Virus record (IMG/VR): IMGVR_UViG_3300010352_001127
Strand: one strand, 5' to 3'
Source of the DNA: a virus
Lineage: Duplodnaviria > Heunggongvirae > Uroviricota > Caudoviricetes
Length of the DNA stretch: 64,000 nucleotides
Shown here: positions 1-64,000 of the stretch, piece after piece
Layout: the number at the start of each line of letters is the position of its first letter
How positions within the stretch are numbered: the first letter of the stretch is position 1
Notes under the pieces: generated by a model
What the model was told of the DNA's origin: nothing
The model's input: only the letters and a program-made list of their open reading frames with translations
Database searches by the model: none
Translations under genes and position numbers: made by a program

Positions 1-1028
1 GAACTTGAAGTTCCACTAGTTCCAGAAGTACCACCAGTTCCACTAGTTCCACTACTACCTTGTTTTCCAGAAGTACCACTTGTTCCACTAGTTCCATCGG
101 TACCACTTGTTCCACTACTACCAAGAAAACTTCCATCTTTTCCACTAGTTCCACTACTACCAAGAAAACTTCCATCTTTCCCAGATGAACCACTAGTGCC
201 GTCAGCACCAACTCCTCCTGTTCCGAAAGGAACATATGATATTAAATAACTTTCATTATTTGTTAGACTACCATTCGAGCTAATATCTGTAACTCCACTA
301 ATTTGATAAACATATAAATATGGAGTCGTGTTTATAGTAATACCACTTATTATATTATATAATCCAAATATTGAGGGGTTATTGTGCAATTCTATTTTTA
401 ACATGCCGCTTGTCCAAGTATCCAGCCAATTGCTTTGATCAACATTATCTGCATCAACTTGACTTATTCTAAAATATTCTGTAGCACTAAAGTGATCATT
501 TCCGCTGTAGAAATATTTTGAAATTGGTATTGGTTGTGTCGAATCATATACCCATCTTCTAGATGCTCCACCATATCCTGAGAATCCACTAGTTCCGCTA
601 CTACCAAAAAAATCTCCATCTACTCCCGAAGATCCACTTGTTCCAGTAAAACCACTAGACCCACTAGACCCACTAGTACCTTTTCCGCTAGTTCCACTGG
701 TTCCAGTTGTACCACTGGATCCTGTTTTTCCGCTAGTTCCACTAGTTCCTTCTTTTCCACTTGTTCCGCTCGATCCATCCTTTCCGCTACTTCCCGAGAA
801 ACCACTGGTTCCACTTGATCCGAAAAAACTTCCATTCAATCCATCCTTACCAGAAGATCCACTTGTTCCAGCCGTTCCACTTAAAGTAATACCAGATGCT
901 ATATAAGTTATAGTTCCATCGGATTCTTTTTGCCATAAACCATAGTCATCGTGACCTAGATAAATAAAACCAACCTCGGGATTACCAATAACTGTTGGAT
1001 CAATTAATTGTAATTTCTTAAAACTCAC
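1..1028 (-). CDS. Collagen-like fibre protein, paralog of the giant 7329..16070 gene; 5' part only (3' end lies upstream of window start); GTG start
   Basis: Reverse-complement translation from 1028 gives MSFKKLQLIDPTVIGNPEVGFIYLGHDDYGLWQK..., matching the giant ORF N-terminus (MSFKKIQRVDPKLIGNPDPGHIYLGQDF...) and its ~470-aa N-terminal domain (WVYD, SYLISY blocks), then (GTS)n G-X-Y repeats. Initiator codon is GTG at 1028-1026, with an in-frame TAA just upstream and no ATG. Missed by the ORF track because it is partial and non-ATG. Confidence 0.6.
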   Translation of the reverse strand, partial: MSFKKLQLIDPTVIGNPEVGFIYLGHDDYGLWQKESDGTITYIASGITLSGTAGTSGSSGKDGLNGSFFGSSGTSGFSGSSGKDGSSGTSGKEGTSGTSGKTGSSGTTGTSGTSGKGTSGSSGSSGFTGTSGSSGVDGDFFGSSGTSGFSGYGGASRRWVYDSTQPIPISKYFYSGNDHFSATEYFRISQVDADNVDQSNWLDTWTSGMLKIELHNNPSIFGLYNIISGITINTTPYLYVYQISGVTDISSNGSLTNNESYLISYVPFGTGGVGADGTSGSSGKDGSFLGSSGTSGKDGSFLGSSGTSGTDGTSGTSGTSGKQGSSGTSGTGGTSGTSGTSS

Positions 1029-1047
1029 CTCGCGGAGATATTTTTAT

Positions 1048-1062
1048 TCTATATATTAAAAA
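1048..1062 (-). promoter_or_regulatory. Promoter-like box TCTATATATTAAAAA (coding orientation TTTTTAATATATAGA), 20 nt upstream of the GTG start of the 1..1028 gene
   Basis: One member of a recurrent motif found about 15-38 nt upstream of start codons throughout the window. Confidence 0.45.
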
Positions 1063-1082
1063 TTAAAGGAAGAAAAATAAAA

Positions 1083-1823
1083 TTACATTGTCGATGATAT
1101 TATGTTACAAACAACATCCTCGTAAACTTCATAAAATATATAAACTAGCCCGTCTCCACCAGCTCCAGGAACAGAAGCGTTTCCTGTTGTACCGTAAGCG
1201 CCACCTCCACCTCCGCCAGCTTGACGTCCATTGCCACCGAATAAAATTCCAGATGCTCCATTACCACCATTGCCCCCATATTGATTTCCACCATTTCCAC
1301 CAGCACCACCTACTACTCCGCCATTTCCACCTTTACTACCATTTTGTTCTGTTCCGGCTCCGCCTCCGCCGCCACCTCCACGAAGACTGACTCCACCAGC
1401 GCCACCATCGCCTCCATTGTAAGTAGCGTTATTTTCACCCCCTGTGCCTCCTACAGATCCAACACCACCAGCTCCACCAGCAACAGCTCTATTAACTCCT
1501 GTACCACCTCCACCAACAACTAAATTTGATGAATAATCTCCAACTTGACTTAATGATACATAACTATCACCTCCATTAATAACACTATTATTACCACCAG
1601 TACCAACAACTATTTTCATAGTTGTTGGAAGATTTGATGTGTAAGAGAACATGGCACTTCCGCCGCCTCCACCTCCTCCGCCTCCAGTGCTTGCTGCTCC
1701 TAAGGATCCTCTACCACCTCCCCCGATAACGTAAATGGTTAATCCCGTAGTTCCTTGAGGGACCTGTCGATAATAAGTTCCAGGTGTATCATACGTTAAA
1801 GTATCAGCTGGGATTGAATTCAT
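1083..1823 (-). CDS. Glycine-rich (poly-Gly/Gly-Ser/Ala) putative fibre or virion protein; start revised to ATG 1823 (the ORF-track start at 1910 is TTG and overlaps the upstream gene by 73 nt)
   Basis: Long low-complexity Gly tracts (GGGGRGSLGAASTGGGGGGGGGS, GGGGTGVNRAVAGGAGG). The internal ATG at 1823 removes the overlap with the 1838..2677 gene. Confidence 0.45.
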   Translation of the reverse strand: MNSIPADTLTYDTPGTYYRQVPQGTTGLTIYVIGGGGRGSLGAASTGGGGGGGGGSAMFSYTSNLPTTMKIVVGTGGNNSVINGGDSYVSLSQVGDYSSNLVVGGGGTGVNRAVAGGAGGVGSVGGTGGENNATYNGGDGGAGGVSLRGGGGGGGAGTEQNGSKGGNGGVVGGAGGNGGNQYGGNGGNGASGILFGGNGRQAGGGGGGAYGTTGNASVPGAGGDGLVYIFYEVYEDVVCNIISSTM

Positions 1824-1837
1824 ATTAATTATTTTTT

Positions 1838-2677
1838 TTATGTTCCTGTCAAAGTAACGACTAATTGATTGACAGTCCCTGACGCAGAAGCTATATACAA
1901 GGCTAACCAATCCCCAGCAGAAACGCTAGATCCAGTTTTTCCGCTTGCTCCACCCGTTGTTGCTACTATATCCGATCCAAACAAACTCGATGTAGATCCA
2001 ATAGCTCCATAATATATATTAAAAGTGGCACTCGTATTATTTTGAACATAAGCGTTAGCTACAGTCGGAGCATAAGACGCATTTAATCTGGGGCCTAATA
2101 TAACTCCAGGTCCCGGCGAAGACACTACCCAAGTAAAACTTCTTTCGGGGTATGTGCCAGATGTGCCTGATGAACCAGGACTACCAACGCCAGATGTTCC
2201 TGATGAACCAGGACTACCAACGCCAGATGTGCCACTTGTTCCGCTTGTTCCAGTAGTTATATTAGTTACTTCTTTCACAACATTTCCATCCAATACCAAT
2301 TTTGTACCGTTATCAGCTACAGTATCAACATTTGTCATAGTGAGAGTCGAACCAGTCATCCATATATTAGGAATATAAGATGTATTTGTCGCTGAATCCC
2401 AATAAAAATCTGGATCTGTAGCAAATGAATTATCTATAGTCTGCCATGTTCCAACTCCATTAGCATCTGAAGTTAAAACATATCCATTGGATTGTGATCC
2501 GTCCACTATTCTAATAGTGCCGCCAGAAACAACAATTTTTTGGTCTATCGACCAAGCAGCAGATGTTACACCAACACCAATTCTTTTATTGGTTTTGTCA
2601 ATCATAACAACATCCTCTAACATTAAAGATGTGTTACCAGTTTGAGTATATTCTGTATAAAATTTGGTTTGTGACAT
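1838..2677 (-). CDS. Fibre-like protein with a short collagen-like segment (GTSGTSGTSGVGSPGSSG x2) and a C-terminal Thr/Ser-rich beta-rich domain
   Basis: G-X-Y run with a duplicated PDVPDEPGLPT-encoding segment. Promoter-like box CTATATATAATTTT at 2697-2710 upstream. Confidence 0.5.
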   Translation of the reverse strand: MSQTKFYTEYTQTGNTSLMLEDVVMIDKTNKRIGVGVTSAAWSIDQKIVVSGGTIRIVDGSQSNGYVLTSDANGVGTWQTIDNSFATDPDFYWDSATNTSYIPNIWMTGSTLTMTNVDTVADNGTKLVLDGNVVKEVTNITTGTSGTSGTSGVGSPGSSGTSGVGSPGSSGTSGTYPERSFTWVVSSPGPGVILGPRLNASYAPTVANAYVQNNTSATFNIYYGAIGSTSSLFGSDIVATTGGASGKTGSSVSAGDWLALYIASASGTVNQLVVTLTGT

Positions 2678-2715
2678 TTAAAAATTTCTATTTTTACTAT
2701 ATATAATTTTTTTTG

Positions 2716-3900
2716 TTATGGAAAACATACAGCAACCGGTGTGCTTTTATTTGTAACTGAATTTATTCCTAATTCTCCAAAAGTATTTTCCCCCCAAGAC
2801 CAAGCTTTATTATTTTTATCTAAAGCCAAAGTATTATAACCACCGCTTATGAAATTGAAAGTATGATTTCCACAGACAGCGACCGGAGTTGATACACTTC
2901 CAGACGACGTGTTCGCGCCTAACTGTCCGTCGTTATTCCATCCCCAACACCACGCTTTTCCGTGATTATCTATCGCCATAGAATGATAATTACCAGCTTC
3001 TATATCGCAAAATGTATGACCTCCACAAACAGCCACCGGCGTACTTCTATTAGTTGATGTATTATCTCCCAAAGTACCAACATTGAAATTTGACCCCCAT
3101 GCCCAAGCTTTTCCATGATTGTCTATCGCTAATACGTGATGTTGTCCACAAGATATTTGACAAAATGTATGCGCTCCGCAAACAGCCACTGGTGTACTTC
3201 TATCTGTGGAAATATTATTACCTAAACATCCATACCCATTGTATCCCCATCCCCAAGCTTTGCCATGATTGTCTACGGATGACGAATGACGTTGTCCGCA
3301 ATCTATTAGACAGAATGTATGAGTCCCGTAGACTGCAATTGGTGTGCTTTTACATACCACAGTGTTATCTCCCAATTGTCCATAATTATTATCCCCCCAT
3401 GACCACAATTTACCATTATATCCTAATCCTAAAGTGTTATGACCTTCACTAGTATATCTTCCTCCTACTTTTATATAACAAAAAGTATGATCCCCGCAAA
3501 CAGCCACTGGTATAGATTTTCCATTGGTAGTATTATCTCCCAATTGTCCATAACTATTATTCCCCCAAGTCCAAGCTTTCCCGTCGGTATCTATGGCTGC
3601 GCTGTGTATCCCAGTGTCTATGGCAATAAAATTGCGATTACCAAAAACGGCTCGTGGAATACATTTATCACCGTGTTCATTAATGCCTAATTGTCCATAA
3701 CTATTATCTCCCCAAGTCCAAGCTTTGTTATAAACATCTAAAGCTATGCTATTAAAAGTTCTACCAACAATACTTACAAAATAATCAGTTGATCCAGAAT
3801 CTGTTAAATAAATTAAACAAGGAGACGATATTTCATACGCTATTTTACTATTTCGTAAAACTATTCTATAAATGGCCATAAAAAACAGATTTTTTATCAT
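2716..3900 (-). CDS. RCC1-repeat (beta-propeller) protein, probable fibre / receptor-binding component
   Basis: About 7 repeats of the W(T/A/S)WG.N.YGQLG.N pattern typical of RCC1 / alpha-tubulin-suppressor blades. Start ATG sits in the loop of an inverted repeat. Confidence 0.6.
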   Translation of the reverse strand: MIKNLFFMAIYRIVLRNSKIAYEISSPCLIYLTDSGSTDYFVSIVGRTFNSIALDVYNKAWTWGDNSYGQLGINEHGDKCIPRAVFGNRNFIAIDTGIHSAAIDTDGKAWTWGNNSYGQLGDNTTNGKSIPVAVCGDHTFCYIKVGGRYTSEGHNTLGLGYNGKLWSWGDNNYGQLGDNTVVCKSTPIAVYGTHTFCLIDCGQRHSSSVDNHGKAWGWGYNGYGCLGNNISTDRSTPVAVCGAHTFCQISCGQHHVLAIDNHGKAWAWGSNFNVGTLGDNTSTNRSTPVAVCGGHTFCDIEAGNYHSMAIDNHGKAWCWGWNNDGQLGANTSSGSVSTPVAVCGNHTFNFISGGYNTLALDKNNKAWSWGENTFGELGINSVTNKSTPVAVCFP

Positions 3901-3926
3901 TTTTATATATAAAAAATCTGTTTTCT
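3880..3926 (-). promoter_or_regulatory. Inverted repeat (16-nt arms AAAAAACAGATTTTTT / AAAAAATCTGTTTT) whose loop carries a TATATATA promoter-like box and the ATG of the 2716..3900 gene
   Basis: Arms 3880-3895 and 3911-3924 are reverse complements (14/16). The loop is ATCATTTTTATATAT. The element is homologous to the one at 16077-16120. Confidence 0.5.
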
Positions 3927-3945
3927 TAAAAACGAAATAATAGGA

Positions 3946-4830
3946 TTATATTAGTTTTTTATAATATTCTGCTGTTTTTCGCAAACCTTCCTCCAAAATT
4001 GTTACGGGCGTCCAAGATAAAATGTCTGATGATTTTTTAAAATCAATATTAACAGATTCAAAATTTTTACCGTTTTCTTTGAATATTATTTTTGAATTTG
4101 TTTTTATAACTTTCAATGTGGTATTAGCTAATTCTTTTATTGATGTAAGTGTTTGATTTCCAATATTTAATACAGTTTCAGTAGTTTCTGTATTCATAAA
4201 TTTTATAAAAACATCCAAAAAGTCGTCTATGTAACAAAAAGAATCTATTTGATTACCATCTCCAAAAATTATTAAATCCTCATTTTTTAAAGATTTCATT
4301 ATAAATTGCGGTATAACTCGCGAATCTCCAACTGCCATATTCGGACCATATATACTTTTTAGTCTTGATATTTTTACTTTTGTTGAAAATTTCTTTCTAT
4401 ATTCACTACAAAGAGTTTCAGCTACTCTCTTTCCTTCTGTATAACAAGAATTTATGCCAGTGTGATCATATTCGAAAACTCTTACTGTTGAAGAATGCAT
4501 TATTGGAATATCCAATTTTGTAGCTAATTCTAACGCATTTCTTGTTCCATAAATATTGGTTTCTAATGTTTTTAGAGGATCTTTGCGATAATGATCTGGG
4601 GCGGCAGGGCTTGCCAAATTATATATTTGATTAATATCCGATATGTTTATTTCCTTACGTATATCATGATTTATTAAATGAAAATTTTCATTTTTTGTGA
4701 AATTGATGACATTATTTTTGGAACTGGTTGAAAAATCATCCAAGCAATAAACCGTGTTGCCTTGATATAACAAACTCTTACAAAGATTAGAACCTATAAA
4801 ACCGCTACCTCCTAAAACTAAAATTTTCAT
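3946..4830 (-). CDS. NAD(P)-dependent sugar epimerase/dehydratase (extended SDR family)
   Basis: N-terminal Rossmann motif MKILVLGGSGFIGSNL, 294 aa. Last gene of the 6442->3946 operon. Confidence 0.6.
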   Translation of the reverse strand: MKILVLGGSGFIGSNLCKSLLYQGNTVYCLDDFSTSSKNNVINFTKNENFHLINHDIRKEINISDINQIYNLASPAAPDHYRKDPLKTLETNIYGTRNALELATKLDIPIMHSSTVRVFEYDHTGINSCYTEGKRVAETLCSEYRKKFSTKVKISRLKSIYGPNMAVGDSRVIPQFIMKSLKNEDLIIFGDGNQIDSFCYIDDFLDVFIKFMNTETTETVLNIGNQTLTSIKELANTTLKVIKTNSKIIFKENGKNFESVNIDFKKSSDILSWTPVTILEEGLRKTAEYYKKLI

Positions 4831-4841
4831 AATTTAACAAC

Positions 4842-5759
4842 TCATATATTTTGACAATTTTTATCTTTGAATTTTCCATCCGGATCTTTATATAAATAAG
4901 GTGTCCAAAATCCAAATTCATTAACAATTAAAAACATACCATATCTTTTGGCTATATTATTTCTGTAACGAAAATCTTTATATGAAGCAAGACTTTCTGG
5001 ATTGCCCATATAAGGCTTTCCTTCATTTAAGACGTATCTATTCATCATTATTTTTCTAGATTTACCCTTCAATTTTTCTAAGTGATAAGAAGATATATCA
5101 TCTATTTTTTCTATGCTTAATCTGCGACGGAGCGGACAAGCCATTCCGCATTTTGGGCAGAATTGTTCCATCTGCTCACGATAATCTTTGCGTGTGCGTT
5201 TCCACCAACCATGTTCAACTTCCCAACCATCGGGTCCATCATACAACATAGCGAAAGCTGCGGCCATTTCGCAGAAATAAGCCCCCTTTGGATTAATAGA
5301 AGCACTCCAAGATTCCTGCGCCCAACAATGATCTATATAATACCACATATCATCTTTATCCTTAATCACTTCATCTATAGCCACAAGAGCTGGATGATGA
5401 TATATGTCATCGCGAGTGTGATCGTTTATAAAAATATGACCGAATGTTCTTACAATAACTTCACGATAATGTTCGTATCCTTTTGGAAGAGTTGTCCAAA
5501 GACCTAATTGTTCCTTTGGAAATTTTGATGCTGCATAATCACAAAATTTTTCAAACTCTGGATGAAGGATTGGTTCGCCTCCTTGAAAACCAACCATTTT
5601 TTTAAAACCTTCAAAAGAATCTATTGCTTCTTTGAATTTTTCAAATGAAAGATAGAAAACTTTTCCATGACCGACAAATCTCGTACAATTACTACATAAA
5701 TTACGACAACAATTTGTAATTTCGATTTGAATTGTATCTTGATCCCTCAAATTTATCAT
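4842..5759 (-). CDS. Radical SAM enzyme with a C-terminal Cys cluster (SPASM/twitch-like); start revised to ATG 5759 (ATGA overlap with upstream stop)
   Basis: CxxxCxxC motif in ITNCCRNLCSNCTRF. A second Cys cluster CPKCGMACP lies near the C-terminus. The ORF-track start at 5768 is TTG. Confidence 0.55.
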   Translation of the reverse strand: MINLRDQDTIQIEITNCCRNLCSNCTRFVGHGKVFYLSFEKFKEAIDSFEGFKKMVGFQGGEPILHPEFEKFCDYAASKFPKEQLGLWTTLPKGYEHYREVIVRTFGHIFINDHTRDDIYHHPALVAIDEVIKDKDDMWYYIDHCWAQESWSASINPKGAYFCEMAAAFAMLYDGPDGWEVEHGWWKRTRKDYREQMEQFCPKCGMACPLRRRLSIEKIDDISSYHLEKLKGKSRKIMMNRYVLNEGKPYMGNPESLASYKDFRYRNNIAKRYGMFLIVNEFGFWTPYLYKDPDGKFKDKNCQNI

Positions 5760-6442
5760 AATCCCCAAGATTTTTTTCTATCTATGAGTCTTACTACTTT
5801 TTCTTCGACTGGCATGGCATAATTATGATATAAGAAGCTGAGATAATCCATGTCATATTTAGCGAAGAAATCTTTAAACATCACGAATTTTAATCCAAAT
5901 TTTGCGATGTTTCTTGACAACACATAATCGTCAATAAGACTTCTTGGAGTTACTCCATTGTCCGATTCTGATTTTGTTGGGAATATATTATTAGCTGCTT
6001 CATCGGGAGTTAGATCATCTAAAGGTCTCCATAGATCTATGCACCAATCGCTGGCTATTGTAAACCAATTGCAACTTCCGATATTCCTACCATCTCTTAG
6101 AAAATATTCATCGTAACGCCAACGAAGTGATGCCATATCCATCGCTGAGTGAGCAACCGTGTCTTTTGACATTTGTGTAGTTATATCAAATATATCTGGA
6201 TGTATTAAAGCATCACAATCTACATAAATATTCCAATCATTTTTCATTTCTTTTCCGAGTTCGTATATTTGCATTTTTTCATATGTTATATACCACTCTG
6301 GAAATTTACGCTCTTTTATGACATAAAAATCAGCTCCTATTTTATGAGCGTATTTTTTTATATATGGATATGTAATATCTGTTATATCCTTTGAATATTC
6401 ATCGTTAATATTCAAAGTGAAAATTGTTTTCTTTAATCTCAC
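5756..6442 (-). CDS. GT-A-like nucleotide-sugar transferase candidate (DxD-type motif IYVDCDALI); GTG start
   Basis: Hydrophobic stretch + D-C-D + hydrophobic context resembles the DXD motif of GT-A fold transferases. No other family signature is visible. First gene of the operon. Confidence 0.3.
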   Translation of the reverse strand: MRLKKTIFTLNINDEYSKDITDITYPYIKKYAHKIGADFYVIKERKFPEWYITYEKMQIYELGKEMKNDWNIYVDCDALIHPDIFDITTQMSKDTVAHSAMDMASLRWRYDEYFLRDGRNIGSCNWFTIASDWCIDLWRPLDDLTPDEAANNIFPTKSESDNGVTPRSLIDDYVLSRNIAKFGLKFVMFKDFFAKYDMDYLSFLYHNYAMPVEEKVVRLIDRKKSWGL

Positions 6443-6541
6443 TGTAAAAGATTTTTTGATTTATATAAGAAAAAAAATTGAAAAGTTTTATTTTATATTT
6501 TGATTTTTAATATAATATGATTAATTATATTAATATCGATT

Positions 6542-6913
6542 TTATGCATAAGCATCGTCGTCAACAGTTATTAGTGTATTATCTACAGTAACATAAGTAG
6601 TATCTACTAGTACATGAAAACGAGCTTCACACGCACCGCCAAGTAAATTAATAAATTTATCTGTTGCTCCGAGTAAAGTATCACCCAGAGTAGTTCCACT
6701 CAAGCTTATTATTATTGTATCTCCATACAATGTTACACCGGTGTCCCCAGCCAAATCAGATATGAATTTTTGACCTATTAATGTTGTTGATTTATCAGCA
6801 TCTCCTATTAAGTCATCAATTTCTTTTTGACCGGAAAGAGAGCTTGTATATTTGGTACCACCCTCAATAACAATTTTATCTGCAGTAACATCATATAAAT
6901 TACAAGTAGCCAT
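6542..6913 (-). CDS. Hypothetical small fibre-associated protein (internal LIGD/LAGD repeats)
   Basis: ORF packed tandemly between fibre genes; Thr/Gly/Asp-rich with short internal repeats. Confidence 0.35.
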   Translation of the reverse strand: MATCNLYDVTADKIVIEGGTKYTSSLSGQKEIDDLIGDADKSTTLIGQKFISDLAGDTGVTLYGDTIIISLSGTTLGDTLLGATDKFINLLGGACEARFHVLVDTTYVTVDNTLITVDDDAYA

Positions 6914-6930
6914 ATACTTTATATTTTATT

Positions 6931-7269
6931 TTATGATGTTAATAAAACAGGCAAAATTGTAACCGTGCCGATAGCTGGTGTTGTTGGTTGACCAACAGTG
7001 TCAACAAGTCTTAACTCATGATAATAACTACCAGCTGTAATTCCAGTTGTATCAGCAGGTTCTAATGTCACTGTAACATTCTTACCAGACAATGTTATAC
7101 CAAAGCCACCAGACGTTTTTAAAATAGCCTGTGATCCAGTAGCTTCTTCTGTAGTGGACATAGCCCATTCGGCTGTTCCGCCAGTAACAGTAGATACATC
7201 CTCGATATAAAACACAATTTGTCTGTAGTTACCTTTCCATGTTGTAAAATCTTGATTTGTTTTTCCCAT
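6931..7269 (-). CDS. Hypothetical Thr/Gly-rich beta-rich (Ig-like?) small virion protein
   Basis: ORF directly downstream of the giant fibre gene; promoter-like box at 7291-7305. Confidence 0.35.
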   Translation of the reverse strand: MGKTNQDFTTWKGNYRQIVFYIEDVSTVTGGTAEWAMSTTEEATGSQAILKTSGGFGITLSGKNVTVTLEPADTTGITAGSYYHELRLVDTVGQPTTPAIGTVTILPVLLTS

Positions 7270-7290
7270 TTTATTTTTTATTTTTTATTT

Positions 7291-7305
7291 TTATATATTA
7301 AAAAA
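7291..7305 (-). promoter_or_regulatory. Promoter-like box TTATATATTAAAAA upstream of 6931..7269
   Basis: Motif family member. Confidence 0.4.
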
Positions 7306-7328
7306 TATATTTTTTTAATTCTATTCTA

Positions 7329-10300
7329 TTATATTTCAGTGTTGTTAGCAGAAACATAGGAGTATTCAATGACATCAACAGTATATTTCAATTGAAGTTT
7401 ATAACTTGGCGATGGATCCCATCCAGTAGCACTCCTTAAATTATTTTTTAATAATAGATACGGTTTACTGCTATATATTAGAGCTTCCGCATCTATATCA
7501 TTAGGACCTATTTGTCCTTGTGTATCTATCGATGCGTGACGACCCGGAGATGGTGTTTCTGAATTATACTTAACCCAATACCCAGAATGTTGAACTGTTT
7601 TAGTATCTGTTACATAATTAGTATAGCTACCAGTTTGATCTACAAAGACGTTGAAACGATATTCTCTCATCGCTGCCAATGAATAATCGATTGCTGTCAT
7701 TTGTGAAGTAGTGCCAGTATCCATTAAGTGATCCATATAGTAGTAACAATTAACCTTAACAGAGAATCCACTAGTTCCATTTCCACCTGTAACTCCGTGT
7801 GTTGTGGATAAGTCTATTTTACTTTGTGAAGCCCAAGCTGTGGCCCAACTAAACGGAGGTATATCATTTACATAATAATACGTTACTCCAATTCCAGAGG
7901 TTCCACTACTGCCTGTTATTCCTGATGTTCCACTAGTTCCTGAAGTGCCACTAACGCCACTAGTTCCACTGGTGCCATCATTTCCAGATGTTCCGCTTGT
8001 TCCTCTAGCTCCAGATGTTCCGCTAGTTCCACTACTGCCTTGTTTTCCAGATGTTCCACTAGTTCCACTAGTGCCACCTGTTCCACTGGTTCCTGATGTA
8101 CCTCCAGTTCCACTAGTTCCACTACTACCTGTTATTCCAGCGGTTCCGCTAGTTCCTGATGTACCGCCAGTGCCGCTAGTTCCACTACTGCCTTGTTTTC
8201 CAGATGTTCCACTAGTTCCACTTGTACCGCCTGTGCCTGAAGTACCACCAGTGCCATCATGTCCAGATGTTCCGCTTGTTCCACTACTACCATCATTTCC
8301 AGATGTTCCACTTGTACCGCCAGTACCATTTGTTCCTGATGTACCTCCAGTTCCACTAGTTCCACTACTACCTTGTCTTCCAGAAGTACCACTGGTTCCA
8401 CTTGTACCGCCTGTACCATTTGTTCCTGATGTACCTCCAGTTCCACTGGTTCCGCTACTACCATCATTTCCAGATGTGCCTGAAGTACCACCTGTTCCGC
8501 TAGTTCCAGAAGTACCACTACTACCATCATTACCAGATGTTCCACTGGTTCCGCTACTACCATCATTTCCAGATGTTCCGCTAGTTCCACTACTACCATC
8601 ATGTCCGGATGTTCCACTAGTTCCACTAGTTCCACCTGTGCCATTTGTTCCTGATGTACCACCAGTTCCACTAGTTCCACTACTGCCTTGTTTTCCAGAA
8701 GTACCACTTGTGCCACTAGTTCCACCCGTACCATTTGTTCCTGATGTACCACCAGTTCCACTGGTTCCACTACTTCCATCATGTCCTGATGTGCCTGAAG
8801 TTCCTCCAGTACCACTAGTTCCACTACTGCCATCATGTCCAGATGTTCCTGAAGTTCCACCCGTGCCTGAAGTACCGCTTGTACCACCAGTGCCATCATG
8901 TCCAGAAGTACCACTAGTTCCACTACTGCCATCGTGACCAGACGTACCTGAAGTACCACTTGTTCCACTAGTTCCTGATGTACCACTTGTTCCTGATGTA
9001 CCACTACTGCCATCGTGACCAGACGTACCTGAAGTACCACTTGTTCCGCTTGTACCACTACTTCCATCATGTCCTGATGTACCTGAAGTTCCTCCAGTAC
9101 CTGAAGTTCCACTACTTCCATCATGACCAGATGTGCCTGCTGTTCCTGAAGTACCACCAGTACCATTGGTTCCTGAAGTTCCGCCCGTTCCTGATGTACC
9201 ACTACTACCATCATTTCCAGATGTTCCACTAGTTCCACCAGTTCCGTTTGTTCCTGAAGTTCCACCAGTTCCACTAGTTCCACTACTCCCTGAAGTACCG
9301 TTTGTTCCAGAAGTGCCTGAAGTGCCTCCAGTTCCACTTGTACCACTACTACCTTGTTTTCCAGAAGTACCACTTGTACCACTACTACCAGAAGCACCTG
9401 AAGTGCCTGAAGTTCCTCCAGTTCCACTAGTTCCACCTGTTCCATTTGTTCCTGATGTCCCACCAGTTCCACTAGTCCCACTACTTCCTGTTAAACCTGA
9501 AGTTCCGCCAGTTCCTGAAGTTCCTCCTGTTCCCGAGGTACCACTACTACCTTGTTTTCCAGAAGTTCCGCTAGTTCCTGAAGTTCCTCCTGTTCCGCTG
9601 GTACCTGAAGTTCCACCAGTGCCACTAGTTCCACTACTACCATCGTGTCCAGATGTTCCACTTGTTCCACTAGTTCCACTACTTCCTGAAGTTCCTCCAG
9701 TTCCACTAGTTCCACTGCTTCCAGAAGTTCCACTAGTCCCAGAAGTACCACTAGTACCTCCAGTACCACTAGTTCCACTACTACCTTGTTTTCCAGAAGT
9801 TCCGCTGGTTCCTGAAGTACCGCTTGTGCCGCCTGTTCCGCTAGTACCTGAAGTACCACCTGTACCACTAGTTCCACTACTGCCATCGTGTCCCGAAGTA
9901 CCACTAGTACCTCCAGTTCCGCTAGTTCCACTACTACCATCATGTCCAGATGTTCCACTAGTTCCACTGCTACCTGAAGTTCCTGAAGTACCATTTGTTC
10001 CACTTGTACCTGAAGTTCCACTTGTACCACTACTACCTTGTTTTCCAGAAGTACCATTTGTACCACTTGTACCACTACTACCTGAAGTTCCACCAGTTCC
10101 AGAAGTACCGCCAGTTCCATTTGTTCCTGAAGTGCCTCCAGTTCCGCTAGTTCCACTAGTTCCACTAGTTCCATCATGACCCGATGTTCCCGAAGTTCCA
10201 CCTGTACCAGATGTTCCTGATGTCCCGCCTGTTCCGCTTGTTCCACTACTTCCATCATGACCCGATGTTCCTGAAGTGCCACCCGTGCCTGAAGTACCAC

Positions 10301-13300
10301 CTGTACCAGATGTTCCTGATGTCCCGCCTGTTCCGCTTGTTCCACTACTTCCATCATGACCCGATGTTCCTGAAGTGCCACCCGTGCCTGAAGTACCACC
10401 TGTGCCACCAGTTCCACTAGTTCCACTACTTCCAGAAGTTCCACTAGTTCCACTACTTCCAGAAGTTCCGCTTGTTCCACTACTACCATCGTGGCCAGAA
10501 GTTCCACTAGTTCCGCTTGTTCCACTACTACCATCGTGGCCAGAAGTTCCACTAGTTCCAGCAGTTCCACTTGTGCCAGAAGTGCCACCTGTTCCGCTTG
10601 TACCACTACTTCCATCATGTCCAGATGTACCTGATGTTCCACTTGTTCCGGAAGTACCACCTGTTCCACTTGTACCACTACTTCCATCATGTCCAGATGT
10701 ACCTGATGTTCCACTTGTTCCTGCTGTACCTGATGTTCCACTTGTACCGCCTGTACCTGAAGTTCCACTACTACCTGATGTTCCACTCGTGCCACTAGTT
10801 CCCGAAGTACCACTACTACCTTGTTTTCCAGAAGTACCACTTGTACCACTAGTTCCACTACTTCCTGAAGTTCCACCAGTTCCAGAAGTACCACCTGTTC
10901 CATTTGTACCTGATGTACCACTTGTCCCGCTAGTTCCGCTAGTCCCACTACTACCATCATGTCCAGATGTTCCAGAAGTTCCAGAAGTACCACCTGTTCC
11001 GTTAGTTCCTGAAGTACCACCTGCTCCACTAGTTCCACTACTTCCATCATGACCTGAAGTTCCAGAAGTACCACTTGTCCCGCTAGTTCCGCTAGTCCCA
11101 CTACTACCATCATGTCCAGATGTTCCTGAAGTTCCAGAAGTACCACCTGTTCCACTAGTTCCACTACTTCCATCACGACCTGAAGTTCCTGAAGTGCCGC
11201 CTGTTCCGTTAGTTCCTGAAGTACCACCTGTTCCACTAGTTCCACTAGTTCCGCTTGTTCCACTACTACCACTAGTACCGCCAGTTCCGCCTGTACCAGA
11301 AGTACCACTTGTTCCCGATGTGCCACTGCTACCATCATGACCGGAAGTTCCACTAGTTCCACTTGTTCCACTAGTTCCACTACTACCATCATGTCCAGAA
11401 GTACCACTAGTTCCTGAAGTACCACCTGTTCCACTAGTTCCTGAAGTGCCGCCTGTTCCACTTGTACCACTGCTACCATCAACGCCCGAAGTTCCAGAAG
11501 TTCCTCCTGTACCTGATGTTCCATTTGTCCCACTTGTGCCTCCAGTGCCTGAAGTACCACTACTACCAGATGTGCCTGAAGTTCCTCCAGTACCACTAGT
11601 TCCACTACTACCTTGTTTTCCAGAAGTACCACTAGTTCCACTACTTCCAGAAGTTCCTGAAGTGCCAGAAGTTCCCCCAGTGCCACTTGTTCCTCCAATA
11701 CCACTAGTTCCACTACTTCCAGAAGTTCCTGAAGTGCCAGAAGTTCCCCCAGTGCCACTTGTTCCTCCAATACCACTAGTTCCACTACTTCCATCATAAC
11801 CACTTGTTCCCGAAGTTCCTCCCGTACCTGATGTTCCTGAAGTACCACCTGTACCACTAGTTCCACTACTTCCATCATGACCACTTGTTCCAGAAGTGCC
11901 ACTGCTACCACTTGTACCGCTTGTTCCGCCAGTACCAGAAGTGCCACCTGTTCCACTAGTTCCACTAGTACCGCTACTACCATCGTGTCCTGATGTACCA
12001 CTTGTTCCTGAAGTTCCTCCAGTACCACTAGTTCCGCTAGTTCCTGAAGTTCCACTACTTCCATCGTGACCAGAAGTACCACTAGTTCCACTAGTTCCGT
12101 TTGTTCCTGAAGTTCCACCAGTTCCACTACTTCCTGTCGCACCTGATGTTCCAGAGGTTCCGCCGGCACCGCTAGTTCCTGATGTACCGCCAGTTCCACT
12201 AGTTCCACTACTTCCTCCTGTACCTGATGTGCCACTAGTTCCAGAAGTTCCACTCGTACCACCAGTTCCACTAGTTCCACTACTACCTTGTTTACCGGAA
12301 GTACCACTTGTACCACTACTTCCAGAAGTTCCCGAAGTGCCTGAAGTTCCTCCAGTACCACTTGTTCCTCCAGTACCACTAGTTCCACTACTTCCTGTTG
12401 CGCCAGAAGTTCCAGATGTTCCGCCTGTTCCAGATGTACCACTAGTTCCACCTGTTCCAGATGTACCGCTACTCCCATCGTGACCTGAAGTACCTGATGT
12501 ACCTGAAGTACCACTTGTTCCTCCTGTTCCTGAAGTTCCTCCAGTTCCGCTAGTCCCACTACTTCCTGAAGTTCCGCTAGTCCCACTTGTTCCTGAAGTT
12601 CCACCTGTGCCATTTGTTCCACTAGTACCACTTGATCCTGATACTCCACTTGTTCCACTAGTTCCTCCAGTTCCACTAGTTCCACCTGTTCCACTAGTTC
12701 CAGAAGAACCAGACGTACCACTTGTTCCGCTAGTTCCCGAAGTACCACTACTACCTTTTGCGCCCGAAGTTCCACTAGTTCCAGATATACCACTAGTTCC
12801 ACCTGTACCTGATGTACCGCTCGTGCCGCCAGTTCCGCTAGTCCCGCTACTTCCACTTGTACCACTACTACCAGATGTTCCATTAGTTCCTGAAGTACCA
12901 CCAGTGCCATTCGTGCCACTCGTACCTCCAGTTCCTGAAGTACCACTACTACCTGATGTTCCACTAGTTCCACTACTTCCAGAAGTTCCACTAGTTCCAC
13001 TAGTTCCAGAAGTGCCACTGCTACCTGATGTACCGCTAGATCCAGAAGTACCACTAGTTCCTGATGTACCTGAAGTTCCACTTGTTCCTGAAGTACCGCC
13101 TGTTCCACTAGTACCGCTACTTCCTTGGGCTCCACTAGTTCCACTGGTTCCACTTGTACCCCCAGTACCGCTTGTTCCTGATGTCCCGCCTGTTCCACTA
13201 GTTCCACTACTACCTTGAGCCCCACTAGTTCCTGAAGTACCACTGCTACCTTGTGCTCCGCTGGTTCCACTTGTACCACCAGTTCCGCTAGTTCCACTAC

Positions 13301-16070
13301 TACCTTGAGCCCCGCTTGTTCCTGAAGTACCACCAGTACCACTCGTACCACTTGTACCACTTGTTCCCCCAGTACCACTAGTTCCACTACTACCTGATGT
13401 TCCACTAGTTCCACTACTTCCAGAAGTGCCTGAAGTTCCACCAGTTCCGCTTGTTCCAGATGAACCAGAAGTACCACTACTGCCCTGAGCTCCTGAAGTT
13501 CCAGATGTACCACCAGTCCCAGATGTTCCACTAGTTCCGCCAGTTCCGCTAGTTCCACTACTTCCTGAAGTACCTGATGTTCCACTACTACCAGATGTTC
13601 CCCCCGTACCTGAAGTTCCGCTAGATCCAGATGTTCCTCCTGACCCGCTTGTACCAGATGTTCCACTTGTACCGCCAGTTCCGCTAGTTCCACTACTACC
13701 TTGAGCTCCACTAGTTCCACTCGTGCCACTAGTTCCTGAAGTTCCACTACTACCTTGAGCTCCACTAGTTCCACTTGTTCCGCTAGATCCGCTAGTTCCA
13801 CTAGTACCGCTTGTGCCCGATGTACCTGAAGTTCCACTAGAACCACTTGTACCGCTGGTTCCACTGATACCAGTCAATCCACTAGTTCCACTTGTTCCTG
13901 AGGTGCCCCCAGTTCCGCTCGTACCGCTAGATCCAGAAGTACCACTACTACCAGAAGTACCTGAAGAACCTGATGTTCCGCTAGTTCCACTACTACCTGA
14001 TGTTCCACTTGTTCCAGACGTACCACTAGTCCCGCTAGTACCTGAAGTTCCACTAGTTCCACTGGATCCTGAAGTTCCCCCAGTGCCACTAGTTCCACTA
14101 CTACCTTGAGCTCCACTAGTTCCAGAAGTCCCACTACTACCTGATGTTCCACTTGTTCCAGAAGTACCACTACTACCCGATGTTCCAGATGTACCACCAG
14201 TCCCAGATGTTCCACTACTTCCACTAGTCCCTGAAGTTCCTGATGTTCCAGACGAACCACTCGTTCCTGATGTTCCTCCTGTACCTGATGTTCCTCCGGT
14301 TCCACTACTTCCTTGTGCTCCACTAGTTCCACTGGTTCCTGAAGTTCCGCTACTACCTGTTAAACCACTGGTTCCACTAGAACCACTAGTACCACTACTA
14401 CCACTAGTTCCTGATGTTCCGCTTGTACCACTGCTGCCAGATGTTCCACTAGTACCACTACTTCCTGAAGTTCCACTAGTACCACTAGTTCCTGATGTTC
14501 CGCTTGTACCACTGCTGCCAGATGTTCCACTAGTACCACTACTTCCTGAAGTTCCACTAGTTCCGCTACTACCACTAGTTCCAGATGTACCACTACTACC
14601 TTGTGCTCCACTAGTTCCACTACTACCAGTTTCTCCTGATGTTCCGCTGGTTCCGCTTGTACCTGAAGTTCCACTGGAACCAAAACCACTAGTACCAGAT
14701 GTTCCTAAACCAGCATCAGTATAAGTAAAAACAATAGGTTCGTCTAATATAAAATTGTTATTTGAATCTATCGGTGTAACATCTAATGTCCACCAAGATC
14801 CATTATCTGTTTTAGCATCTAAATAAAAAGTTGCAAATTTAGTAGAATCGTATTCATCGAATATTCTGATTCTAGACATTCCATTGGCATTAAGACTACT
14901 TAACCAAGAACTTATATCAACACCATCTTTACTTGTCTGACTTATGTATATTTGAGTTACTGAACCGTATACAGTATTATCAAATTTTAAATATCCAGAT
15001 AGAGGATTTGATGCTGTTGTTCCTGTTAAGAAATAATATGGTTGGCTATCACCTCCAAATATTCCAGATAAACCAGAAGATCCAGGAGAACCCATACCTG
15101 ATGTTCCACTAGTTCCACTTACACCACTACTTCCATAAAACCATCCATCAACACCAGATGATCCTGAAGTCCCACTACTTCCAGTTCCACCTTGAATATA
15201 AGATATTAAATACGATTTCCCGTTTGTAGCTGAACCTCCTCCTGATGCGTAAACTGAAAATCCAGTTATTTCATAAAAATTGCCACCTAATCCAAGATTA
15301 ACACTATTAATGGGAACATTATATATGCCTACAACTGAAAGATTTTCTCTCTCTTCTATTTTTAATACGCCTTGAATATTCCACGAACTTAACCAATTAT
15401 TTACAAGATCTCCATTCGCGTCCCATTTATTTATTCTTATATTTGTTACAGCCCCTAAATTTGAATTATTTATGTAGAATTTTCCATTCCCAGGAGTTGA
15501 TGTACTATTATCATAAACCCATTTACGCGTAGCTCCACCATAACCACCATCTATACCGCTACTTCCACTAGTTCCACTACTACCTCCGAGTCCTGATGTA
15601 CCACTTGATCCACTAGAGCCTGATGTACCTGAAGATCCTGCTTCGCCGCTACTTCCACTTGTTCCGGATGTACCACTTGTGCCACTTGTTCCTCTACCGC
15701 TTGTTCCGCTTGTGCCACCTGTTCCACTCGTACCTCCAGTTCCACTGGTTCCGCCAGTTCCGTCTCTGCCGCTGCTACCACTTGATCCATCTCTACCACT
15801 ACTACCACTTGTTCCATCAGCTCCGCTTGATCCAAAGAAAACACCATCAACACCCGATGTACCGTCTTTTCCAGATGTGCCACTAGTTCCACCTCCACCA
15901 CTTCCTGAAGATGTCGCACCAGTACATGGCAAATAATAAATATTTCCCCACTCGTCCTTTTGCCAAAGGCCGCAAAAACCATCTATAAAATCTTGACCTA
16001 AGTATATATGCCCCGGATCTGGATTACCAATTAGTTTCGGGTCTACTCTTTGGATTTTTTTGAAACTCAT
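7329..16070 (-). CDS. Giant collagen-like fibre protein (2913 aa): N-terminal ~470-aa duplicated beta-rich domain, ~2250 aa of (G-T/S-S/G)n collagen triplets, C-terminal ~190-aa globular domain
   Basis: Uninterrupted G-X-Y periodicity over about 6.7 kb with no Pro and with periodic charged triplets (GHD, GKQ, GND, GAQ, GRD). The conserved N-terminus is shared with the paralog at 1..1028. Codons GGN-ACT-AGT dominate. Confidence 0.8.
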   Translation of the reverse strand: MSFKKIQRVDPKLIGNPDPGHIYLGQDFIDGFCGLWQKDEWGNIYYLPCTGATSSGSGGGGTSGTSGKDGTSGVDGVFFGSSGADGTSGSSGRDGSSGSSGRDGTGGTSGTGGTSGTGGTSGTSGRGTSGTSGTSGTSGSSGEAGSSGTSGSSGSSGTSGLGGSSGTSGSSGIDGGYGGATRKWVYDNSTSTPGNGKFYINNSNLGAVTNIRINKWDANGDLVNNWLSSWNIQGVLKIEERENLSVVGIYNVPINSVNLGLGGNFYEITGFSVYASGGGSATNGKSYLISYIQGGTGSSGTSGSSGVDGWFYGSSGVSGTSGTSGMGSPGSSGLSGIFGGDSQPYYFLTGTTASNPLSGYLKFDNTVYGSVTQIYISQTSKDGVDISSWLSSLNANGMSRIRIFDEYDSTKFATFYLDAKTDNGSWWTLDVTPIDSNNNFILDEPIVFTYTDAGLGTSGTSGFGSSGTSGTSGTSGTSGETGSSGTSGAQGSSGTSGTSGSSGTSGTSGSSGTSGTSGSSGTSGTSGTSGTSGTSGSSGTSGTSGSSGTSGTSGTSGSSGTSGSSGTSGLTGSSGTSGTSGTSGAQGSSGTGGTSGTGGTSGTSGSSGTSGTSGTSGSSGTSGTGGTSGTSGSSGTSGTSGTSGSSGTSGTSGAQGSSGTSGTGGTSGSSGTSGTSGTSGTSGTSGTSGTSGSSGTSGTSGSSGTSGSSGTSGSSGTSGTGGTSGTSGTSGLTGISGTSGTSGSSGTSGTSGTSGTSGTSGSSGTSGTSGAQGSSGTSGTSGTSGTSGAQGSSGTSGTGGTSGTSGTSGSGGTSGSSGTSGTGGTSGSSGTSGTSGSSGTSGTGGTSGTSGTGGTSGTSGAQGSSGTSGSSGTSGTGGTSGTSGSSGTSGTSGSSGTSGTGGTSGTSGTSGTGGTSGTSGAQGSSGTSGTGGTSGTSGAQGSSGTSGTSGAQGSSGTSGTGGTSGTSGTGGTSGTSGTSGAQGSSGTSGTGGTSGTSGTSGTSGTSGTSGSSGTSGSSGTSGTSGTSGTSGSSGTSGTSGSSGTSGTGGTSGTNGTGGTSGTNGTSGSSGTSGSSGTSGTGGTSGTSGTGGTSGISGTSGTSGAKGSSGTSGTSGTSGTSGSSGTSGTGGTSGTGGTSGTSGVSGSSGTSGTNGTGGTSGTSGTSGTSGSSGTSGTGGTSGTGGTSGTSGTSGTSGHDGSSGTSGTGGTSGTSGTGGTSGTSGATGSSGTSGTGGTSGTGGTSGTSGTSGSSGTSGTSGKQGSSGTSGTGGTSGTSGTSGTSGTGGSSGTSGTGGTSGTSGAGGTSGTSGATGSSGTGGTSGTNGTSGTSGTSGHDGSSGTSGTSGTSGTGGTSGTSGTSGHDGSSGTSGTSGTGGTSGTGGTSGTSGSSGTSGTSGHDGSSGTSGTGGTSGTSGTGGTSGTSGYDGSSGTSGIGGTSGTGGTSGTSGTSGSSGTSGIGGTSGTGGTSGTSGTSGSSGTSGTSGKQGSSGTSGTGGTSGTSGSSGTSGTGGTSGTNGTSGTGGTSGTSGVDGSSGTSGTGGTSGTSGTGGTSGTSGTSGHDGSSGTSGTSGTSGTSGHDGSSGTSGTSGTSGTGGTGGTSGSSGTSGTSGTSGTGGTSGTNGTGGTSGTSGRDGSSGTSGTGGTSGTSGTSGHDGSSGTSGTSGTSGTSGTSGHDGSSGTSGAGGTSGTNGTGGTSGTSGTSGHDGSSGTSGTSGTSGTSGTNGTGGTSGTGGTSGSSGTSGTSGTSGKQGSSGTSGTSGTSGTSGSSGTSGTGGTSGTSGTAGTSGTSGTSGHDGSSGTSGTGGTSGTSGTSGTSGHDGSSGTSGTGGTSGTSGTAGTSGTSGHDGSSGTSGTSGTSGHDGSSGTSGTSGSSGTSGTSGSSGTSGTGGTGGTSGTGGTSGTSGHDGSSGTSGTGGTSGTSGTGGTSGTGGTSGTSGHDGSSGTSGTGGTSGTSGTGGTSGTSGHDGTSGTSGTSGTGGTSGTNGTGGTSGTGGTSGSSGTSGTNGTSGKQGSSGTSGTSGTSGTNGTSGTSGSSGTSGTSGHDGSSGTSGTGGTSGTSGHDGSSGTSGTGGTSGTSGTGGTSGTSGTSGTSGKQGSSGTSGTGGTSGTSGTSGTSGSSGTSGTGGTSGSSGTSGTSGTSGHDGSSGTSGTGGTSGTSGTGGTSGTSGTSGKQGSSGTSGTGGTSGTGGTSGLTGSSGTSGTGGTSGTNGTGGTSGTGGTSGTSGASGSSGTSGTSGKQGSSGTSGTGGTSGTSGTNGTSGSSGTSGTGGTSGTNGTGGTSGTSGNDGSSGTSGTGGTSGTNGTGGTSGTAGTSGHDGSSGTSGTGGTSGTSGHDGSSGTSGTSGTSGTSGHDGSSGTSGTSGTSGTSGTSGTSGTSGHDGSSGTSGTSGHDGTGGTSGTSGTGGTSGTSGHDGSSGTSGTGGTSGTSGHDGSSGTSGTGGTSGTNGTGGTSGTSGTSGKQGSSGTSGTGGTSGTNGTGGTSGTSGTSGHDGSSGTSGTSGNDGSSGTSGTSGNDGSSGTSGTSGTGGTSGTSGNDGSSGTSGTGGTSGTNGTGGTSGTSGTSGRQGSSGTSGTGGTSGTNGTGGTSGTSGNDGSSGTSGTSGHDGTGGTSGTGGTSGTSGTSGKQGSSGTSGTGGTSGTSGTAGITGSSGTSGTGGTSGTSGTGGTSGTSGTSGKQGSSGTSGTSGARGTSGTSGNDGTSGTSGVSGTSGTSGTSGITGSSGTSGIGVTYYYVNDIPPFSWATAWASQSKIDLSTTHGVTGGNGTSGFSVKVNCYYYMDHLMDTGTTSQMTAIDYSLAAMREYRFNVFVDQTGSYTNYVTDTKTVQHSGYWVKYNSETPSPGRHASIDTQGQIGPNDIDAEALIYSSKPYLLLKNNLRSATGWDPSPSYKLQLKYTVDVIEYSYVSANNTEI
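7900..14700. repeat. Collagen-triplet nonamer-based repeat region containing perfect in-frame tandem duplications (99 bp at 10171-10403, 72 bp at 11627-11793, 81 bp at 14401-14562)
   Basis: Direct comparison of the sequence lines shows exact 99-, 72- and 81-nt units repeated 2-2.3 times. All are multiples of 9 nt, so Gly phase is preserved. Confidence 0.7.
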
Positions 16071-16076
16071 TTAAAA

Positions 16077-16120
16077 AGAAAAACGGTTTTTTATACCTAT
16101 ATATAAAAAACCGTTTTTCT
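16077..16120 (-). terminator. Perfect 16-bp-arm hairpin (AGAAAAACGGTTTTTT / AAAAAACCGTTTTTCT) followed by a U-run on the minus-strand transcript. Likely a terminator of the pncA-nadR operon; its loop carries the TATATATA promoter-like box for the giant fibre gene
   Basis: Arms 16077-16092 and 16105-16120 are exact reverse complements. Loop ATACCTATATAT. On the minus strand the hairpin is followed by TTTTTAA then ATG. Confidence 0.55.
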
Positions 16121-16147
16121 TTTTGGTGTGGAGTTGTTATGAAGTTA

Positions 16148-16738
16148 TTATCTTTGCATATCAAAGAAAATTTTATATTTAAATATTTCATCGTCAGATA
16201 GAAAAATATCCAGATCCATTGAATTTATAATCATAACGCCGTCTTTAGCCATATCTTCGACGATGGGAGTCATTTGATCGAAAAAACGTGTTGCATCTAC
16301 AATCAAAAAAGTTTTGAAAAATACAGAGCAATCTTTGGCCGTTTCTTTTACATTGAAATCTCCTGGAAGTCCAACTACATAAACTTCTTTTACATCGTTT
16401 TTATCTAAAAAATCATAAAGATTTAAACCATCTTCATTAACTCCAACAAAACCGCTCAAATCTATGGTTTTCTCACCTTTTGTGAAAATAGTAGTTTCTT
16501 TTAAATCTAAATCTGGATGAAAATCTGCGCCTTCAGTATTTTGAATACAATGAGGAGGAATTTCATCAGTGAAAGATTTATGATTGACTGGATGCCAATC
16601 TCTTGATGCTACAGTTAAATCAAATTTATCTTTGATTTCGTTAATTATAGGAATAATTCTATCTCCGAAAGGAACAGGATATGTTCCACCGGGCATAAAA
16701 TCCTTTTGAACATCAACAATAAATAAAGCTCTTTTCAT
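16148..16738 (-). CDS. pncA: PncA-like isochorismatase-family protein (nicotinamidase/pyrazinamidase homolog); the expected nucleophile Cys appears to be replaced by Asn
   Basis: Motifs ALFIVDVQKDFMPGG, DWHPVNH, PPHC, GADFHPDLD, SGFVGVNEDG and VYVVGLPGDFNVKETAKD are co-linear with PncA (…VVGIATDHCVRQTAED…); D and K of the triad and the metal-binding His/Asp residues are conserved. Confidence 0.6.
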   Translation of the reverse strand: MKRALFIVDVQKDFMPGGTYPVPFGDRIIPIINEIKDKFDLTVASRDWHPVNHKSFTDEIPPHCIQNTEGADFHPDLDLKETTIFTKGEKTIDLSGFVGVNEDGLNLYDFLDKNDVKEVYVVGLPGDFNVKETAKDCSVFFKTFLIVDATRFFDQMTPIVEDMAKDGVMIINSMDLDIFLSDDEIFKYKIFFDMQR

Positions 16739-16739
16739 A

Positions 16740-17105
16740 TTATTCTAATCTAATAACACCACTATCAACTTCAAATGTTTTCTTTTCTACCAGAGTGTCT
16801 GGCAAAACAAAAGTTTTTCCATCCTGTAAAACCATAACAGTTCCTTTCTTTGGAAAATGAACAGGATTTTTGCATGTTTCGCTATGGAATAAAAAGGAAT
16901 TAAATGCTGGTTTTAATGAAAGACGTCCATTGGTTTTCAAATAACCCATGTATTCGTGCCCTTCAATTTCATAAACATATAAGGTGATCCCATTCACGAC
17001 AACATGTCTTTTAGCATTCATTTCTTTATCAATATCAACTTTCTGTTTACAACCAGTAAACAGAAAAAGACACATTATTACTAATAATCCTAAAAATTTT
17101 TTCAT
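16740..17105 (-). CDS. Lipoprotein (signal peptide + lipobox LFTGC)
   Basis: MKKFLGLLVIMCLFLFTGCKQK N-terminus. Confidence 0.5.
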   Translation of the reverse strand: MKKFLGLLVIMCLFLFTGCKQKVDIDKEMNAKRHVVVNGITLYVYEIEGHEYMGYLKTNGRLSLKPAFNSFLFHSETCKNPVHFPKKGTVMVLQDGKTFVLPDTLVEKKTFEVDSGVIRLE

Positions 17106-17125
17106 TTTACAAATATATTAATTTT

Positions 17126-18106
17126 TTAATAGTTAAAAAAATTCTTTTTAACTATATCTATAGCTTTTTGTGTTCTTTCTTCCCAATCAGTTCCACTCAC
17201 AACCTCCATTTTTAAATTTTTAGATTTAAAAAAGTTGTATTGGAAATCACCAAGATCATCTCTTTTTTCTTTTGAAAGGCGAGTTCCATCTTGTATATAA
17301 GGGGCATCTTTATCTAAGAAAATGTATAAATCGAATTTGTTTGCTTCTTCAATCCAATTATCGAATACGGGTTCAAGATCGAAGAAAAATTTAGAATAAG
17401 ATTTTGTTGTATTTAAATTTGTGTCGCTAAATAATATCCTATTAGCGTGTTTTATTTCTTCGATTATGCCACTAGCATGAGCTTTTCCAACATTCATGAT
17501 ATCTTTTATAGTTGTATTGTCTGAATGTTCGATTATATCTCTACCCCACTCTTTTACATAAGATGTTTGAAAAACTTTTGACAATTTTTCTGTAAGAACT
17601 GTTTTTCCAGTACTTTCTGTTCCACACAGACATATTTTCTTAACAAAATAAGGTCTTGCTACAAGTGATATATAATCCCAATACTTGAAAGGATTTTCTC
17701 TTATCTGAGTGCCACTTATTGGAACAGTTTCACGTTTTTCGTCAAATATTACATATCCACAATTCATATACTCAGCAACATACTCTGCGTAAGGTTCTGA
17801 AGCAAACACAACATCTACATTATCTAAAGTTTTACTTATGTGATCAGCCCATAGTTTAGATACTTCCCTATCAGAAACAGAAGTATATGGAAGTTTTACA
17901 TCGGTATATCTTATAATAACTTTATAATCATCCCTATATTTATCCGTAAGCCAGTGAAGTCTCACGTAACCTGGTATGGTTTCTTTTTCGTCATTCATAC
18001 ATAAAAGAACATATAAGAGATCACATTTCTCTTTAGCAAAATTTATAAGTGCTTCGTGACCTAAAGAAATTGGTTCTGCTTTTAAAATTATCAGTCCTCT
18101 TATCAT
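17126..18106 (-). CDS. nadR: NadR-type bifunctional NMN adenylyltransferase / ribosylnicotinamide kinase (no HTH domain)
   Basis: Nucleotidyltransferase (H/T)xGH-type motif (GLIILKAEPISLGHEALI) near the N-terminus. Later P-loop LCGTESTGKT (GxESxGKS/T of the NadR RNK domain). 326 aa. Confidence 0.7.
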   Translation of the reverse strand: MIRGLIILKAEPISLGHEALINFAKEKCDLLYVLLCMNDEKETIPGYVRLHWLTDKYRDDYKVIIRYTDVKLPYTSVSDREVSKLWADHISKTLDNVDVVFASEPYAEYVAEYMNCGYVIFDEKRETVPISGTQIRENPFKYWDYISLVARPYFVKKICLCGTESTGKTVLTEKLSKVFQTSYVKEWGRDIIEHSDNTTIKDIMNVGKAHASGIIEEIKHANRILFSDTNLNTTKSYSKFFFDLEPVFDNWIEEANKFDLYIFLDKDAPYIQDGTRLSKEKRDDLGDFQYNFFKSKNLKMEVVSGTDWEERTQKAIDIVKKNFFNY

Positions 18107-18942
18107 TCAAATATTTTTTTTATATTTTTGAAGTTGTTATTTATAATCAGATTATAATCATAATATTTCTTGGATTCATTCATTTTAATTTCATTAATAT
18201 TTCTTTTCTTATTCCACAAATAACTTGATTTTATTTCAAAGACTATGTTTGTATTTTTTATTCTATAGTCTATATAATAATTATGTTCTTTTCCGCTATC
18301 ATCAAAATAACTTATACGAGGTCCTCTTTCAATCAAATCAAATTTACCGATGGATTCAACAAATTTTAAAAATTTTAATTCATAACTGCTTTGATAATCT
18401 ATGCCATTATATTGTTTTATTCTTATTCTTCCCCATCCACTATTAGGTTTTCTTCTCCCTTCTTTAAAAGCTTTAATGGCTGCATCACTCATTCTTTTTT
18501 TAATATCATCAGATAGTTTAGTCCCCTTTCTTTTTTCTGCCATTTTTATCCATCCTTGTTTTTCTTTTATTTTTTGTTTAGAAGATTCCCAAGTAAAAGG
18601 GTTTCCGTTCTCATTCAACCATTTTTTAAGCCCTATTTTAGCATTATTGTTTGGTTTTCCAAAATTTCCGTTTCTATCTCCTTTATTTTGACATTTGGTA
18701 CAAAAATGTTCATTTTTATCTGGTTTTAGATCTCTTATTCTTCTTTCGAATATTACACCACAATCATCACATTTTACTTTTATAAATTTTATTCTATAAT
18801 CTCTTTTTGATTTTAGTAATGACCAATGAACTAAAAAAGGTTCGTTTATATTTGGTCTATAACCGAGTGTTTTTTTCCATCTGTCGGGTTGAGTGTAATG
18901 TGTTAAGACAACTTCAACGTTTTCATATTCTTTTATATACAT
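18103..18942 (-). CDS. Freestanding homing-endonuclease-like protein: N-terminal Zn-ribbon (KVKCDDCG…CTKCQ) + C-terminal PD-(D/E)XK-like domain
   Basis: The N-terminal CxxC…CxxC segment is paralogous to those of 42922..44574 and 46691..47581. C-terminal …IDYRIKNTNIVFEIKSSY… resembles a D…E.K nuclease core. ATGA overlap with nadR. Confidence 0.4.
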   Translation of the reverse strand: MYIKEYENVEVVLTHYTQPDRWKKTLGYRPNINEPFLVHWSLLKSKRDYRIKFIKVKCDDCGVIFERRIRDLKPDKNEHFCTKCQNKGDRNGNFGKPNNNAKIGLKKWLNENGNPFTWESSKQKIKEKQGWIKMAEKRKGTKLSDDIKKRMSDAAIKAFKEGRRKPNSGWGRIRIKQYNGIDYQSSYELKFLKFVESIGKFDLIERGPRISYFDDSGKEHNYYIDYRIKNTNIVFEIKSSYLWNKKRNINEIKMNESKKYYDYNLIINNNFKNIKKIFE

Positions 18943-18956
18943 AAGAACTTTTTATT

Positions 18957-18971
18957 CTTATATATTAAAAA
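18957..18971 (-). promoter_or_regulatory. Promoter-like box CTTATATATTAAAAA upstream of 18103..18942
   Basis: Motif family member, 15 nt upstream of the ATG. Confidence 0.45.
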
Positions 18972-19008
18972 CTAAAAATCACTTTTAACCTTTTCATTGT
19001 GGTCATTT

Positions 19009-19434
19009 TCATTCACTCCAATCTTCTTCACCATACGGATCCAAATCATTAATTATTCTTTTATTGAGTTTATATTCTCTTTTATGTTCTCTCTTTTTTT
19101 CTTTCCATTCACTATAACTTCCACAATGATGATGTCTTATCATATTACATATATCTGGGAAACTTCTAACTACTTTAGTTGGCAAACTATATATATTTAT
19201 ATCTGATGATGCACAATTATCTAATAGATGTAATATATAATCAATAACATAATCTTCATTTTGATCTTTATAATGTTTTAAAAATTTTATAATGTCATCG
19301 ACATTCTTCCAGCTTAACTCGATTTTTTTTAAATCTAATATAGCTTGTGCGGCTTCTTCGCGTGTTAAATCTGTTCGATAACCATATTTATCGAAATCTT
19401 TAAAATCTTCAAATTTAGATAAATTACTTATCAT
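19009..19434 (-). CDS. Hypothetical protein ending in the DPYGEEDW motif
   Basis: C-terminus …NDLDPYGEEDWSE* (motif at 19018-19041). Confidence 0.45.
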   Translation of the reverse strand: MISNLSKFEDFKDFDKYGYRTDLTREEAAQAILDLKKIELSWKNVDDIIKFLKHYKDQNEDYVIDYILHLLDNCASSDINIYSLPTKVVRSFPDICNMIRHHHCGSYSEWKEKKREHKREYKLNKRIINDLDPYGEEDWSE

Positions 19435-19437
19435 ATG

Positions 19438-19758
19438 TCATTTAACTTTTTTAGTTTCATAAATATAACACTCATACCATCTTGAAGATACTCCATATTC
19501 ACATAATACATTTTCAAGAGATTGTTTGGGGAATTTAGTAAAAGATCCTTTTATTTCCAAGAACCAAGAATCTGGCACATATTTTTCTTTTATCCATTCT
19601 CTTGGATCTTTTTCCCATCCATTTAATATATTATACCAACCTTCACTTTTATATTTATTTGTGAGTTCTCCAACGAGAATTTCTTCGCCATTATTATGTT
19701 TAAGAATTATAATATCTTCAATTTCAATTTCGTCAAAACTTACTTTTTTCAATTTCAT
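19438..19758 (-). CDS. Hypothetical protein
   Basis: ORF in an operon context, with 4-nt overlaps on both sides. Confidence 0.4.
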   Translation of the reverse strand: MKLKKVSFDEIEIEDIIILKHNNGEEILVGELTNKYKSEGWYNILNGWEKDPREWIKEKYVPDSWFLEIKGSFTKFPKQSLENVLCEYGVSSRWYECYIYETKKVK

Positions 19759-20324
19759 TGTTGTTTTTTATATATTTTTGTCCAATTAATTAACCCGTAG
19801 ACGGCTACAAAAGTTATCACAATATATTCTAAAGATACTAAATATATTCCTTTTGAATAGAATAACCACACGCTTAACATATCCAATAATATCCATAGAA
19901 ACCATCCATATAAATATTTTTTAGATAGAAATACCACAGCAAATATACTCATTGTTGTGACAATAGCATCTAGTAAAGCAAATTGTGGTTGAAAGAATCC
20001 CAATACATAACCTCCTAATAAACAAAGAATTAGTATAACAATTCCAGTTATTATTACATTTTTTAATGAAGATATTTTTATCTTTTTACCTATATCTCTT
20101 CCCCAATATGTCCAACCGTATATTGAAACAATCGTAAAAAAGACTTGAAGCGCAACTTGTCCAAACAATTGATTTTTTAAAAAAAGTATAAAGAAAAATA
20201 TCTGTCCGATTATACCAACAGGCCAATTCCAAATTTTGTTTCTAGCAGCCAAAACTACTGCAGCAAAAGAAAACAATGTTCCAAATAATTCTAAATAAGA
20301 AAGTGTATATCCTAGTAATACCAT
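19755..20324 (-). CDS. pnuC: PnuC-family nicotinamide riboside transporter
   Basis: 189-aa polytopic membrane protein with Trp-rich TM helices typical of PnuC. Genomic association with nadR and pncA. Confidence 0.6.
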   Translation of the reverse strand: MVLLGYTLSYLELFGTLFSFAAVVLAARNKIWNWPVGIIGQIFFFILFLKNQLFGQVALQVFFTIVSIYGWTYWGRDIGKKIKISSLKNVIITGIVILILCLLGGYVLGFFQPQFALLDAIVTTMSIFAVVFLSKKYLYGWFLWILLDMLSVWLFYSKGIYLVSLEYIVITFVAVYGLINWTKIYKKQQ

Positions 20325-20779
20325 TATTTATTTATCTTAATATACTTACCAATAATAGCTGATTTATCCAACACATGTCCATCAATTTCTTTCAAAAGTT
20401 CGGCTTTAGTATATCCTTCTTTGTTCAAAAAACAATCTAAAGCAAATATCTTAAAGAAATATCTATGAACACCATTTGGAGGGCATGGACCTTTATAATC
20501 AAATTGTTTATAGTCATTTTTTCCAAATAAAATTGGTGGTTGTGAATCTCCTTTTGTAAAGTGTTCATTAAACATAGTTGTAGTTGGTGGAATATTATAT
20601 ACAATCCAATGTACCCAATCTCCAACTGGAGCGTCGGGATCATCAACTAATAAAGCTAGACTAACAGTCGCTTTTGGAAAACCACTCCATTCTAGCTGAG
20701 GTGATACATTTACTCCCTCGCAAGTAAATTTGGAAGGAATAAATTCACCATGTCTAAACGCGTTACTTCTTATTTCCAT
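20324..20779 (-). CDS. PEBP-family protein (YbhB/YbcL-like)
   Basis: LVDDPDAP…W.HW and GPCPP.G.HRY motifs of bacterial phosphatidylethanolamine-binding proteins. Confidence 0.7.
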   Translation of the reverse strand: MEIRSNAFRHGEFIPSKFTCEGVNVSPQLEWSGFPKATVSLALLVDDPDAPVGDWVHWIVYNIPPTTTMFNEHFTKGDSQPPILFGKNDYKQFDYKGPCPPNGVHRYFFKIFALDCFLNKEGYTKAELLKEIDGHVLDKSAIIGKYIKINK

Positions 20780-22847
20780 CTTTTTCTTTTAACATTATTT
20801 TTAATTGAGCAAAACAATTAAATGGTACTCCTACAAAATAAAGTGGTTGATCTCCACTCCAATTTAATTGACCGCTCGCGAAATATTTTTGATTTGTTAT
20901 ATTATTAAAATAGATATTAAAATCTATCCAGTTCCAACTAACACCCAATTTTCCATTTAAAGTGTAATAAGAATCAATAGTTTCGGCTAAATCCGTCCCC
21001 AACCATTTTGTATATCCGATGATACTTCCATCTTGATATCTACAAGATAAACCTACTACAAACCATTTATATTTATAATGACCTTCTATGTTACCTATCC
21101 ATTTTGGAGATAATATTGGTTTATTTATTTGATTATTAGATTGTTTTATACCACAATCATTATACGAACCATTTACACCAATTCCTAAACCAAAATCCCA
21201 TTTGTATTTGAAATCTGCTTCAATTCCTCTTCTATAACTCTGTTTTACGTTATCGTGTAATGGAACTCCACTCATACCTATTTTACCATTTAAAACAATT
21301 TCATTACTAAAATTCATATGGAAAAAATTGAAATTTATATAAAAATTTTTTTCTACTACACGAATACCAAGTTCATTATCTCGCGATTGTTCGGAATTAA
21401 GATTGTTATAAACAGCGTTACCAAGAGTATCACATGGTAAGTAGTTATACCCATTTAATACATCATTTCTTGATGGTTCACGATTATTTACACCATAACT
21501 ATAATAAAACACAGTTCTATTTAAATTGTAATCTATTCCTAAATCATAATTTATAAAATTCCAATGTAAATCTGGCATAACAACATTATAATGAGGAGTA
21601 AAGTTCTCATCATAAGAAACATCGCCTTTATATTTAAAATCTGTATATCTATATTGAACATCGCCAAAAAGATTCAGATCTTTCCAAACATTATATTTAA
21701 CTTTCAAATAACTACTTATTTCATTTCTATATCCAGTGTTTGTGTATTGATATCCATAAATATCATTATTCCCTATATGTTCTCTATCATATGTAAAACC
21801 GTGAGTTCCTAAATCGAAATAAAATCCTTTTATATTTTTTGAAAAATTTAAATATCCACCATACCAATTAGATTTAAAAGTATATTTGTCTATACCATAA
21901 TTAATATTATTCTGTAAGAAATTCTGTAAATCAAAAGTATAATAGCCGTGAAGATAATTATAATAAAGAGCATAATTCAATTTCGTTTCTTTATTGAAAT
22001 TTATTATGTGGTGAAATTGAACGTGTGTCTGAGCAAAATTATCTTGTTCTTTGTCTGTCGCACCGTTTGTTTTCCTATCTTCTCGAACTTTTTCCAACGG
22101 AACGCCCAACCACGCTAACTGATTATTTTGGGCTCCTATAAAAGATACTATTTTGAATGTATGTTTTTTTACATTAAAATATGAATTTAAAAATAAACTC
22201 TGTCCTTTATTACTGGAATGATATTTATATCCTTTTGTTTCTATATCTGATAATTGAAAGTAATAACCGCCACGTTTAAAATTTTGATCGACCTCTGCTC
22301 CAATATTAAAACTATTGAAAGATCCGTATCCAAATTTAGCCGTCGCTTTATCATAAGTAGGGAAATGGGAATCAAAATTTAAACCACCTCCAAAACAAGA
22401 TGATCCATTTTTTGTTAAACTATTACCTCTTTGTATTTGAATCAAATCTAATGAATTAAAGAAATCTGGATAGTTTGAAAAATACAATCCTTGATCTTCG
22501 GGCTCATTCATTGGCACTCCGTTTAGAGTGAAATTAATACGAGTTTGATCAATTCCTCTCATACGAATATAAGAATATCCATAGGGGCTACCAGCATCAG
22601 AATAAGATGTGATAGAGGGTGTTGTAATAAGAATATCAGAAGGCTCTTGCCCGTGATATTTAAAATTTATTTCGTTCTTATTTAAATTTGTAAAAGTAAT
22701 AGGAGTAAGATGATTCGCCTTGTATGGCGCTGTAATATTAACCTCTTTTAATTCTATCGTGTCCTTACCAATATGATAAATAGTGTCTTGACTATAACCC
22801 CCGATAGCGAAGATAAATAGAATAATAATAAATAATGTTCTTTTCAT
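20763..22847 (-). CDS. TonB-dependent outer-membrane receptor (signal peptide, plug, ~22-strand barrel; 694 aa)
   Basis: N-terminal signal peptide plus TonB-box/plug region (LKEVNITA…, SYIRMRGIDQTRINFTLNGVPMNEPEDQGLYFSNYPDF). Long Tyr/Asn/Gly-rich beta-barrel body. Overlaps the PEBP gene by 17 nt (operon). Confidence 0.65.
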   Translation of the reverse strand: MKRTLFIIILFIFAIGGYSQDTIYHIGKDTIELKEVNITAPYKANHLTPITFTNLNKNEINFKYHGQEPSDILITTPSITSYSDAGSPYGYSYIRMRGIDQTRINFTLNGVPMNEPEDQGLYFSNYPDFFNSLDLIQIQRGNSLTKNGSSCFGGGLNFDSHFPTYDKATAKFGYGSFNSFNIGAEVDQNFKRGGYYFQLSDIETKGYKYHSSNKGQSLFLNSYFNVKKHTFKIVSFIGAQNNQLAWLGVPLEKVREDRKTNGATDKEQDNFAQTHVQFHHIINFNKETKLNYALYYNYLHGYYTFDLQNFLQNNINYGIDKYTFKSNWYGGYLNFSKNIKGFYFDLGTHGFTYDREHIGNNDIYGYQYTNTGYRNEISSYLKVKYNVWKDLNLFGDVQYRYTDFKYKGDVSYDENFTPHYNVVMPDLHWNFINYDLGIDYNLNRTVFYYSYGVNNREPSRNDVLNGYNYLPCDTLGNAVYNNLNSEQSRDNELGIRVVEKNFYINFNFFHMNFSNEIVLNGKIGMSGVPLHDNVKQSYRRGIEADFKYKWDFGLGIGVNGSYNDCGIKQSNNQINKPILSPKWIGNIEGHYKYKWFVVGLSCRYQDGSIIGYTKWLGTDLAETIDSYYTLNGKLGVSWNWIDFNIYFNNITNQKYFASGQLNWSGDQPLYFVGVPFNCFAQLKIMLKEKDGNKK

Positions 22848-23362
22848 TTGTGATATTTTTCGTTAAATTTAAAACTCCATTCTGGATTTGGCCTGTATTT
22901 AGTGTTTAGAAAATATTTATATACATATTTCCAATCCTTTTTTGGATTAAATCCAGCCTTGTCTTCCCAAAGAGAATTGAAATATGGTTTTTTGTCATAA
23001 AATCCAAAACTTCCTTTAGCGTCAGAAATTTCTGGATTATCATTCACGTACTTAAAATATATACCATCTTCTTCGAATTGTTTCATATACTTTTCAATCT
23101 CGTTTTTATAAGAAGATGTGAATATAAACAATATCATATCACGGCGGTTCTTTGTAAGATATTGTAAAGTTTCTTTGGCATAAGGATAGTAATTTATTCT
23201 AAATTCACCTTCACCTTTTTCAGATTTACGATAATCTGGCTCGGATATAACTCCATGAATATCAAAGCAATGATAGGTTTCATACCACTGCCTTTCTTTG
23301 GCGTGTTTAAACATTTTATCCATCCAAACAAGTAAAGATGGTTTATAGCAAGGATTTAGCAT
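22844..23362 (-). CDS. Hypothetical protein, possibly HAD-like 5'(3')-deoxyribonucleotidase-like with an altered motif I (FDIHGVI instead of DxDG)
   Basis: Weak resemblance only. First gene of the TonB-receptor operon; TATATA box at about 23374-23388. Confidence 0.3.
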   Translation of the reverse strand: MLNPCYKPSLLVWMDKMFKHAKERQWYETYHCFDIHGVISEPDYRKSEKGEGEFRINYYPYAKETLQYLTKNRRDMILFIFTSSYKNEIEKYMKQFEEDGIYFKYVNDNPEISDAKGSFGFYDKKPYFNSLWEDKAGFNPKKDWKYVYKYFLNTKYRPNPEWSFKFNEKYHK

Positions 23363-23499
23363 ATAAATATTTTTTTATATAACTTTTTTATTTTTAAGCC
23401 ATATAATTCGAACAAAATTAAATATTTTTTTATTAATAAAAAAATTTTGTAACCGATAAGAAAAATTAGCGTCTAATCTAGAAAATAAAAACATAAAAT

Positions 23500-23793
23500 A
23501 TGAACAGATTGTATAGAGCATCTAAAGATCGCATTTTCGGTGGAGTTTGCGGAGGAATTGGGAAGTATTTCGATATTGATCCAGTTATTATAAGACTTAT
23601 TTGGCTATTGTTTGCCCTTTGTGCTGGCTTTGCTATTTTCATTTATATTATAGCATGGATAATAATTCCAAATGAACCTTTGGAAATAAAACCAGAAAAA
23701 CCTATTAAAGAAAAGGAAGTTAAAGAAGACCCAATAGAAGAGCAGACCTTTGAAAAGCCAAGAGCTAGAAAAAAGGGAAATAATACAAAATAA
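23500..23793 (+). CDS. PspC-domain membrane protein
   Basis: LYRS.DRIFGGVCGGIGKYFDIDPVIIRLIWLL followed by a TM helix. Confidence 0.65.
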   Translation: MNRLYRASKDRIFGGVCGGIGKYFDIDPVIIRLIWLLFALCAGFAIFIYIIAWIIIPNEPLEIKPEKPIKEKEVKEDPIEEQTFEKPRARKKGNNTK

Positions 23794-23802
23794 TTCTTCT
23801 GT

Positions 23803-25257
23803 TTAAGCTGCAGGCGTAGCTGGTGCTGGAGGTTGATCTTCTTTAAATCCGTAAGTCACCTCAGTCTTCGTTTTACCAGGAGTTTTACCTGGCACTTTCT
23901 TAGAATCTATAGCATATAAAAGATCTATGTCATAGTAATCCTCACCAACTTTACCTATAGTTTTATTTAACTCAAATCTGTGTGTGACATCAGGAGGTGT
24001 TCGTTTATTCTTATCGTGATAAACATCAACAGCATATTTTTTCCAAATCCATGTATTTAAAGGTTTTGAGAAAACCGAATCTTCTTTAGCATACCATTTC
24101 TTTGTATATTCACACCAAACGATGTGTGGGGATCGTGGGAAAGCATATTCATTATTGTAAGAAAGTCTTATCACGTCTTCTGTGGCACAATAAGCATTAT
24201 CATACCTACACCAAGTAGCTCTACTTTCGGGAATATCTTCATCGTTATAACCATCGTGAACAATTGGATCATAATCATCGTCGTCTCTCCATTGTTCATA
24301 ATGCCCTTCGGTGTCAGTTAAAGTATAATATTCTCCCTCAAGATCATCGACACTCGATAGTTTCTTTTGTTCATGATAAAAATATCTTAAAGTATCCACA
24401 TAAGGAAATAAATCAAAGTTCGTATTTTCTAAAATAACTTCCATCTCAATATCCTGAGATCCTTTACCAGGAACAATTATATAAGTTCCACCATATTTTT
24501 GTTCGTCTTTACAATACCATCCTTCACGTTTAGCATAATTGGTGAATAATATTTCATCTTCGTCTTTATTAGTATAAACTCTATCCATAAAAATAGCTCC
24601 TTCCGGTTTTGATAATTTCCAAACTAACGCTCTTCCTCTAATCTTATTACCATCGCTATTTTTAAGTATGAACAATTTACATTGTTTTGGATTGTTTCTA
24701 TAGATGTTTAAAAATCTTCCACAATCCTCGTGTGACATACAAGAAGCTCCCATAGTACCGCGTAGACTATCATAATTTCTTGCATCATACCAATAAACAA
24801 TGTTGTCTCCATCAACCAATTCAAAATTACCAGATTCTTCAGTTTCTTTTACTATGGTTTTAAACTTCTTCACGAACTTTTGGACAGAATCCTCACTAAA
24901 TTTTGGAAGATTTTGAATGATGAATCTTCCAATTTTTTGAGTAGTTCTCATTTTAGAAGTCCAAAATTCTTCCTTGGGCTTACCTTCTTTTTTGAGTCTT
25001 TCTATTCTAGAAGATTGTAAAAAAGAAACACTCTCACCGTCATCTTCTACATCAACGTAAGAGAAATCAAAGAGACGATCGACTTCTTCGAGTTCTAAAA
25101 TACGTTTTGATATATTACTTTGTTTTATGTTCTGAATAGAAATTAAAACATCTTTAAATCTATCAGATAATATCATTTTTTGATCGGGCTGCTTTACTTT
25201 TTTCTCTCCTTTTTCGGCAGCTTCTTTCAAATAATCAAAATATTTATTAATACTCAT
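23803..25257 (-). CDS. Family-X paralog A (unknown function; conserved R…SC(M/A)…NPD…GRA..W…FMDRVY…YPYVDTL core) with C-terminal aromatic WCxYD repeats
   Basis: Core aligns with 27098.., 28342.., 29344.., 40330.. and 41404... C-terminal repeats TWCRYDNAYCATEDVIRL / VWCEYTKKWYAKEDSVFS / TWIWKKYAVDVY. Confidence 0.55.
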   Translation of the reverse strand: MSINKYFDYLKEAAEKGEKKVKQPDQKMILSDRFKDVLISIQNIKQSNISKRILELEEVDRLFDFSYVDVEDDGESVSFLQSSRIERLKKEGKPKEEFWTSKMRTTQKIGRFIIQNLPKFSEDSVQKFVKKFKTIVKETEESGNFELVDGDNIVYWYDARNYDSLRGTMGASCMSHEDCGRFLNIYRNNPKQCKLFILKNSDGNKIRGRALVWKLSKPEGAIFMDRVYTNKDEDEILFTNYAKREGWYCKDEQKYGGTYIIVPGKGSQDIEMEVILENTNFDLFPYVDTLRYFYHEQKKLSSVDDLEGEYYTLTDTEGHYEQWRDDDDYDPIVHDGYNDEDIPESRATWCRYDNAYCATEDVIRLSYNNEYAFPRSPHIVWCEYTKKWYAKEDSVFSKPLNTWIWKKYAVDVYHDKNKRTPPDVTHRFELNKTIGKVGEDYYDIDLLYAIDSKKVPGKTPGKTKTEVTYGFKEDQPPAPATPAA

Positions 25258-25276
25258 TTTCTATACAAAATATTTT

Positions 25277-26773
25277 TTAGAATTTCATGTCACCGACATC
25301 AACTCTTATGTCTTTTTCTCCTTTATTCTTAAATGAAATTTTAATGATCAGTTTGTCTGGTCGAATTCCAATAATTTTTCCTTCACCAAAAATGGGGTGG
25401 AAAATTACTAATCCTTCTTTCAAATCTTTTTCTGTGAGTTTCCTACTACCACCGGATTCAGATTTTTTCTTAAAATCGTACTTTGAGAATTTATCTGGTG
25501 GAAGAATGAATTTGCTATTCATAGTGGTTGTTATAATCACTTTTGGATGAGGTCCTTCATTATCCACTTCTGTTATTGTTCCAAAAAGTTCACCTGTTTT
25601 ACTATAAATTTCCATATCCTTTTTGGCTTCATCGAAAGTAACAGGACTCATTCCCTTACTATCAACAACTTCTTCTCTCTTAACTTTCGTAGGATCAAAA
25701 TCTGGTGTTGTGTAGAATCCTACGTAATCAACCCAAATAGCGTCTTTCTTTAGACACCATTGTTTGTCGTGTTCGCACCATTGAGCATCGGCCACCTTAA
25801 CGGTATTTCCGAGATAGTCTTTGACCTCTGTTTGACCCGGTGCTAATTGTCCTGGTCCTGTTGTTGTAGATCTTGCGGATGTAGTTTGTCCGTAACCTCC
25901 GCCTTCCCACCAACGATCATCACGTTCCCAATCTGAATAATATTTACCACGACGTGAGTAAGAATATTGATGCTCAACTTTAGTTGGATCTCTTTTCACT
26001 GGAAGAGTTTCCCAATCTACTTTACAACAAGCTTCTGCTAACTTTTCCAAAAAAACTATATTTTGTTTTTCGCGAACTGAGTGTTGATCATCATAACCAA
26101 CACTAAGATTTGTACACTCGGGGAATTTTTCAGCAACTTGATGTGAATCTGTTACAGCTCCTGTTGGATCTTGTTTATATTTAAATCCACCAGCTTCATT
26201 TAACCTTTTAGCTAATTCATCTGCAAATTCAGCCGAACAACATCTTTCACCCATTTGGAAAGTAATAACACTATCATAATCTCTACGGTCTAATGAAATT
26301 ACTTTATTTATTTTTTTATATAATTCGTCATCTTTATTGCTACCCAAATATGTATTTAGAGCTCTAGATCCAACGCAACCATGTTCTTCACCATGAAAGA
26401 AATAATAAAGACCTTGAATACCTTTCCCTATCATATATATCATAATAGTAGCGCCAGCTTTATCGTCCGCACCAAGTAGGGTTTTTCCGTCTGTTTCGAT
26501 GTAATCTCCTTTGATGACATGCTTAACTTCTTTTGGTTGTCCGCTGTCTGCTGTATCCATATGGCAAGCAAACATAACGGTAGGATCTCCAATTTTGAAA
26601 TAATAATTTCCATTGGCATCCTTTTTCCACCCGCTAGGCAAATAAGGTTCTATCAACTTTTCGTTGCCTCCTGGCATTGTGGTACTTGTTAATTTTAAAA
26701 ATAGGTCTTTGATTGTGGACATTTTATTTATGCTTATTTTTTTATCTTCTTTATTTTCAACAAAATCTTTCAT
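25277..26773 (-). CDS. M20/M28-type co-catalytic zinc metallopeptidase-like protein with a C-terminal aromatic WCxHD module shared with family X
   Basis: HMDTA…DGKTLLGADDKAG…HGEEHG…DSH…DDQH pattern (the H, D, EE, D, H ligand set of M20/M28 peptidases). Paralog of 30891..32039. C-terminal AQWCEHDKQWCLKKDAIWVDY resembles the repeats in 23803... Confidence 0.5.
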   Translation of the reverse strand: MKDFVENKEDKKISINKMSTIKDLFLKLTSTTMPGGNEKLIEPYLPSGWKKDANGNYYFKIGDPTVMFACHMDTADSGQPKEVKHVIKGDYIETDGKTLLGADDKAGATIMIYMIGKGIQGLYYFFHGEEHGCVGSRALNTYLGSNKDDELYKKINKVISLDRRDYDSVITFQMGERCCSAEFADELAKRLNEAGGFKYKQDPTGAVTDSHQVAEKFPECTNLSVGYDDQHSVREKQNIVFLEKLAEACCKVDWETLPVKRDPTKVEHQYSYSRRGKYYSDWERDDRWWEGGGYGQTTSARSTTTGPGQLAPGQTEVKDYLGNTVKVADAQWCEHDKQWCLKKDAIWVDYVGFYTTPDFDPTKVKREEVVDSKGMSPVTFDEAKKDMEIYSKTGELFGTITEVDNEGPHPKVIITTTMNSKFILPPDKFSKYDFKKKSESGGSRKLTEKDLKEGLVIFHPIFGEGKIIGIRPDKLIIKISFKNKGEKDIRVDVGDMKF

Positions 26774-26837
26774 TTTAGTAGATAATTTTGTTGTTGGTTC
26801 TTTCTTTTTATATCGCGTTTCCTTTTCCTCTTCTTCT

Positions 26838-27068
26838 TCAATTTCTTTGGTACATTTGATTTCTATACGGCGTGAAATCTTTATCTGATAAAAAATTTTC
26901 TACTCTTTTGTTCGATTCACTTTTACCGCCTAATTTATATTCGTCATCTAAAACTCTGCTTAAAAATTTAGCAACTTCTTTTGCACTGGAATTTAACAAT
27001 TGTTTTTTGAGTTCCCCCAATTCACTTTCAGATAGATCTCCTACTTTAGTTTTTGACAAATCGAACAT
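26838..27068 (-). CDS. Small hypothetical protein (76 aa)
   Basis: CTATATATTAAAAA box at 27091-27104, 23 nt upstream of the ATG. Confidence 0.4.
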   Translation of the reverse strand: MFDLSKTKVGDLSESELGELKKQLLNSSAKEVAKFLSRVLDDEYKLGGKSESNKRVENFLSDKDFTPYRNQMYQRN

Positions 27069-27090
27069 TTATATTCTATTATTTTTTATT

Positions 27091-27104
27091 CTATATATTA
27101 AAAA
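27091..27104 (-). promoter_or_regulatory. Promoter-like box CTATATATTAAAAA upstream of 26838..27068 (overlaps the stop codon of the 27098 gene)
   Basis: Motif family member. Confidence 0.45.
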
Positions 27105-28303
27105 TTTTTTTTGAGTATGTACTCACCAGTTTCTTCGTCTTTCATCATATCGTCTTTCAAATATATTTTTGAACCCAATCTGACAAATTCGTGTTCGGGT
27201 GTTACATAATCATCTCTATATTTTAATGGAACAGCATCATTTTTGTGTACATAGACATTATCATATTCCGACCAAATCAGAAAATCACGATAAACCATTC
27301 TACCCAAATAATCTATTCCGAAATTATAATTACTATCTACTAGTGGTTCTCCGTTAGCCATAACCAAAGCTAACCAACCAGTTTTATTAAATTTTTCAAC
27401 GTCACTTGTAAGAATCGCTTCTTCTGGATTATAAAATTGTAAAGTATCTACATATGGATAATGTTCGTGATTAATTTTATTCAGATTTACTGTCATTATA
27501 ATTTTTTCTTCTTTCCCTTTATTCACAACTGGAATAACACTTCCTCCATACATTTGTTTACTTTTATAAATATAATCATTTCTTATTGCATAATCTATAA
27601 AAAGTTTAATTTGCCAATCATAAGTGGTGTATATCCTATCCATAAAAATTCTTCCAGCCGGCTCATCCAGATACCATAAATTGGCTCTTCCGTATATCTT
27701 ATCTTCATTTGGATCTTTCAGTATTAACATTTTCATTTTATCGGGATTCTTCTCGTATAAAGAAAAGAATATTTTAGAATCATCATATCTCATACAAGAT
27801 CTCTGTAGTTGACCCGTGGCTTCCCCACTATACATTCTCCCACTATAATATTTAATAATTTCTTTTCCTTCAATTACAGAAAAATTTTCTACCTCACCTT
27901 TTAAAGCTACTTTATAATTCTTTATAAATTCTTCTATTTGCTGTTGAGTGAATTTATTTCCAAAAATTCTAGTTATAAACCTAGACAATCTCTGTTTTTG
28001 ACGATAATGCACCCAGCAATAATTTATACCTTCTTGATCTTTTCCTATAGATTTATATTTATCTAATATTTGTTTTGCTTTATTTGATGCTGTATAAGAA
28101 ACAAAATCATCCTTTTCTTCTTCCACATCCACAAAAGAAATATCATATTTTTTATTATCATATTGAATATTCATTAGTTCATCTAGAATGGGATCTTCTG
28201 GCATATCGGCCAAAACTTCCTTAAAAGTGTGAGAAAAAATCATGGGTAGATTATTCTCATCTTTCGATTCATTCAAAAATGATTTAAAACCGTATAATAT
28301 CAT
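27098..28303 (-). CDS. Family-X paralog B; start revised to ATG 28303 (the ORF-track start at 28315 is TTG)
   Basis: RSCMRYDD…KNPDKMKMLILK…GRANLWYLDEPAGRIFMDRIYT…YPYVDTLQFY; promoter-like box 28329-28340. Confidence 0.55.
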   Translation of the reverse strand: MILYGFKSFLNESKDENNLPMIFSHTFKEVLADMPEDPILDELMNIQYDNKKYDISFVDVEEEKDDFVSYTASNKAKQILDKYKSIGKDQEGINYCWVHYRQKQRLSRFITRIFGNKFTQQQIEEFIKNYKVALKGEVENFSVIEGKEIIKYYSGRMYSGEATGQLQRSCMRYDDSKIFFSLYEKNPDKMKMLILKDPNEDKIYGRANLWYLDEPAGRIFMDRIYTTYDWQIKLFIDYAIRNDYIYKSKQMYGGSVIPVVNKGKEEKIIMTVNLNKINHEHYPYVDTLQFYNPEEAILTSDVEKFNKTGWLALVMANGEPLVDSNYNFGIDYLGRMVYRDFLIWSEYDNVYVHKNDAVPLKYRDDYVTPEHEFVRLGSKIYLKDDMMKDEETGEYILKKNF

Positions 28304-28341
28304 TAATAAAATCAATTATTTTCTGTTTCTATATATAAAAT

Positions 28342-29298
28342 TTAAAATTCAAAATCACTTCTTAATTCATAACTGCCTGTATGATCACAAAGATCGTAAA
28401 ATTGTTTACATCCTATGCTTTTTAAGAATCTCGGATCGTTTGTCAAACTGCCACTTTTTGGATCATAGAAACCTAGATTGTCAACAAAAGGATAAAATTC
28501 ATAATCTTTTGGGTTTATTTTTACAACCATAGTTTCTTTGATAATTTTATTATTAGATACAACTTGCAATACGTTATCCATACTCTCGAGTTTATACAGC
28601 CAATTATTTTTTATTGCGAAATTTATAAACATATTTAGTATGAAGTCATCAGAGAAATATACTCTATCCATGAATGTTTTGTCGGGTCGATCCAAATTCC
28701 ATAATAAAGCTCTACCAAGAATTTTCTGTTTATCATCATCCAATAAAATTAATAATTTGATTTTATCTGGATTTTCTGCGTAGATATTTAAAAAAGCTTG
28801 ACAAAATCTATATCTCATACAAGAATTTTTGAGATTTCCACCACCAACAGCATAATTTTCTTGACGATACCAATTCTTTATTTCATCTCCGATTACAGTT
28901 TTAAAATTTCTGTTTAAATGTTTTGCTTTTATAATAGATTTATATTTATTTATAAAATTCTCTATTTCTTGCGGTTGAACTTTATCACCAACCAATCTAA
29001 CAATCAATCTTCCGATTCTTATTTCAATTCTTTGGGGATTGGACCAGCATTCTGATTCAATATCAGTCACTTTATCTTCTATCATTTTATTTACTTTATC
29101 GCCAGTGATAAAAGTGACAGTATCTTCTTTTTCTGTTCTATCTATGAATGTTTCTTTTGATAAAAATCTTTGAGTCGCCAATTTAAATAGTTCTCTTGAT
29201 ACATTATCGTCTATTCTATTTAAAATTTTAGAAATTCTCTTAGACAAAACGAGTGGAAACAAGTCTGGATTTGAGATGTTGTACTTATCAAAGTTCAT
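28342..29298 (-). CDS. Family-X paralog C (shortest; lacks the C-terminal aromatic module)
   Basis: NSCMRYRF…ENPDKIKLLILL…GRALLWNLDRPDKTFMDRVYF…YPFVDNLGFY. Confidence 0.55.
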   Translation of the reverse strand: MNFDKYNISNPDLFPLVLSKRISKILNRIDDNVSRELFKLATQRFLSKETFIDRTEKEDTVTFITGDKVNKMIEDKVTDIESECWSNPQRIEIRIGRLIVRLVGDKVQPQEIENFINKYKSIIKAKHLNRNFKTVIGDEIKNWYRQENYAVGGGNLKNSCMRYRFCQAFLNIYAENPDKIKLLILLDDDKQKILGRALLWNLDRPDKTFMDRVYFSDDFILNMFINFAIKNNWLYKLESMDNVLQVVSNNKIIKETMVVKINPKDYEFYPFVDNLGFYDPKSGSLTNDPRFLKSIGCKQFYDLCDHTGSYELRSDFEF

Positions 29299-29343
29299 TT
29301 CAAATAATCATTTTCGCGTATATATTTTATTTTGTATCTGGTT

Positions 29344-30762
29344 TTATATTGACTTTCTTTTTTTCTTTTTTTCTTTATTACTTCCCATCATTTCTCTTAC
29401 GAAGCTATTCTTTTTTATCAGTTCTTCTAACGCTTTTTTGTCATTGTTATTGATTTCAATTATTTTATTTTCATCATATTCATCTTTAAAATAGTATTCA
29501 TCATCGATTCCTTTTATTAGAAGATCCATTATATAAAATTTACCATCAACATATTCATATTCTTTATTTATATCGTTTCTTAAAAGATAATCAAAGGTTT
29601 TCCTATCCTTGTCAAAATAAACTCTATACACATCGCCTTCCATCATAAAAGAACCAATCTTTTTAGAATAAACACTAGATTGTGAGGTTAGAAACCTTTT
29701 ATGATGAGTAGAATATCTTAATTCTGATGGATAAGAATATTCGTCAAATTCTTTTATAAAGAAAGCGTTGTTTTTATGCGTATAACCATCACCATAATAA
29801 CAGAATATAGAATCTTCTATGTTGATAAATTCTTTATTTAAAACATCGTAAACAAAATTTTCGTTTCCAGAATCCGCTCCGTTTGTTTCACGAAGCTTTA
29901 CAATATTAGAAATCTCTTCATATTCCTTATCTATATTTGTTAGATATTTTTCTTTCGCGTTATAATAAAATAAAGTATCCATATAAGGAAAGTATTTAAA
30001 ATCTCCCTTAACATGAACTTTCATATCAATATTGATTTCAAAACCATCTTTTACGACTTTTACGGCATCAAATGTCTGGGCTGCTTTATACAACCATCCT
30101 TGTTTTTCAGCGTGTTTCTTGAAAAGAATAGCGTCAGAATCTTCCTTAACGTATATTCTATCTAAAAGCCAAGTATCACTTGGTTCGTCTAATTTCCAAA
30201 GAATGGCTCTTCCACCAATAAGATCTCTACTTTCCTGAAGAATTAACATTTTTATTTTATCTGGATTCTTTGTATATAAATCCATATATTGCTCACATTG
30301 ATCGTAACGCATGCAAGACTTATTCAGTGAACCATTGCCTCTTGAATATCTTTTACCGTTATAGTATTTTGCAATTTCACAGCCTTCAACAATCTTAAAT
30401 TTAATATTTTTTAAAGCATTCTTATATTCAGCTTTAAATGAATTTACCCATCTTTCAATTTCTGATGGTGTATAAAAAGGAGCAATTTTGTTTATTAATC
30501 TACCAACTCGAATTTCGTTTCTAGAACCGCACGACCATACCATATCACCGTTTCCTCTCACTTGAGGAATTTCTTGGTATTTATTAGCTTGAATAAAAGA
30601 TACTGTAGATTCATCATCCGTTATATCGAAAAAAGAATACTGGAAAGCGTAGTCTTGATTGTTCTCCATAGAAAGAATGAAAATAGATATATTGTCATTG
30701 ATTCTCGTGAGAATATCTCTAAATCTTGATGATAAAATTACTGGTAAATATACATTTTCCAT
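29344..30762 (-). CDS. Family-X paralog D
   Basis: KSCMRYDQ…KNPDKIKMLILQ…GRAILWKLDEP…LDRIYV…FPYMDTLFYY; C-terminal Tyr/Asp-rich extension with a degenerate aromatic repeat. Confidence 0.55.
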   Translation of the reverse strand: MENVYLPVILSSRFRDILTRINDNISIFILSMENNQDYAFQYSFFDITDDESTVSFIQANKYQEIPQVRGNGDMVWSCGSRNEIRVGRLINKIAPFYTPSEIERWVNSFKAEYKNALKNIKFKIVEGCEIAKYYNGKRYSRGNGSLNKSCMRYDQCEQYMDLYTKNPDKIKMLILQESRDLIGGRAILWKLDEPSDTWLLDRIYVKEDSDAILFKKHAEKQGWLYKAAQTFDAVKVVKDGFEINIDMKVHVKGDFKYFPYMDTLFYYNAKEKYLTNIDKEYEEISNIVKLRETNGADSGNENFVYDVLNKEFINIEDSIFCYYGDGYTHKNNAFFIKEFDEYSYPSELRYSTHHKRFLTSQSSVYSKKIGSFMMEGDVYRVYFDKDRKTFDYLLRNDINKEYEYVDGKFYIMDLLIKGIDDEYYFKDEYDENKIIEINNNDKKALEELIKKNSFVREMMGSNKEKKKKRKSI

Positions 30763-30890
30763 AAATGAAAATTAATTTTTAATATATAATGCAAATTGCG
30801 GATTATAAATTGTTTTACAAAATTAATAAATTTAATTTAGATATTAAAAAATTTTATTAATTTTGTAAAAATAAAAGAATAAAAATATTT

Positions 30891-32039
30891 ATGGACATTA
30901 GAGCGAAGTTTTTAGAATTGACATCAAAAACATATCCTATGGGGAAAGAAAAGGAAGTATATAAATTTTTACCAGACGATTTTATTAAGGACCCATTTGA
31001 TAATTTATATTGGATAATAGGACATCCAGACACTTTATTCTGTGCTCATCTTGATACTGTCGGCGAGTCATCTGAAGTTGTACATGTTTTTGATGGAAAT
31101 GTGGTCAAAACAAATGGGAAAACCGTTCTTGGAGCAGATGATAAAGCGGGAGTTGTTATTATGCTAAATATGATAGAAAAAAACATCCCTGGTTTTTATT
31201 TATTCACTGTGGGCGAAGAAAAGGGGTGTCAAGGTTCGGCTAAATTATCTCAAAAATTACAGACAAAAGGAGACGATAAATTCAAAGGTATCAAAAAAAT
31301 AATAGCCTTCGATAGAAGTGGATATAGTAGTATTATTACACACCAAATGGAACAAAGATGTTGTAGTGATGAATTTGCAAATGCCTTAATTAGAGAATTT
31401 GGAAAAGTAGGTCTCCAATACACATTAGACACGGGTGGTGTATATTGTGATTCTGCTGAGTTTGCGGATCTAATTCCCGAATGCACTAATATTTCTGTTG
31501 GTTATTTCGATCAACACAACGTAGTGGAAAAACAAGACATGGCTTTTTTGGAAAGGTTATCAGATGCTTGTTGTAAAGTAGATTGGAAATCATTACCAGT
31601 AAAAAGAGATCCTAAAAAAGTAGAATATATTGATAGTTATTATACTAGTAGAAAGAAAAGAACTATTGTAGGTGAAGATGAATCCGAATTTGATGATTAT
31701 GATTTTCATCCAATGGCAGTTGAAGATAATAAAGATGTGGAAGTTTTCTATTTCGAAGATAAAAGATATAATTATATATCTGATATATCTTATCTAAATG
31801 GTGAAATTGTAGATATTACTTTAAGTCAAAAACGCATTGAGCATGAATTAGAGGCAATAACAAAATATATAGAAGATAGTGGAATAATATATGATTTCGC
31901 TGTTTGGGATGGACTCATTTTGGTCGTCGAACACGACAAACACGAAACAAAAATATCAAGAAACGATCTCATCAAATACGTACCAATTCTCGATATAGAA
32001 TTTATCAAGAAAGAGGTAAGACCAATTAGAAAATTTTAA
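30891..32039 (+). CDS. M20/M28-type metallopeptidase-like protein (short paralog of 25277..26773)
   Basis: AHLDTV…NGKTVLGADDKAG…TVGEEKGCQGS…YCDSAEF…FDQHN…CCKVDWKSLPVKRDPKKVE, co-linear with 25277... Confidence 0.5.
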   Translation: MDIRAKFLELTSKTYPMGKEKEVYKFLPDDFIKDPFDNLYWIIGHPDTLFCAHLDTVGESSEVVHVFDGNVVKTNGKTVLGADDKAGVVIMLNMIEKNIPGFYLFTVGEEKGCQGSAKLSQKLQTKGDDKFKGIKKIIAFDRSGYSSIITHQMEQRCCSDEFANALIREFGKVGLQYTLDTGGVYCDSAEFADLIPECTNISVGYFDQHNVVEKQDMAFLERLSDACCKVDWKSLPVKRDPKKVEYIDSYYTSRKKRTIVGEDESEFDDYDFHPMAVEDNKDVEVFYFEDKRYNYISDISYLNGEIVDITLSQKRIEHELEAITKYIEDSGIIYDFAVWDGLILVVEHDKHETKISRNDLIKYVPILDIEFIKKEVRPIRKF

Positions 32040-32083
32040 ACAAGACTGACCTTCTTTAATATATAAAGAAAAAAGGAAGTGTT

Positions 32084-32545
32084 ATGTTTGTGTATCAACT
32101 AGTAAACGCTAAAAAAGCGTTAGATAATGTATCTCATTATCAAGGTTTAGAATTTGCTTATGCTGTATTTAAGAATAAACAATTAATTGATAATAAATTA
32201 ATGGAAGTTGATTTCATTAAAAATGTATCACCTGAAGTTGTTGAATATGAAAATCAAAGAATAAAACTCTGTGAAGATTATTCTAAGAAGAATAATGAAG
32301 GCGTGCCTATAATAGAGAACGATCTTTATCTCATTGAAAATCAAGATGAATTTAAAGAAAAAATGAAAGATTTAGTGGAAAAATATAAACCTTTCGTTGA
32401 AGAAAGACAAAAACAAATTGAAATTTTTAATGAAAAAATGAATAATCAAGCTAATATTGATTGGATAAAGATTAAAAAAGATCAAATTCCGCCAGATATT
32501 AAAACAGCGAACGAACTTCAAGAAATATCATTTATGATAGACTAA
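32084..32545 (+). CDS. Hypothetical protein
   Basis: Preceded by TTAATATATAAAGAAAAAAGGAAG (box + SD-like). Confidence 0.4.
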   Translation: MFVYQLVNAKKALDNVSHYQGLEFAYAVFKNKQLIDNKLMEVDFIKNVSPEVVEYENQRIKLCEDYSKKNNEGVPIIENDLYLIENQDEFKEKMKDLVEKYKPFVEERQKQIEIFNEKMNNQANIDWIKIKKDQIPPDIKTANELQEISFMID

Positions 32546-32558
32546 TTTTCATTAGTGA

Positions 32559-33227
32559 TTAATTCATATTTAATTCTTTTAACAGATTGTCTATGTTATA
32601 CTGAGCTTCTTCTAAAAGTTTGACCTCCGGTATAATGATATTATTACCAACTTTTCTTACGCTATCAAATAAGATTTTTTCCTGATTGGTATAAATGGAA
32701 GCTGACGCTGTATATAAAACAGCTGATATTTCAGGATTAGATTTTTCTACTTGACTGGCTAAAAAATTTAACTTCTCAATCAACTTGTCCTTCTTCATAT
32801 TTATCTGCTTTTTAGTGTTGCAATTATAACAAAGAGTTTGATAATTATCAATATTATTTTCTCCGCCCTTACTTTTTGGTTTTACATGATCTTTTGTGAG
32901 CATTACTTCATCTCCGTTCTCATTGTATCCATATAAATTAAAGTGCCATTTGTAATTTTCTTTTACTTCGTTGGCGTGTCTTTCCAAAGCGAAGAATTTT
33001 CCTTCTAGACCACATTCAACGCAGGATACACCACTTTTTTTAAATGTTTGATATCTGTGAGATGCCAAACTAACTAAATTACCCAAATATTCTTTTACTG
33101 TTTTGGGCACTCTTTCTTTTCCTTTTTGATTTCCTTTTTTAATCACAATAGGATCTGGAACAAAATCCAAAACTTCATTTATGGAAAAAGTTCCAATTCT
33201 TATATACCGGTTGTTTTTATTTTTCAT
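32559..33227 (-). CDS. HNH endonuclease (freestanding, homing-type)
   Basis: LTKDHVKPKSKGGENNIDNYQTLCYNCNTKK HNH motif; CVECG Zn-finger upstream. Confidence 0.7.
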   Translation of the reverse strand: MKNKNNRYIRIGTFSINEVLDFVPDPIVIKKGNQKGKERVPKTVKEYLGNLVSLASHRYQTFKKSGVSCVECGLEGKFFALERHANEVKENYKWHFNLYGYNENGDEVMLTKDHVKPKSKGGENNIDNYQTLCYNCNTKKQINMKKDKLIEKLNFLASQVEKSNPEISAVLYTASASIYTNQEKILFDSVRKVGNNIIIPEVKLLEEAQYNIDNLLKELNMN

Positions 33228-33856
33228 TAATAACTATAATTTTTTGTTGACTTGCGAACCTTGAGTTGTGAGTGGGTGTTATTTTTTTCAGTAAGTCCAG
33301 GCTCCAATCCAGCTTCTTTTCTTTTTAAGACTAATCCTTCAATCATATCAATCTTAGTAAGACTATCCCAAATTTCTCCAAATCCTTTGTAAAAAGTTTT
33401 TGTCATGTATATATTATCAGTTATTTTATAAGAATATTCATTTTCATCGACGAATTTAAACATATCTGTTAAAATATCCAATCTTTGCTGAAAAGTTTTT
33501 CCAATAAGATGATCATTATCTAATACAAGAATATCAAAGATAACAAGTTTGTGATTAAAAATTTTTCCAAACTCATCTTTCTTCGATTTATTCATATATT
33601 CACCAACTATGAGATTTGAGCCGGTGTTTGGAATTAACTTTTTAATTTCTTCCCTAGAAATTTTAAAACCGCTAAGTTCGGCTTTGTGACGATTCATCAC
33701 TCTCCAAAGATCATTTCCGATGTAAACTTCTGCGCACGAACCATTAAATTTAGGTTGTGCTAAAAAAGTTCCATCATCAAATTTATCCATTCCAGATCTT
33801 GGAAAGGTGTTCTCTGGGCGAGGAGGATAAACGTATTTTGAATCTTTATAAATCAT
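33227..33856 (-). CDS. Rnl2-like RNA ligase / nucleotidyltransferase-domain protein (minimal, no C-terminal domain); start revised to ATG 33856
   Basis: Motif I-like KFNGSCAEVY (cf. Rnl2 KIHGTNFS) and motif IV-like IEGLVLKRKE (cf. EGYVLK). The ORF-track N-terminal 38 aa derive from a TTG start and overlap the 33846..34031 ORF. Confidence 0.4.
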   Translation of the reverse strand: MIYKDSKYVYPPRPENTFPRSGMDKFDDGTFLAQPKFNGSCAEVYIGNDLWRVMNRHKAELSGFKISREEIKKLIPNTGSNLIVGEYMNKSKKDEFGKIFNHKLVIFDILVLDNDHLIGKTFQQRLDILTDMFKFVDENEYSYKITDNIYMTKTFYKGFGEIWDSLTKIDMIEGLVLKRKEAGLEPGLTEKNNTHSQLKVRKSTKNYSY

Positions 33857-34031
33857 TAGAATCTTTACTGTTATTTTTGTTCTTTTTTGAGGTTTGAGAT
33901 GAAGGTACAACAGTGGTAATGACAGCAGCAAATACAACCCAACCCCAACCTGGTTTTCCCCAATAAGCAAGCAATCCAGCTAAAACTACAAAACTTATTG
34001 ATACAATATTGTAAAATAAATATCTAAACAT
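33846..34031 (-). CDS. Small membrane protein (61 aa, one or two TM helices)
   Basis: Hydrophobic segments ISFVVLAGLLAYW and WVVFAAVITTVV; translationally coupled to the ligase-like gene. Confidence 0.3.
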   Translation of the reverse strand: MFRYLFYNIVSISFVVLAGLLAYWGKPGWGWVVFAAVITTVVPSSQTSKKNKNNSKDSNDL

Positions 34032-34043
34032 TTTTCTTATTTT

Positions 34044-34080
34044 TTTAAAAAAGTCCCTCAGTGTTTTCTGAGGGACTTTT
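34044..34080 (-). terminator. Rho-independent terminator (AAAGTCCCTCAG-tgttttc-CTGAGGGACTTT + U-run) downstream of 34092..34706
   Basis: 12-bp GC-containing stem at 34048-34060 / 34068-34079 followed by T6 on the minus strand. Confidence 0.65.
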
Positions 34081-34091
34081 GGTTAAATTTA

Positions 34092-34706
34092 TTACTTAAC
34101 TTTAGCGCCCTTAGTCGCGAAGATGGGCTGAATATCCCTGATAAAGTCAGCGACTTTACCCTTACCCCAAGTGAAAGCCTTTTCAATTGCTCCCTTGCTT
34201 ACAGAGTAAGCGACCCTTGCCTGAATGAGTTCACCTTTATCGTCGTCGGTGATATCGGGGCAATTTTCAATCATTGTGGAAAGAACTTCACCGTATTTGT
34301 CAACCAATGCTGCATTGAGAACAAACTCAGTCTTTTCGGTAACAACATCATCACCATAAGTATCTTTGAGTTCGTTGAAGCGATTTTCATCACACTTGAT
34401 ATATCGATCGGATGGCACGAACATGACGGAAGAGTTGGTATCAGAAGTGAGAATGAAAGAACCAGGATATCCACCAGTCTTGGTATAGACATCTTCGAAA
34501 GCCTTGATGCCCATATCCTTCACTACGCCTTTAGCCATTTCAAGTTCAGCGGTGAGCTGATCAATCTGAGCTTCGAGCTGAGCCATTTTGGTAAGATTCT
34601 GATCGAATTCTTTACCAGCAATGTTGATGCTAAGCTTGTCATTCTTTTTGTCAGCTTTTGCAGCCCCTTTTTCTTTTGCTTTGTTGAAAAGATTACCTTT
34701 TGTCAT
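34092..34706 (-). CDS. Hypothetical Lys-rich coiled-coil protein, probably highly expressed (locally elevated GC, strong terminator, 180-nt leader)
   Basis: Codon/GC composition differs from neighbours. N-terminal K-rich + heptad region QLEAQIDQLTAELEMAK. Confidence 0.5.
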   Translation of the reverse strand: MTKGNLFNKAKEKGAAKADKKNDKLSINIAGKEFDQNLTKMAQLEAQIDQLTAELEMAKGVVKDMGIKAFEDVYTKTGGYPGSFILTSDTNSSVMFVPSDRYIKCDENRFNELKDTYGDDVVTEKTEFVLNAALVDKYGEVLSTMIENCPDITDDDKGELIQARVAYSVSKGAIEKAFTWGKGKVADFIRDIQPIFATKGAKVK

Positions 34707-34885
34707 TTTCTTTAAATATTAGGTTGTTTGACTTCGATTTTGATAATACGAAGATACGCCAATGTCCCGACATAAAAAAATCATACCGAAAATTTTTTTA
34801 CCAATAAAATCAATATTTTCAGAATTATTTTTCAGTATAAAAGGAACTTGGAAGTATCTTTTATACTTATTTCTTAAATACCCCG

Positions 34886-35314
34886 TTATAAATTGGGTTC
34901 ATCATATATTATTTTAGCCTTGACATTTTGTTTCTTACCATTCTTGAAGTAAAATCTACTACAATTAGGATCTCCATCGCCATCACTAAAACCACTATCC
35001 CAGTCTATGTCAAGTCTAAAAACAAGTTCTGGAAACTTTTTAGAGAATTTTTGTATGTCGTTTTCGATATCATATCCACTACAACCTTCATTAGCTTTTC
35101 CACTATCTTTCAAAGCAACATAACAATCTTCACTTTCCTGTCTTAATTGTTTTATGATTTCTTCACTTTTAAATGGAACTTGTTCCACAACTAGTTTTGT
35201 ACCACAATCAGCACAGAAATTCCCAATTCTTTCTTCGTTACATGTTTTACAAAACATTACGGGTTTTGTCATCTCGCCAGCTATTTTCAAACTAAATGTA
35301 TTATCGTACCCCAT
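34886..35314 (-). CDS. Zn-ribbon protein (CKTCN…CADCG)
   Basis: CxxC-x10-CxxC near the N-terminus; acidic C-terminal part. Confidence 0.4.
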   Translation of the reverse strand: MGYDNTFSLKIAGEMTKPVMFCKTCNEERIGNFCADCGTKLVVEQVPFKSEEIIKQLRQESEDCYVALKDSGKANEGCSGYDIENDIQKFSKKFPELVFRLDIDWDSGFSDGDGDPNCSRFYFKNGKKQNVKAKIIYDEPNL

Positions 35315-35452
35315 GGCTTTTTATTTTAGTTCATTATCTAATCTTTCTTTCAATTCACTTAATGCCTTTGTGGTAGTATGTCCTTAACATACTTAGCGTC
35401 ACCTGTTCGATTAGTTAATATCGCTCTTAATCTGATTTCTTCTCTGTCCATA

Positions 35453-35803
35453 TTATTCTAATTTTCCTTTATTATACCATTTAACTATCGTTTTTTCTTC
35501 TTCAACTTGTTTGTATCCCATTCTTCGCTTAAAATCCTCATGCCATATTTCACAATATTCATCAAGAGTTACTTCTTTTCCTCTATAATACCATTTAGTA
35601 TTAATAAGATCATTATTATCAAGATCTTTATAATATTCTTCTAATTTTTTCAATCTACTCAAATCTTTTACAAAAACTTTACGCCATTGGGGATCGCTTA
35701 CAATAACCGCAGATCCTGGTCCTTTTGATGTTACAACTCCAGGAAAAGATATGGTTACTCCTTTATAAAATACTTTATCTCCTATTTCAAAATTACTTTT
35801 CAT
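35453..35803 (-). CDS. Hypothetical protein
   Basis: ORF; overlaps the ppk2 end by 11 nt. Confidence 0.4.
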   Translation of the reverse strand: MKSNFEIGDKVFYKGVTISFPGVVTSKGPGSAVIVSDPQWRKVFVKDLSRLKKLEEYYKDLDNNDLINTKWYYRGKEVTLDEYCEIWHEDFKRRMGYKQVEEEKTIVKWYNKGKLE

Positions 35804-36653
35804 TAATTAATTGATGTTTGTAAGTTAATAACATATCTTCCTTTTCTTTTGGAAGAACTGGATAAGCTAAATCCAATGCTTTCATTCTTTCAATCAAAAT
35901 CTTAGAAACCAAAAGACGAGACAGTTTCTTTTTGTCAGCTGGAATAACATACCAGGGACTCTTTTCAGTTGAAGTATTGTTGATCATATCTTCATATGCT
36001 TCCATATAATCATTCCAATAACAACGCTCTTTTAAATCCGCTTCTGAAAATTTCCAATTTTTAGCTTCATCTTCAATTCTTTCAAGAAGACGATTCTTCT
36101 GCTCTTCTTTTGAAATATTTAAAAATATTTTAACTACTTCAATTCCATTACGATTTAAATGTTTTTCAAAGTTACGAATATCATCATAACGCTCTTCCCA
36201 AACTTTATCTGTGATAAGATCTGATGGTATCTTCTGTTTAGTTAATAAATTGTGAACTTTTACCACTAAAACCTCTTCATAATAAGAGCGATTGAATATT
36301 GCAATATTTCCTTTATTTGGAGCAAAAACTTGAGCCTTCCAAAGCCATGTGTGATCAAGTTGCTCGGGCCCGGGTTGTTTAAAACTCATAACTTGTGTAG
36401 CTTGCGGATTCAATCCGCTCATAACATGCTTTATGATTCCATCTTTACCGCACGTATCCATCCCCTGAATTATCATCAGCATACCATATTTATCTTGTGC
36501 ATAAAGCATGTCCTGCATAAGAGCAAGTTCTTTAATATGATCTACAAGATTTTGCTCAATATCTTCTTTGCTAAGATCAGATTTAATGGAAGTATCAAAA
36601 TTTTTAATTTTGAATTTATCTCTACCGTCAACAGTGTAATCTTTGATTTTCAT
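35793..36653 (-). CDS. ppk2: Polyphosphate kinase 2 (PPK2) family protein
   Basis: Walker A-like MIIQGMDTCGKDGII (PPK2 GxDAAGKGG pattern) plus the downstream conserved lid region; 286 aa. Confidence 0.7.
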   Translation of the reverse strand: MKIKDYTVDGRDKFKIKNFDTSIKSDLSKEDIEQNLVDHIKELALMQDMLYAQDKYGMLMIIQGMDTCGKDGIIKHVMSGLNPQATQVMSFKQPGPEQLDHTWLWKAQVFAPNKGNIAIFNRSYYEEVLVVKVHNLLTKQKIPSDLITDKVWEERYDDIRNFEKHLNRNGIEVVKIFLNISKEEQKNRLLERIEDEAKNWKFSEADLKERCYWNDYMEAYEDMINNTSTEKSPWYVIPADKKKLSRLLVSKILIERMKALDLAYPVLPKEKEDMLLTYKHQLINEK

Positions 36654-36655
36654 TA

Positions 36656-37597
36656 TTATTTGTTGTTAATGAATAACTTACTCAATGATTTATGATTTAC
36701 TATGTTGCGAATAGCTCTTGATAAAAGAGTTGATGCAGAAACCACCGTAATCTTACTGCTATTCTCTTTTAACGGAACGGTATCTGTTACAACTAGCTCG
36801 GTTAAAGCTGATTTATTTACGTTATCATAAGCGTCTCCACTTAAAATAGGATGAGTAACAACCGCTCTTACGCTGTTTGCTCCTCTTTCCATCATCAATT
36901 TGGCTGATCTACAGAGAGTTCCACCTGTATCTATAATATCATCAACAATCACAACATCCTTGCCTTTGACATCACCTATGAGAATCATTTCATCTATTTT
37001 ATTTTCTTTTGGTCTGTGTTTGTAACAAAGAACCATTTCGCATCCAAGACTTTCTGATAAATATTTTGCCTTTTTTGTTCCACCAGTATCAGGAGCTGCT
37101 ACTACAAGATTTTGAAGACCCAATTCTTTTAGATAAGGAACAAACATATAAGAAGCTAGGAGCATATCTACAGGAATGTTGAAGAATCCACCAATTTGAT
37201 CGGCGTGAAGGTCAATAGTAACGATTCTAGTCGCGCCGGCGGTTTCTAAAAAGTTGGCAACTAATTTAGCTCCAATGCCGCATCTTGGTTTATCTTTTCT
37301 ATCCTGTCTTCCATAACCGAAGTATGGAACAACAGCAATGATTCTTGCAGCGGACGCTTTCTTTGCAGCATCAATCATCTGGAACAACTCCCAATAATTA
37401 TCAATAGGAGCATATCCCGACTGAATGATGAACACTGAACGTCCTCTAATATTTTCTTTGAAAACTGGTTGGAATTCGCCGTCAGAAAACTTTGTAAGTT
37501 CTACCTGACCCAATCCCATTTTAAGATTTTTGGCTACATTTTCAGCAAGCGCTTTACTAGCTGAGCCAGCGAAGATCTTTACTTCACTTTTATCCAT
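36656..37597 (-). CDS. prs: Ribose-phosphate pyrophosphokinase (PRPP synthetase)
   Basis: VPYFGYGRQDRK, DLHADQIGGFFNIPVD and VVDDIIDTGGTLCRSA motifs; 313 aa. Confidence 0.85.
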   Translation of the reverse strand: MDKSEVKIFAGSASKALAENVAKNLKMGLGQVELTKFSDGEFQPVFKENIRGRSVFIIQSGYAPIDNYWELFQMIDAAKKASAARIIAVVPYFGYGRQDRKDKPRCGIGAKLVANFLETAGATRIVTIDLHADQIGGFFNIPVDMLLASYMFVPYLKELGLQNLVVAAPDTGGTKKAKYLSESLGCEMVLCYKHRPKENKIDEMILIGDVKGKDVVIVDDIIDTGGTLCRSAKLMMERGANSVRAVVTHPILSGDAYDNVNKSALTELVVTDTVPLKENSSKITVVSASTLLSRAIRNIVNHKSLSKLFINNK

Positions 37598-37700
37598 AAT
37601 GAGTTTTTTTGAGTTATATTAAAAAAACGTATTCTTGTTTTCTTTTACAAAATTAAAAAATATTTCATTAAATAAAAAATTTAATTAAGCTTATATTATT

Positions 37701-37714
37701 TTAATATATAAATA
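37701..37714 (+). promoter_or_regulatory. Promoter-like box TTAATATATAAATA (contains the exact T4 late consensus TATAAATA) upstream of 37732..38880
   Basis: Motif family member, 18 nt upstream of the ATG. Confidence 0.5.
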
Positions 37715-37731
37715 GAAACAACATTTCATCA

Positions 37732-38880
37732 ATGGGACAAGTTGAAACATTAATAAAAAACATAGATTCATTAACAGCTACTATTTACAAATTAAAAGAA
37801 AAGACTTTTCTAACTCCTTCTATTCCACAAATAGATATTACTAGTATGGTTATGACTCCGCGTCAAATAGCAAAAAGAGTTTTATTAGTTGGAAGTGGTG
37901 TTGTGAACACATCGGGTCAAATTGTTGAAACACTAACGTCAACGGGAATATATACCGCGCAATCATTGGGGGCTGATACAACTTTAGCCCAAGAGGCTTT
38001 GAACTCACCCGAGGCTCTTACAGCACTAACAGCGATTAAAATATCAGGTATGGTCACGACAGAAGAAGAAGCTCATTTGATAGTCTATGGAAAAATAATG
38101 AGAGACGCCAACGGAAAAATAATAGACAATGAAAAATTATATCCCGAATGTGTTGATGATCGTTTAGGAATGCCTAAAATTCATCCAACATTGACCGAAG
38201 TTAAAAAATATGTAACTTTAGCCACAAAAGCCGTTAAAATGATAGGAATTAAAGAACAGGATTTATTAGATGATATAATGCAAGCTGCAATTTCAATACC
38301 GGCAAACATAACAGCGATGGTTTCTGCGACAGCTATAATGCCACCGGGCTCAGGTCTTCCAGTCGCTTTCGCGGCTTTTCAATCTATGGTCGCTACAATA
38401 ATGGGGTTAACGTCTAAAATAGCCGACATTACAGGAATATTACCAGACCTAGAATATGTTCCTTTAATACTACCGAAAGAAATGGTTGATGCCGTACTTA
38501 TTCCAGTAAATGCTATTCTTACAGCATTGATTACTGTTATGGGTACAATAGAAGGTATAACGAGTCTTATTCCAAGCACGTCATCATTATCGTCAATGTC
38601 TGGTGGAGCCGTAATACCCCCAGCGGCTTATGTTGGCGGAACAGTCACTGGGACAGTTAAAAGAAGTTCGGATAATGTTTCTATACCTAACGCTACTGTA
38701 ACTGTTGGAAATAAACCAGAAGTAAAGACAGACGCAGCTGGAAAATATACAGTTGAAAAAGTAGATACAGGAAAACAAAATATAACAGTATATCACGCCT
38801 CTTTCCAAGGATATACTAGTTCGGTGGATGTTCAAAACGATCAAACAATAACAGTAGATGTTCTGTTACTTCCTTTATGA
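37732..38880 (+). CDS. Putative virion/surface protein with a C-terminal carboxypeptidase-regulatory-like (transthyretin-fold) beta-sandwich domain
   Basis: C-terminal GGTVTGTVKRSSDNVSIPNATVTVGNKPEVKTDAAGKYTVEKVDTGKQNITVYHASFQGYTS. A TATAAATA box at 37707-37714 is 18 nt upstream. Confidence 0.4.
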   Translation: MGQVETLIKNIDSLTATIYKLKEKTFLTPSIPQIDITSMVMTPRQIAKRVLLVGSGVVNTSGQIVETLTSTGIYTAQSLGADTTLAQEALNSPEALTALTAIKISGMVTTEEEAHLIVYGKIMRDANGKIIDNEKLYPECVDDRLGMPKIHPTLTEVKKYVTLATKAVKMIGIKEQDLLDDIMQAAISIPANITAMVSATAIMPPGSGLPVAFAAFQSMVATIMGLTSKIADITGILPDLEYVPLILPKEMVDAVLIPVNAILTALITVMGTIEGITSLIPSTSSLSSMSGGAVIPPAAYVGGTVTGTVKRSSDNVSIPNATVTVGNKPEVKTDAAGKYTVEKVDTGKQNITVYHASFQGYTSSVDVQNDQTITVDVLLLPL

Positions 38881-38934
38881 AAACAACCAGAAATAGGACC
38901 TCATCAAATTAATTTATATTAATAAAAAAATAAT

Positions 38935-39504
38935 ATGAAATATAATAACGAAGAGGACGAATTTCTAATAAAGAATTATGAAAATAAAGGACTTTCTTGG
39001 TGTTCTAAAGAATTAAATAGAACAAAATATTCAATCAAAAACAGAGCTAAAATTCTTAAATTGAAAGTCGATAGAAGAGTCGCCAATTCGAATTTTACAA
39101 AAGAAGATATAGATTTTTTATGCAATAATTATTCTACTATGGGAACTGAAATCATTTCGGTAAAATTAAATAAATCTAAAAGACAAATTAGAAGGAAAAT
39201 CAATGAATTAAAACTAAGAGTAAACAAAGATTATATTAGTGAAATTCATAGAAAAGTAACGCAAAATTATTGGAATAATTTTGAAAAACCATTTAATAAA
39301 TTTAAAGTCAACCCTGAAAATTTCATGAAACCATCAACACCAGAAGTATCCTATATACTAGGAATTTTATGGGCGGACGGTTTTATTAAAAACAGCGGGA
39401 AAGGAAAGGAGAATTCAGTCGGAATTGAAAATTTAACTGACGATGTACTCGATATTAAATGGATTTTTGATAAAACCGGAATTATCTTTTACTGGAAATT
39501 ATGA
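38935..39504 (+). CDS. LAGLIDADG-like homing endonuclease remnant with two N-terminal Myb/SANT-like HTH repeats (single LAGLIDADG-like motif, C-terminally short)
   Basis: Repeats EDEFLIKNYENKGLSWCSKELNRTKYSIKNRAKILKL / KEDIDFLCNNYSTMGTEIISVKLNKSKRQIRRKINELKL; then SYILGILWADGFIKNSG (cf. LAGLIDADG). Confidence 0.35.
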   Translation: MKYNNEEDEFLIKNYENKGLSWCSKELNRTKYSIKNRAKILKLKVDRRVANSNFTKEDIDFLCNNYSTMGTEIISVKLNKSKRQIRRKINELKLRVNKDYISEIHRKVTQNYWNNFEKPFNKFKVNPENFMKPSTPEVSYILGILWADGFIKNSGKGKENSVGIENLTDDVLDIKWIFDKTGIIFYWKL

Positions 39505-39530
39505 GCAAGATTGGAAATGAAATTTTATAA

Positions 39531-40280
39531 TTATATGTCCATTTTATGAAATTCCGTTTTCACACCTAAACAATCGCAAAAAGTCAATTTGGTTAAATCA
39601 TGAAAATCGTATGTTTTTATTTCAGGTACAGGGTTGTGACCTATTAGCTGATGATAACCAGGTAAAGGCTTTGTATAGATTTCTTGTTTACCAGCCCAAA
39701 GTGGTCCTCCAACTTTATCATGTCCTCCGCGTAAATGACCTACCATAAAAATAGGATCATAATTAAATTCAAACATCAAATTTAAAATATCAGCGATGTT
39801 CTTACAATCATCTAAATATGGAGTAAAACGATTGTTAGTTTTTCTGTCTAAAACAGGTTGAACAAAATATTGCCACCAACCACGATGAATTCCAGCGTGA
39901 GTCCAGATATTATATCCTTCTTGATAAGCTAACTGAAATAAATTACGATTTTCACGAAATAATTCATTTAAGTCGTGATACATCTCGGGGCGAAATCCGC
40001 TAATATTTTCATTTCTTACATAAGCTATTTCATGATTTCCCCACAGCAAAACAACATTATCTGGATAATCTTTTTTTAATTGAATGATTTCCAATAAATT
40101 ATCTAAAATTTGATCGTTTGTTCTCTCATAAGCATCAACATAATCACCCAAGAAAACAACTTTATCTATAGCCATTCCTAGACGGCAATACATGATTTCA
40201 TCAGTATCTTCATTGATACGATAAACCGCGTTTTTCCATCTATCGCGACCATGAACGTCACCTATTGTAACAATTCGCAT
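39531..40280 (-). CDS. Calcineurin-like metallophosphoesterase (Ser/Thr phosphatase-like)
   Basis: GDVHG…GDYVD…GNHE motif series. Confidence 0.7.
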   Translation of the reverse strand: MRIVTIGDVHGRDRWKNAVYRINEDTDEIMYCRLGMAIDKVVFLGDYVDAYERTNDQILDNLLEIIQLKKDYPDNVVLLWGNHEIAYVRNENISGFRPEMYHDLNELFRENRNLFQLAYQEGYNIWTHAGIHRGWWQYFVQPVLDRKTNNRFTPYLDDCKNIADILNLMFEFNYDPIFMVGHLRGGHDKVGGPLWAGKQEIYTKPLPGYHQLIGHNPVPEIKTYDFHDLTKLTFCDCLGVKTEFHKMDI

Positions 40281-40329
40281 ATTATTAGAGATTTAAGCAA
40301 ATTTAAGAAAAATATTGAAATCTAAAAAA

Positions 40330-41385
40330 TTATTCTTGTTTTATTTCCACTTCTTTAGATTCAGCTTTAGTTTTTTCTTCGTCTTCTCTTTCTGTAACAT
40401 ATTTTCTGGGGCATTCTGCATGATAGGTATTATTCCATTGATAATTTCTATAAGGCTGTGGTAATCTTGTATAGTTGTCTGTTAATAAATTATGCTCGAA
40501 ATTAACATACATCGAATCAAACGGACAATAATTCAGGAATCTGGTTTCTAATGATATTAAGAGGGTAGAGTAGTTTGGAGCGGTTGATTTTTCAATAGCG
40601 TTATATTTATTTCTTAAATATTCTCTTATCATAATATCATATTTTCCCCCCACTCCATAAGCATTACCCCACACTGTATGAACTTCGCCCTTTTTCCAAT
40701 CTCCAACGGTTTCTACTTGTGGACCTTGTTGGAACGATCTACGTGCTACTATAACATCATTATCCCAAACAACAGCGACTCCACAATTATCTGGATTTTT
40801 TGTATAAATGTGAAATTGTGCTAAAGTTGGTTCTGGATAATTTCCAAACGCATTCTCGGCTTGTTTGAAATTAGCACAACTATAACCAAAATTTTTTATA
40901 AGTTCGTTGTTGTAATTGTAACCTCTGAGAAGTTCTTCGCCTCTATATTCTACAACTCGAGCGGATTTGTTTTTTATTTCAATGTTCCATTTATTTATAA
41001 AAGACTCTAAATCAACTGGTTTAATATAACTGTTTAAATAAGCTTCATTATACACTTCACGTAAAACTTTTGTTGATTTCATTTTAACTCTGCGCGGTGA
41101 TGTCCATAAATTTCCTTCGCTGAAAAAACGCGGTTTAATAAAAGAGATATTTCCTTCAGCGTCAACATCAAAATAATCTGGAGGTTCTTTTGTTGAATAT
41201 TTTCTTTCAATACCTTCTTTTAATCTCAAATAAAATTCAGCCACTTTATATTCGTTTTTCATTGGCATTAAAATTTTCAAAAGTTTATTGGATATTTGAA
41301 AGAATATCTTTTCATCTGGATCTTTTGGAGGAAGATCAGATTGAATTTGCTCATTAAGAAAATCTAAATAGTGTTTTATTATCAT
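40330..41385 (-). CDS. Family-X paralog E (divergent subfamily: YSCANF…KNPDNCGV…GRRSFQQG…YCPFDSM)
   Basis: Co-linear with 41404.. (about 55% identity by eye) and more distantly with A-D (R…SC, NPD, GR, YP.D.M blocks). Confidence 0.5.
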   Translation of the reverse strand: MIIKHYLDFLNEQIQSDLPPKDPDEKIFFQISNKLLKILMPMKNEYKVAEFYLRLKEGIERKYSTKEPPDYFDVDAEGNISFIKPRFFSEGNLWTSPRRVKMKSTKVLREVYNEAYLNSYIKPVDLESFINKWNIEIKNKSARVVEYRGEELLRGYNYNNELIKNFGYSCANFKQAENAFGNYPEPTLAQFHIYTKNPDNCGVAVVWDNDVIVARRSFQQGPQVETVGDWKKGEVHTVWGNAYGVGGKYDIMIREYLRNKYNAIEKSTAPNYSTLLISLETRFLNYCPFDSMYVNFEHNLLTDNYTRLPQPYRNYQWNNTYHAECPRKYVTEREDEEKTKAESKEVEIKQE

Positions 41386-41403
41386 TTCATTATTATTGTT
41401 TTT

Positions 41404-42432
41404 TTACCCCATACTTAATCCTCTTGTAAAATAATATGGATCTCTTTCAAAATTTAAATCTGGTTCTGGTTTTGGTTCGTTTAGATGTTTTTCTTCTTCT
41501 ATTCTTTTTTTAACAAGTTTTGTAGGACAACTTGCTCCATAAGCTCTTGTCCATTTATGATTTCCTCCTCCACCATCGGATAATAAATTATCTTCAAAAC
41601 ACACTTCCATTCCATCGAAAGGAGGGTATGTAAGAAATCTGGTTTCAAATTTAATAATAAAAGATCCATCTTTTGTATGCATTCCATTGGCGTTGTATTC
41701 TTCCCTTAAATAATCTCTTATCATAACGTCATACACACCACCACATCCATAATGATTTCCATAAACAGTATAATATTGTCCTTTTTTATAATATCCTCTA
41801 TTTTCAACTTGAATTCCTTGTTGATAAGTTCTTCTTCCCATTATTTTTCCTTTATCGACAACTACCACAACTCCACAATTATCTGGATTTTTAACATAAA
41901 CATCATAAATATTGGTGTTTCTACCTTTATACCAATTAGCGCAAGAAAGACCGAAATTAGAAGATAACTCTCCTGTTACACCATAAGCTCTAAGAACATC
42001 TTCACCTCTTAGATCTTCTATGTGAGGTTTGTTATCTTCTTTTCTGTGTAATATCGACCACTTATTTACAAAAGCTTCGATATCAGTTTGCTTTATCTGA
42101 CTATTTATATAAGACTCGTTGTATATGTCGCGTAATATTTTTGAAGCTTTAGATTTTTGTCTTCTTTGTGAAGAAAATTCATTTCCTTTAAATTCTTCAA
42201 AATATCTAGATTTTAAAAAACTTATATTTCCTTCTGTGTCAACATCTAAAAAATCAACTGGATCTGTCACCAAATATTTCCTATCTACTCCTTCTTTCAA
42301 GCTAATAAGAAGCATGGCTACTTTATATTCATCCATCATTTTTGTGAGATCTTTCACTAAATTTTGAGATAAATTAAAGACTCTTCTATCTTCAACTTGC
42401 TCATTTATAAATCTATCAAATCTAGTTATCAT
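41404..42432 (-). CDS. Family-X paralog F (divergent subfamily)
   Basis: LSCANW…KNPDNCGVVVVV…GRRTYQQG…YPPFDGM; C-terminus …ERDPYYF. Confidence 0.5.
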   Translation of the reverse strand: MITRFDRFINEQVEDRRVFNLSQNLVKDLTKMMDEYKVAMLLISLKEGVDRKYLVTDPVDFLDVDTEGNISFLKSRYFEEFKGNEFSSQRRQKSKASKILRDIYNESYINSQIKQTDIEAFVNKWSILHRKEDNKPHIEDLRGEDVLRAYGVTGELSSNFGLSCANWYKGRNTNIYDVYVKNPDNCGVVVVVDKGKIMGRRTYQQGIQVENRGYYKKGQYYTVYGNHYGCGGVYDVMIRDYLREEYNANGMHTKDGSFIIKFETRFLTYPPFDGMEVCFEDNLLSDGGGGNHKWTRAYGASCPTKLVKKRIEEEKHLNEPKPEPDLNFERDPYYFTRGLSMG

Positions 42433-42441
42433 ATTTAATTC

Positions 42442-42681
42442 TTATCTTTTTGCTAGTCCATACAAATATCCATTAACAAAAGTACTGATTATTAATGGAG
42501 ATTCACTTCCCCTGGTCGTAAATACGACTTTTCCCTCAATAGACACACTTCCGTTGGGACCATTCACATTCACGTTAAAACTTGGAACTCTTCTTTGTAT
42601 CAATCTACACATCAGAGTTAAATTTTCAGTGTCTTGTTGAGACCATTCTTCATTTACTTTAAAATCTTCAAAATTTTTCAT
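42442..42681 (-). CDS. Small hypothetical protein; start revised to ATG 42681 (ORF-track start 42726 is GTG and would place the promoter-like box inside the CDS)
   Basis: TATATATATTAAAAAAA box at 42703-42719 lies 22 nt upstream of the ATG at 42681. Confidence 0.35.
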   Translation of the reverse strand: MKNFEDFKVNEEWSQQDTENLTLMCRLIQRRVPSFNVNVNGPNGSVSIEGKVVFTTRGSESPLIISTFVNGYLYGLAKR

Positions 42682-42781
42682 TAGTTCTTTTATTTTCTTA
42701 GTATATATATTAAAAAAATTAAACACATTTTATAAAAGGTAATATAAATAAGAAAATTATGATTTTTATAAAATAATATAT

Positions 42782-42925
42782 ATGAATATGATAAACAAAG
42801 AAAAAATAACTATTTCCTTAGATAAAGAAATTATAGAAAAATTGGAAAAAATATCTGATGAACAATGCGTTAATAAAAGCAAATTCATAAATAAAATATT
42901 AAAAGAACATTTTAAAAAATTATGA
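42782..42925 (+). CDS. Ribbon-helix-helix (CopG/Arc-like) small DNA-binding protein, 47 aa; not in the ORF track; ATGA-coupled to 42922..44574
   Basis: MNMINKEKITISLDKEIIEKLEKISDEQCVNKSKFINKILKEHFKKL: beta-strand KITISL, helix, N-capped second helix. Paralogous to 47562..47702. Confidence 0.45.
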   Translation: MNMINKEKITISLDKEIIEKLEKISDEQCVNKSKFINKILKEHFKKL

Positions 42926-44574
42926 TATTGTCAGAAAAAATTGATATAACGATATCAGCCAATAATAAAAAACATTATTTACAATGGTTTGATGATATCA
43001 AAGTAGGTGATAAGAAACAAGTATCTATCGAAATGATTCCTACGGGAAGTCATAAAATAATTACTTGTAAATGTGATATTTGTGGCGATGAAAAAAATAT
43101 TCCATATCGAGATTACATTAAGAGTTTAAATAATGGTAATATTTTTACATGCAATAAATGTAAAGATTTTAAAGTCAAAAAAACTAATCTGGAAAAATAT
43201 GGAGCAAAAAATTATTATAACAAAGAAAAAAGTAAAAGAACATGTTTAGAAAAATATGGTGTCGAAAACGTTTTTCAAAATGAGGGCATAAAGAAAAGAA
43301 TAAAGGAAAATAATTTGGAAAAATATGGAGTTGAATATACTTCACAAACAGAACATAATAAAAAGAAGTCGAAAGAAACTTGTATAGAGAAATATGGCGT
43401 AGAGCATCATTTAAAAAACAAAGATATTTTAGATAAGCAACATCAAACTAATTTGGAGAGATATGGAGTCGAACACACTTCTCAAAATAAAGAGGTGATG
43501 AAAAAAATAATAGAAAATTCAAAAAAGACAAGAAAAGAAACATTTTTAAATAAATATAAAAATAATCCAAATATTTTAGAAATAGATTACGAGAATAAAA
43601 TTTTTAAAATGACATGTAACAAAGGTCATGTCTTTGAAATAAATTTTGGTCTATTTCATAATAGAAAAGTCTTGAAAAACGAATTTTGTGTCGTTTGTAA
43701 TCCAATAGATTCATCAACGAGTGATCTAGAAAATCAATTATTAAAATTCATCGGAGAAAATTATAATGGAACAATTAAAAAAAATAAAAAAATTCTAGAA
43801 GATTTCGAAATAGATATTTATCTGCCAGATTTAAAACTTGGATTTGAATTTAACGGATTATACTGGCATAGCGAATTGTTCAAAGATAAAAAATATCATC
43901 TAAATAAAACCGAAGAATCTGAAAGAAACGGAATAAAATTGATTCACATTTATGAGGACGACTGGTTATATAAACAAGAAATAGTAAAATCTAGAATATT
44001 AAATCTTTTGGGCAAATCCGAAAAAATTCACGCTAGAAAATGTGAAATTAAAGAAATAGAAAACAATGATTTGATTAGAGAATTTCTCAATAAGAATCAT
44101 TTACAAGGATTCGTTGGGTCAAAAGTAAAAATAGGACTATTTTATAACGATGAGTTAGTTTCTTTGATGACGTTTGGTGCTCTTAGAAAATCCTTGGGAC
44201 AATCAAAAGTAAAAGATGTTTATGAAATGATAAGATTTTGTAATAAATTAAATACCAATGTAATAGGAGGGGCTGGTCGCATGTTTAAATATTTTATAGA
44301 AAAATATAATCCCAAAGAAATTATAAGTTATGCAGATAGAAGTTGGTCATCCGGTGGTTTATATGAGAAACTAGAATTTAAATTGGTGCATAAAACGAGG
44401 CCAAATTATTATTATTTTAAAAATAAAAACAAATATCATAGATTTAACTTTAGAAAAGATATTTTAATAAAAAACGGAGCTGATCCAAATAAAACAGAGT
44501 ACGATATAATTGTTGAGAAAGGATATTATAGAATATATGACTCTGGAAATCTAAAATTTATCTGGACATCTTAA
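42922..44574 (+). CDS. Homing-endonuclease-like protein: N-terminal Zn-ribbon, five tandem ~30-aa (L)EKYGVE..SQ..KKK..ET repeats (NUMOD3-like DNA-binding modules), C-terminal Vsr/DUF559-like PD-(D/E)XK nuclease domain
   Basis: Repeats LEKYGAKNYYNKEKSKRTC / LEKYGVENVFQNEGIKKRIKENN / LEKYGVEYTSQTEHNKKKSKETC / IEKYGVEHHLKNKDILDKQHQTN / LERYGVEHTSQNKEVMKK. Nuclease block IDIYLPDLKLGFEFNGLYWHSE…ERNGIKLIHIYEDDW. Confidence 0.5.
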   Translation: MILSEKIDITISANNKKHYLQWFDDIKVGDKKQVSIEMIPTGSHKIITCKCDICGDEKNIPYRDYIKSLNNGNIFTCNKCKDFKVKKTNLEKYGAKNYYNKEKSKRTCLEKYGVENVFQNEGIKKRIKENNLEKYGVEYTSQTEHNKKKSKETCIEKYGVEHHLKNKDILDKQHQTNLERYGVEHTSQNKEVMKKIIENSKKTRKETFLNKYKNNPNILEIDYENKIFKMTCNKGHVFEINFGLFHNRKVLKNEFCVVCNPIDSSTSDLENQLLKFIGENYNGTIKKNKKILEDFEIDIYLPDLKLGFEFNGLYWHSELFKDKKYHLNKTEESERNGIKLIHIYEDDWLYKQEIVKSRILNLLGKSEKIHARKCEIKEIENNDLIREFLNKNHLQGFVGSKVKIGLFYNDELVSLMTFGALRKSLGQSKVKDVYEMIRFCNKLNTNVIGGAGRMFKYFIEKYNPKEIISYADRSWSSGGLYEKLEFKLVHKTRPNYYYFKNKNKYHRFNFRKDILIKNGADPNKTEYDIIVEKGYYRIYDSGNLKFIWTS

Positions 44575-45319
44575 ACCAAGATACGGTGCTTTGTTCCTTT
44601 ATATAAGTTTTTACTTCTTCTACCATTTCTTTTCCTTGTGTGATAATATCATTAGCGTTATAAGTAAAGTTACCTGGCATGTTGAAATTAAAACGACCAA
44701 TCAATTCGCCCATTCTGCTTCTACACATTCCAATAACAAATCTTTTAAACATTTCAAAATCAAATAATTCTTCTTCTTGAATTCTTACCCAGCATTCCAA
44801 CATTAAATTGGATTGATCTTTAATTTCTGATAAAAAGTGCAATCTTTTGTTTATGTGATTGTAGTTATGAGCTATGGTGTTTTTTGTAAGTTTATTAATT
44901 TCATCAGCAAAATAACTAATAGTAGATCTATAAAGCGCCAAATCACCAGCTGTAGTTACAAAAGAAGTCAAGAATGGTTGATTGGTTACACCAAGATTGA
45001 TGGATAGATTTGGCGCTTGAATACCTAATCTGAACAAAGATGTATCTTCCATTTTCACTATCTTTGTTATATTTTCAACTTCCTCGGGTAATTGAAAATA
45101 TTGAAACATCGCATATGTTTCTCTCGCCAGTTTGTCATATTTTAGAAAATAATAAAATTTTTGAACTGCGTATTGATAATTCTTATAAAACCACTCCAGA
45201 GCAATTTCTTTAATAACACGTCTAACTTCTTGATCGGGAAGAACTTTTGGAAGTGATCCAGAGAATGTTAAATCCTGTTGTACAATATCTATTAACTGCT
45301 CAAATGTTATTGAAGCCAT
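44558..45319 (-). CDS. Hypothetical protein (possible structural/assembly protein)
   Basis: ORF with promoter-like box TCTATATATTAATT at 45338-45350. Confidence 0.4.
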   Translation of the reverse strand: MASITFEQLIDIVQQDLTFSGSLPKVLPDQEVRRVIKEIALEWFYKNYQYAVQKFYYFLKYDKLARETYAMFQYFQLPEEVENITKIVKMEDTSLFRLGIQAPNLSINLGVTNQPFLTSFVTTAGDLALYRSTISYFADEINKLTKNTIAHNYNHINKRLHFLSEIKDQSNLMLECWVRIQEEELFDFEMFKRFVIGMCRSRMGELIGRFNFNMPGNFTYNANDIITQGKEMVEEVKTYIKEQSTVSWFKMSR

Positions 45320-45344
45320 GTAATAATGTCTTTTTTTCTATATA

Positions 45345-45788
45345 TTAATTTTTATTATCTAAATATTTTTTAATTACAAAATCAAATAAATCTTTGTGTT
45401 TATTAAAATAATCATGTATTGGAATTAATAGAATATCTAGAACAATACGATATATATTGTCATCGTCTATTTTTTTAATGTTACCTTTTTTTATATTATA
45501 AGAAGGTCTGAATTCGAAATCCGATATCATATCCCACTCTCCGATTGTTCCAAAATAAACATATTCATTATCTCGTATTTTTAAATAAATTTCAAAAGAT
45601 GCTGATGTTAGAACAATTCGCGTTTTAGAAGTTTTTTTTACATATAAAGAGTTATCTAATTCTTTAAAATCAATTTCATCCCAGTCTTCCTCGCCATAAG
45701 GATCTAATGGATTATATGCGATAATTCGTTTTTTATTTCCAATAAATTTCAATTCTTCTGATATAACAAATTCTTCAAAAGTTACCAT
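45345..45788 (-). CDS. Hypothetical protein with an N-terminal DPYGEEDW motif
   Basis: …AYNPLDPYGEEDWDEIDF… (motif 45681-45704). Confidence 0.45.
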   Translation of the reverse strand: MVTFEEFVISEELKFIGNKKRIIAYNPLDPYGEEDWDEIDFKELDNSLYVKKTSKTRIVLTSASFEIYLKIRDNEYVYFGTIGEWDMISDFEFRPSYNIKKGNIKKIDDDNIYRIVLDILLIPIHDYFNKHKDLFDFVIKKYLDNKN

Positions 45789-45804
45789 TTCTTCTAATTT
45801 GCCT

Positions 45805-46053
45805 TTATTCCACCATCTTATTTTGGGAGTAAAAAATTCTTTTTTTTAATTCAAAATGACCGAGAGTCATTCTCATGTCTTTTTGTACATCATTTTCAAA
45901 TTTTATCGTAGCAATATGTCCACCTGGACGAATTTTTACTATTTCCCCTATTCCAGGATCATCTTGATATCCTACAAGACCCGTGTATCTTACAATATCC
46001 CCAACTTGTAATAAATCGACATTATCTACTGTTATTCTAATCCATCTTTTCAT
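45805..46053 (-). CDS. Small hypothetical protein (ATG at 46053; the ORF-track start at 46056 is TTG)
   Basis: Promoter-like box CTTTATATATTAAA at 46057-46070. Confidence 0.35.
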   Translation of the reverse strand: MKRWIRITVDNVDLLQVGDIVRYTGLVGYQDDPGIGEIVKIRPGGHIATIKFENDVQKDMRMTLGHFELKKRIFYSQNKMVE

Positions 46054-46112
46054 CAACTTTATATATTAAATTTTGAAAAATTTTTTTTAATATATAAAAC
46101 TAAAACTCGTAA

Positions 46113-46712
46113 ATGAAAATGATAAGATTTTCTGACTACATAAAAGAAGCAGCAAACATAAAAAGCAACGACGGGATACTTGTTATAGTTGATGTTCAAA
46201 AACAATTTGATAAGTTTACTCCACAGAATTTTGAAGGAAATATTTCAAAATATTGCAAAGAATTTCCAAAAGATGATAACTCGGGCAAAGGAGTCTATCA
46301 AATATGGGACGCTAACAAAGCTCAAAATTTTAGTTACAACTTCCCAAACACTTTACAAGTTATTAAAAAAAATTATGGAACTAAATTTGATAATAGAATA
46401 AGGAAAATAGCAGAAAATTTATCCAAAAAATATCCAAATGCTAAAGAAGGACAACAATTCAAATTAAAAGATAGCAATTCATTTTTGGTTAGAGTTAACA
46501 ACAATCACAAATGGTTTTATGTCAACGAAGATTTATATAATCTTTATTTGAAATTAAAAGGAAAAACTATTATATTGGTTGGTGGAGCCTCGGAAGAATG
46601 TCTCTCAGATTTATATGTCTCCATGAAATCCTTCGGGATTAATCCAATCTACAACCACGATTATATTTATAGTGCTCAAACCAACGATAATCAGGTAGCT
46701 GCCCCCAAATAA
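46113..46712 (+). CDS. Hypothetical protein
   Basis: ORF preceded by TTAATATATAAAAC at 46096-46109. Confidence 0.4.
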   Translation: MKMIRFSDYIKEAANIKSNDGILVIVDVQKQFDKFTPQNFEGNISKYCKEFPKDDNSGKGVYQIWDANKAQNFSYNFPNTLQVIKKNYGTKFDNRIRKIAENLSKKYPNAKEGQQFKLKDSNSFLVRVNNNHKWFYVNEDLYNLYLKLKGKTIILVGGASEECLSDLYVSMKSFGINPIYNHDYIYSAQTNDNQVAAPK

Positions 46713-47581
46713 TCTTCATAATTTCTATTATATTTCTTAGAATTAATACGTCTCTTTGTTAAACACAAATTTTTAATGTCTGCTATATCTTCAGCATTAA
46801 TTTTATTTTTAAATCCCTCAAAAATTGTTATTTTATGATCGATCGTTGGATAATTCCCATCGTGATATGGTAAACTAAAATTATCTCTTATATATTCACC
46901 GTCATAATAATCTAATCCGTTCCAATTTTCTAATAATTTATTTTTGACTTTTTTTGTCAACGAATAAACTTTACTTTTATATAAATCGAACTCGTTTGTT
47001 AAAATATTATATCCCATTTTTTTGTGATATTCAAGTCTTTTCTCCGCCATTTCTTTCGACATTTGCGGATGTGGAACACCATAATTTTTCATACTAGTTT
47101 CTTCACTTTTTCCTTTAAAATCTTTATTTAACACATAATATTCAACACCATGTTTCTCCAACATCGTTTTCTTTCTCTTCTTTTTAATATTTTCACATTT
47201 AGAAGGATTATCCACTCCATAGTTTTTGATATTAGTTTCTTTGACTCTTTTTTTAGATTCTTCTGTTTTAGAATAATATTCCACTCCAAATTTATTCAAA
47301 GAGGTCAATTTAGCTTTCATTCTACCACATTTTGATCCACAAACATAAATGTTGTGTTTATTGAAACTTTTTAGGTAGTGTCTATACATCAAATCTTTTT
47401 CTTTTCCACAGACATCACATTTAACTTTAACTATACTATGACTTCCTTTGTTTAAATGCTCTACCGGAACTATCAATTTTTCTCCCTTTTTTAGATTTGA
47501 ATATCCAAGTGATATAAAATGTTTAAAATTGGCTGAATTTAAAGTCACCTCAGCTTCTTTACTTATTATCATTTTTATCAT
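46691..47581 (-). CDS. Homing-endonuclease-like paralog (Zn-ribbon + KYGVE/NYGV repeats; no Vsr-like domain)
   Basis: VKVKCDVCGKEKD…CGSKCG; repeats LNKFGVEYYSKTEESKKRVKETN / IKNYGVDNPSKCENIKKKRKKTM / LEKHGVEYY… / MKNYGVPHPQMSKEM. Confidence 0.45.
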   Translation of the reverse strand: MIKMIISKEAEVTLNSANFKHFISLGYSNLKKGEKLIVPVEHLNKGSHSIVKVKCDVCGKEKDLMYRHYLKSFNKHNIYVCGSKCGRMKAKLTSLNKFGVEYYSKTEESKKRVKETNIKNYGVDNPSKCENIKKKRKKTMLEKHGVEYYVLNKDFKGKSEETSMKNYGVPHPQMSKEMAEKRLEYHKKMGYNILTNEFDLYKSKVYSLTKKVKNKLLENWNGLDYYDGEYIRDNFSLPYHDGNYPTIDHKITIFEGFKNKINAEDIADIKNLCLTKRRINSKKYNRNYEDYLGAAT

Positions 47582-47702
47582 TTTTATTTTTTAAAAATTC
47601 TTTTATCAATATTTCTGTTAATTTATTAATTTGATATCCATTTTCTTTACAAAAGATTTTGAATTCTTCGTGGGTTTCATTTTCAATGTGTAGAGTTTTC
47701 AT
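47559..47702 (-). CDS. Ribbon-helix-helix-like small protein (47 aa), not in the ORF track; overlaps the start of 46691..47581
   Basis: MKTLHIENETHEEFKIFCKENGYQINKLTEILIKEFLKNKNDKNDNK; same beta-helix-helix layout and length as 42782..42925. Confidence 0.4.
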   Translation of the reverse strand: MKTLHIENETHEEFKIFCKENGYQINKLTEILIKEFLKNKNDKNDNK

Positions 47703-47765
47703 ATGACGATATTTTATTATTATATATTAAAATAAAAAGTCAAAAAATACCAATTTTGATAGCAT

Positions 47766-47797
47766 AAAAAAGGGAACCAAAATTTGGTTCCCTTTTT
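47766..47797 (-). terminator. Symmetric rho-independent terminator AAAAAGGGAACCAAAATTTGGTTCCCTTTTT (bidirectional in form), downstream of the SPFH gene
   Basis: 9-bp stem GGGAACCAA/TTGGTTCCC with a 3-nt loop, flanked by A5 and T5. Confidence 0.65.
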
Positions 47798-47816
47798 AAT
47801 TGAGGACTTCTAATTA

Positions 47817-48452
47817 TTACTGGATTGGCATCATCATTGTCATGTTTGTTCCCTGCCCCATCATATAATTTGGAAGCTGTCCATCCCATTTATTAATCCA
47901 TTCGAGAGTAATAATCTTTGGATTTTTATTAATAGCATCTCCCTTGATCTGAAGAGCTTTAGCTTCACCTTCGGCTGTCTGAATGACAATTTCCTTATCA
48001 ATCTTAGCCTGAATTAGGAGTTCCGACTTTTGTTTGGTCACTTCAATAAGAGTGAGAGCTTTCTGTTCCTGAACCTTTTTATTCTTGATTTCCTCTTCGT
48101 ATTTTGGATCGTAATAAACTTCACGAATGTCTATCTGTTCAAGAATGATACGCCAAGATGCCAATTCTTGCTTCATTTTGGCAAGAACCTTATCCTGAAT
48201 TTCCTTACGTTTCATAGAATAAGTTTGAATAGGAGTATACTCAGAAACAGTCAAAGCGAGACAAGATTTCAGTTTAGCTCTAATAACATTCTCTTCCAAC
48301 CAAAGATAACGACTCGATTCATTTCCATCTTGGGGAGTTACGTTCTGATAAATCCAGGGAGCTTGATTAGCATCGATCTTCCATGATGCAGAAATGTCAA
48401 ATCCCATTTTAATACCTTCTGATGTTGGAGCCCAAATAGCATCGTCATTCAT
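47817..48452 (-). CDS. SPFH/band-7 (prohibitin/HflC-like) domain protein without a TM anchor
   Basis: C-terminal …QTAEGEAKALQIKGDAINKNPKIITLEWINKWDG… typical of the SPFH C-terminal helical region; ATGA overlap with 48449... Confidence 0.5.
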   Translation of the reverse strand: MNDDAIWAPTSEGIKMGFDISASWKIDANQAPWIYQNVTPQDGNESSRYLWLEENVIRAKLKSCLALTVSEYTPIQTYSMKRKEIQDKVLAKMKQELASWRIILEQIDIREVYYDPKYEEEIKNKKVQEQKALTLIEVTKQKSELLIQAKIDKEIVIQTAEGEAKALQIKGDAINKNPKIITLEWINKWDGQLPNYMMGQGTNMTMMMPIQ

Positions 48453-49489
48453 TGTGAATAAATTTTGTCATAAAATCTTGTTATAATATCAATCAATTTT
48501 TTAATTTTTCCTTCTTTTCTTAATTTCTTAAAAACAAGATTTTCTATTGAAAATTCTCCTTCCTCGGTAAGACCTTCTTTTCTAGATTTCATTATTTTAG
48601 CTTTCAAATCTCTAGATCCATTATAATATTCATCGCTTTCCTCGGGAGTGAGATTCATTTTGGATAATTTTTCAAATTTATTTATGTCATAAACTCTAGC
48701 TTCATATTTAATATTAACATCTTTGGTATCTACATCAGGTGGATTATAAACGGGTTTGATTATCCATTTATCATTCATCAATGAATATAAACCAGATGCG
48801 CAATGCTCTTCTTTTTCATCTTGTATATAAAGCTCAACATCGTGACCTTTTATAGTTATATTGTGTCTTAAATTCCATATAAATCTTTGACCATCAATAG
48901 CCTTTTTAACAAGCTCGGTATCTTCATTAACATCAGAGTAATCTATAACTACATGAACATCTATGTCAGATTCATCATTATAATTATAATTAGCCATCGA
49001 CCCTGTTAAATAAATATCTTTTATCTCTGTTTCTAATTCAACATCATTGTAGAAATCTTTGGCTATTTTTATTAATTTGATTTTGATTCTTTCAATTATA
49101 ACTCCACTTTCCCAAATGTCAGGACATAAAGTTTTTTTATATGGTATGCGTCTTTCTAGAACTTGGTCGTTTTTTCTTTTACACATTAAATCTATGGTTC
49201 TATAATTACGGGTATTGCCATTATCGAATCTAACATCCCATTCAAATGCTTCGGGCCATGTTCTCTTTTTTGGTTTATTTAAGATAAATCCAGCTCTTCC
49301 GACTAATCCAGCGTTTATTCCACCTCTATTAGCATAAAAACCTTCCGGTCTTAATCTTATCTCTTCACCTTGTTGAAATTTATAATCGTCAGGAGCATTT
49401 ATCCAAATATTATCGTAATCCCATTCTTCTTCACCGTAAGGATCGATTTCTGATGTGTTTTCTTTTATGAATTTACCGTATTTCAACAT
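48449..49489 (-). CDS. Pol-beta-superfamily nucleotidyltransferase-domain protein with an N-terminal DPYGEEEW motif
   Basis: LTGSMANYNYNDESDIDVHVVID matches GS…(9-13)…DxD…h; N-terminal …EIDPYGEEEWDYDNIW (49421-49444). Confidence 0.5.
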   Translation of the reverse strand: MLKYGKFIKENTSEIDPYGEEEWDYDNIWINAPDDYKFQQGEEIRLRPEGFYANRGGINAGLVGRAGFILNKPKKRTWPEAFEWDVRFDNGNTRNYRTIDLMCKRKNDQVLERRIPYKKTLCPDIWESGVIIERIKIKLIKIAKDFYNDVELETEIKDIYLTGSMANYNYNDESDIDVHVVIDYSDVNEDTELVKKAIDGQRFIWNLRHNITIKGHDVELYIQDEKEEHCASGLYSLMNDKWIIKPVYNPPDVDTKDVNIKYEARVYDINKFEKLSKMNLTPEESDEYYNGSRDLKAKIMKSRKEGLTEEGEFSIENLVFKKLRKEGKIKKLIDIITRFYDKIYSQ

Positions 49490-49545
49490 GAGTCTATATA
49501 TAAAAAACAGATATTAAAAAAAATAAAAACCAATTTGATTTTATT

Positions 49546-49559
49546 CTATATATAAAAGA
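49546..49559 (+). promoter_or_regulatory. Promoter-like box TCTATATATAAAAG upstream of the AAA+ gene; the divergent partner box GTCTATATATAAAAAA at 49494-49509 serves 48449..49489
   Basis: Motif family members in a divergent intergenic region. Confidence 0.45.
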
Positions 49560-49578
49560 AAAAGAAAATTCATAATCT

Positions 49579-50853
49579 ATGACAAGAAACAATGATATCA
49601 TTTCAACTCTTAAAACTATAGTAGATAAAAGCTATTTTAGAGATATGACTTCAGCTCTGCGATCTAATGGAAAAAGTAAGGCTGTAGAAGATTTTAATAT
49701 TTTAGAAGCCTATCAAACATACTTCGATGAAACTCCAAGTCTATTAAAAATAACTCACGACGATTGTGATATTTTTTTATACGAAAAATTAAAAGCTCAA
49801 ATAAAGAAGGAATTTAAAAATTCGAAAGTTCTTTTTAACGATACTGAATATAATTTAAAAAGAGATAAGTATATTCCAAATCGTGAAGTCTGGTATTTGG
49901 ATGAAGGTTATTTATTAAATATATGGACAAGTGAATCTTTAAATATTTACGCCGAACCCGAGATTGATATTCGTATGAGTAAACACGATCAACTCGTCGA
50001 AGGAAATACACTTTTAGTGCCACCGAAGGAATCAGCAAAAGAAAATAAAGAAATAGAAAAGAAAATTATTGATACCTTTAAAAACACTACTATCAAAGAA
50101 TATGAAAGAAACACAATCGGTATGATGAGTGTAGATGGTGGTGGTGAGCTCTTCGTTAAAGAATTTACATTGGATAAAAAATTTAAGATTCAAGATTTGG
50201 ATGTTCATTATGGTGAAGGATTCAAAGAATTTGATGCAGCTCTTCAAAAGAAATTAAGAAGCGATACAAAGGGTCTTATTCTTCTTCATGGAGAGCCAGG
50301 TGTTGGCAAAACTTATTATATAAGATATTTACTTCAAAAATTATCCAAAACGAAAAAGAAGGTTTTATACTTCCCGCCAAGCATGGTTGAATCTGTAACA
50401 GATCCGGCCTTCTTTAATTTTATTACAAATTGGACAATGGATAATGGAAAAAATTCTGTTTTATTAATTGAAGATGCCGAGCCTCTTCTCGTGTCAAGAG
50501 ATTCTGGTAGAAACATGGGCATTACGAATCTTTTAAATCTAACAGATGGTATATTAAATGACATACTATCCATACAAATCATAGCCACTTTCAATACAAA
50601 ATTCGAAGAATTGGACGGAGCTTTACTTCGCCCGGAAAGACTTATAGCAAGAAAAGAATTTAAAAAATTGAGCATAGAAAATTCTAAAAAATTAGTAGAA
50701 TTATTGAAAATGGATCCATCAAAAGTCACAAAAGAAATGTCATTAGCTGAAATTTATTCCATAAAAAATGACAATGGAATTCTTTTACATGGAGTAGATA
50801 AATCAAATCCTAATGGAGAGAGAAAGAAAATAGGTTTCACAAATAAAGAATAA
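49579..50853 (+). CDS. AAA+ ATPase
   Basis: Walker A LLHGEPGVGKTY, Walker B SVLLIEDAEPLL, then an arginine-finger region; 424 aa. Confidence 0.6.
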   Translation: MTRNNDIISTLKTIVDKSYFRDMTSALRSNGKSKAVEDFNILEAYQTYFDETPSLLKITHDDCDIFLYEKLKAQIKKEFKNSKVLFNDTEYNLKRDKYIPNREVWYLDEGYLLNIWTSESLNIYAEPEIDIRMSKHDQLVEGNTLLVPPKESAKENKEIEKKIIDTFKNTTIKEYERNTIGMMSVDGGGELFVKEFTLDKKFKIQDLDVHYGEGFKEFDAALQKKLRSDTKGLILLHGEPGVGKTYYIRYLLQKLSKTKKKVLYFPPSMVESVTDPAFFNFITNWTMDNGKNSVLLIEDAEPLLVSRDSGRNMGITNLLNLTDGILNDILSIQIIATFNTKFEELDGALLRPERLIARKEFKKLSIENSKKLVELLKMDPSKVTKEMSLAEIYSIKNDNGILLHGVDKSNPNGERKKIGFTNKE

Positions 50854-50939
50854 ACTGACAAAATGACATAATTTTTCATTTATTTTTCAACGGCATAAAA
50901 TTTGATAATTAACTGAAAAAATAATAAAAGGAGGTTAAT

Positions 50940-51413
50940 ATGAAATATGCGTTAAAAAAGTACAAAGAACCATTTAATTCAATTTTCGACAATTTTGGAG
51001 AAGATATAGGAAGATTTGGAGAAGATATAGGAAAAATACTTGAAGATTTTCGCCCCTTTGAGTATCCATATTACAAAACAGTAAAAAATGTCGGTTATGT
51101 TAATATGGAATCCACTGATAAAGAATATAAAATCGAAATTGCTGCTCCTGGTTTTTCTAAAGAAGAATTGAGCGTTAGTCTTGAAGATGGTGTTATGACT
51201 ATAAAGGGAGAACGCGCCAATGAAACAAAAGAAGAAAAGAAAAATTATACAAGACGTGAATTCTCGAAAAGTTCGTTTAAGAGATCTTTCAGTATTCCTG
51301 ATGACGCTTCAGATGATATCAAAGCTCAATTTGAAAATGGAATCCTATTAGTTTCTCTAAATAAAAAGGCTCTTCCTCCAAAAGAAGAACCAAAGAAAAT
51401 TGATATTAAATAA
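50940..51413 (+). CDS. Small heat-shock protein (Hsp20/alpha-crystallin domain)
   Basis: KEYKIEIAAPGFSKEELSVSLEDGVMTIKGER…FSRSFSIPDD…ENGILLVSL; strong SD AAAGGAGGT 7 nt upstream; no TATATA box. Confidence 0.8.
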   Translation: MKYALKKYKEPFNSIFDNFGEDIGRFGEDIGKILEDFRPFEYPYYKTVKNVGYVNMESTDKEYKIEIAAPGFSKEELSVSLEDGVMTIKGERANETKEEKKNYTRREFSKSSFKRSFSIPDDASDDIKAQFENGILLVSLNKKALPPKEEPKKIDIK

Positions 51414-51414
51414 A

Positions 51415-51445
51415 AAAGGGGAGTTAAACTCCCCTTTTTTTATTA
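51415..51445 (+). terminator. Rho-independent terminator AAAAAGGGGAGTTaaACTCCCCTTTTTTT after hsp20
   Basis: 8-bp GC-rich stem plus T7. Confidence 0.75.
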
Positions 51446-51483
51446 GAAAAACAACTACATCTTTGGTGTTGATTGAGTCTGAG

Positions 51484-51600
51484 TCATTGGAATTGAATAT
51501 ATGCTCCAGCTCCCAAAACAATTGGAACAGCGGCTGTAAGAAGAGATTTCCTACTTATTTCTTCATTAACAAATTCGTCGTATTTTGAAAGATTATCCAT
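51484..51600 (-). CDS. Possible 38-aa membrane peptide (MDNLSKYDEFVNEEISRKSLLTAAVPIVLGAGAYIQFQ), TAATG-coupled to 51600..52631
   Basis: ATG shares one nt with the upstream stop; one TM-like segment. Not in the ORF track. Confidence 0.25.
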   Translation of the reverse strand: MDNLSKYDEFVNEEISRKSLLTAAVPIVLGAGAYIQFQ

Positions 51601-52631
51601 TAGAATCCTCCTATTTCTTCTTTAAATTTAGCTGGATCTTTTCCTTGGGCTGTTGCTATAGCATCTCTTACTTTAGCTAAAGCATCTTTATCTGGAAGAT
51701 TTACTATATTTCTTAAAAGTTTGGATAAATTTTGTGTGTTTGTAGTAGCTTTTGTGTTTTTTGCTACAGCGTCAAATGGATCTGCTCCACCTGCTCCTGC
51801 TGCTGGCGGTTTAACTTCTTTCAATTTCTTCAACGAATAACCATATAGATTGTTTGTCATCCATTCATTTCCACTTTGCTTTAGTTTATTAACATCTCCT
51901 TGTGGAGCTCCACCTTGATTTGTCGTGGTTGGATCGGCCGTTGTAGTTTTAGTTGTGTCTGTTTTTGGAGGATTTGGAGTATTCGGTTGAGCGGGATTAC
52001 GATTTGGCTCGTTCGCAGCCAGTTGTTCAAAAAGTTTACTAGAAAATTTTTGAGTGTAATTATCAAAAGTTGCCGCTGTTGTTGGAGCGGTTTCAACTTT
52101 ACTCACATCAACATTGGCTTTCAAATATTTGTCTAATTCATCGTTTTTATAAGCCTGTGTTTGTTTATTTATTTCCATTATTTTCGCATTTACAGCGTTT
52201 AAAGCGTTCTTTGTGAAATCTTCGGCTTTATCAAAATTAAACATTTGCTCTTCGGGTTGCCCCTTGAATATAGTTTTTGCCATTAAAGCTGGTGTTTGAT
52301 ATTTATTAGACATTTCCTGCAATTCAACAAAAACAACAGACGCGTTGTCGTGAAGAACTTTTCTAAGACCTAGTGGTCCTGTTACTCCCTGCATCTGTTG
52401 AGCGGCTATAGCTTGTCTATCCTTTGTGGATTGCTCGAATATTCTAACAGAATCGTTCCAATCTTTTGAAGCATCCAACTTTTTTGTAAAATTTGCTACA
52501 GCGTCAGCTAATTTTTTATCAATTTTTCCAAATAATTTGCTAAATAAATTTTTAACAGCACCCCATAATAATTCTTCATTCAAAGCGTCTTTGAATTCTT
52601 CAAAATGTCTAATATTTTTTAATTCTTCCAT
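51600..52631 (-). CDS. Hypothetical protein with a Pro/Thr/Asn-rich low-complexity linker
   Basis: ORF; the linker reads NEPNRNPAQPNTPNPPKTDTTKTTTADPTTTNQ. Confidence 0.4.
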   Translation of the reverse strand: MEELKNIRHFEEFKDALNEELLWGAVKNLFSKLFGKIDKKLADAVANFTKKLDASKDWNDSVRIFEQSTKDRQAIAAQQMQGVTGPLGLRKVLHDNASVVFVELQEMSNKYQTPALMAKTIFKGQPEEQMFNFDKAEDFTKNALNAVNAKIMEINKQTQAYKNDELDKYLKANVDVSKVETAPTTAATFDNYTQKFSSKLFEQLAANEPNRNPAQPNTPNPPKTDTTKTTTADPTTTNQGGAPQGDVNKLKQSGNEWMTNNLYGYSLKKLKEVKPPAAGAGGADPFDAVAKNTKATTNTQNLSKLLRNIVNLPDKDALAKVRDAIATAQGKDPAKFKEEIGGF

Positions 52632-52641
52632 ATCTTTTTAA

Positions 52642-52776
52642 TTATTTTTCTTTTGCTTCTTCTTCATCTTTTTCGAGTTTTTCTTTCTCCTCTTTAGATT
52701 TGGTTTTCTTAGTTTTTTTATATATTACTTTGCCTTTTGAATAGGTAAATCCTTCAAACGTTTTTAAGTGTTTCAT
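52642..52776 (-). CDS. Possible 44-aa Lys/Glu-rich protein (MKHLKTFEGFTYSKGKVIYKK…), not in the ORF track
   Basis: Promoter-like box ACTATATATTAATT at about 52800-52814, 24 nt upstream. Stop lies 10 nt before the next ATG. Confidence 0.3.
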   Translation of the reverse strand: MKHLKTFEGFTYSKGKVIYKKTKKTKSKEEKEKLEKDEEEAKEK

Positions 52777-52886
52777 GACATTTAATTTTTTTTCTTGTAA
52801 CTATATATTAATTTAATTTTATCGATTTTTTTGTTGAAAAGAGGTCTCCATTTTTAATATATACAAATAAAAAGAAATTAAAAGAG

Positions 52887-55800
52887 ATGGAATCTGTAAA
52901 TTCGTTCATAACTCTAGCGGAGAAAATAACAAGGTTAAACGCTAATTGCGTTGAAATTTTAACAAAAACAAATGATTTAGTATCCAGTGAAAGCGATTCT
53001 GTTAAAATAGCTTATGATAATAATGGGGCTGTTAACACTTATTCACAACCAACTGTGGGATACTTAAAAAATCAAATAGACATTCTTAATCAGAATATGA
53101 AAAGAATGGCTTCTATTGAAGGATATACATATATAAGAGATGGTCAATCGTATAAGAGAATAATGACTTCCGACTTAAATAAAGAGCCAGCCCCTATCTC
53201 TGGCGTGGCTCAAGTCACTACATTCACCCCAATAAATAATCACTTTTTTGAGTCTCTTATGAATCCAATGTTGGCTGTTACTATAGATCTAACAGACAAA
53301 GTTGAGGAGGCTGTAAGAAAAATATTATCACGTAGATATATAGTAAGATTTGAAAAAAATGCTGATGGGAGTTTAACAGAAGCAGGATTAAGATCATTCA
53401 ACAGTTTCGCATCCACCTTTTTAAATAGAAGCGACATAAACATTACAGATTTCTTAGCTTGGTATAATAATCCAACAAATGACGGATTGGTTGTTGACAC
53501 TGTTGAACCTTATGACGAGCAAATATACGATCTTAAATTAAAGGAATTGAATTATTATGGAGTCTTTTCTGTTATTAAAGTTGAAATAGATGATATTAAT
53601 AATAAAATGTGGTATCACGTTAATGACATAAAATATTATGGAAAAGACGGTACAATAAAATCATTAGTCATTGGAGATGAATTAATTGTAAACAAATTAA
53701 ATGCAGGAACAAGGTATAGAGTAGTGGAAGTAAATACAGACTCTTCAAATACTAAAATAAGATTAGAAAATATAGAAGGATACGATCCAGTGGTTGTTGG
53801 TACTAATGTTTTAAAATATTATAGTGATATATCCAATCAGAAAAGTGTACAAATTGATATAGGTTTTGATGAATATATTGTTCAATTTGTTAAACCAATT
53901 AATACGGATGACAATATTATGGGAAGCCTTTGGAGTAATGGTATAAGTTTTTATACAAATGATTTGTTATTAGATACAAATAATAATATCAATTTATCTA
54001 ATTATTATATTCAAGCTGTTTATGATTATGGAACATGGCTTAGAGATAAACTCACTAAAAGCATGCCAACTGTTTACGGCACAACTCCTAATATTCCTGT
54101 TTTAGATGCCGATAATTTTAAAGTTGTTCAAATAAATAAACATTTGACAGATGATACAGATCAAGACACTTTGAAAAAATTACATTCTGACAAGTCTTCT
54201 GTTAAAACTAAGATATCTCAATTAAACTCTTCCATTGTTCAAAAAACTTCAAAATTAAATGCAGGCGGATTAACGACCAATGAAAAACAAACATACTTAA
54301 GTGAAATTAATAAATTGAAGACAGATTTGAGTGTTTCATCCAGTAATCTTTCTTCTTTATTAACTCAAATAAACGATCTTAATGTTGGAACTACTTCATC
54401 TACTGTATCTCCTAAATATAGAGTAAGAGGATTTTGGCGTATGCCCGAACCAATCATATCTGATAAAACATCACCACAACACGTTGTTCAATTTAGAATT
54501 CAATATAGATATAGCTCAAAGAGTGGCAATTCAAATAATATTCAAACTTTCAATTATGCGAAAGTTCAATCAACTTCAACTGTTTCTGTGACGCCAACAT
54601 CAACTTCAACAAATACAAATCTAAGTTCTAAAATTAGTGGTTCGGCTGCGGTCGCCGCGACTTCGACTGAAAATGTAGGCAAAACTGTTCCTGTTGCATC
54701 AACACAAGTTTCTACAACAACAGAAAATCCAGACAACGGACCTCAATATGCTAACTTCTCTAACTGGGTTGAAATTCTATCAGATGTTCGTAAACGTTAT
54801 TATGATGAAACCACTAAACAATGGTATTGGAAAATTGAAGACGTGTCTGATGCGGAAACTCCAAATATCAATCAATTAGATATCCCAATATCTGCAAATG
54901 AAAAAGTAGAAATCAGAGTTAAATCCATATCAGAAGTTGGATGGCCTGATTCTTTGATAGAATCAGACTGGAGTAATGTCTTAGCAGTAGATTTTCCAGA
55001 TGACTTAAAAGATGTTCTAAACGACAATCAATTCATTTTGGCGGAAGCTTCTCAAGATTCAACGACAGTAGCTTTGGAAACCACTTTAAGTAGTAAGGGT
55101 GTTGATAAACATGTCGCAGATAGTTATAATGTGAATCAAGATTATGTCGCTCATAAAGACACTAGTATAGCGGTAAGTATTAAATCAGATAATAGTCAAA
55201 ATATGAATTTATTCCAATATTTAACATATTTAACTAATAGAGTAGCTGCATTAGAGCAACAAATTGCTGGAACTCGTGGTACGCTTAACATCACACTTTA
55301 CAAAAAATCCACACTTCTTAAAAATATTACAAATAATACTACAACTAATATAAATATTGAGTGTGAAGATTATGGTACACAGTTAACTGGAACTGGTAGA
55401 ACTTATGTAAATTCCGTCTATGTTGTAGATGATTATGTAGTTTCTTTTGAAAATACAAATCAAAGCGGAAATCTCGGATTCTTATCAGCCAGATCGTATA
55501 CTAGTGGTGGAACAAATGCTTTCTATACAGATAACTTACATAAGATTTTGTTGGTTGATTACAATAGTAATTTATACACACAAAAAGATAATCAATTTAT
55601 ATGGTTTGCCGACAGGGATAGTAACGATTGGTTATCTAGTGGAGCAACAAATTTAAATCAAATTCAATATTATTTATCACATTCAACTTATAATATAGGA
55701 ACTTCCGGCTCATCTTCAACTGCGTTATATAATGTAAATAATTTATTCGTTGGTGGAGCGCCTCAAGTAAACGATCTTTTGTGTGCGGTATTTCCATATC

Positions 55801-56096
55801 TACCTGATTTGAGCACTTTTGTAGAAAATGGTCAAGATAAAACAAAGATTATAAAACCGCAGACTAAATTTAGTGTAGGTTTGAAAATATTCTTCAAATT
55901 CCAAGGAAATAAAACATCTTCAGAAACATTTTTAGTTGATGGAGCGACAAATAGCACTAAATCAAGAAAAATAAAATTCTGGTTTGAAACAAATGATAAT
56001 ACTACTTATCAATTTGTTATCAATTTCAATTTAAATAGATTTAGAACTTATTTAAAACCAAAAACTGATGTAAGTGCTGTTACTGACATTGTTTAA
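52887..56096 (+). CDS. Large virion structural protein candidate (1069 aa; baseplate or fibre class)
   Basis: Size, Thr/Ser/Asn-rich beta composition, and tandem position with 56113..60162 next to uvsW; no enzymatic motifs. Confidence 0.45.
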   Translation: MESVNSFITLAEKITRLNANCVEILTKTNDLVSSESDSVKIAYDNNGAVNTYSQPTVGYLKNQIDILNQNMKRMASIEGYTYIRDGQSYKRIMTSDLNKEPAPISGVAQVTTFTPINNHFFESLMNPMLAVTIDLTDKVEEAVRKILSRRYIVRFEKNADGSLTEAGLRSFNSFASTFLNRSDINITDFLAWYNNPTNDGLVVDTVEPYDEQIYDLKLKELNYYGVFSVIKVEIDDINNKMWYHVNDIKYYGKDGTIKSLVIGDELIVNKLNAGTRYRVVEVNTDSSNTKIRLENIEGYDPVVVGTNVLKYYSDISNQKSVQIDIGFDEYIVQFVKPINTDDNIMGSLWSNGISFYTNDLLLDTNNNINLSNYYIQAVYDYGTWLRDKLTKSMPTVYGTTPNIPVLDADNFKVVQINKHLTDDTDQDTLKKLHSDKSSVKTKISQLNSSIVQKTSKLNAGGLTTNEKQTYLSEINKLKTDLSVSSSNLSSLLTQINDLNVGTTSSTVSPKYRVRGFWRMPEPIISDKTSPQHVVQFRIQYRYSSKSGNSNNIQTFNYAKVQSTSTVSVTPTSTSTNTNLSSKISGSAAVAATSTENVGKTVPVASTQVSTTTENPDNGPQYANFSNWVEILSDVRKRYYDETTKQWYWKIEDVSDAETPNINQLDIPISANEKVEIRVKSISEVGWPDSLIESDWSNVLAVDFPDDLKDVLNDNQFILAEASQDSTTVALETTLSSKGVDKHVADSYNVNQDYVAHKDTSIAVSIKSDNSQNMNLFQYLTYLTNRVAALEQQIAGTRGTLNITLYKKSTLLKNITNNTTTNINIECEDYGTQLTGTGRTYVNSVYVVDDYVVSFENTNQSGNLGFLSARSYTSGGTNAFYTDNLHKILLVDYNSNLYTQKDNQFIWFADRDSNDWLSSGATNLNQIQYYLSHSTYNIGTSGSSSTALYNVNNLFVGGAPQVNDLLCAVFPYLPDLSTFVENGQDKTKIIKPQTKFSVGLKIFFKFQGNKTSSETFLVDGATNSTKSRKIKFWFETNDNTTYQFVINFNLNRFRTYLKPKTDVSAVTDIV

Positions 56097-56112
56097 AAAT
56101 TAAAATAACTTA

Positions 56113-59100
56113 ATGATAAATAAGAGTTTTCAGTTAATTAGAACAAATCCGTTATTAACATCAAATTTAAAAGTTGTTGTTGATTCTAATTATAAATTAT
56201 ACTTAGAAAGTTTTAATTCTAACAGTGATCTTAGCAATGTTAAATTCAAACATATGACTATGACTAAAACAGAATATTTGGAAGATAAAATTCCGAAATT
56301 CTATAAAGGTCTTCCGATAGATTTGGCTTTCGATGTTAAATACGATAACGATAATAAGGTTATTCAAAGTAAATACGATCATCAATTTGACACCACTTAT
56401 TTCTCGGGTGGAGCTTACGTTGAAGATCAATGGTATTCAGAAGAATTCGATTATTTGGCCCCTCTTTATATAAGAAAAGATTCTCTTCCAAAGGGATTTG
56501 TGATATTAAGAGTGGATGATCCTTCGGGATATAATCTTAATGTTAATAATTATTTTGAACTAAATAGTCTTTCATCTAGTAATTTTAAAGAAATAGTTGA
56601 TAACTGGAAATGTATAAAATTCTTTGATATGTCATATTCTTCTGATTTGGGATCGTGGTTAACTAATAATTACACCAACAACGCAAGATTTCCAAAGACT
56701 GCTTTTGAATATCATCCCGAACGCGCTGAATTTTCATATTGGTATGGAATGGATTATAAAACAGGTATTTATACATCACACCCAATATTTATGGATGATC
56801 GTGATGAAATTGAAACTCCTCATTTTAGATGGGAGAAATATATTACTGAGGGATACAAACAGAGTGGTATTATTTTCCCATTTATTTTAAATTTAAAATT
56901 TCTTTTTGATGACACACCAGCTACACCAGATACTCTTAGAAAATATTCTATGAATAGATATTTTGGTTTTTATGTTGATAGTATGGATTATGTTGGAAGT
57001 GTAACTTCATATAGAAGTCCTGCGATGATAGAGAATACTTATTTGGTTAATAATATTATAGTTTCTGGTTTCACTGGAATGACAACTGATCAAATATGTA
57101 GATTAGATTATTATGATATTCCAACGGTAAATCCTTTTACTGGAACATGGGATGATAGTAAACAATATTACGTTTTTGTTGACAATACTTCTGATTTTGA
57201 TCGAACAAAAACAATTTCTGGTTTATATCAAGTTCAAAGAGTTATGCAAAACAACAAATATGTCTATAAAGTTATTAGTGATGAAATATTAGATCCATAT
57301 TGGAACACTGGTTATACGAACATAAAAACAGTAGATATTAATTATACTGGAAATTATAACATAATAAGTGGAATCACAGACGATTTCTTCGTCGACAAAT
57401 ATATTGATTGTAATGGCTATGAAAAATATATGTATGGAGATCTTTATTTAATTGAAATAGGTGATAAATATCATGTTTTAAAATATAGTTCTGGAATGAC
57501 AGAAGAAAACGAACTGACTGTAGATCCATTAACGGGCGATCTTGAAGATTGGAAATACTATATTCAAACAGATTACGCTATAAATTTAGACTCTAAAAAT
57601 CTAGAATATTGGATATTAGGAAAAAATTCTGATTATTATAAACAAGTTCCTGTAGAAACGACTGTTGCTCCTCCTCTAACTTTTCCAATTTATAGAGTAA
57701 AATTTTCTGATATAAAAGATTTTGATTTTGAAAGAATTCATACTGGATATTCTGATTTCGATTATGAAAAATCTGAATATGTAGATACTACCGAAGAAAA
57801 ATTATGGGCTTTTGATTATAATGATCCGAGCATTCCACCAAGCAAACGCGTGGAAGAACCTGGTACTCCAGCCCAATATAAAATTAGTAACATTTCTTCC
57901 GAATACATCGCAGACGACGAGCTTTATGAAGTTTTTGACTTGGGGCAACAAAATACTTTTGCTGGAAGTAATAATACTGAAAATAAATTATACGAATTAA
58001 CAGACATATGGCGTAAAAATCAATCTATTTGTAAGTGGGGATTTATGGGGTCAATATCTCATTCTGACTACCCATATAAACTTAATAACAATTATGAAGT
58101 TGGTGGTCCTTATAATCGCACCTGTGATCCATTCTATACCATTCCCGATCCAGTATCAAAAAATATGGATTATTTTTACAGGCTTGGCAATTTTTATGAT
58201 GGAACAAGTGGAAGTACTGTTTATTATAAAAACCAAACGACCAATATTCAATATGATTTTGTAACAGGTCAAATAGGAAGCGGTTTTGATTTAGATGCGT
58301 ATTTTACTTTGAATTTTGACTATTTTACTTACTGGTTTAAAAACAAAGAATATTATGAAGAAAATGCTCAATTATATACAAGAAGTTATGACAAATATTC
58401 TGTATTTAATTATGGCGATGATAATGTTCCTTCTGTTACTTTATTTAAAGGGTTGAAAATCAAACTAAATGAAGTTCAAAATATTTATACAACAGAAGAC
58501 GGGAAAACAATAAACAAAATTCTTTTTGGAACCAAGTCCTATAATAATTATAAATTATCTATAATTTTTAATGAAAATTATGCGGGATTAAATACAGGTT
58601 TGTTGAATAACAAATATATTGATACTTCTAGAAATAGTATTAGTGTTATATTAAATGAAAAATATCAAAATGTATTAATCATATTAAATGCTATGATGTC
58701 GGGTGACACTATTGATAGTGGCACATTGAATGACACTAGTTTATTTAATGAAAAAGACGGATTATATTATGGAAAAAAATTAGATGGAAGTTTTATAACT
58801 GGAAATAATAGTTATAATCCTAATATATTTACAGCTTCTAATTTTATTAATGCTATAAATGATTACAATGTAGATTATGGATTATCAGTCAAATACTATT
58901 GGATAAAGGAATCAGATGAGATAATCTATACTGGAAACACAACAGCCAATAATTTTGGAAACTCTTCGATGTCTAATATTCCAGAATGGCCTTATAATTT
59001 TATGCCTTTTATTCTAACAATAGAAACTCCCGTACCGATGAGTTTGAATAATAACTGTTACACAACATATCCCTATTATGTGAATAGTGTTCAAGATGAT

Positions 59101-60162
59101 TATGTTGCTACATTACTAACATTTAACGAAAATAGAAACGAAAAAACTTTAATATACAGATTTTCTGGTCCATACGAACCAGTTTTCAAAGACATAAGTT
59201 TATTTGAAGGTGGATATTTTTGTTATAATAATATACAAGCTACAACGGGAGTTACAATGAGTGGCGCAACTCAATCAAACGCTTCAGCTTCTTTTGAATT
59301 TCCATCAACTCCGCCCGCTCAATGGGAAGGATTTGAAAAAATATGTAGCGTTGATGGTGGATACATTCAAATTAACTTTCCTCCCACAGGAGGCGATACT
59401 ACTTCAAAATTCTTATGTATAAGAGGTTTTGATTTTTCAATAATTCCTCCAGATGCTATAATAAATGGAATAGAAATGTCATTGACAAGAAAATCCTTTG
59501 CTTATGTGCCTCAAAACGATCCACTTGGAATTTATGTTCAAGATAGTGTTGTATGCCTAGCAAGAACTTGTTATGATACTACTTTATTATCGGACAACAA
59601 AGCTAATCAGGGATCTATTTTAGATAATCCATTAATTCCATATTGGTCGACAACACAGCAAACAGTAAAATATGGTAGTCCTACAGACTTTTGGGGCGAT
59701 GGTCCGACTCCACCAGGAACTCCCGGTGCTTGGAGTGGATCGACTTTAAAAGGAATAGATGTGAGCAATCCTTTATTTGGAATAGTTATGGCTGTTAGTA
59801 TGAGAAATAGTGGAACTACTGATAAGAGTATGATATTGCCACAAATACAATGTGCCCAATTGAAAATATATTACTCATGGAATACGGTTGTTTATACTGC
59901 AACGGACACAGTTTATTTTGATAATAACTATAAATTCGATACAAACTTAAATGATTTTGGTGAAATAGATGAGTTAATTTATTCAAAAGTGAATGAAAAT
60001 TCTGATATATTGAAAGATTCACCAGATATATATCATATATATCCATCGATAGACGAGTTTGGATATGAATATGGTGAAAGATTTATATTCAAATCTTCGT
60101 GGGATAAAGAATTCTTTACTAAAACCAATAACAGTTTAAAAGAGGATTCAGGACATGTGTGA
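56113..60162 (+). CDS. Large virion structural protein candidate (1349 aa)
   Basis: As above; 16-nt spacing implies co-transcription. Confidence 0.45.
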   Translation: MINKSFQLIRTNPLLTSNLKVVVDSNYKLYLESFNSNSDLSNVKFKHMTMTKTEYLEDKIPKFYKGLPIDLAFDVKYDNDNKVIQSKYDHQFDTTYFSGGAYVEDQWYSEEFDYLAPLYIRKDSLPKGFVILRVDDPSGYNLNVNNYFELNSLSSSNFKEIVDNWKCIKFFDMSYSSDLGSWLTNNYTNNARFPKTAFEYHPERAEFSYWYGMDYKTGIYTSHPIFMDDRDEIETPHFRWEKYITEGYKQSGIIFPFILNLKFLFDDTPATPDTLRKYSMNRYFGFYVDSMDYVGSVTSYRSPAMIENTYLVNNIIVSGFTGMTTDQICRLDYYDIPTVNPFTGTWDDSKQYYVFVDNTSDFDRTKTISGLYQVQRVMQNNKYVYKVISDEILDPYWNTGYTNIKTVDINYTGNYNIISGITDDFFVDKYIDCNGYEKYMYGDLYLIEIGDKYHVLKYSSGMTEENELTVDPLTGDLEDWKYYIQTDYAINLDSKNLEYWILGKNSDYYKQVPVETTVAPPLTFPIYRVKFSDIKDFDFERIHTGYSDFDYEKSEYVDTTEEKLWAFDYNDPSIPPSKRVEEPGTPAQYKISNISSEYIADDELYEVFDLGQQNTFAGSNNTENKLYELTDIWRKNQSICKWGFMGSISHSDYPYKLNNNYEVGGPYNRTCDPFYTIPDPVSKNMDYFYRLGNFYDGTSGSTVYYKNQTTNIQYDFVTGQIGSGFDLDAYFTLNFDYFTYWFKNKEYYEENAQLYTRSYDKYSVFNYGDDNVPSVTLFKGLKIKLNEVQNIYTTEDGKTINKILFGTKSYNNYKLSIIFNENYAGLNTGLLNNKYIDTSRNSISVILNEKYQNVLIILNAMMSGDTIDSGTLNDTSLFNEKDGLYYGKKLDGSFITGNNSYNPNIFTASNFINAINDYNVDYGLSVKYYWIKESDEIIYTGNTTANNFGNSSMSNIPEWPYNFMPFILTIETPVPMSLNNNCYTTYPYYVNSVQDDYVATLLTFNENRNEKTLIYRFSGPYEPVFKDISLFEGGYFCYNNIQATTGVTMSGATQSNASASFEFPSTPPAQWEGFEKICSVDGGYIQINFPPTGGDTTSKFLCIRGFDFSIIPPDAIINGIEMSLTRKSFAYVPQNDPLGIYVQDSVVCLARTCYDTTLLSDNKANQGSILDNPLIPYWSTTQQTVKYGSPTDFWGDGPTPPGTPGAWSGSTLKGIDVSNPLFGIVMAVSMRNSGTTDKSMILPQIQCAQLKIYYSWNTVVYTATDTVYFDNNYKFDTNLNDFGEIDELIYSKVNENSDILKDSPDIYHIYPSIDEFGYEYGERFIFKSSWDKEFFTKTNNSLKEDSGHV

Positions 60163-60615
60163 TCACTCGAGATCGGTTAACTGATATAGAGTTATTTTAT
60201 TTTTAACCGCAAAATTCAAATTATCTATATTTTTGAGAGTTTCTCTCAAGAACTCTATATGATTATCTAATATGTCCTTTTTATGATCATGAGACGCTAA
60301 TTCCCACTCAATCAATTTCATTCTTTCGGAAGCGTTTGTGATATATGGAGCTTGATTTCCAATATAATATTCAAATCTTTGCTTTCTAAAAGATTTGATT
60401 TTCGGCATCATTTTATATATCTGATAAGACATATTTTTTATTTGCTCTGATACTTGTTGGCGAAGACTTATAATCTCAGCCTGAAGTGGAACAACTTCTT
60501 TTGCACTACAAACCATTTTCTTTGTCAGAGATTCAACTGTAGCATTCCAATAATTTTCAGATTCTTCTAATTTTGATATTAATTTATCGACACCTTCTTC
60601 TTCGAGTTCGGCCAT
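60163..60615 (-). CDS. Hypothetical coiled-coil protein
   Basis: Heptad-rich sequence; convergent with the structural genes. Confidence 0.4.
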   Translation of the reverse strand: MAELEEEGVDKLISKLEESENYWNATVESLTKKMVCSAKEVVPLQAEIISLRQQVSEQIKNMSYQIYKMMPKIKSFRKQRFEYYIGNQAPYITNASERMKLIEWELASHDHKKDILDNHIEFLRETLKNIDNLNFAVKNKITLYQLTDLE

Positions 60616-60657
60616 ATTGATTTTTTTATTTTTATAGGACTTTAATATAAAATTGTT

Positions 60658-61401
60658 TTATATTTTCTTATAAGAAATTGTAAAATAGTAATCAAACTTA
60701 AATTGACTAACATCTTTTGTTTGATTATAAATTATTTTAACTGTGTCCAAATTGCTTAGATAATCTGGAGTTATTATGTTAACGTTCGGAATTCTATATT
60801 TAACACTAAAAACAGATTTATTAAAATTTGGGCGCTTTAAAGCTTGATTCTTATCGAAAATAGTAGCACTATTAACAACATCGAAATAATTCGCATAGAA
60901 TACTAATTCTGATATATTATATCTGTTTAGCATATTAACATCAATATAATTATTGATATAGGTGTCTATATTTCTTTCCACCAAATCTTCACTTCTAACA
61001 GTCTTAAACACTCTGTTTTCTTTTAATCTTAAAAATAAATATTCTCTTAATATATTTTTAGCGTTAATGATTATTATCCATTCAAAATTTAGATTCTTAT
61101 CTGAAGTAGTTTCGTTTTGACTATAAATATCAATTGAATGATTTTCATATTTAATATCATCCAACCCTCTTGTTATATTAATTTCTGGATGTAAAATATT
61201 GGTATCATAATATTGATAATGATCGTTTTGAATATTTACTTTATCAACTATTTCTGAATATTGTATAGACATATCATTAATATAAATTTGATCTTCGATA
61301 TCAATAAGTTTACTTCCAAAGAAACTTTTTATTTCTGTAGCTGAGCGAGTGCCGTTTGTTGGAACGGTTTCATATTTTCTTATTATTAAATTACTTTTCA
61401 T
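60658..61401 (-). CDS. Hypothetical protein; start revised to ATG 61401 (ATGA overlap with upstream stop; ORF-track start is TTG)
   Basis: MKSNLIIRKYETV… after the revision. Confidence 0.4.
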   Translation of the reverse strand: MKSNLIIRKYETVPTNGTRSATEIKSFFGSKLIDIEDQIYINDMSIQYSEIVDKVNIQNDHYQYYDTNILHPEINITRGLDDIKYENHSIDIYSQNETTSDKNLNFEWIIIINAKNILREYLFLRLKENRVFKTVRSEDLVERNIDTYINNYIDVNMLNRYNISELVFYANYFDVVNSATIFDKNQALKRPNFNKSVFSVKYRIPNVNIITPDYLSNLDTVKIIYNQTKDVSQFKFDYYFTISYKKI

Positions 61402-61733
61402 CTCCAAATTTCCTCTCCATAAGGATCTATATTATATTGTTCGTAATTTTTTACTAAATTCACTTTTTCGTTTGTTAATTCTACATCACCGTTATCATAA
61501 AGTGTAAATACTCCATATTGATAACTCATCCAGTCATAATTAAAAGCCATATCCTTTATCGCGTTTACATCTTTATCATGAATCTTGGGATTATTTTTTT
61601 CTAAATAATCTTTCGGATCTTTTTTTTTAGCTACAAAATATCCAACGATTTTTCTATTCGGATCTTCCCATTTCTCTTCGCTGTAAGGATCTAATTCATT
61701 AGTTTCGTTTAAAAATCTCTTCACGTGTTTCAT
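61398..61733 (-). CDS. Hypothetical protein carrying the DPY(G/S)EE.W motif at both termini
   Basis: N-terminal …NELDPYSEEKWEDP (61668-61691) and C-terminal …NIDPYGEEIWR* (61404-61427). Confidence 0.45.
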   Translation of the reverse strand: MKHVKRFLNETNELDPYSEEKWEDPNRKIVGYFVAKKKDPKDYLEKNNPKIHDKDVNAIKDMAFNYDWMSYQYGVFTLYDNGDVELTNEKVNLVKNYEQYNIDPYGEEIWR

Positions 61734-61757
61734 TTCTTCTATCGATATCTTTTCTTC

Positions 61758-61771
61758 TATATATTAAAATG
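61758..61771 (-). promoter_or_regulatory. Promoter-like box TTCTATATATTAAAATG upstream of 61398..61733; partner box TTAATATATATATTTT at 61808-61823 lies directly upstream of uvsW
   Basis: Motif family members. Confidence 0.45.
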
Positions 61772-61827
61772 TCAAAAGCTAATTTCAAAAAATAAACATT
61801 TGGCTCATAATTTAATATATATATTTT

Positions 61828-62865
61828 ATGAAATTTAAACTCAACGAAAATAATACCAAACTTCAATTAATAGAAGCGAATAGAGACGAGTATGCTCAAC
61901 TCAAATTAAGCCTGAGCAAGTACGTGAAAAATTATTTCTTTCAGGCTAAATACAAAATGACCAAGTGGGACGGGAAAATAGAATTCATGAAAATGGATAA
62001 GATTAACTTTGGTCTTTGGTATGAAGTTTATAAGGTTTGTAAAGAATATGGTTATCCATTTCAAATAGTTAATAAAGAGCAATTTCCGATAGATAAGAAT
62101 ATTAAAAGAGAAGAAGTTGAAAAATTTTGTTTAGAATTCTTTAAAGATCATAAGTCTAAAGAAGATATTAACAAATCATTCAATCTTTATGAACATCAAA
62201 TTGAAGCGATATATAAAATTCTAAAACATAAATATGGTTTAGTTGAAGTGGCGACAGCTGGCGGAAAGTCCCTCGTTTTCGGGACTTTAATTTTTTATTA
62301 TCTTAATAATATTAATCCAGACGCTAAATTTTTACTTATTGTCCCGAGCATTGGTCTGGTTACTCAATTTTATAATGATTTAATGGACTACAATCTTGGA
62401 TTTCATATGGAAAATAAAACCCCGTCTAATATAAAAATAGATGAGATTATGAGTGAAAGACCAAGAAAACATTTCGACGGAGAACCAAATATATATATTG
62501 GTACATATCAGAGTTTGGAGAAATGGCCAGATGAATTTTTCAAACAATTTGACGTCGTTGCAGTAGACGAATGCCTTCACCCAGACACTTTAATAGAAAC
62601 AACATCAGGAAAAAAGAAAATATGCGATATTAAAAAAGGAGAATCGGTATTTACTTTAAATGAAAAAACAGGCAATAAAGAAATAAAAGAAGTGGATTTT
62701 ATATATAGAAATATAAGTAAAAATGAGCAGATGTTTGAGTTGGAATTTGAGAATGACAATAAAATAAAAATCACTGGGAATCATCAAGTTATTTTAAAAA
62801 ATAAAAAAAGAAAAAGAGTTGATCAGTTAACGGAAGAAGATGAAATTTTTGACATCAATATATGA
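61828..62865 (+). CDS. uvsW: UvsW-type SF2 DNA helicase N-extein (to …VVAVDE, 61828-62571) fused to an N-terminal split-intein half (CLHPDTLIETTSG…ITGNHQVIL…, 62572-62865)
   Basis: WDGKIEF, GLWYEVYKVCKEYGYPF, Walker A VATAGGKSLVFG and LLIVPSIGLVTQF blocks co-linear with T4 UvsW. Intein block A (C-L-x-x-D-T-x-I) begins right after DE of motif II. Block B is TGNHQV. A stop follows 98 intein residues. Confidence 0.65.
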   Translation: MKFKLNENNTKLQLIEANRDEYAQLKLSLSKYVKNYFFQAKYKMTKWDGKIEFMKMDKINFGLWYEVYKVCKEYGYPFQIVNKEQFPIDKNIKREEVEKFCLEFFKDHKSKEDINKSFNLYEHQIEAIYKILKHKYGLVEVATAGGKSLVFGTLIFYYLNNINPDAKFLLIVPSIGLVTQFYNDLMDYNLGFHMENKTPSNIKIDEIMSERPRKHFDGEPNIYIGTYQSLEKWPDEFFKQFDVVAVDECLHPDTLIETTSGKKKICDIKKGESVFTLNEKTGNKEIKEVDFIYRNISKNEQMFELEFENDNKIKITGNHQVILKNKKRKRVDQLTEEDEIFDINI

Positions 62866-63310
62866 ATTTAATAATCAGAATGTAATCGTTCTTGATGATA
62901 ATTCCGATAAAAATGATAAGGAAGAGGTATTTAATTTTTTAAAGAAGAATGTTTTTAGATTTATGAATAGGAAAAACACTGATGAATCTATAAATAGATT
63001 TTTGAAAAAAAATAATATAGTTATAGATATAAATAGGAACTTAACATACAAAAATATATTCGATTTTCTCAATAATACTACTTACGATAATTGTCATTGT
63101 GACAATATAAATTGTGATAATGAAACTAAATTCACTGGATTTTATTCACTTAAATATTTTCCTAGTGGATATCATAAATTTTGTTCTAAAAAATGTATGA
63201 ATGAATGGTTTAGTGATAAACAAAAAGGAGAGAACAATACTTTTCATAGAATGAACAAAGACAGAATTATGAAAAATTTAAAACGTTATGAAAATAAAAA
63301 AAATATCTAA
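62840..63310 (+). CDS. Freestanding ORF between the split-intein halves (frame 2); Cys/His-rich (DNCHCDNINCDNE…GYHKFCSKKCMNEW). Possible small endonuclease/Zn-binding protein or a degenerated HEN domain
   Basis: ATG with the GGAAGAAG SD-like sequence; overlaps both flanking ORFs by ~25 nt; no clear GIY-YIG/HNH/EDxHD signature. Confidence 0.3.
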   Translation: MKFLTSIYEFNNQNVIVLDDNSDKNDKEEVFNFLKKNVFRFMNRKNTDESINRFLKKNNIVIDINRNLTYKNIFDFLNNTTYDNCHCDNINCDNETKFTGFYSLKYFPSGYHKFCSKKCMNEWFSDKQKGENNTFHRMNKDRIMKNLKRYENKKNI

Positions 63311-64000
63311 AATTGATTATGACGGTGACGTATATAATCTTAGAATAAAAGACGACGACGGGTATAACCATAATTATTTTGCTAATGATTTGTGTGTGTC
63401 TAATTGTCATATAGCAAAGGCTAAAACCGTAATATCTATTATGGATAGAACATTTGAATCATCTAAAATTCGTTTTGGTATGAGTGGTAGTTATCCGTCG
63501 GAAGGGAGCGCTGAGCTTTTCACAATAGAATCTTTAACTGGTCCAAAACTCATAAACATTAAGGCTAAAGATTTAATGGAAAAAGGTATCATATCAAAAG
63601 TAAAAATAAAAGGATTGATATTAAATCATAATGAAAAAAGTTTTGCCGAGAACGTTTATGCTATAAAAAGATCTGGTAATGGTAAAAAGGCGTGGGAGTT
63701 GGAGCGCAATTTTGCTCAAGCATCACTTCCTAGAAAAATCTTTTTAGCCAAACTAGTGTCCAAATTTAAGCAAAATTCCATAGTTTTGTTTCAGAATATA
63801 AATTATGGAACAGAGTTATATAATTATTTTAGAGATAATATACCAGGAAAAGATTTCTTCTATATTGATGGAAGCACTTCAAAAGATAAACGTGAGGCTA
63901 TTCGCAAAGAACTAGAGAAGACTGATGGAAATGTAAAGATATTGGTTGGTTCGTTTGGAACAATGAGCACAGGCATAAACATTAAAGCTATTGTAAATCT
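63288..64000 (+). CDS. uvsW: C-terminal split-intein half (63288-63404: MKIKKISKIDYDGDVYNLRIKDDDGYNHNYFANDLCVSN) fused to the UvsW C-extein (from CHIAKAKT…, 63405 onward; runs off the window end)
   Basis: Intein blocks F/G (VYNL…DGYNHNYFANDL…SN|C). The extein restores motif II DE|CH and continues co-linear with T4 UvsW (CHIAKAKTVISIM…FGMSGS…). Confidence 0.65.
   Translation, partial: MKIKKISKIDYDGDVYNLRIKDDDGYNHNYFANDLCVSNCHIAKAKTVISIMDRTFESSKIRFGMSGSYPSEGSAELFTIESLTGPKLINIKAKDLMEKGIISKVKIKGLILNHNEKSFAENVYAIKRSGNGKKAWELERNFAQASLPRKIFLAKLVSKFKQNSIVLFQNINYGTELYNYFRDNIPGKDFFYIDGSTSKDKREAIRKELEKTDGNVKILVGSFGTMSTGINIKAIVN

Follow-up and report, generated by a model that had tools for sequence, protein, structure and literature searches.

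A 64,000-nt stretch of phage DNA (hereafter the window) encodes a full TonB-dependent outer-membrane receptor alongside a PnuC-family carrier and a NadR-type enzyme. We think it probable that this receptor is a functional transporter belonging to a Bacteroidota NAD-precursor uptake family and would supply the outer-membrane step in a salvage route that the phage carries. Nicotinamide riboside is its most likely predicted substrate, with NMN or NAD as other possibilities. The receptor gene lies in a co-directional run; the preliminary description had recognized this run, but the range it gave (19755-23362) is too short, as the cluster reaches from 23362 down to 16148. The locus contains the following features:

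23413-23420, minus strand: Bacteroidota -7 promoter motif TAATTTTG, matching the consensus TAnnTTTG
22844-23362, minus strand: capless HAD-like protein, 172 aa; first gene of the cluster, overlapping the receptor gene by 4 nt
20763-22847, minus strand: TonB-dependent outer-membrane transporter (TBDT), 694 aa; identified by Plug and barrel domains, AlphaFold2 model, Foldseek and synteny
20324-20779, minus strand: YbhB-type PEBP, 151 aa, without signal peptide; PF01161, 1e-40
19755-20324, minus strand: PnuC-family inner-membrane transporter (nicotinamide riboside carrier), 189 aa; PF04973, 1e-44; phrog_1880
19009-19758, minus strand: two small ORFs, 106 aa (19438-19758) and 141 aa (19009-19434)
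18103-18942, minus strand: endonuclease-like ORF, 279 aa; phrog_15137 endonuclease, 7.5e-8
17126-18106, minus strand: NadR, bifunctional NMN adenylyltransferase and ribosylnicotinamide kinase without HTH, 326 aa; TIGR01526, 6e-53; AAA_28, 2e-21
16740-17105, minus strand: predicted lipoprotein, 121 aa; lipobox LFTGC
16148-16738, minus strand: PncA-like protein of the isochorismatase (nicotinamidase) fold, 196 aa; PF00857, 3e-11; NF008623, 1.2e-25, below cut-off
16077-16120, minus strand: hairpin with a perfect 20-bp stem followed by a T run, 27 nt past the last stop codon

The first four ORFs (172, 694, 151, and 189 aa) match their earlier description exactly, including the 17-nt overlap between the TBDT and PEBP genes and the position of pnuC directly next. 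The remaining junctions among the cluster's first ORFs are -4, -1, and -4 nt, and nadR sits 1.6 kb past pnuC, with three extra ORFs in between. A single promoter-like box had been placed at 23374-23388, where the sigma-70 scan, itself no better than chance (54 sites found, 51 expected), lists no site. The cluster is preceded by a 137-nt AT-rich divergent intergenic region (23363-23499) that contains TAATTTTG, 51 nt upstream of the first ATG; because this motif is common by chance (117 occurrences against 94 expected), it is weak evidence for a promoter. The hairpin, which scores on either strand, probably serves as the terminator for the 7.2-kb cluster.

The domain content and fold of the receptor bear out its assignment as a full TonB receptor. 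Pfam places a Plug domain at residues 49-154 (E = 4.9e-9) and a TonB_dep_Rec_b-barrel domain at residues 258-650 (E = 5.5e-20). The chain is laid out as a signal peptide (1-19), a TonB-box-like segment (29-40), a plug (~45-160), a barrel (~165-687) and an eight-residue polar C-terminal tail. The N-terminus, MKRTLFIIILFIFAIGGYS followed by QD, is a classic signal peptide with Gln at +1, and in the TonB-box-like motif DTIELKEVNITA that comes after it, D29, L33, and E35 each reach 90% conservation or more among 58 homologs. The AlphaFold2 model (pLDDT 85, pTM 0.85) superposes in Foldseek over ~680 columns on the 22-strand barrels of YncD (TM 0.80/0.85) and PqqU (TM 0.78/0.82). The window receptor thus shares overall fold and size with YncD/PqqU (PDB 6v81, 9c4o; TM 0.78-0.85), but only 14% sequence identity, and those proteins carry PQQ and have no link to NAD genes. 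One identical TBDT protein is called on ten independent contigs, so an assembly frameshift is unlikely. No TonB, ExbB, or ExbD was found within the window, so the phage must depend on those of its host.

We asked which genes accompany this receptor in bacteria, using the best 80 genome matches to the TBDT, almost all of them labelled Bacteroidota. The closest bacterial homologs are 37-45% identical over their full length. Of the 74 loci with enough sequence to test, 70 (95%) carry a co-oriented nadR no more than 2 kb downstream of the receptor gene, and 56 carry both pnuC and nadR downstream. Some of these operons are headed by the NAD regulator NrtR, as in Flammeovirga (NrtR-TBDT-PnuC-NadR) and Mucilaginibacter (NrtR-NUDIX-NAMPT-TBDT-PnuC-NadR-Prs). 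Receptor family and gene order are shared between the window and the operons of Mucilaginibacter phyllosphaerae and Flammeovirga sp. SJP92, and the bacterial NadR is, like the phage enzyme, HTH-less (327 aa). The bacterial operons often include nrtR, nadV (NAMPT), prs, or a NUDIX gene, whereas the phage copies lack NrtR; the HAD-like, PEBP, endonuclease-like, lipoprotein, and PncA-like genes are additions of the window phage. In the literature we searched, we found no description of this receptor-pnuC-nadR linkage in Bacteroidota.

The same arrangement recurs in phages. The curated 735-kb megaphage LR756501 runs collinear with the window at 55-74% amino acid identity, and its order is NadE, TBDT, HAD-like gene, PnuC, NadR. 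In LR756502 (642 kb) it is NUDIX, TBDT, PnuC, NadR, and in LR745206 (635 kb) TBDT, PnuC, and NadR are contiguous. Across 34 phage loci, 31 have NadR and/or PnuC within ~6 kb of the TBDT (28 of 31 among IMG/VR contigs). The phage receptors, intact and full-length at 31-66% identity, fall into two old clades made up of phage sequences alone, one of 15 members (bootstrap 71) and one of 17 (bootstrap 98), separate from the chromosomal copies of Bacteroidota; the bacterial clade holds 63 (bootstrap 93). This pattern points to a long history of the receptor in phages under constraint. A phage-encoded TBDT had been called unusual, which holds in that a homolog occurs in only 24 of 50,697 phage records and PHROG has no family for it, but not in that the gene is conserved and was previously noticed in Mahaphage/Lak megaphages (PMC9723777). 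One viral contig, L117, carries the receptor as a 152-aa fragment. A Bacteroidota host, also suggested earlier, agrees with the close cellular homologs, every one of which is from Bacteroidota, with Gln at +1 of the signal peptide, and with the closest phage relatives, which are predicted to infect Bacteroidetes (PMC7162821).

The earlier proposal that the receptor imports an NAD precursor to feed PnuC and NadR is therefore strongly supported by gene context in bacterial loci and curated megaphages alike. It is unlikely that the protein is a real transporter for something else (a different vitamin, a metal chelate or a nucleoside, for example), with its position beside pnuC and nadR due to co-regulation or chance. 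The closest solved TBDT structures do carry PQQ, siderophores, or copper, NCBIfam offers no family-specific annotation for the TBDT, and in some bacterial loci nadR follows the receptor without pnuC. Nevertheless, the nadR adjacency extends across many Bacteroidota families, many of the bacterial operons begin with NrtR or include NAMPT, Prs, or NUDIX genes, and the linkage has been retained in two deeply diverged phage clades.

As the three-gene set of the phage is that of its host phylum, the phage probably brings its own two-membrane route for NAD-precursor import. In the route we propose, the receptor would be made at a suitable time in infection, inserted into the host outer membrane and, energised by host TonB-ExbBD, would take the precursor into the periplasm. 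Nicotinamide riboside would then cross the inner membrane via PnuC, and the HTH-less NadR would phosphorylate it to NMN and adenylate NMN to NAD+. The module was probably taken from a Bacteroidota three-gene operon and then inherited within megaphage lineages. The likely benefit would be a high NAD+ level in the infected cell, which could support a long, metabolically demanding megaphage infection. By analogy with NARP3, it could also offset NAD+-depleting defence systems.

NARP3 consists of a PnuC-like transporter and an HTH-less NadR (Bas30_87/Bas30_86) in Escherichia phage TrudiRoth, and experiments showed that the pair takes up nicotinamide riboside, restores NAD+, and overcomes Sir2-HerA defence (Yan et al., Sci Adv 2026, PMC13464706). 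Both systems pair a phage PnuC-family carrier with a truncated NadR retaining NMNAT and RNK domains, and the predicted chemistry, from nicotinamide riboside through NMN to NAD+, is the same. NARP3, however, comprises two genes in Enterobacteriaceae phages and has no outer-membrane component, while the module in the window has a TonB-dependent receptor as a conserved third member, Bacteroidota hosts, and megaphage carriers. In the window, three ORFs also split pnuC from nadR, and the NMNAT motif is SLGH. By its gene content, the locus is a NARP3-like module extended by an outer-membrane component.

Cellular vitamin uptake offers further parallels. Bacteroides species pair a TBDT with a Pnu-family carrier for thiamine (OMthi and PnuT) and use BtuB systems for B12. 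The logic matches that of the window (a TonB-dependent gate, a Pnu-type facilitator, and a trapping cytoplasmic kinase), but the vitamin and receptor family differ and the genes are chromosomal, not phage-borne. The nicotinamide riboside route of Haemophilus influenzae also involves the porin OmpP2, NadN, and the e(P4) phosphatase; there, the outer-membrane step is passive porin diffusion with periplasmic processing, whereas in the window it is predicted to be active and TonB-dependent. At 255 Da, nicotinamide riboside is small enough to pass through porins in other bacteria, so the true substrate of the TBDT could be larger. Both routes require an outer-membrane step upstream of PnuC and NadR. 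In H. influenzae, PnuC and NadR serve as the inner-membrane and cytoplasmic steps (PMC6593275).

The partner genes PnuC and NadR look functional from their sequences. PnuC scores 91.9 bits against the TIGR01528 equivalog (cut-off 42.45, NCBIfam) and aligns to the PnuC structure 4QTN. NadR matches NadR structures in the PDB (8x7f, 1.6e-36; 9x6f; 1lw7) and phrog_3462, and it retains ISGTQIR and the Walker A motif GTESTGKT. Its NMNAT motif is SLGH in place of the usual HxGH, which all 74 bacterial homologs and 26 of the 30 from phages carry, and GKF is replaced by LKA. In the PncA-like protein, the catalytic Cys is replaced by Asn (aligned to L001, L088, and nicotinamidase 2wt9), and 28 residues are deleted relative to L001. 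NadE is missing from the window and present in its two closest relatives. The NAD pathway of the window phage thus looks partly eroded.

Such losses, together with the inserted ORFs and the receptor fragment on L117, would fit a TBDT that arrived as a passenger in a captured host operon, is decaying, and no longer adds to the fitness of the phage. A further point in that direction is the atypical C-terminus, a Leu plus the polar tail with no terminal aromatic residue, which might affect how BAM assembles the protein. The tail is, however, common to the window, L001, and L088 and is hence old and tolerated. The ORF, identical on its ten contigs, is intact and keeps every one of the 67 invariant columns in an alignment of 58 sequences, its own among them, and identity falls from plug (0.65) to strands (0.43) to loops (0.35), the pattern of a working transporter. 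We consider decay improbable.

That the TBDT mainly alters the cell surface, as a decoy, a superinfection block, or an anchor for released virions, has a similarly small chance of being correct. TBDTs are often phage receptors (FhuA, the receptor of T5, is among the structural matches), surface proteins of huge phages may affect susceptibility to other phages (Al-Shayeb et al., PMC7162821), and the protein evolves fastest in its loops. Yet the best conserved parts are the plug and TonB box, which transport requires and a decoy does not, and a surface role leaves the pnuC-nadR adjacency in phages and bacteria unexplained. Superinfection exclusion, the second role suggested earlier, draws no support from these comparisons.

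A receptor annotated "TonB-dependent receptor (SusC)" in Mar_Mega_1 and LR745206 was proposed to act in carbohydrate uptake (Michniewski et al. 2021, PMC9723777), and the LR745206 receptor named there is probably the gene examined here (35% identity to the window TBDT). Although SusC/D systems abound in the host phylum, a SusC-like importer boosting sugar uptake during infection is highly improbable: the TBDT matches no NCBIfam model, including the SusC/RagA signature, lacks an N-terminal carboxypeptidase-regulatory domain in Pfam at a length of 694 aa, has small-ligand transporters as its best fold matches, and has no SusD-like neighbour either in the window or in LR745206, whose receptor gene is directly followed by pnuC and nadR. 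We accordingly rejected the "SusC/carbohydrate uptake" label for the megaphage receptor on NCBIfam, domain, SusD-neighbour, and fold tests.

The PEBP belongs to the YbhB/YbcL type (TIGR00481, 124 bits; NCBIfam cut-off 57.75), with nearest homologs at most 58% identical and from diverse bacteria. Its inclusion in the operon, proposed earlier, holds for the overlap with the TBDT gene, but not for a conserved module, as no PEBP occurs in the 34 phage loci, the 80 bacterial loci, or other megaphages. In L001 and L088, a second HAD-like gene occupies its position (the L001 ORF is phrog_1238, not PEBP). The PEBP gene is a lineage-specific insert outside the conserved module. The two small ORFs had no match in Pfam or PHROG, nor by tblastn in the compared phage and bacterial loci. 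The 279-aa ORF, with weak DUF7487 and DUF7836 matches, is probably a homing-endonuclease relative by sequence; homologs lie upstream of NadR in the clade-A phages L088, L090, L092, L097, and L100.

The 172-aa HAD-like protein matches phrog_1238 (3e-10) and, weakly and below cut-off, Pfam NIF. Its 228 homologs (59-77% identity) are all metagenomic or from megaphages, motif I (DxHG; D34, H36, G37) is invariant, and its AlphaFold2 model (pLDDT 84) gives weak matches to KdsC-type HAD folds (TM 0.3-0.5). The 121-aa lipoprotein, without a family match in Pfam, PHROG, or NCBIfam, is 55-57% identical by tblastn to L001 and L088. Only in these two loci and the window does the HAD-like gene adjoin the receptor, and only there is the lipoprotein conserved between NadR and PncA.

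The four genes in the range of the preliminary description, encoding proteins of 172, 694, 151 and 189 aa, agree exactly with its account: all lie on the minus strand, and they overlap at their junctions by 4, 17 and 1 nt. Beyond them, tightly packed genes continue in the same direction down to 16148.

Genes and features of the NAD cluster in the window
22844-23362, minus strand: 172-aa HAD-like protein (ORF call)
20763-22847, minus strand: 694-aa TonB-dependent transporter (TBDT), the receptor (Pfam plug and barrel)
20324-20779, minus strand: 151-aa PEBP of the YbhB/YbcL type (PF01161, TIGR00481)
19755-20324, minus strand: 189-aa PnuC (PF04973, TIGR01528, phrog_1880)
After pnuC and before the 279-aa ORF, minus strand: two small orphan ORFs
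18103-18942, minus strand: 279-aa endonuclease-like protein (phrog_15137)
17126-18106, minus strand: 326-aa NadR-type enzyme, NMN adenylyltransferase plus ribosylnicotinamide kinase, without HTH
16740-17105, minus strand: 121-aa predicted lipoprotein
16148-16738, minus strand: 196-aa PncA-like protein
16077-16120: perfect hairpin with a 20-bp stem, closing the cluster

Given this packing, the shared direction and the closing hairpin, the cluster is a ten-gene, 7.2-kb NAD-related island. Within it, 439 nt lie between the receptor gene's end and the start of pnuC, and 2.7 kb between that end and nadR, both genes being downstream and on the same strand as the receptor; the gap between pnuC and nadR holds three ORFs and spans 1.65 kb. 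The endonuclease-like gene wedged into this gap also precedes nadR in five other phage loci, and homing-endonuclease-like genes (DUF7487 or HNH) are found in the window at 18103-18942, 42922-44574, 46691-47581 and 32559-33227. Just past the hairpin starts a 2913-aa ORF (7329-16070, minus strand) that consists mostly of collagen-like Gly-Ser/Thr-Ser triplets (GTSGSSGTSG...) with a few globular stretches between them, and which accounts for an island of 0.5 GC in a window otherwise at 0.30. A gene for a PspC-domain membrane protein (23500-23793, plus strand) is divergent from the cluster.

The promoter-like box proposed ahead of these genes (about 23374-23388) could not be verified: a sigma-70 scan of 16000-24000 performed at chance level (54 versus 51) and placed no site there. 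The sequence TAATTTTG, a Bacteroidota-type -7 motif, occurs at 23413-23420 on the minus strand, 51 nt before the first ATG (23362). It is also present on the minus strand at 37648-37655 (51 nt before the ORF start at 37597) and at 30818-30825 (56 nt before 30762). This placement 51-56 nt before three ORF starts hints at the use of host-type Bacteroidota promoters. Because the sigma-70 scan was at chance, and because TAnnTTTG is only weakly enriched in the window and common by chance, we counted neither as evidence.

A protein search returned 1951 homologs of the receptor. The closest cellular ones (~42% identity, full length) all come from Bacteroidota, and the receptor aligns with a Bacteroidota NAD-linked TBDT group at 37-45% identity over 94-99% of its length (E 1e-135 to 1e-166). 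We fetched the best 80 of 365 confirmed genome hits, almost all labelled Bacteroidota and with isolates of Chitinophaga, Zobellia, Niastella, Hymenobacter, Pontibacter and Dysgonomonas among them, placed pnuC and nadR by tblastn, and counted over the 74 loci whose downstream sequence ran to 1.8 kb or more. On the same strand and no more than 2 kb downstream of the receptor, nadR was found in 70 of these 74 loci; both pnuC and nadR were present in 56. NrtR stood upstream of the receptor in 13 of the 58 loci having enough upstream sequence. The gene order is NrtR, NUDIX, NAMPT, TBDT, PnuC, NadR, Prs in Mucilaginibacter, and NrtR, TBDT, PnuC, NadR in Flammeovirga. The receptor family is tied near-obligately to genes for nicotinamide riboside salvage. 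Our search of the literature for links between TonB-dependent receptors and PnuC, NadR, NrtR or nicotinamide riboside found nothing relevant for Bacteroidota, nor any published description of a NAD-linked TBDT family. That the receptor serves a different substrate is unlikely, since such a reading has to contend with a 95% linkage to nadR.

The same neighbourhood recurs in phages. Megablast against 50,697 phage records gave no match to the window, and relatives appear at the protein level only. At that level the window is collinear with LR756501, a curated 735-kb phage: identity is 56% for the receptor, 71% for the 172-aa protein and 74% for a neighbouring 484-aa protein, and a 1349-aa protein 35 kb away is 70% identical and lies at a matching distance. 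LR756501 and the other phages above 630 kb are members of the Mahaphage clade, and Bacteroidetes are their predicted hosts (PMC7162821). A large phage is also consistent with other genes of the window: a probably intein-bearing UvsW-like helicase, homing endonucleases, families matched in PHROG only, and M28 peptidases that megaphages have as well. Receptor homologs were found in only 24 of the 50,697 phage records, namely four huge-phage records of 635-735 kb (LR756501, LR756503, LR756502 and LR745206), 15 from Lak megaphages and five that are short fragments from faeces, and the receptor matched no PHROG family.

In LR756501 (735 kb) the genes stand in the order NadE, TBDT, a HAD-like gene, PnuC and NadR; in LR756502 (642 kb) NUDIX, TBDT, PnuC and NadR, with pnuC and nadR adjacent; and in LR745206 (635 kb) TBDT, PnuC and NadR, all contiguous. 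In Lak-A1 the matches to NadR and PnuC are weak and lie 5-6 kb downstream of the receptor. A scan of IMG/VR added 31 viral contigs of up to 483 kb, 28 of which carry NadR and/or PnuC a few kb from the receptor. The import of an NAD precursor, put forward in the preliminary description, thus gains strong comparative support from megaphage synteny together with the nadR linkage in bacteria (70/74).

We placed these copies in a neighbour-joining tree of 114 receptors, unrooted and with no outgroup. Two clades are made up of phage sequences only: the first, to which the window belongs, has 15 members (bootstrap 71), and the second has 17 (bootstrap 98); within the first, the window, LR756501 and the viral locus L088 form a subclade with a bootstrap of 100. 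The main bacterial clade holds 63 sequences (bootstrap 93). Even on this unrooted tree the phage copies prove to be old and diversified rather than recently acquired. In one viral locus (IMGVR_UViG_3300035698_010621, 2929-3438) the receptor is reduced to a 152-aa N-terminal fragment with 56% identity, which may be a pseudogene remnant.

Domain and fold predictions place the receptor in the TBDT superfamily. Its plug matches PF07715 over residues 49-154 (37.1 bits against a cut-off of 23.9), and its barrel matches PF00593 over residues 258-650 (73 bits, above the Pfam threshold). The N-terminus, MKRTLFIIILFIFAIGGYS with predicted cleavage before QD, is a typical cleavable signal peptide; after it comes DTIELKEVNITA, a putative TonB box whose residues D29, L33 and E35 show conservation of at least 90% among 58 homologs. 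In an AlphaFold2 model built on the 58-sequence alignment (pLDDT 85, pTM 0.85), this TonB-box-like segment is disordered, as expected. Over ~680 columns the model superposes on two 22-strand transporters, YncD (TM 0.80/0.85) and PqqU (0.78/0.82), which bears out the full barrel anticipated from the sequence. DSSP assigns 26 beta-segments to the part after residue 160, and merging two bulge-split pairs reduces these to 24, so the statement of 22 strands rests on the superposition. When the family profile was searched against PDB sequences, no close solved relative emerged, only distant siderophore or PQQ receptors.

The C-terminus lacks the aromatic beta-signal: the last strand, ...FAQLKIML, is followed by an 8-residue polar tail, KEKDGNKK (20763-20786, minus strand). 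The receptors of the window, LR756501 and L088 share this arrangement of a terminal Leu followed by 7-8 polar residues. Most bacterial homologs stop at a terminal aromatic, ...KYSF; in many members of the family the final residue is L, I or M, and we therefore regard this C-terminus as atypical rather than disqualifying.

Identity between the window receptor and 57 homologs is highest in the plug (0.65), lower in the barrel strands (0.43) and lowest in the loops (0.35). All 67 columns that are invariant among the 58 aligned sequences, the window's own being one of these, are present in the window receptor. Judged from the alignment, this is the pattern expected of a working transporter. Surface remodelling or superinfection exclusion, the other role raised in the preliminary description, is improbable: it leaves unexplained both the synteny and the conservation of the plug and TonB box. 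We are similarly disinclined to see the receptor as a decaying passenger, as its sequence is intact and shaped by constraint; the identical protein was called on 10 independent contigs.

SusC/RagA glycan importers carry an N-terminal carboxypeptidase-regulatory-like domain, are typically ~1000 aa long and have an adjacent susD-like lipoprotein gene; we take their signature to be NCBIfam TIGR04056. The receptor had no NCBIfam match at E 0.01, the SusC/RagA signature included, and no CarboxypepD_reg domain in Pfam, and is 694 aa long. No SusD-like gene lies beside it in any locus examined; in the window the receptor is followed by PEBP and pnuC, and in LR745206 and LR756502 by pnuC. Michniewski et al. 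had already recorded such a gene in Mar_Mega_1 and LR745206 as a 'TonB-dependent receptor (SusC)', for which they proposed a part in carbohydrate uptake (PMC9723777). A SusC-type carbohydrate importer is contradicted by the sequence signature, the arrangement of domains, the protein length and the missing SusD partner; we give this reading next to no credence, which corrects the label for the megaphage receptors.

We then considered the NAD partner genes of the window. By the NCBIfam equivalog cut-off, the 189-aa protein is assigned as the nicotinamide riboside transporter PnuC (TIGR01528, 91.9 bits against 42.45), with PF04973 matched over its full length and phrog_1880 as its phage family. 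The 326-aa NadR has the domain layout of HTH-less NadR and retains ISGTQIR and an intact kinase Walker A motif, GTESTGKT. Its NMNAT signature reads ILKAEPISLGH, versus LGKFDGMHLGH in the closest relative. The H-to-S change in SLGH is unique among the 104 homologs surveyed: HxGH is present in 74/74 bacterial and 26/30 phage copies, the other four phage copies having QxGH. Serine may stand in for the Thr of (H/T)xGH, yet with SLGH in this position and LKA in place of GKF, the NMNAT activity of the window NadR is uncertain. The PncA-like protein probably lacks nicotinamidase activity; it has Asn for the catalytic Cys (GLPGDFNV, versus GLAGDYCV in LR756501 and L088 and GIATDFCV in the nicotinamidase of PDB 2wt9) and also a 28-residue deletion. 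NadE, present in the two closest relatives, is missing, and relative to them the window island looks partly eroded. No TonB, ExbB or ExbD was found among the ~50 ORFs scanned within the window.

Between nadR and the PncA-like gene, the three closest phages, and only these, encode a predicted lipoprotein (window, 16740-17105, minus strand; LR756501 locus, 12451-12801; L088, 13354-13710). Its lipobox is LFTGC or LFGC, it has no family match, and it may partner the receptor at the surface or in the periplasm.

Two further genes of the cluster were not retained in the proposed pathway. The PEBP covers PF01161 positions 2-135 of 135 and scores 124 bits on TIGR00481 (cut-off 57.75); it has no signal peptide and is therefore YbhB-like (cytoplasmic). 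Its nearest relatives, at most 58% identical, come from diverse bacteria. It is absent from the other 34 phage loci, the 80 bacterial loci and the other megaphages, and its slot in LR756501 and L088 holds a second phrog_1238 HAD-like gene. By these comparisons it is an ordinary YbhB-type protein inserted in one lineage and no part of the conserved module, and we give it no role in the pathway. The 172-aa protein belongs to a family of 228 proteins (59-77% identity) with an invariant DxHG motif I, and has a capless HAD-like fold. We rejected it as an NMN nucleotidase: structure prediction and Foldseek yielded weak capless-HAD matches only, it has no signal peptide, and its gene adjoins the receptor in the closest relatives only.

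The arrangement of pnuC and nadR recalls NARP3, in which PnuC imports nicotinamide riboside and NadR converts it to NAD+, overcoming the NAD+-depleting Sir2-HerA defence, as shown experimentally (PMC13464706). NARP3 was described as a two-gene cassette of Enterobacteriaceae phages with no outer-membrane part (PMC13464706), and jumbo-phage surveys mention pnuC and nadR and no receptor (PMC11662467). The window shares with NARP3 the PnuC carrier; its HTH-less NadR fits in domain layout and length (326 aa), with uncertain NMNAT activity. Unlike NARP3, its pnuC and nadR are three ORFs apart (they are adjacent in LR756502 and LR745206), and its locus includes a TonB-dependent receptor as an outer-membrane part. 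Since NARP3 is established and was described without such a part, we interpret the locus as resembling NARP3 with a gate of its own in the outer membrane. Domain content, fold, conservation and synteny are shown directly, and the most fitting description is a salvage module for nicotinamide riboside of the NARP3 type, extended by a TonB-dependent transporter and conserved in Bacteroidota and their megaphages.

In the mechanism that we infer, the receptor would insert into the outer membrane and, powered by host TonB-ExbBD, bring an NAD precursor (nicotinamide riboside, NMN or NAD) to the periplasm; PnuC would pass nicotinamide riboside over the inner membrane, and NadR would trap and activate it. 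The benefit might be general NAD supply or counter-defence. We hold with middling confidence that Bacteroidota megaphages carry a complete, envelope-spanning three-tier system of this kind, consisting of TonB-dependent transporter, PnuC and NadR. In that case it would be the first time that a TonB-dependent transporter encoded by a phage is given a physiological role, and the counter-defence principle of NARP3 would reach the outer membrane: phage NAD+ replenishment, so far cytoplasmic or at the inner membrane (NARP1-3), could include a phage-made outer-membrane protein, and megaphages would rebuild the host envelope for nutrient capture in infection. It would also reveal the substrate, of the pyridine nucleoside/nucleotide class, of a receptor family widespread in Bacteroidota (hundreds of species), with nicotinamide riboside or NMN as a new substrate class for TonB-dependent transport. 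Bacterial orthologs are available in culturable genera, among them Zobellia, Chitinophaga, Mucilaginibacter, Flammeovirga and Dysgonomonas.

Elsewhere in the window, a gene for Prs (ribose-phosphate diphosphokinase, 404 bits) lies directly upstream of one for a PPK2-family polyphosphate kinase (35793-37597, minus strand). As Prs belongs to the Mucilaginibacter NrtR operon, this pair might constitute another island related to NAD or nucleotides. Paralogs of the 484-aa protein (23803-25257, minus strand) occur at 14 places in LR756501 and at 7-14 in other megaphages, and 72-kb Cellulophaga phages have homologs as well; it seems to represent a phage family present in multiple copies. At 25277-26773 (minus strand) and 30891-32039 (plus strand) lie the genes of two paralogous M28-type peptidases (phrog_4191); peptidases are among the genes common to megaphages (PMC9723777). 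The C-terminal part of the UvsW-like helicase (61828-62865, plus strand) matches intein/Hint domains, and its ORF is probably split by an intein and continues past 62865. An RCC1-repeat protein is encoded beside an NAD-dependent sugar epimerase/dehydratase and a radical-SAM protein (2716-3900, 3946-4830 and 4842-5768, all minus strand), auxiliary genes that are unusual for a phage.

Follow-up and report, generated by a model that had tools for sequence, protein, structure and literature searches.

A β-hairpin module is homologous between PepL, a long metallopeptidase, and three members (A, B and D) of a second protein family, family X, all encoded in the 64,000-nucleotide viral DNA analysed here (hereafter the window; IMG/VR record IMGVR_UViG_3300010352_001127). 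The resemblance is well above chance. As predicted from AlphaFold2 models, the shared element is an autonomous, mobile domain of about 47 aa made of three consecutive 15-aa β-hairpins. It appears to be previously undescribed: its definition adds a compact domain family that matches no known family, being absent from Pfam-A and having no relative among PDB sequences, and it connects two big sets of 'hypothetical' megaphage genes.

The hairpin module and its homology

The features of the cluster are collected in Table 1. High-confidence β-hairpins are predicted in the AlphaFold2 models of both PepL and A. In PepL, the strand pairs 316-319/324-326, 330-333/338-341 and 346-348/353-355 have pLDDT values of about 92-94; the model of A has a mean pLDDT of 91.2. 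According to DSSP on these models, each hairpin is built in the order strand, 4-residue turn, strand and short 3-10 turn, and corresponds to the consensus h-[WY]-[CSD]-[ED]-Y-x-x-x-h-x-x-[DE]-D-A-h. The 15-aa periodicity was read from the DSSP strings together with an alignment by eye. The module is acidic and rich in aromatic residues (net charge about -9 per 50 aa). Nearly all sequences keep three residues, Cys in WC, Ala in DA and Pro in xP, and other W, Y and D positions are also commonly kept. These columns look mostly structural, which would fit a scaffold with a diversifying surface.

Table 1. Features of the peptidase/family-X cluster, with window coordinates
Feature	Coordinates	Strand	Basis
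A, family-X member, 484 aa, immediately downstream of PepL	23803..25257	-	ORF list; homologues; AlphaFold2
A head, aa 25-313: N-terminal α/β region, then GNAT-like core	24319..25185	-	
A module copy 1, aa 331-378, three hairpins IVHDGYNDEDIPESR / ATWCRYDNAYCATED / VIRLSYNNEYAFPRSPH	24124..24267	-	peptidase-only HMM; hhalign; DSSP
A partial second copy, aa 379-408, hairpins IVWCEYTKKWYAKED / SVFSKPLNTWIWKKY	24034..24123	-	peptidase-only HMM; hhalign; DSSP
A distal β tail, aa 409-471, further longer hairpins	23845..24033	-	A-orthologue alignment; DSSP
PepL, long metallopeptidase paralogue, 498 aa	25277..26773	-	ORF list; PF04389; phrog_4191
PepL catalytic domain, aa 39-286, by sequence a clan MH (M20/M28/M42, PepT-like) co-catalytic metallopeptidase	25916..26659	-	metal ligands; PDB profile
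PepL hairpin module, aa 316-362, three β-hairpins EVKDYLGNTVKVADA / QWCEHDKQWCLKKDA / IWVDYVGFYTTPDF	25688..25828	-	homologues; AlphaFold2; HMM
PepL small all-β middle domain, aa ~375-437, SH3/PRC-barrel-like	25463..25651	-	
PepL C-terminal UvrD/PcrA-type Tudor domain, aa ~452-498	25280..25420	-	
B module, aa 333-377, within family-X gene 27098-28315	27185..27319	-	peptidase-only HMM; A-orthologue-only HMM; Smith-Waterman
C, family-X member, head alone, without module	28342..29298	-	X-head HMM E 7.2e-90; module HMMs negative
D module, aa 303-349, divergent, within family-X gene 29344-30762	29716..29856	-	A-orthologue-only HMM; blastp A tail vs D tail
PepS, short peptidase paralogue, without module or Tudor tail	30891..32039	+	phrog_4191; peptidase-head HMM E 2.3e-106; module and tail HMMs negative

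The preliminary description of this region had recognised the element as a unit of about 18 aa. The conserved unit is instead the three-hairpin module. All six peptides then quoted are present, with coordinates shifted by 1-3 nt except for the third peptide of A. The PepL peptide AQWCEHDKQWCLKKDAIWVDYVGFY corresponds to aa 330-354 (25712-25786, formerly 25711-25789), and those of B and D to aa 347-366 (27218-27277) and aa 319-339 (29746-29808), respectively. Two of the A peptides, aa 348-365 (24163-24216) and aa 380-397 (24067-24120), agree with the range 24066-24219 first given for A; the remaining one, aa 402-413 (24019-24054), falls outside it. Two to three copies had been proposed in A. 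The first is retained, the second is weak (hhalign probability 40.7%, E 2.9e-4), and a third, TWIWKKYAVDVY, is apparent only through the structural periodicity of the AlphaFold2 model. The distal tail of A is conserved among A orthologues, and its sequence is not recognisable as module.

Smith-Waterman comparisons of PepL aa 306-370 with the tails of A and B gave z=6.5 and z=10.0, respectively, with 0/2000 shuffles scoring as high in either case. The value for the D tail was not significant (z=1.8), and no signal above background came from the heads, C or PepS. A HMM built from peptidase homologues alone scored 21.3 bits on A copy 1, 11.2 bits on A copy 2, 20.0 bits on B and up to 36.7 bits on family-X orthologues, versus a best score of 8.8 bits among 3,519 shuffled or reversed decoys; D received only 6.5 bits. 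With a HMM built from A orthologues alone, PepL (25.2 bits), B (25.0 bits) and D (23.2 bits) were recovered, the decoy maximum being 7.0, which bears out the degenerate copies already suspected in B and D. Moreover, blastp relates the D tail to the A tail with an E value of 6e-12 across 122 aa, and hhalign aligns the peptidase module with X copy 1 over 41 columns (probability 97.9%, E 4.9e-13).

The idea that the tails resemble each other only by chance, or through a common W/Y/D-rich composition, therefore deserves practically no credit. It could draw on the PepL-D comparison taken alone and on the profile self-alignment of the A tail, in which the search for internal repeats reached only E 0.19. 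However, the independent HMMs, at 20-37 bits versus decoy maxima of 7-9, and the hhalign E value for copy 1 contradict it, and matches of the whole-database profile are almost all X, peptidase or mosaic phage proteins. A recent gene conversion between A and PepL was also considered and rejected, since their modules are just ~29% identical and the peptidase module is kept down to ~40% overall identity.

A search of all window ORFs with the module HMMs gave no carrier beyond PepL, A, B and D; PepS, as previously noted, and C are without it. In hmmscan against Pfam-A (2025 copy; E<=10), no family matched the module in the tails of PepL, A, B and D or in four distant X proteins, it being understood that HMMER filters may lose very weak matches. 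Neither the module nor family X was matched in NCBIfam, PADLOC or PDB sequence-profile searches. All matches listed in fold searches with two models carried Tudor, SH3-like or GNAT descriptions, which left the module without one, and a literature search on the linker motif DPYGEEDW found no paper.

Carrier proteins and their distribution

PepL is organised as a catalytic head, the hairpin module, a small β domain and a Tudor tail. PF04389 scores 25.1 bits on PepL and 24.8 bits on PepS (both over the gathering cutoff of 21.3), and phrog_4191 matches them with E values of 1.4e-61 and 1.1e-64, respectively. A PDB profile search with the PepL head found peptidase T (3gb0_A, E 3.8e-16). Residues H71, D73, D103/D104, E129/E130, D162 and H231 of PepL are invariant across 121 aligned homologues, PepS among them. 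Presumably, each of them plays the role known for its counterpart in clan MH (H-x-D, D, E-E, D/E, H; co-catalytic metals and catalytic Glu). Membership in the PepT tripeptidase equivalog (TIGR01883 / NF003976) was rejected, with 52.2 bits vs a curated cutoff of 274, so that the enzyme is a relative of PepT and no orthologue.

Of the 60 peptidase homologues closest to PepL, 59 keep the hairpin module. Within the long-peptidase clade it is always accompanied by the Tudor tail; the short forms are without the module. In the model of PepL, this tail adopts a Tudor fold superimposable on the C-terminal domain of UvrD/PcrA. At the profile level, PepL matches UvrD weakly in the PDB (E 0.011-0.08). 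The corresponding family, PF21196, is precomputed on the PepL homologues P0051 and P0060 and reaches E 7e-4, below cutoff, on P0192; it is not reported for PepL itself by Pfam hmmscan (E<=10 included).

Family X comprises four clear and two distant paralogues in the window, and gives 14 tblastn matches within one 735-kb phage record. A Pfam domain is found in 0/66 homologues of A. Modelling weakly suggests a GNAT-like fold for the family-X head. Pfam, NCBIfam, PHROG and PDB profile searches of this head gave no match to a GNAT family. Moreover, the canonical GNAT R/Q-x-x-G-x-G/A loop for the CoA pyrophosphate is not evident: as judged from sequence and DSSP, the segment that follows the predicted β4, FMDRVYTNKDEDEILF, has no G-x-G/A. 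The heads of the two families are unrelated in fold, as had been proposed, one being a clan-MH (M28/PepT-like) metallopeptidase and the other weakly GNAT-like.

A profile search of 1.84 billion representatives (clusters at 50% identity, E<=1e-3) returned 187 representative clusters of module carriers. Of 145 additional matches listed, 102 combine an X head with 1-4 module copies and a single one contains a peptidase head; the other 42 are fragments or mosaic phage proteins in which neither head is present. Family X is the main carrier, with its 1-4 copies placed after the GNAT-like head. In the complete mosaic carriers (P0195, P0191, P0204, P0208, P0187 and P0192), the module is N-terminal, internal or C-terminal; P0195 and P0192 are encoded on phage contigs, and all examined carriers are phage or phage-like metagenomic proteins. 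Because the module occupies such different sites in proteins that have neither head, the domain shuffling envisaged in the preliminary description is genuine and reaches past the X and peptidase families. The module is accessory, because C, other X paralogues in loci L001 and L003, and the short peptidases do without it.

The gene order in the window is D, C, B, PepL, A, with PepS beside D on the opposite strand. Locus L001 has the order X, long peptidase, X, and locus L003 a short peptidase followed by X, X, X, long peptidase, X, X. The long peptidase and a module-bearing X protein are thus encoded side by side in three divergent loci. Moreover, 22 A orthologues share the size of their longest contig with long-peptidase orthologues. 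In the cultured Cellulophaga phage phi38:1, gp038 (peptidase) adjoins gp037 (X). Hence conservation of the peptidase-X gene pair extends from megaphage-like contigs to phi38:1. In this distant phage, the pair lies between early gp036 and middle gp039, outside the late structural genes (PMC5335546), its timing being deduced from these neighbour genes only. The region had no Megablast match in the phage collection, relatives being found at the protein level only. In the window, the cluster is neighboured by NAD-salvage and nucleotide-metabolism genes; no structural genes flank it and no lysis-gene setting was seen. The N-termini of A, PepL and D, judged by eye, have no hydrophobic signal sequence.

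Possible roles of the module

The occurrence of the long peptidase and module-bearing X proteins side by side in divergent phages leads us to infer that this undescribed mobile domain acts as a protein-protein docking adaptor for both, a proposal to which we give about an even chance. A narrow clade of clan-MH exopeptidases would have gained one module copy between the catalytic domain and a pair formed by the SH3-like domain and the UvrD-type Tudor domain. By binding a partner, the module would then take the peptidase to the intracellular partner or assembly of the X proteins; alternatively, it may tether the peptidase and the X proteins to each other. Docking would take place in the early-to-middle phase of infection. 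An intracellular setting is supported by three observations: PepL has a UvrD-type Tudor domain, no signal peptide is visible by eye, and the phi38:1 pair is flanked by an early and a middle gene. If it is a docking domain, the module would be a handle on a host component met by early/middle phage enzymes, and the Tudor tail of PepL points to RNA polymerase as a candidate for this component. Nucleic-acid binding by the module was considered unlikely given its strong net negative charge. With gp038 and gp037 of phi38:1 available in culture, genetics and biochemistry can address what the pair and the module do.

Several other roles have to be weighed. The module could be a self-association element, the hairpin stacks pairing with each other so that PepL and the X paralogues homo- or hetero-oligomerise with no external target. 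Hairpin arrays in tandem whose copy number varies are a usual feature of stacking repeats, and the module-bearing proteins are adjacent in the three divergent loci. Nevertheless, this appears rather unlikely: mosaics on other phage contigs contain just one module, neither an X gene nor a peptidase gene having been called in their vicinity, and the strong acidity disfavours module-module contacts unless cations bridge them. It may be noted that self-association overlaps the tethering branch of the docking proposal. A metal-binding or redox mini-domain formed around the WC...WC cysteines is improbable to a further degree. Taking all carriers together, at least 90% of sequences keep the first Cys, and both are invariant within the peptidase clade, so that metal or redox chemistry could count as a hint against docking; the many acidic residues could also hold cations. 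However, there are just two cysteines; family X often has I, V or Y in place of the second, B has Ser at the first position, and neither a conserved His nor another Cys pair is present to complete a site.

The preliminary description had named the cell wall and the capsid, besides partner docking, as possible targets. Phages are known to inject host-takeover enzymes, T4 Alt being packaged in the capsid, and by analogy the module could load PepL and X proteins into the virion for injection with the DNA; moreover, the mosaic carrier P0195 is encoded ~3 kb from a Gp23-type capsid gene. Polyvalent proteins, in this connection, are treated in PMC7824862. Known capsid-targeting peptides are terminal, unlike the module with its variable position and copy number, and the cluster of the window has no flanking structural genes. 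Since, in addition, the phi38:1 pair is located between early and middle genes and not among late ones (PMC5335546), virion targeting is disfavoured and must be held improbable. Even less can be said for a cell-wall or carbohydrate-binding repeat anchoring the enzymes to the envelope, which we consider very improbable. The organisation does recall CW_binding-type repeats, with short aromatic β-hairpins in tandem, in variable copies and on different enzymes. However, Pfam hmmscan at E<=10 reports neither CW_binding nor another repeat family on any tail, no leader is visible by eye, PepL also contains the UvrD-type Tudor domain, an intracellular adaptor, and the genes around the cluster belong to NAD salvage and nucleotide metabolism, not to lysis.

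Returning to docking, a more specific and clearly unlikely version can be formulated. The cluster would be a host-takeover system that docks on a host hub, RNA polymerase being the most plausible one. It would combine a PepT-like exopeptidase, ending in a UvrD-type Tudor domain that would bind RNA polymerase, with several GNAT-like X paralogues. Through the module, as their shared docking element, the modifying (X) and trimming (peptidase) activities would be joined on one target.

Comparison with known systems

Choline-binding repeats have a ~20-aa period and a Gly/aromatic consensus, and occur in secreted or surface proteins. Like the module, the repeats of CW_binding_1 (PF01473) are tandem short aromatic β-hairpins, present in variable copies on unrelated catalytic domains. 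In contrast, the module has a period of 15 aa, is acidic, does not show the choline-binding consensus as generally known, and has carriers with no visible signal peptide. MORN and YD/RHS repeats are also tandem β-hairpins with conserved aromatic residues and Asp, including a 'YD'-like motif. Their periods (~23 aa for MORN, ~20 aa or more for YD) and consensus sequences are different, YD repeats build large shells and not 47-aa modules, and Pfam at E<=10 reports neither family on the module tails. Small all-β adaptors of the Tudor, SH3-like and WW types, including the UvrD/PcrA domain PF21196, have a five-strand barrel where the module is a three-hairpin meander repeat, and no sequence or listed structural match relates the module to these families.

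For the peptidases, the relationship is closer. The heads of PepL and PepS have in common with peptidase T and the M20-M28-M42 enzymes of clan MH the H-x-D, D, E-E, D, H metal-ligand pattern, and match PF04389 and PepT-like models. What PepL has besides its head (hairpin module, SH3-like domain, Tudor tail) is lacking in the cellular clan MH enzymes.

For the cluster as a whole, a speculative analogy can be drawn with the Rac GNAT system, in which a GNAT-fold phage protein and proteolysis jointly hit a host hub protein. UvrD uses a Tudor domain of the PepL type for RNA polymerase binding. In sequence, family X resembles neither Rac nor any GNAT family, and the canonical CoA-binding loop is not evident. 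If the host-takeover reading were true, the cluster would parallel, in modular form and with several paralogues, the route that leads from the Rac GNAT protein to cleavage of the RNA polymerase α-subunit.

Homology and architecture of the shared module

A C-terminal similarity between the long metallopeptidase PepL and family X, whose members carry a head with a weak, tentative likeness to the GNAT fold, was proposed in the preliminary description. It exceeds shuffled controls in pairwise and HMM comparisons and is significant in profile-profile comparison. With window sequences only, PepL aa 306-370 scores z=6.5 against the tail of protein A and z=10.0 against that of protein B, values equalled in 0 of 2000 shuffles; the D tail, the heads, protein C and the short peptidase PepS give background only. 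An HMM trained solely on the module segment of 59 peptidase homologues, and independent of family X, gives 20-37 bits on family-X proteins (in the window, 21.3 for A copy 1 and 20.0 for B; A copy 2 reaches 11.2). Its top decoy among 3,519 shuffled or reversed sequences reaches 8.8 bits, and no further ORF of the window is matched. With an HMM built from A orthologues only, PepL, B and D score 25.2, 25.0 and 23.2 bits (decoy maximum 7.0). When the profiles of the peptidase module and of X copy 1 are aligned, the probability is 97.9% (E 4.9e-13, 41 columns); the second copy of A is weaker (hhalign 40.7%, E 2.9e-4). These scores lie over shuffles and decoys, contrary to the outcome that would have refuted the initial proposal, and the similarity is therefore homology. 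All peptides initially quoted are present, at coordinates 1-3 nt off; the third of protein A lies just outside the range assigned to it and has no sequence-level support.

The module, of about 47 aa, is very well conserved in all but one of the 60 closest peptidase homologues (consensus v-t-D-Y-l-G-n-x-i-k-x-x-D-A-v-W-C-E-Y-D-K-x-W-C-l-K-x-e-A-I-W-V-D-y-i-G-F-Y-T-t-P-D) and absent from the short peptidases (P0061-P0120). In a representative set it bears a net charge of about -9 per 50 aa and is 19% aromatic. Confident AlphaFold2 models (mean pLDDT 91.2 for full-length A, 89.3 for PepL aa 296-498) show a series of short beta-hairpins with a period of 15 residues, each predicted unit comprising a strand, a 4-residue turn, a strand and a 3-10 turn at 'x-D-A'. 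Three hairpins are modelled in PepL (EVKDYLGNTVKVADA, QWCEHDKQWCLKKDA and IWVDYVGFYTTPDF), and five canonical ones in A (aa 332-408), followed by longer ones to aa 471. Because of this period, the 18-aa unit first described is to be replaced by a 15-aa hairpin, the triple hairpin being the unit of homology. The periodicity is plain in distant X proteins, for example VEYYGEYMNEDDLV, YCELGDEYRTSEDAV and YLDYYGEYATEEYVD.

Genomic setting and carriers

The window (G+C about 30%) seems to derive from a phage with a very large genome. Megablast against the phage collection gave no match; tblastn with protein A found there a best match of 73.6% identity in LR756501 and LR756503 ('uncultured phage', 735 kb each, 14 matching places each) and weaker matches in Cellulophaga phages. 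D, C, B, PepL and A form one run of genes, and PepS adjoins D.

Coordinates of the module cluster and of other features of the window
Feature	Position	Strand	Length
A	23803-25257	minus	484 aa
PepL	25277-26773	minus	498 aa
B	27098-28315	minus	405 aa
C	28342-29298	minus	318 aa
D	29344-30762	minus	472 aa
PepS	30891-32039	plus	382 aa
Collagen-like ORF	7329-16070	minus	2,913 aa
Auxiliary gene set	16148-23362	minus	
Auxiliary gene set	35793-37597	minus	
Distant X relative	40330-41385	minus	351 aa
Distant X relative	41404-42432	minus	342 aa
DP[YF][GS]EE[DEK]W ORF	48449-49489	minus	
DP[YF][GS]EE[DEK]W ORF	19009-19434	minus	
DP[YF][GS]EE[DEK]W ORF	61398-61733	minus	
DP[YF][GS]EE[DEK]W ORF	45345-45788	minus	
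[KR]W[WY]xxGKLE (C-terminus)	35453-35803	minus	
[KR]W[WY]xxGKLE, stop-to-stop ORF (upstream of called ATG of 45345-45788)	45348-45845	minus	

The genes around the cluster are accessory or metabolic, not structural. They include a DNA ligase, an HNH endonuclease and, from an auxiliary set that also holds a PEBP-family protein, isochorismatase/nicotinamidase-like and NadR-like (cytidylyltransferase and AAA_28) proteins, a PnuC NMN transporter, PPK2, PRPP synthase and a full TonB-dependent receptor (plug and barrel). Taken together, the auxiliary genes point to NAD salvage; phages uncommonly carry a gene for an outer-membrane receptor. The collagen-like ORF consists almost wholly of G-[ST]-[ST] triplets between globular ends (33% Gly, 27% Ser, 22% Thr), and this ORF accounts for the rise in G+C to about 50% from the 30% background. 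It may encode a fibre or 'hair' protein.

The PepL and PepS heads pass the PF04389 gathering threshold and match phrog_4191 (E about 1e-61 and 1e-64, respectively); among solved structures, peptidase T (3gb0_A, E 3.8e-16) is the closest in sequence. Across 121 homologues, H71, D73, D103/D104, E129/E130, D162 and H231 never vary. On these sequence grounds both are clan-MH metallopeptidases and probably active enzymes; orthology with PepT was rejected. In PepL, the module is followed by a small domain, all beta, that weakly matches the PRC barrel, and then by a Tudor domain of the UvrD/PcrA type, which takes up the final ~47 residues (sequence-profile match to UvrD marginal, E 0.011-0.08).

X paralogues flank the long peptidase in two divergent contigs. 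L001 (peptidase 48% identical to PepL) has an X without module, the long peptidase and an X with module; in L003 (40%), a short peptidase encoded on the opposite strand is followed by two X, an X with module, the long peptidase, an X and an X with module. For 22 A orthologues, the longest contig equals in length that of long-peptidase orthologues. The cultured Cellulophaga phage phi38:1 (NC_021796, 72 kb) carries a peptidase-X pair at 5534-7963, with gp038 ('peptidase'; head HMM E 6e-13, no module) directly upstream of gp037 (X head, E 2.6e-52). The gp037 tail appears by eye as a divergent acidic hairpin repeat and scores only 9.3 bits with the A-orthologue HMM. In this phage, expression classes track gene order, gp036 being early and gp039 middle (PMC5335546); thus, from its position between them, the pair very probably belongs to the early or middle class and not to the late or structural genes. 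It provides an experimental system for the peptidase-X family.

Distribution and mobility

To survey carriers, 1.84 billion representative proteins were searched with a profile (alignment A2) made from 70 modules; 187 were retrieved at E<=1e-3, including 38 at E<=1e-10. Of the matches listed, the 145 that the homologue sets described above lacked were classified with local HMMs: 102 have a family-X head and one to four module copies, a single one has both head and tail of the peptidase, and the remaining 42 lack either head (two of them with a Tudor-like tail). Many headless carriers are fragments, and several are complete: P0195 (793 aa, module internal), P0204 (390 aa, module at aa 13-59), P0208, P0191, P0187 (two modules) and P0192, in which two Tudor-like domains precede the module. 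No Pfam domain was found in 20 scanned headless carriers except a weak PF21196 in P0192. The P0192 contig is phage-like, and that of P0195 (114 kb) holds, besides a family-B DNA polymerase, a capsid gene of the Gp23 type. In large phages the module is therefore a portable domain that extends beyond the two families, and its varied architectures and positions bear out the domain shuffling envisaged initially. No other group of carriers is nearly as broad as family X, whereas the module-bearing peptidase clade is narrow and uniform, which suggests that the peptidase was the recipient.

Two further tandem ORFs (E 2.8e-7 and 2.6e-14) resemble the family-X head over its N-terminal two-thirds, with SCAN and GRR replacing SCM and GRA; they seem to represent a distant subfamily of X that lacks the hairpin module.

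Short linker-like motifs were also observed. The acidic-aromatic DP[YF][GS]EE[DEK]W (e.g., LDPYGEEDW) has five occurrences in the window, spread over four ORFs that are otherwise unrelated and often placed at the very C-terminal end or close to the N-terminus, and links domains in mosaics P0187, P0191, P0195, P0196, P0197, P0208 and P0209. It could serve for docking or mark a processing site; in a literature search, no paper contained the string DPYGEEDW. The second, [KR]W[WY]xxGKLE (VKWYNKGKLE, IRWWNKGKLEE), recurs in mosaic carriers P0192, P0195 and P0204. These phages seem to assemble small proteins from mini-domains and stereotyped linkers.

Possible function and relation to known families

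The results above show the homology of the module, its predicted hairpin architecture, its presence at varied positions in varied architectures, the conserved linkage of its carriers and its co-occurrence with other small adaptor domains. A binding role is plausible and, like the identity of the partner, is our inference. Our preferred reading, to which we give about even weight, is that the module may be a docking adaptor: it would fold on its own and, during host takeover, would bring the peptidase and X proteins to the same intracellular partner or to one another. A bolder reading, in which the cluster targets host RNA polymerase, is improbable. Of the targets first suggested for the module, the cell wall is unlikely, given the apparent absence of signal peptides and, in PepL, a UvrD-type Tudor as partner domain; a capsid role or virion targeting is likewise unlikely. 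Less probably than docking, modules could associate with each other, or have a metal-binding or redox role via the conserved Cys. Nucleic-acid binding was also considered, and the strong acidity speaks against it. Docking by the module stands as a proposal on function; as a lead, the module is solid and tractable, both in annotating domains and in studying the biology of the conserved peptidase/X module in large phages.

In organisation, the module most resembles cell-wall-binding/choline-binding repeats and also MORN, YD and other hairpin repeats; in use, it resembles the small adaptors Tudor, SH3 and WW. It differs from all of these in period, charge and cellular context, and Pfam searches failed to place its sequence in any of them. 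The most apt description is that of a new family of domains whose general kind, the portable beta-repeat adaptors, is known.

Follow-up and report, generated by a model that had tools for sequence, protein, structure and literature searches.

Introduction

CopG (RepA) of plasmid pMV158 is a minimal ribbon-helix-helix (RHH) protein of 45 aa, encoded by the first gene of a bicistronic operon with RepB, and it represses its own promoter via a pseudo-palindromic operator that takes in the -35 box. The C proteins of restriction-modification (R-M) systems are small DNA-binding proteins that are co-transcribed with a potentially lethal nuclease, belong to a mobile selfish unit, and exert feedback at their own promoter. 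For free-standing homing endonuclease genes (HEGs), the avoidance of harm to the carrier phage is known in detail for a few T4 genes only. T4 keeps its free-standing and intron HEGs under tight control: I-TevI represses its own promoter, and the start codons of mobE, segC, and mobA overlap the upstream ORF by 1-23 nt, which limits translation (PMC2988022). In IS605-family transposons, Arc binds the native promoter of TnpB/TnpA elements at the -35 region and represses it. This small RHH protein, sometimes ≤50 aa long and missed by annotation, is encoded beside the TnpB nuclease; arc genes next to homing endonuclease genes were mentioned in passing in the same report, and the association was not analysed there (bioRxiv 10.64898/2026.09.24.754181).

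Here we describe two cassettes in which a very small RHH gene precedes and overlaps an HEG. Both lie in the window, by which we mean the whole 64,000-nt stretch of viral DNA that was analysed, and its source is a huge phage, a relative of the 735-kb LR756501. The RHH-HEG cassette is real, conserved, and mobile. The RHH1 cassette resembles CopG-RepB of pMV158 in having a minimal RHH gene first and a larger gene second; the downstream gene of the plasmid operon, however, encodes a replication initiator, whereas here it is an HEG in a phage and the repressor role is a proposed one. With the R-M C proteins the cassettes have in common a small DNA-binding protein gene and a nuclease gene in a mobile unit, but C proteins are of the HTH type and accompany a restriction endonuclease and a protective methyltransferase, while here the protein is an RHH and there is no methyltransferase. 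As in T4, the start of a phage HEG overlaps an upstream ORF, and we infer transcriptional throttling at the cassette's own promoter; in T4, however, the endonuclease acts as its own repressor and the ORF that an HEG start overlaps belongs to the phage, whereas here a dedicated repressor-like gene lies inside the cassette (PMC2988022). The likeness to IS605 Arc is that of a small RHH within a selfish element, beside its nuclease gene. The IS605 elements, in contrast, are transposons of bacterial chromosomes with TnpA and the RNA-guided TnpB, and ours are protein-only free-standing HEGs (EDxHD and HNH-like) of a huge phage with overlapping reading frames.

Results

Cassette composition

The features of the two cassettes and their flanks are as follows (window coordinates; aa positions are those of HEG1).

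42727..42787, + strand: upstream control region of cassette 1, with the promoter-like element TGAT-N11-TAATATATAT at 42760-42783
42788..42925, + strand: RHH1, CopG-like RHH, 45 aa from the conserved start (47 aa if from 42782)
42922..44574, + strand: HEG1, 550-aa Hef-like/EDxHD free-standing homing endonuclease (PHROG 3339, 1e-127; DUF7487, 83.7 bits)
HEG1 aa 1-95: N-terminal domain with Cys4 ribbon
HEG1 aa 84-206: KYGVE repeats (DUF7487)
HEG1 aa ~285-362: Vsr-like nuclease domain
HEG1 aa 363-550: conserved C-terminal domain
44558..45319, - strand: flanking gp13-like neck/head-tail adaptor gene (PHROG 211, 7e-18; PF26809 Phage_T4_gp13 in public gene calls)
46113..46712, + strand: flanking 199-aa gene, convergent with HEG2 and sharing 22 nt with it at the 3' end
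46691..47572, - strand: HEG2, 293 aa from the conserved start 47572 (MIISKE...); the ORF extends over 46691..47581
47559..47702, - strand: RHH2, Arc/omega/ParG-like RHH, 47 aa, with 14 nt at its 3' end shared with the start of HEG2
47703..47761, - strand: control region of cassette 2
47759-47754 and 47745-47740, - strand: candidate operator of cassette 2, TCAAAA-N8-TTTTGA, overlapping the -35-like box
47743-47738, - strand: -35-like box of cassette 2, TTGACT
47721-47716, - strand: -10-like box of cassette 2, AATAAT
47764..47800, no strand assigned: G+C-containing hairpin terminator AAAAAGGGAACCAA...TTGGTTCCCTTTTT, common to the empty-site genome; left insertion boundary of cassette 2

Coding status and fold of the RHH proteins

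The initial annotation had pointed to two small ORFs overlapping the starts of endonuclease-like genes. This arrangement is real: the coordinates and sequences match, and orthologs, dN/dS values, and RHH/Arc profile matches were found for both ORFs. RHH1 ends in ...TTATGA, so that the HEG1 ATG at 42922 overlaps its stop codon by 4 nt (ATGA). In the alignment all RHH1 orthologs begin with MINKEK and the upstream ATG of the window has arisen by local substitution, which places the conserved start at 42788. RHH1 is therefore 45 aa long, and the equal length of 47 aa that had been ascribed to the pair is a coincidence. Orthologs of the two ORFs showed 62-86% identity, with dN/dS of 0.04-0.23 for RHH1 and 0.06-0.27 for RHH2 (0.04-0.27 overall). 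RHH1 orthologs P0002-P0007 were 69-84% identical to the window protein in full-length alignments and 72-86% identical by local BLASTP, and the beta-strand residues MKTLHI of RHH2 were invariant among its homologs (n = 13). An HMM built from these RHH proteins matched RHH1 and RHH2 only, among 815 window ORFs of ≥30 aa, and a tblastn search of GenBank phages with the 47-aa proteins returned noise only. On this sequence evidence, both small ORFs are conserved protein-coding genes, RHH1 of the RHH type and RHH2 probably so.

Sequence profiles, whose best matches were CopG, Arc, SvtR, and ParG, supported the RHH layout proposed for both small proteins. RHH1 scored 25.1 bits against Pfam RHH_3 over residues 5-45 (gathering threshold 21.6), as expected of an RHH superfamily member, and its orthologs L018, L043, and L015b likewise exceeded this threshold; it also matched PHROG 3180 (Arc-like repressor) at 1e-5. 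Among solved structures the RHH1 family profile matched CopG 2cpg best (E = 0.0024), end to end over residues 2-41, and NikR was reached at E = 0.06. RHH2 matched PHROG 3180 at 4.6e-7. Its Pfam scores were sub-threshold (Omega_Repress, 18.7 bits against 33.3; ParG, 14.5 bits against 21.4), and the best PDB matches of its family profile were SvtR 2kel (E = 0.028) and ParG (E = 0.33). Aligned with each other by hhalign, the two families were collinear at E = 0.0014, with a probability of only 17%. AF2 monomer models had pLDDT values of 68-75. The RHH2 model (coil 1-7, helix 8-21, helix 27-44) was compatible with the fold and did not show the N-terminal strand, and in the RHH1 model the strand region was built into helix 1. 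The ribbon of the RHH fold is made by the N-terminal strands of two paired chains and so could not form in these models. Foldseek searches with the monomer models gave no significant match.

The partner endonucleases

The partners of both RHH genes are homing endonucleases, as had been suggested, judged by PHROG and DUF7487 matches and by the match of HEG1 to a known catalytic domain. The HEG1 family profile matched the catalytic domain of I-Bth0305I (3R3P) at E = 0.0022 over aa 285-362. Neither HEG1 nor HEG2 gave a PDB match when searched as a single sequence; the HEG1 family profile alone reached I-Bth0305I. Residues E296, D298, H316, E345, and D347 were invariant in 12 sequences and correspond to the Vsr-like catalytic residues of EDxHD/Hef enzymes, the motif being defined as in PMC3239194, and GenBank relatives are annotated as Hef or EDxHD homing endonucleases. 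These matches identify HEG1 as a Hef/EDxHD (Vsr-like) endonuclease. With Hef/I-Bth0305I it shares the Vsr-like catalytic domain, in which acidic and histidine residues are conserved, and the N-terminal repeated DNA-binding motifs; unlike those members, for which no partner gene is reported, HEG1 has one, and it carries in addition a conserved C-terminal domain of ~190 aa and an N-terminal Cys4 domain (PMC3239194).

Alignment with HEG1 and orthologs places the real start of HEG2 at 47572 and gives the 14-nt overlap with RHH2. HEG2 shares the N-terminal domain, the Cys4 ribbon, and the DUF7487 repeats with HEG1 (37% identity over aa 1-212). The BLASTP similarity (E = 1e-40) is confined to this part, and the C-terminus is different. 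HEG2 scored 59 bits against DUF7487 and 8.5e-22 against PHROG 12131 (homing endonuclease). Its C-terminus holds an invariant HNH-like motif, YPTIDHK...NLC.TK..NS.K; across 8 homologs D245, H246, and N268 (motif D245-H246...N268...N277) were invariant and N277 was kept in 7 of the 8. The match to PHROG 9645 (HNH endonuclease) was weak (E = 0.011), and for the HNH part there was no Pfam HNH match and no PDB match. HEG2 thus reads, at the level of sequence, as an N-terminal DNA-binding module in common with HEG1 joined to an HNH-like C-terminus. A third gene, 18103..18942, which had been listed as a further paralog, is not significantly similar to HEG1 (BLASTP E = 0.06, limited to the zinc-ribbon region) and was ruled out on this ground.

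Cassette mobility

Every sampled homolog of RHH1 and RHH2 lies immediately 5' of an HEG of the matching type and overlaps it, by 4, 14, 23, or 26-29 nt. In the syntenic phage LR756501 (L108), whose flanking proteins are 76-92% identical, both RHH-HEG pairs are cleanly absent; its gp13 is 92% identical and no cassette separates it from the next gene, which is the presence/absence signature of homing for HEG1. Copies of cassette 2 in two genomic contexts begin their homology at 47761, at the palindrome described below. The strict pairing and the clean empty sites at both positions in LR756501 make the promoter-RHH-HEG unit a mobile cassette, and together with homology that starts from the promoter/operator they strongly support the mobile two-gene cassette of the initial annotation. 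RHH and HEG are, from these comparisons, inherited, inserted, and lost as one unit. One locus (L017) represents a stage of HEG decay in which an intact RHH was kept and the HEG deleted.

An RHH-type partner was found in ~5-8% of Hef-like HEGs, and ~90% of related HEGs have no partner, so its benefit is not general. No RHH gene precedes the three nearest GenBank Hef homologs (LR756500, LR756502, and LR756504), nor is there one upstream in Campylobacter phage CP220. In the close relatives L033 and L026 the presence of the RHH is the sole difference, and their divergence falls exactly at the HEG start codon. At another locus (L075) a Hef-like HEG has a MerR-type HTH gene in the position of the RHH, with the same ATGA overlap. 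This non-homologous replacement favours a generic role as DNA-binding regulator.

The right edge of cassette 1 abuts the stop codon of the gp13-like gene, the last 5 codons of HEG1 overlapping the end of that gene on the opposite strand, and a homolog of the 199-aa gene flanks all HEG2-type cassettes examined. Antisense embedding was seen in 9 of 12 RHH-bearing loci and 12 of 37 RHH-less loci, a difference that is a trend only because the loci are not independent.

Control regions

The upstream non-coding regions of the cassettes were 74-91% identical while synonymous sites were saturated; in family 1 the ~58 nt 5' of the RHH1 start were conserved at 74-83% identity among orthologous cassettes, again with saturated synonymous sites. 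The window holds 9 copies of the motif TGAY-N10-WAATATATAW, where 1.6 would be expected. Promoter assignments are based on this window-enriched motif and on a consensus scan which, for sigma-70 promoters and terminators, performed no better than on shuffles in this AT-rich DNA. An operator search in the family 1 upstream region gave no convincing palindrome and no repeat above background.

In family 2 the palindrome of the window itself has decayed to its 6-nt core arms. Four relatives (L101, L103, L109, and L115) have perfect palindromes with arms of 10-16 nt in the same place (-69..-29), over the -35-like box. Changes in the arms are compensatory (AGTC/GACT vs. ATATC/GATAT), and shuffle tests were significant in three lineages (p≤0.001). 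The invariant RHH2 beta-strand parallels the invariant palindrome core. Short inverted repeats are common here because of the very high AT content. Upstream of 40 RHH-less HEGs, long inverted repeats were mostly G+C-containing terminator-like hairpins (4 of 5 with arms of ≥10 nt), most of them further upstream. An IMG/VR DNA-pattern scan for the RHH2 leader found nothing.

Shine-Dalgarno sequences are nearly absent from the genome (5 of 48 ORFs), so a missing ribosome-binding site cannot argue for translational coupling. An RNA hairpin over the HEG1 AUG was weak (z = -2.1), and over the HEG2 start there was none.

Discussion

We consider an autorepressed, translationally coupled HEG cassette to be the best reading of these comparisons, with a probability of roughly 0.6. 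Each of the two independent, self-contained cassettes consists, in order, of its own putative phage-type promoter, a minimal CopG/Arc-type RHH gene of 45-50 aa, and an HEG whose start overlaps the RHH stop by 4-23 nt. An RHH dimer would bind the cassette promoter, in family 2 at the palindrome TCAAAA-N6-10-TTTTGA, and repress transcription of the bicistronic RHH-HEG mRNA. Expression of the cassette would then be a short early pulse after infection followed by shut-off, and the overlapping frames would hold translation of the HEG under that of the repressor. Such feedback may limit both nuclease toxicity and the antisense transcripts that run into gp13 and the 199-aa gene, the essential neighbours on the convergent side, and the selfish element would thereby persist cheaply in the phage genome. 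Autoregulation by the RHH is plausible given the family 2 palindrome over a -35-like box; in family 1 no comparable element was found.

A toxin-antitoxin (TA) relationship, in which the RHH would bind the nuclease protein directly and so neutralise it, and might repress the operon as well, fits the gene order: a small RHH comes first and an overlapping, potentially toxic nuclease second, much as in type II TA operons with RHH antitoxins. Weak sub-threshold matches to the antitoxin families CopG_antitoxin, HicB, and BrnA were seen. The RHH proteins are, however, bare domains of 45-51 aa whose profile match covers residues 4-43, with no toxin-binding C-terminal extension, and what short tail they have is set by the HEG codons that overlap it. 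Nor do nuclease and RHH depend on each other as toxin and antitoxin would: ~90% of related HEGs are partnerless, L033 and L026 differ in having the RHH, L017 keeps the RHH without a functional HEG, and at L075 a MerR-type HTH stands in for it. RHH-HEG fusion proteins, too, were absent from the 150 best relatives of the N-terminal domain; in this Rosetta-stone test the HEG N-terminal domain began at residue 1 in nearly all, and the longest extension was 25 aa. The antitoxin-like role that had been suggested is therefore disfavoured, and we regard it as very unlikely. The same 150 relatives hold no natural fusion of the kind that a programmed frameshift would make by slippage in the overlap, yielding an RHH-HEG fusion endonuclease. 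The overlaps are A-rich, with T AAA AAA just before the HEG1 start, but the two frames stand at -1 to each other in the window (42788 to 42922) and at +1 in L008/L015 (3501 to 3631), and overlap lengths are variable; with frame relations and overlap lengths differing among orthologs, this scarcely credible candidate was rejected.

The travelling of the RHH with its HEG always, and the position of the palindrome as first element of the mobile unit, would suit an accessory or immunity factor in a two-component homing system, the RHH binding DNA at the HEG recognition site or cassette edge, or close by, and shielding the donor genome from self-cleavage or aiding target recognition and repair. Against such a factor, the palindrome lies over a promoter-like element, as an operator would, the empty sites in LR756501 have no palindrome-like sequence, and related HEGs home without any RHH; we think it unlikely. 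It is similarly doubtful that RHH and palindrome form a portable control/immunity unit within the homing mechanism, where a nucleoprotein complex formed by the RHH on the cassette edge might protect the donor allele or set the conversion boundary, and where the same unit could let HEGs invade antisense into essential late operons. It would then be the first free-standing homing system with two components, a dedicated DNA-binding partner deciding where and when the HEG can persist. The RHH might instead serve the phage, mainly controlling neighbours such as the divergent upstream gene or insulating them from the inserted promoter, its link with the HEG being hitch-hiking. An upstream divergent gene has its intergenic region in common with the RHH gene at 8 of 11 scorable RHH/HTH-bearing loci, and L017 retains its RHH despite the loss of the HEG. 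Yet the upstream neighbour varies with context (Band_7, 235-aa, 94-aa, and 358-aa genes) while the RHH-HEG unit is constant, and in the empty-site genome the flanking genes are intact and the RHH is absent, which leaves a phage-serving regulator quite unlikely.

Whatever its role, a conserved unit of ~1 kb, comprising promoter/operator, a repressor-like gene of 45 aa, and a nuclease gene, recurs in two nuclease classes and several phage lineages. Should the RHH be an autorepressor, micro-protein transcriptional feedback would be a general strategy of selfish nuclease elements, linking homing endonucleases with IS605/Arc, R-M C proteins, and plasmid CopG. It would also provide a testable operator-repressor pair and a small self-limiting module for nuclease expression of possible use in engineering. 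Genes of ≤50 aa in huge-phage genomes can be functionally informative. The two small ORFs, which had been described as unannotated, are not so everywhere: they are present as 45- and 47-aa genes in public gene calls for the same contigs.

Coding status and fold of the small ORFs

Two small open reading frames, RHH1 and RHH2, each overlap a homing-endonuclease gene (HEG1 and HEG2, respectively), and their positions and overlaps were confirmed as described in the initial annotation:

42782..42925 (+), RHH1 ORF; ends in TTATGA, stop codon overlapped by the HEG1 ATG at 42922
47559..47702 (-), RHH2 ORF; overlaps the ORF 46691..47581

Ortholog comparison revealed that all RHH1 relatives begin with MINKEK and that the window's upstream ATG stems from a local substitution, so the conserved RHH1 start lies at 42788 and yields 45 aa; the equal 47-aa length of the two proteins is a coincidence. 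The alignment of HEG2 to HEG1 and to its own relatives begins at the second ATG, 47572 (MIISKE...), and the RHH2-HEG2 overlap is therefore 14 nt. Nor are the small ORFs universally unannotated, as they are present in public gene calls for the same contigs. In metagenomic assemblies, six homologs of RHH1 (72-86% identity, local BLASTP) and thirteen of RHH2 (62-85% identity) were found. The dN/dS values between ortholog pairs of RHH1 and RHH2 were 0.04-0.27, with synonymous sites near saturation, which indicates that both are real genes, translated and under purifying selection.

Sequence profiles favoured the proposed ribbon-helix-helix (RHH) type for both proteins. RHH1 scored 25.1 bits against Pfam RHH_3 (gathering threshold 21.6) and also matched PHROG 3180 'Arc-like repressor', and its family profile aligned end-to-end with CopG (2cpg, E=0.0024), followed by the RHH domain of NikR. 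Profile support for RHH2 was weaker: the Pfam matches to Omega_Repress and ParG were both under threshold, PHROG 3180 was matched at 4.6e-7, and the best PDB matches were the viral RHH repressor SvtR (0.028) and ParG (0.33). The two families were collinear in hhalign (E=0.0014, low probability). AlphaFold2 monomer models displayed a coil-helix-helix layout compatible with the fold for RHH2 and a helix where a strand was expected for RHH1; the ribbon forms only in the dimer, and Foldseek searches with the monomer models gave no significant match. Judged by these profile matches, the RHH assignment appears well supported, more so for RHH1 than for RHH2.

The nuclease genes

HEG1 (42922..44574, +, 550 aa) matched PHROG 3339 (homing endonuclease) at 1e-127 as well as Pfam DUF7487, and its GenBank relatives are annotated as Hef-like or EDxHD homing endonucleases. 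A profile of 12 sequences matched the I-Bth0305I catalytic domain (3R3P, E=0.0022), and the catalytic positions E296, D298, H316, E345, and D347 were invariant in this set; both domain and residues agree with the EDxHD family as defined in PMC3239194. The similarity of HEG2 (46691..47572, -) to HEG1 is confined to aa 1-212 (37% identity, E=1e-40), a region made up of a Cys4-ribbon N-terminal domain and the KYGVE (DUF7487) repeats. The N-terminal domain is found widely, in 1,278 clusters (E<=1e-3; protein lengths 87-640 aa), and begins at residue 1 in practically all of the 150 best matches. The C-terminus of HEG2 carries an invariant motif, YPTIDHK...NLC.TK..NS.K, that appears HNH-like, its sole database support being a weak PHROG match. 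The gene 18103..18942, previously regarded as a third paralog, was rejected because its similarity to HEG1 was not significant (E=0.06, zinc-ribbon region only).

RHH-HEG pairing among relatives

The pairing is conserved within each family (cassettes related to cassette 1 or 2 of the window) and is a recurrent minority outside these clades. All RHH1 homologs examined occupy the same site on the strand opposite to the flanks, each directly upstream of a 540-551-aa Hef-like gene with a 23-nt overlap; this HEG is convergent with a neck gene of the gp13 type, and the contigs reach 590-643 kb. All RHH2 homologs examined overlap a HEG2-type gene (282-292 aa) by 14-23 nt, and these genes are convergent with a homolog of the 199-aa gene beside cassette 2; the upstream neighbour depends on lineage, being Band_7 in some and a 231-235-aa gene in others. 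An HMM built from the RHH proteins and run on the whole window matched RHH1 and RHH2 only. Overlapping RHH ORFs were found in 4 of 79 IMG/VR loci with Hef-like genes (L018, L033, L043, and L046), and a further RHH in 2 of 41 loci from genome and MAG contigs (L125 and L130). None was found upstream of the three nearest GenBank homologs or of the Campylobacter phage CP220 HEG. The N-terminal HEG domains of L033 and L026 are 81% identical, yet an RHH is present in only one, and homology begins precisely at the HEG start codon.

Another of the 79 loci, L075, contains a 52-aa MerR/HTH_17-type gene (2346-2504; 45 bits against Pfam MerR) exactly in the RHH position, with the same ATGA overlap with the Hef-like HEG. 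In this locus a non-homologous gene has replaced the small DNA-binding partner.

Several relatives harbor Hef-like HEGs on either side of the gp13-like gene (L015 6127-7156, L017 4616-6403, L018 5190-6638, and L043 5064-6560). The HEG at this L015 position is accompanied by an RHH of its own (RHH_3, 23.9 bits), and the region around gp13 appears to be a HEG-insertion hot spot.

Empty sites and decay

The 735-kb phage LR756501 (L108) is syntenic with the window (protein identity 92% for gp13, 76% for the 199-aa gene, 84% for Band_7, and 77-80% for the next two genes) and has clean empty sites at both cassette positions. At the first, gp13 is followed by 15 nt and the next gene of its operon; at the second, the 199-aa gene is directly followed by a hairpin terminator and Band_7. 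Cassette 2 is thus an insertion of ~1.05 kb.

Antisense to the gp13 operon, after the gp13 stop and before the genes downstream of it: cassette 1
About 46713-47763: cassette 2 insertion, between the 199-aa gene stop codon and the terminator 47764-47800

For cassette-2 copies in two genomic contexts, homology starts at 47761, which is where the left palindrome arm begins. An internal deletion of about 400 codons has destroyed the HEG of the cassette-1 ortholog in L017 (3179-3769), joining MILTDK out of frame to ...IGLFYNDELVS, but the RHH gene is intact; the locus captures a decay stage of the HEG with the RHH gene surviving. Empty sites, cassette-edge homology, and a decay stage form the classical signature of a free-standing homing endonuclease gene. 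Both the RHH gene and its promoter belong to the mobile unit, and the earlier suggestion of a mobile two-gene cassette is well supported by the empty sites and the homology from 47761.

L008 and L010 are 99.3% identical over the left flank, RHH, and HEG, with divergence setting in exactly at the 3' end of the HEG (L008:5249), beyond which gp13 is found in one and a RecA gene in the other. The breakpoint reflects either a rearrangement at the edge of the cassette or a chimeric assembly.

Control regions

Nine copies of the motif TGAY-N10-WAATATATAW are present in the window, where 1.6 would be expected. Promoter-like sites just upstream of genes, among them RHH1, the 199-aa gene, and the nuclease-like gene 18103..18942, are:

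18958-18981 (-)
30766-30789 (+)
32043-32066 (+)
42760-42783 (+)
46074-46097 (+)

The motif is probably this phage's common promoter type and, given its enrichment and its position upstream of several genes including RHH1, the cassettes appear to carry a promoter of the usual type. A promoter-like sequence, TTGACT-16-AATAAT, lies upstream of RHH2. Upstream regions are 74-91% identical among orthologs, though synonymous sites are saturated. The -35-like box of family 2 forms the right-hand arm of an inverted repeat.

Palindromes of family 2
L101: ATAAAAAGTCAAAAAT-gact-ATTTTTGACTTTTTAT, arms 16 nt
L109: AAAAAATATCAAAAA-tgactt-TTTTTGATATTTTTT, arms 15 nt
L115: arms 15 nt
L103: arms 10 nt
L098: arms 7-8 nt
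Window, 47759-47740: TCAAAA-N8-TTTTGA, arms 6 nt

Arm differences are compensatory (AGTC/GACT vs. ATATC/GATAT), and for three lineages the observed arm length was reached in <=1/1,000 shuffles. Among 40 upstream regions of RHH-less HEGs, five inverted repeats had arms of at least 10 nt, and four of them were G+C-containing terminator-like hairpins, mostly placed further upstream. No variation was seen in the beta-strand residues of RHH2 or in the palindrome core. No comparable element was found in the family 1 upstream regions.

Proposed function

Together, the comparisons show that promoter, RHH gene, and HEG form a conserved mobile unit whose reading frames overlap, and that in family 2 a palindrome overlaps the predicted promoter. 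The most likely function of the RHH is autorepression, better supported for the family of cassette 2 than for cassette 1. The RHH would bind the cassette promoter and repress the bicistronic transcript, giving an early expression pulse and then shut-off, and the overlapping frames would hold HEG output under repressor output. Such feedback would limit nuclease toxicity. It would also be expected to reduce antisense transcription running into the convergent neighbours, because HEG and neighbour overlap at their 3' ends (by 17 nt in one cassette and 22 nt in the other) and no terminator separates them.

A role as antitoxin or as obligatory HEG subunit is disfavoured: the RHH proteins are of minimal size, most HEG family members manage without a partner, a MerR-type HTH takes the place of the RHH in L075, and the RHH outlives HEG loss in L017. 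We favour the regulator role over both. An RHH-HEG frameshift fusion was excluded, since neither the frame relation nor the length of the overlap is constant, and the 150 best relatives of the N-terminal domain include no natural fusion. A Shine-Dalgarno-like tetramer precedes only 5 of the 48 window ORFs of at least 150 aa and leaders are A/T-rich; its absence at the HEGs is therefore uninformative. This scarcity suggests a host with Shine-Dalgarno-independent initiation, e.g. Bacteroidota.

The closest mechanistic analogue is CopG-RepB of plasmid pMV158, in which the first gene of the operon encodes CopG, a 45-aa RHH protein that binds to an operator covering the -35 box; CopG was also the best structural-sequence match of the RHH1 family. 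Conceptually closest is Arc of IS605 elements: a preprint of September 2026 showed by experiment that it acts at the -35 region to repress the native promoter, and mentions, without analysis, arc genes beside homing endonuclease genes (bioRxiv 10.64898/2026.09.24.754181). Phage T4 offers precedent both for HEG autorepression (I-TevI) and for HEG start codons overlapping upstream ORFs, there by 1-23 nt (PMC2988022). Our literature search found no paper in which a free-standing HEG of the Hef/EDxHD or HNH type is described with a dedicated RHH partner. The RHH-HEG cassettes would join a known class of self-regulated selfish nuclease modules.

Other loci

Tandem paralogous genes of 351 and 342 aa (window 40330-41385 and 41404-42432), duplicated in L108 and L017 too, gave no match in a PHROG search. 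Nested within a single minus-strand ORF of 2,913 aa (window 7329-16070) are many long GTG-initiated ORFs on either strand, a pattern suggestive of a repetitive structural protein with biased composition. In L001 (LR756500, 1052-3518), a Hef-like HEG ORF begins within the end of a DNA-polymerase-like ORF fragment with the motif IDTDS followed by a Hint-like GDHSLIV; this locus could be an intein- or HEG-interrupted polymerase gene.
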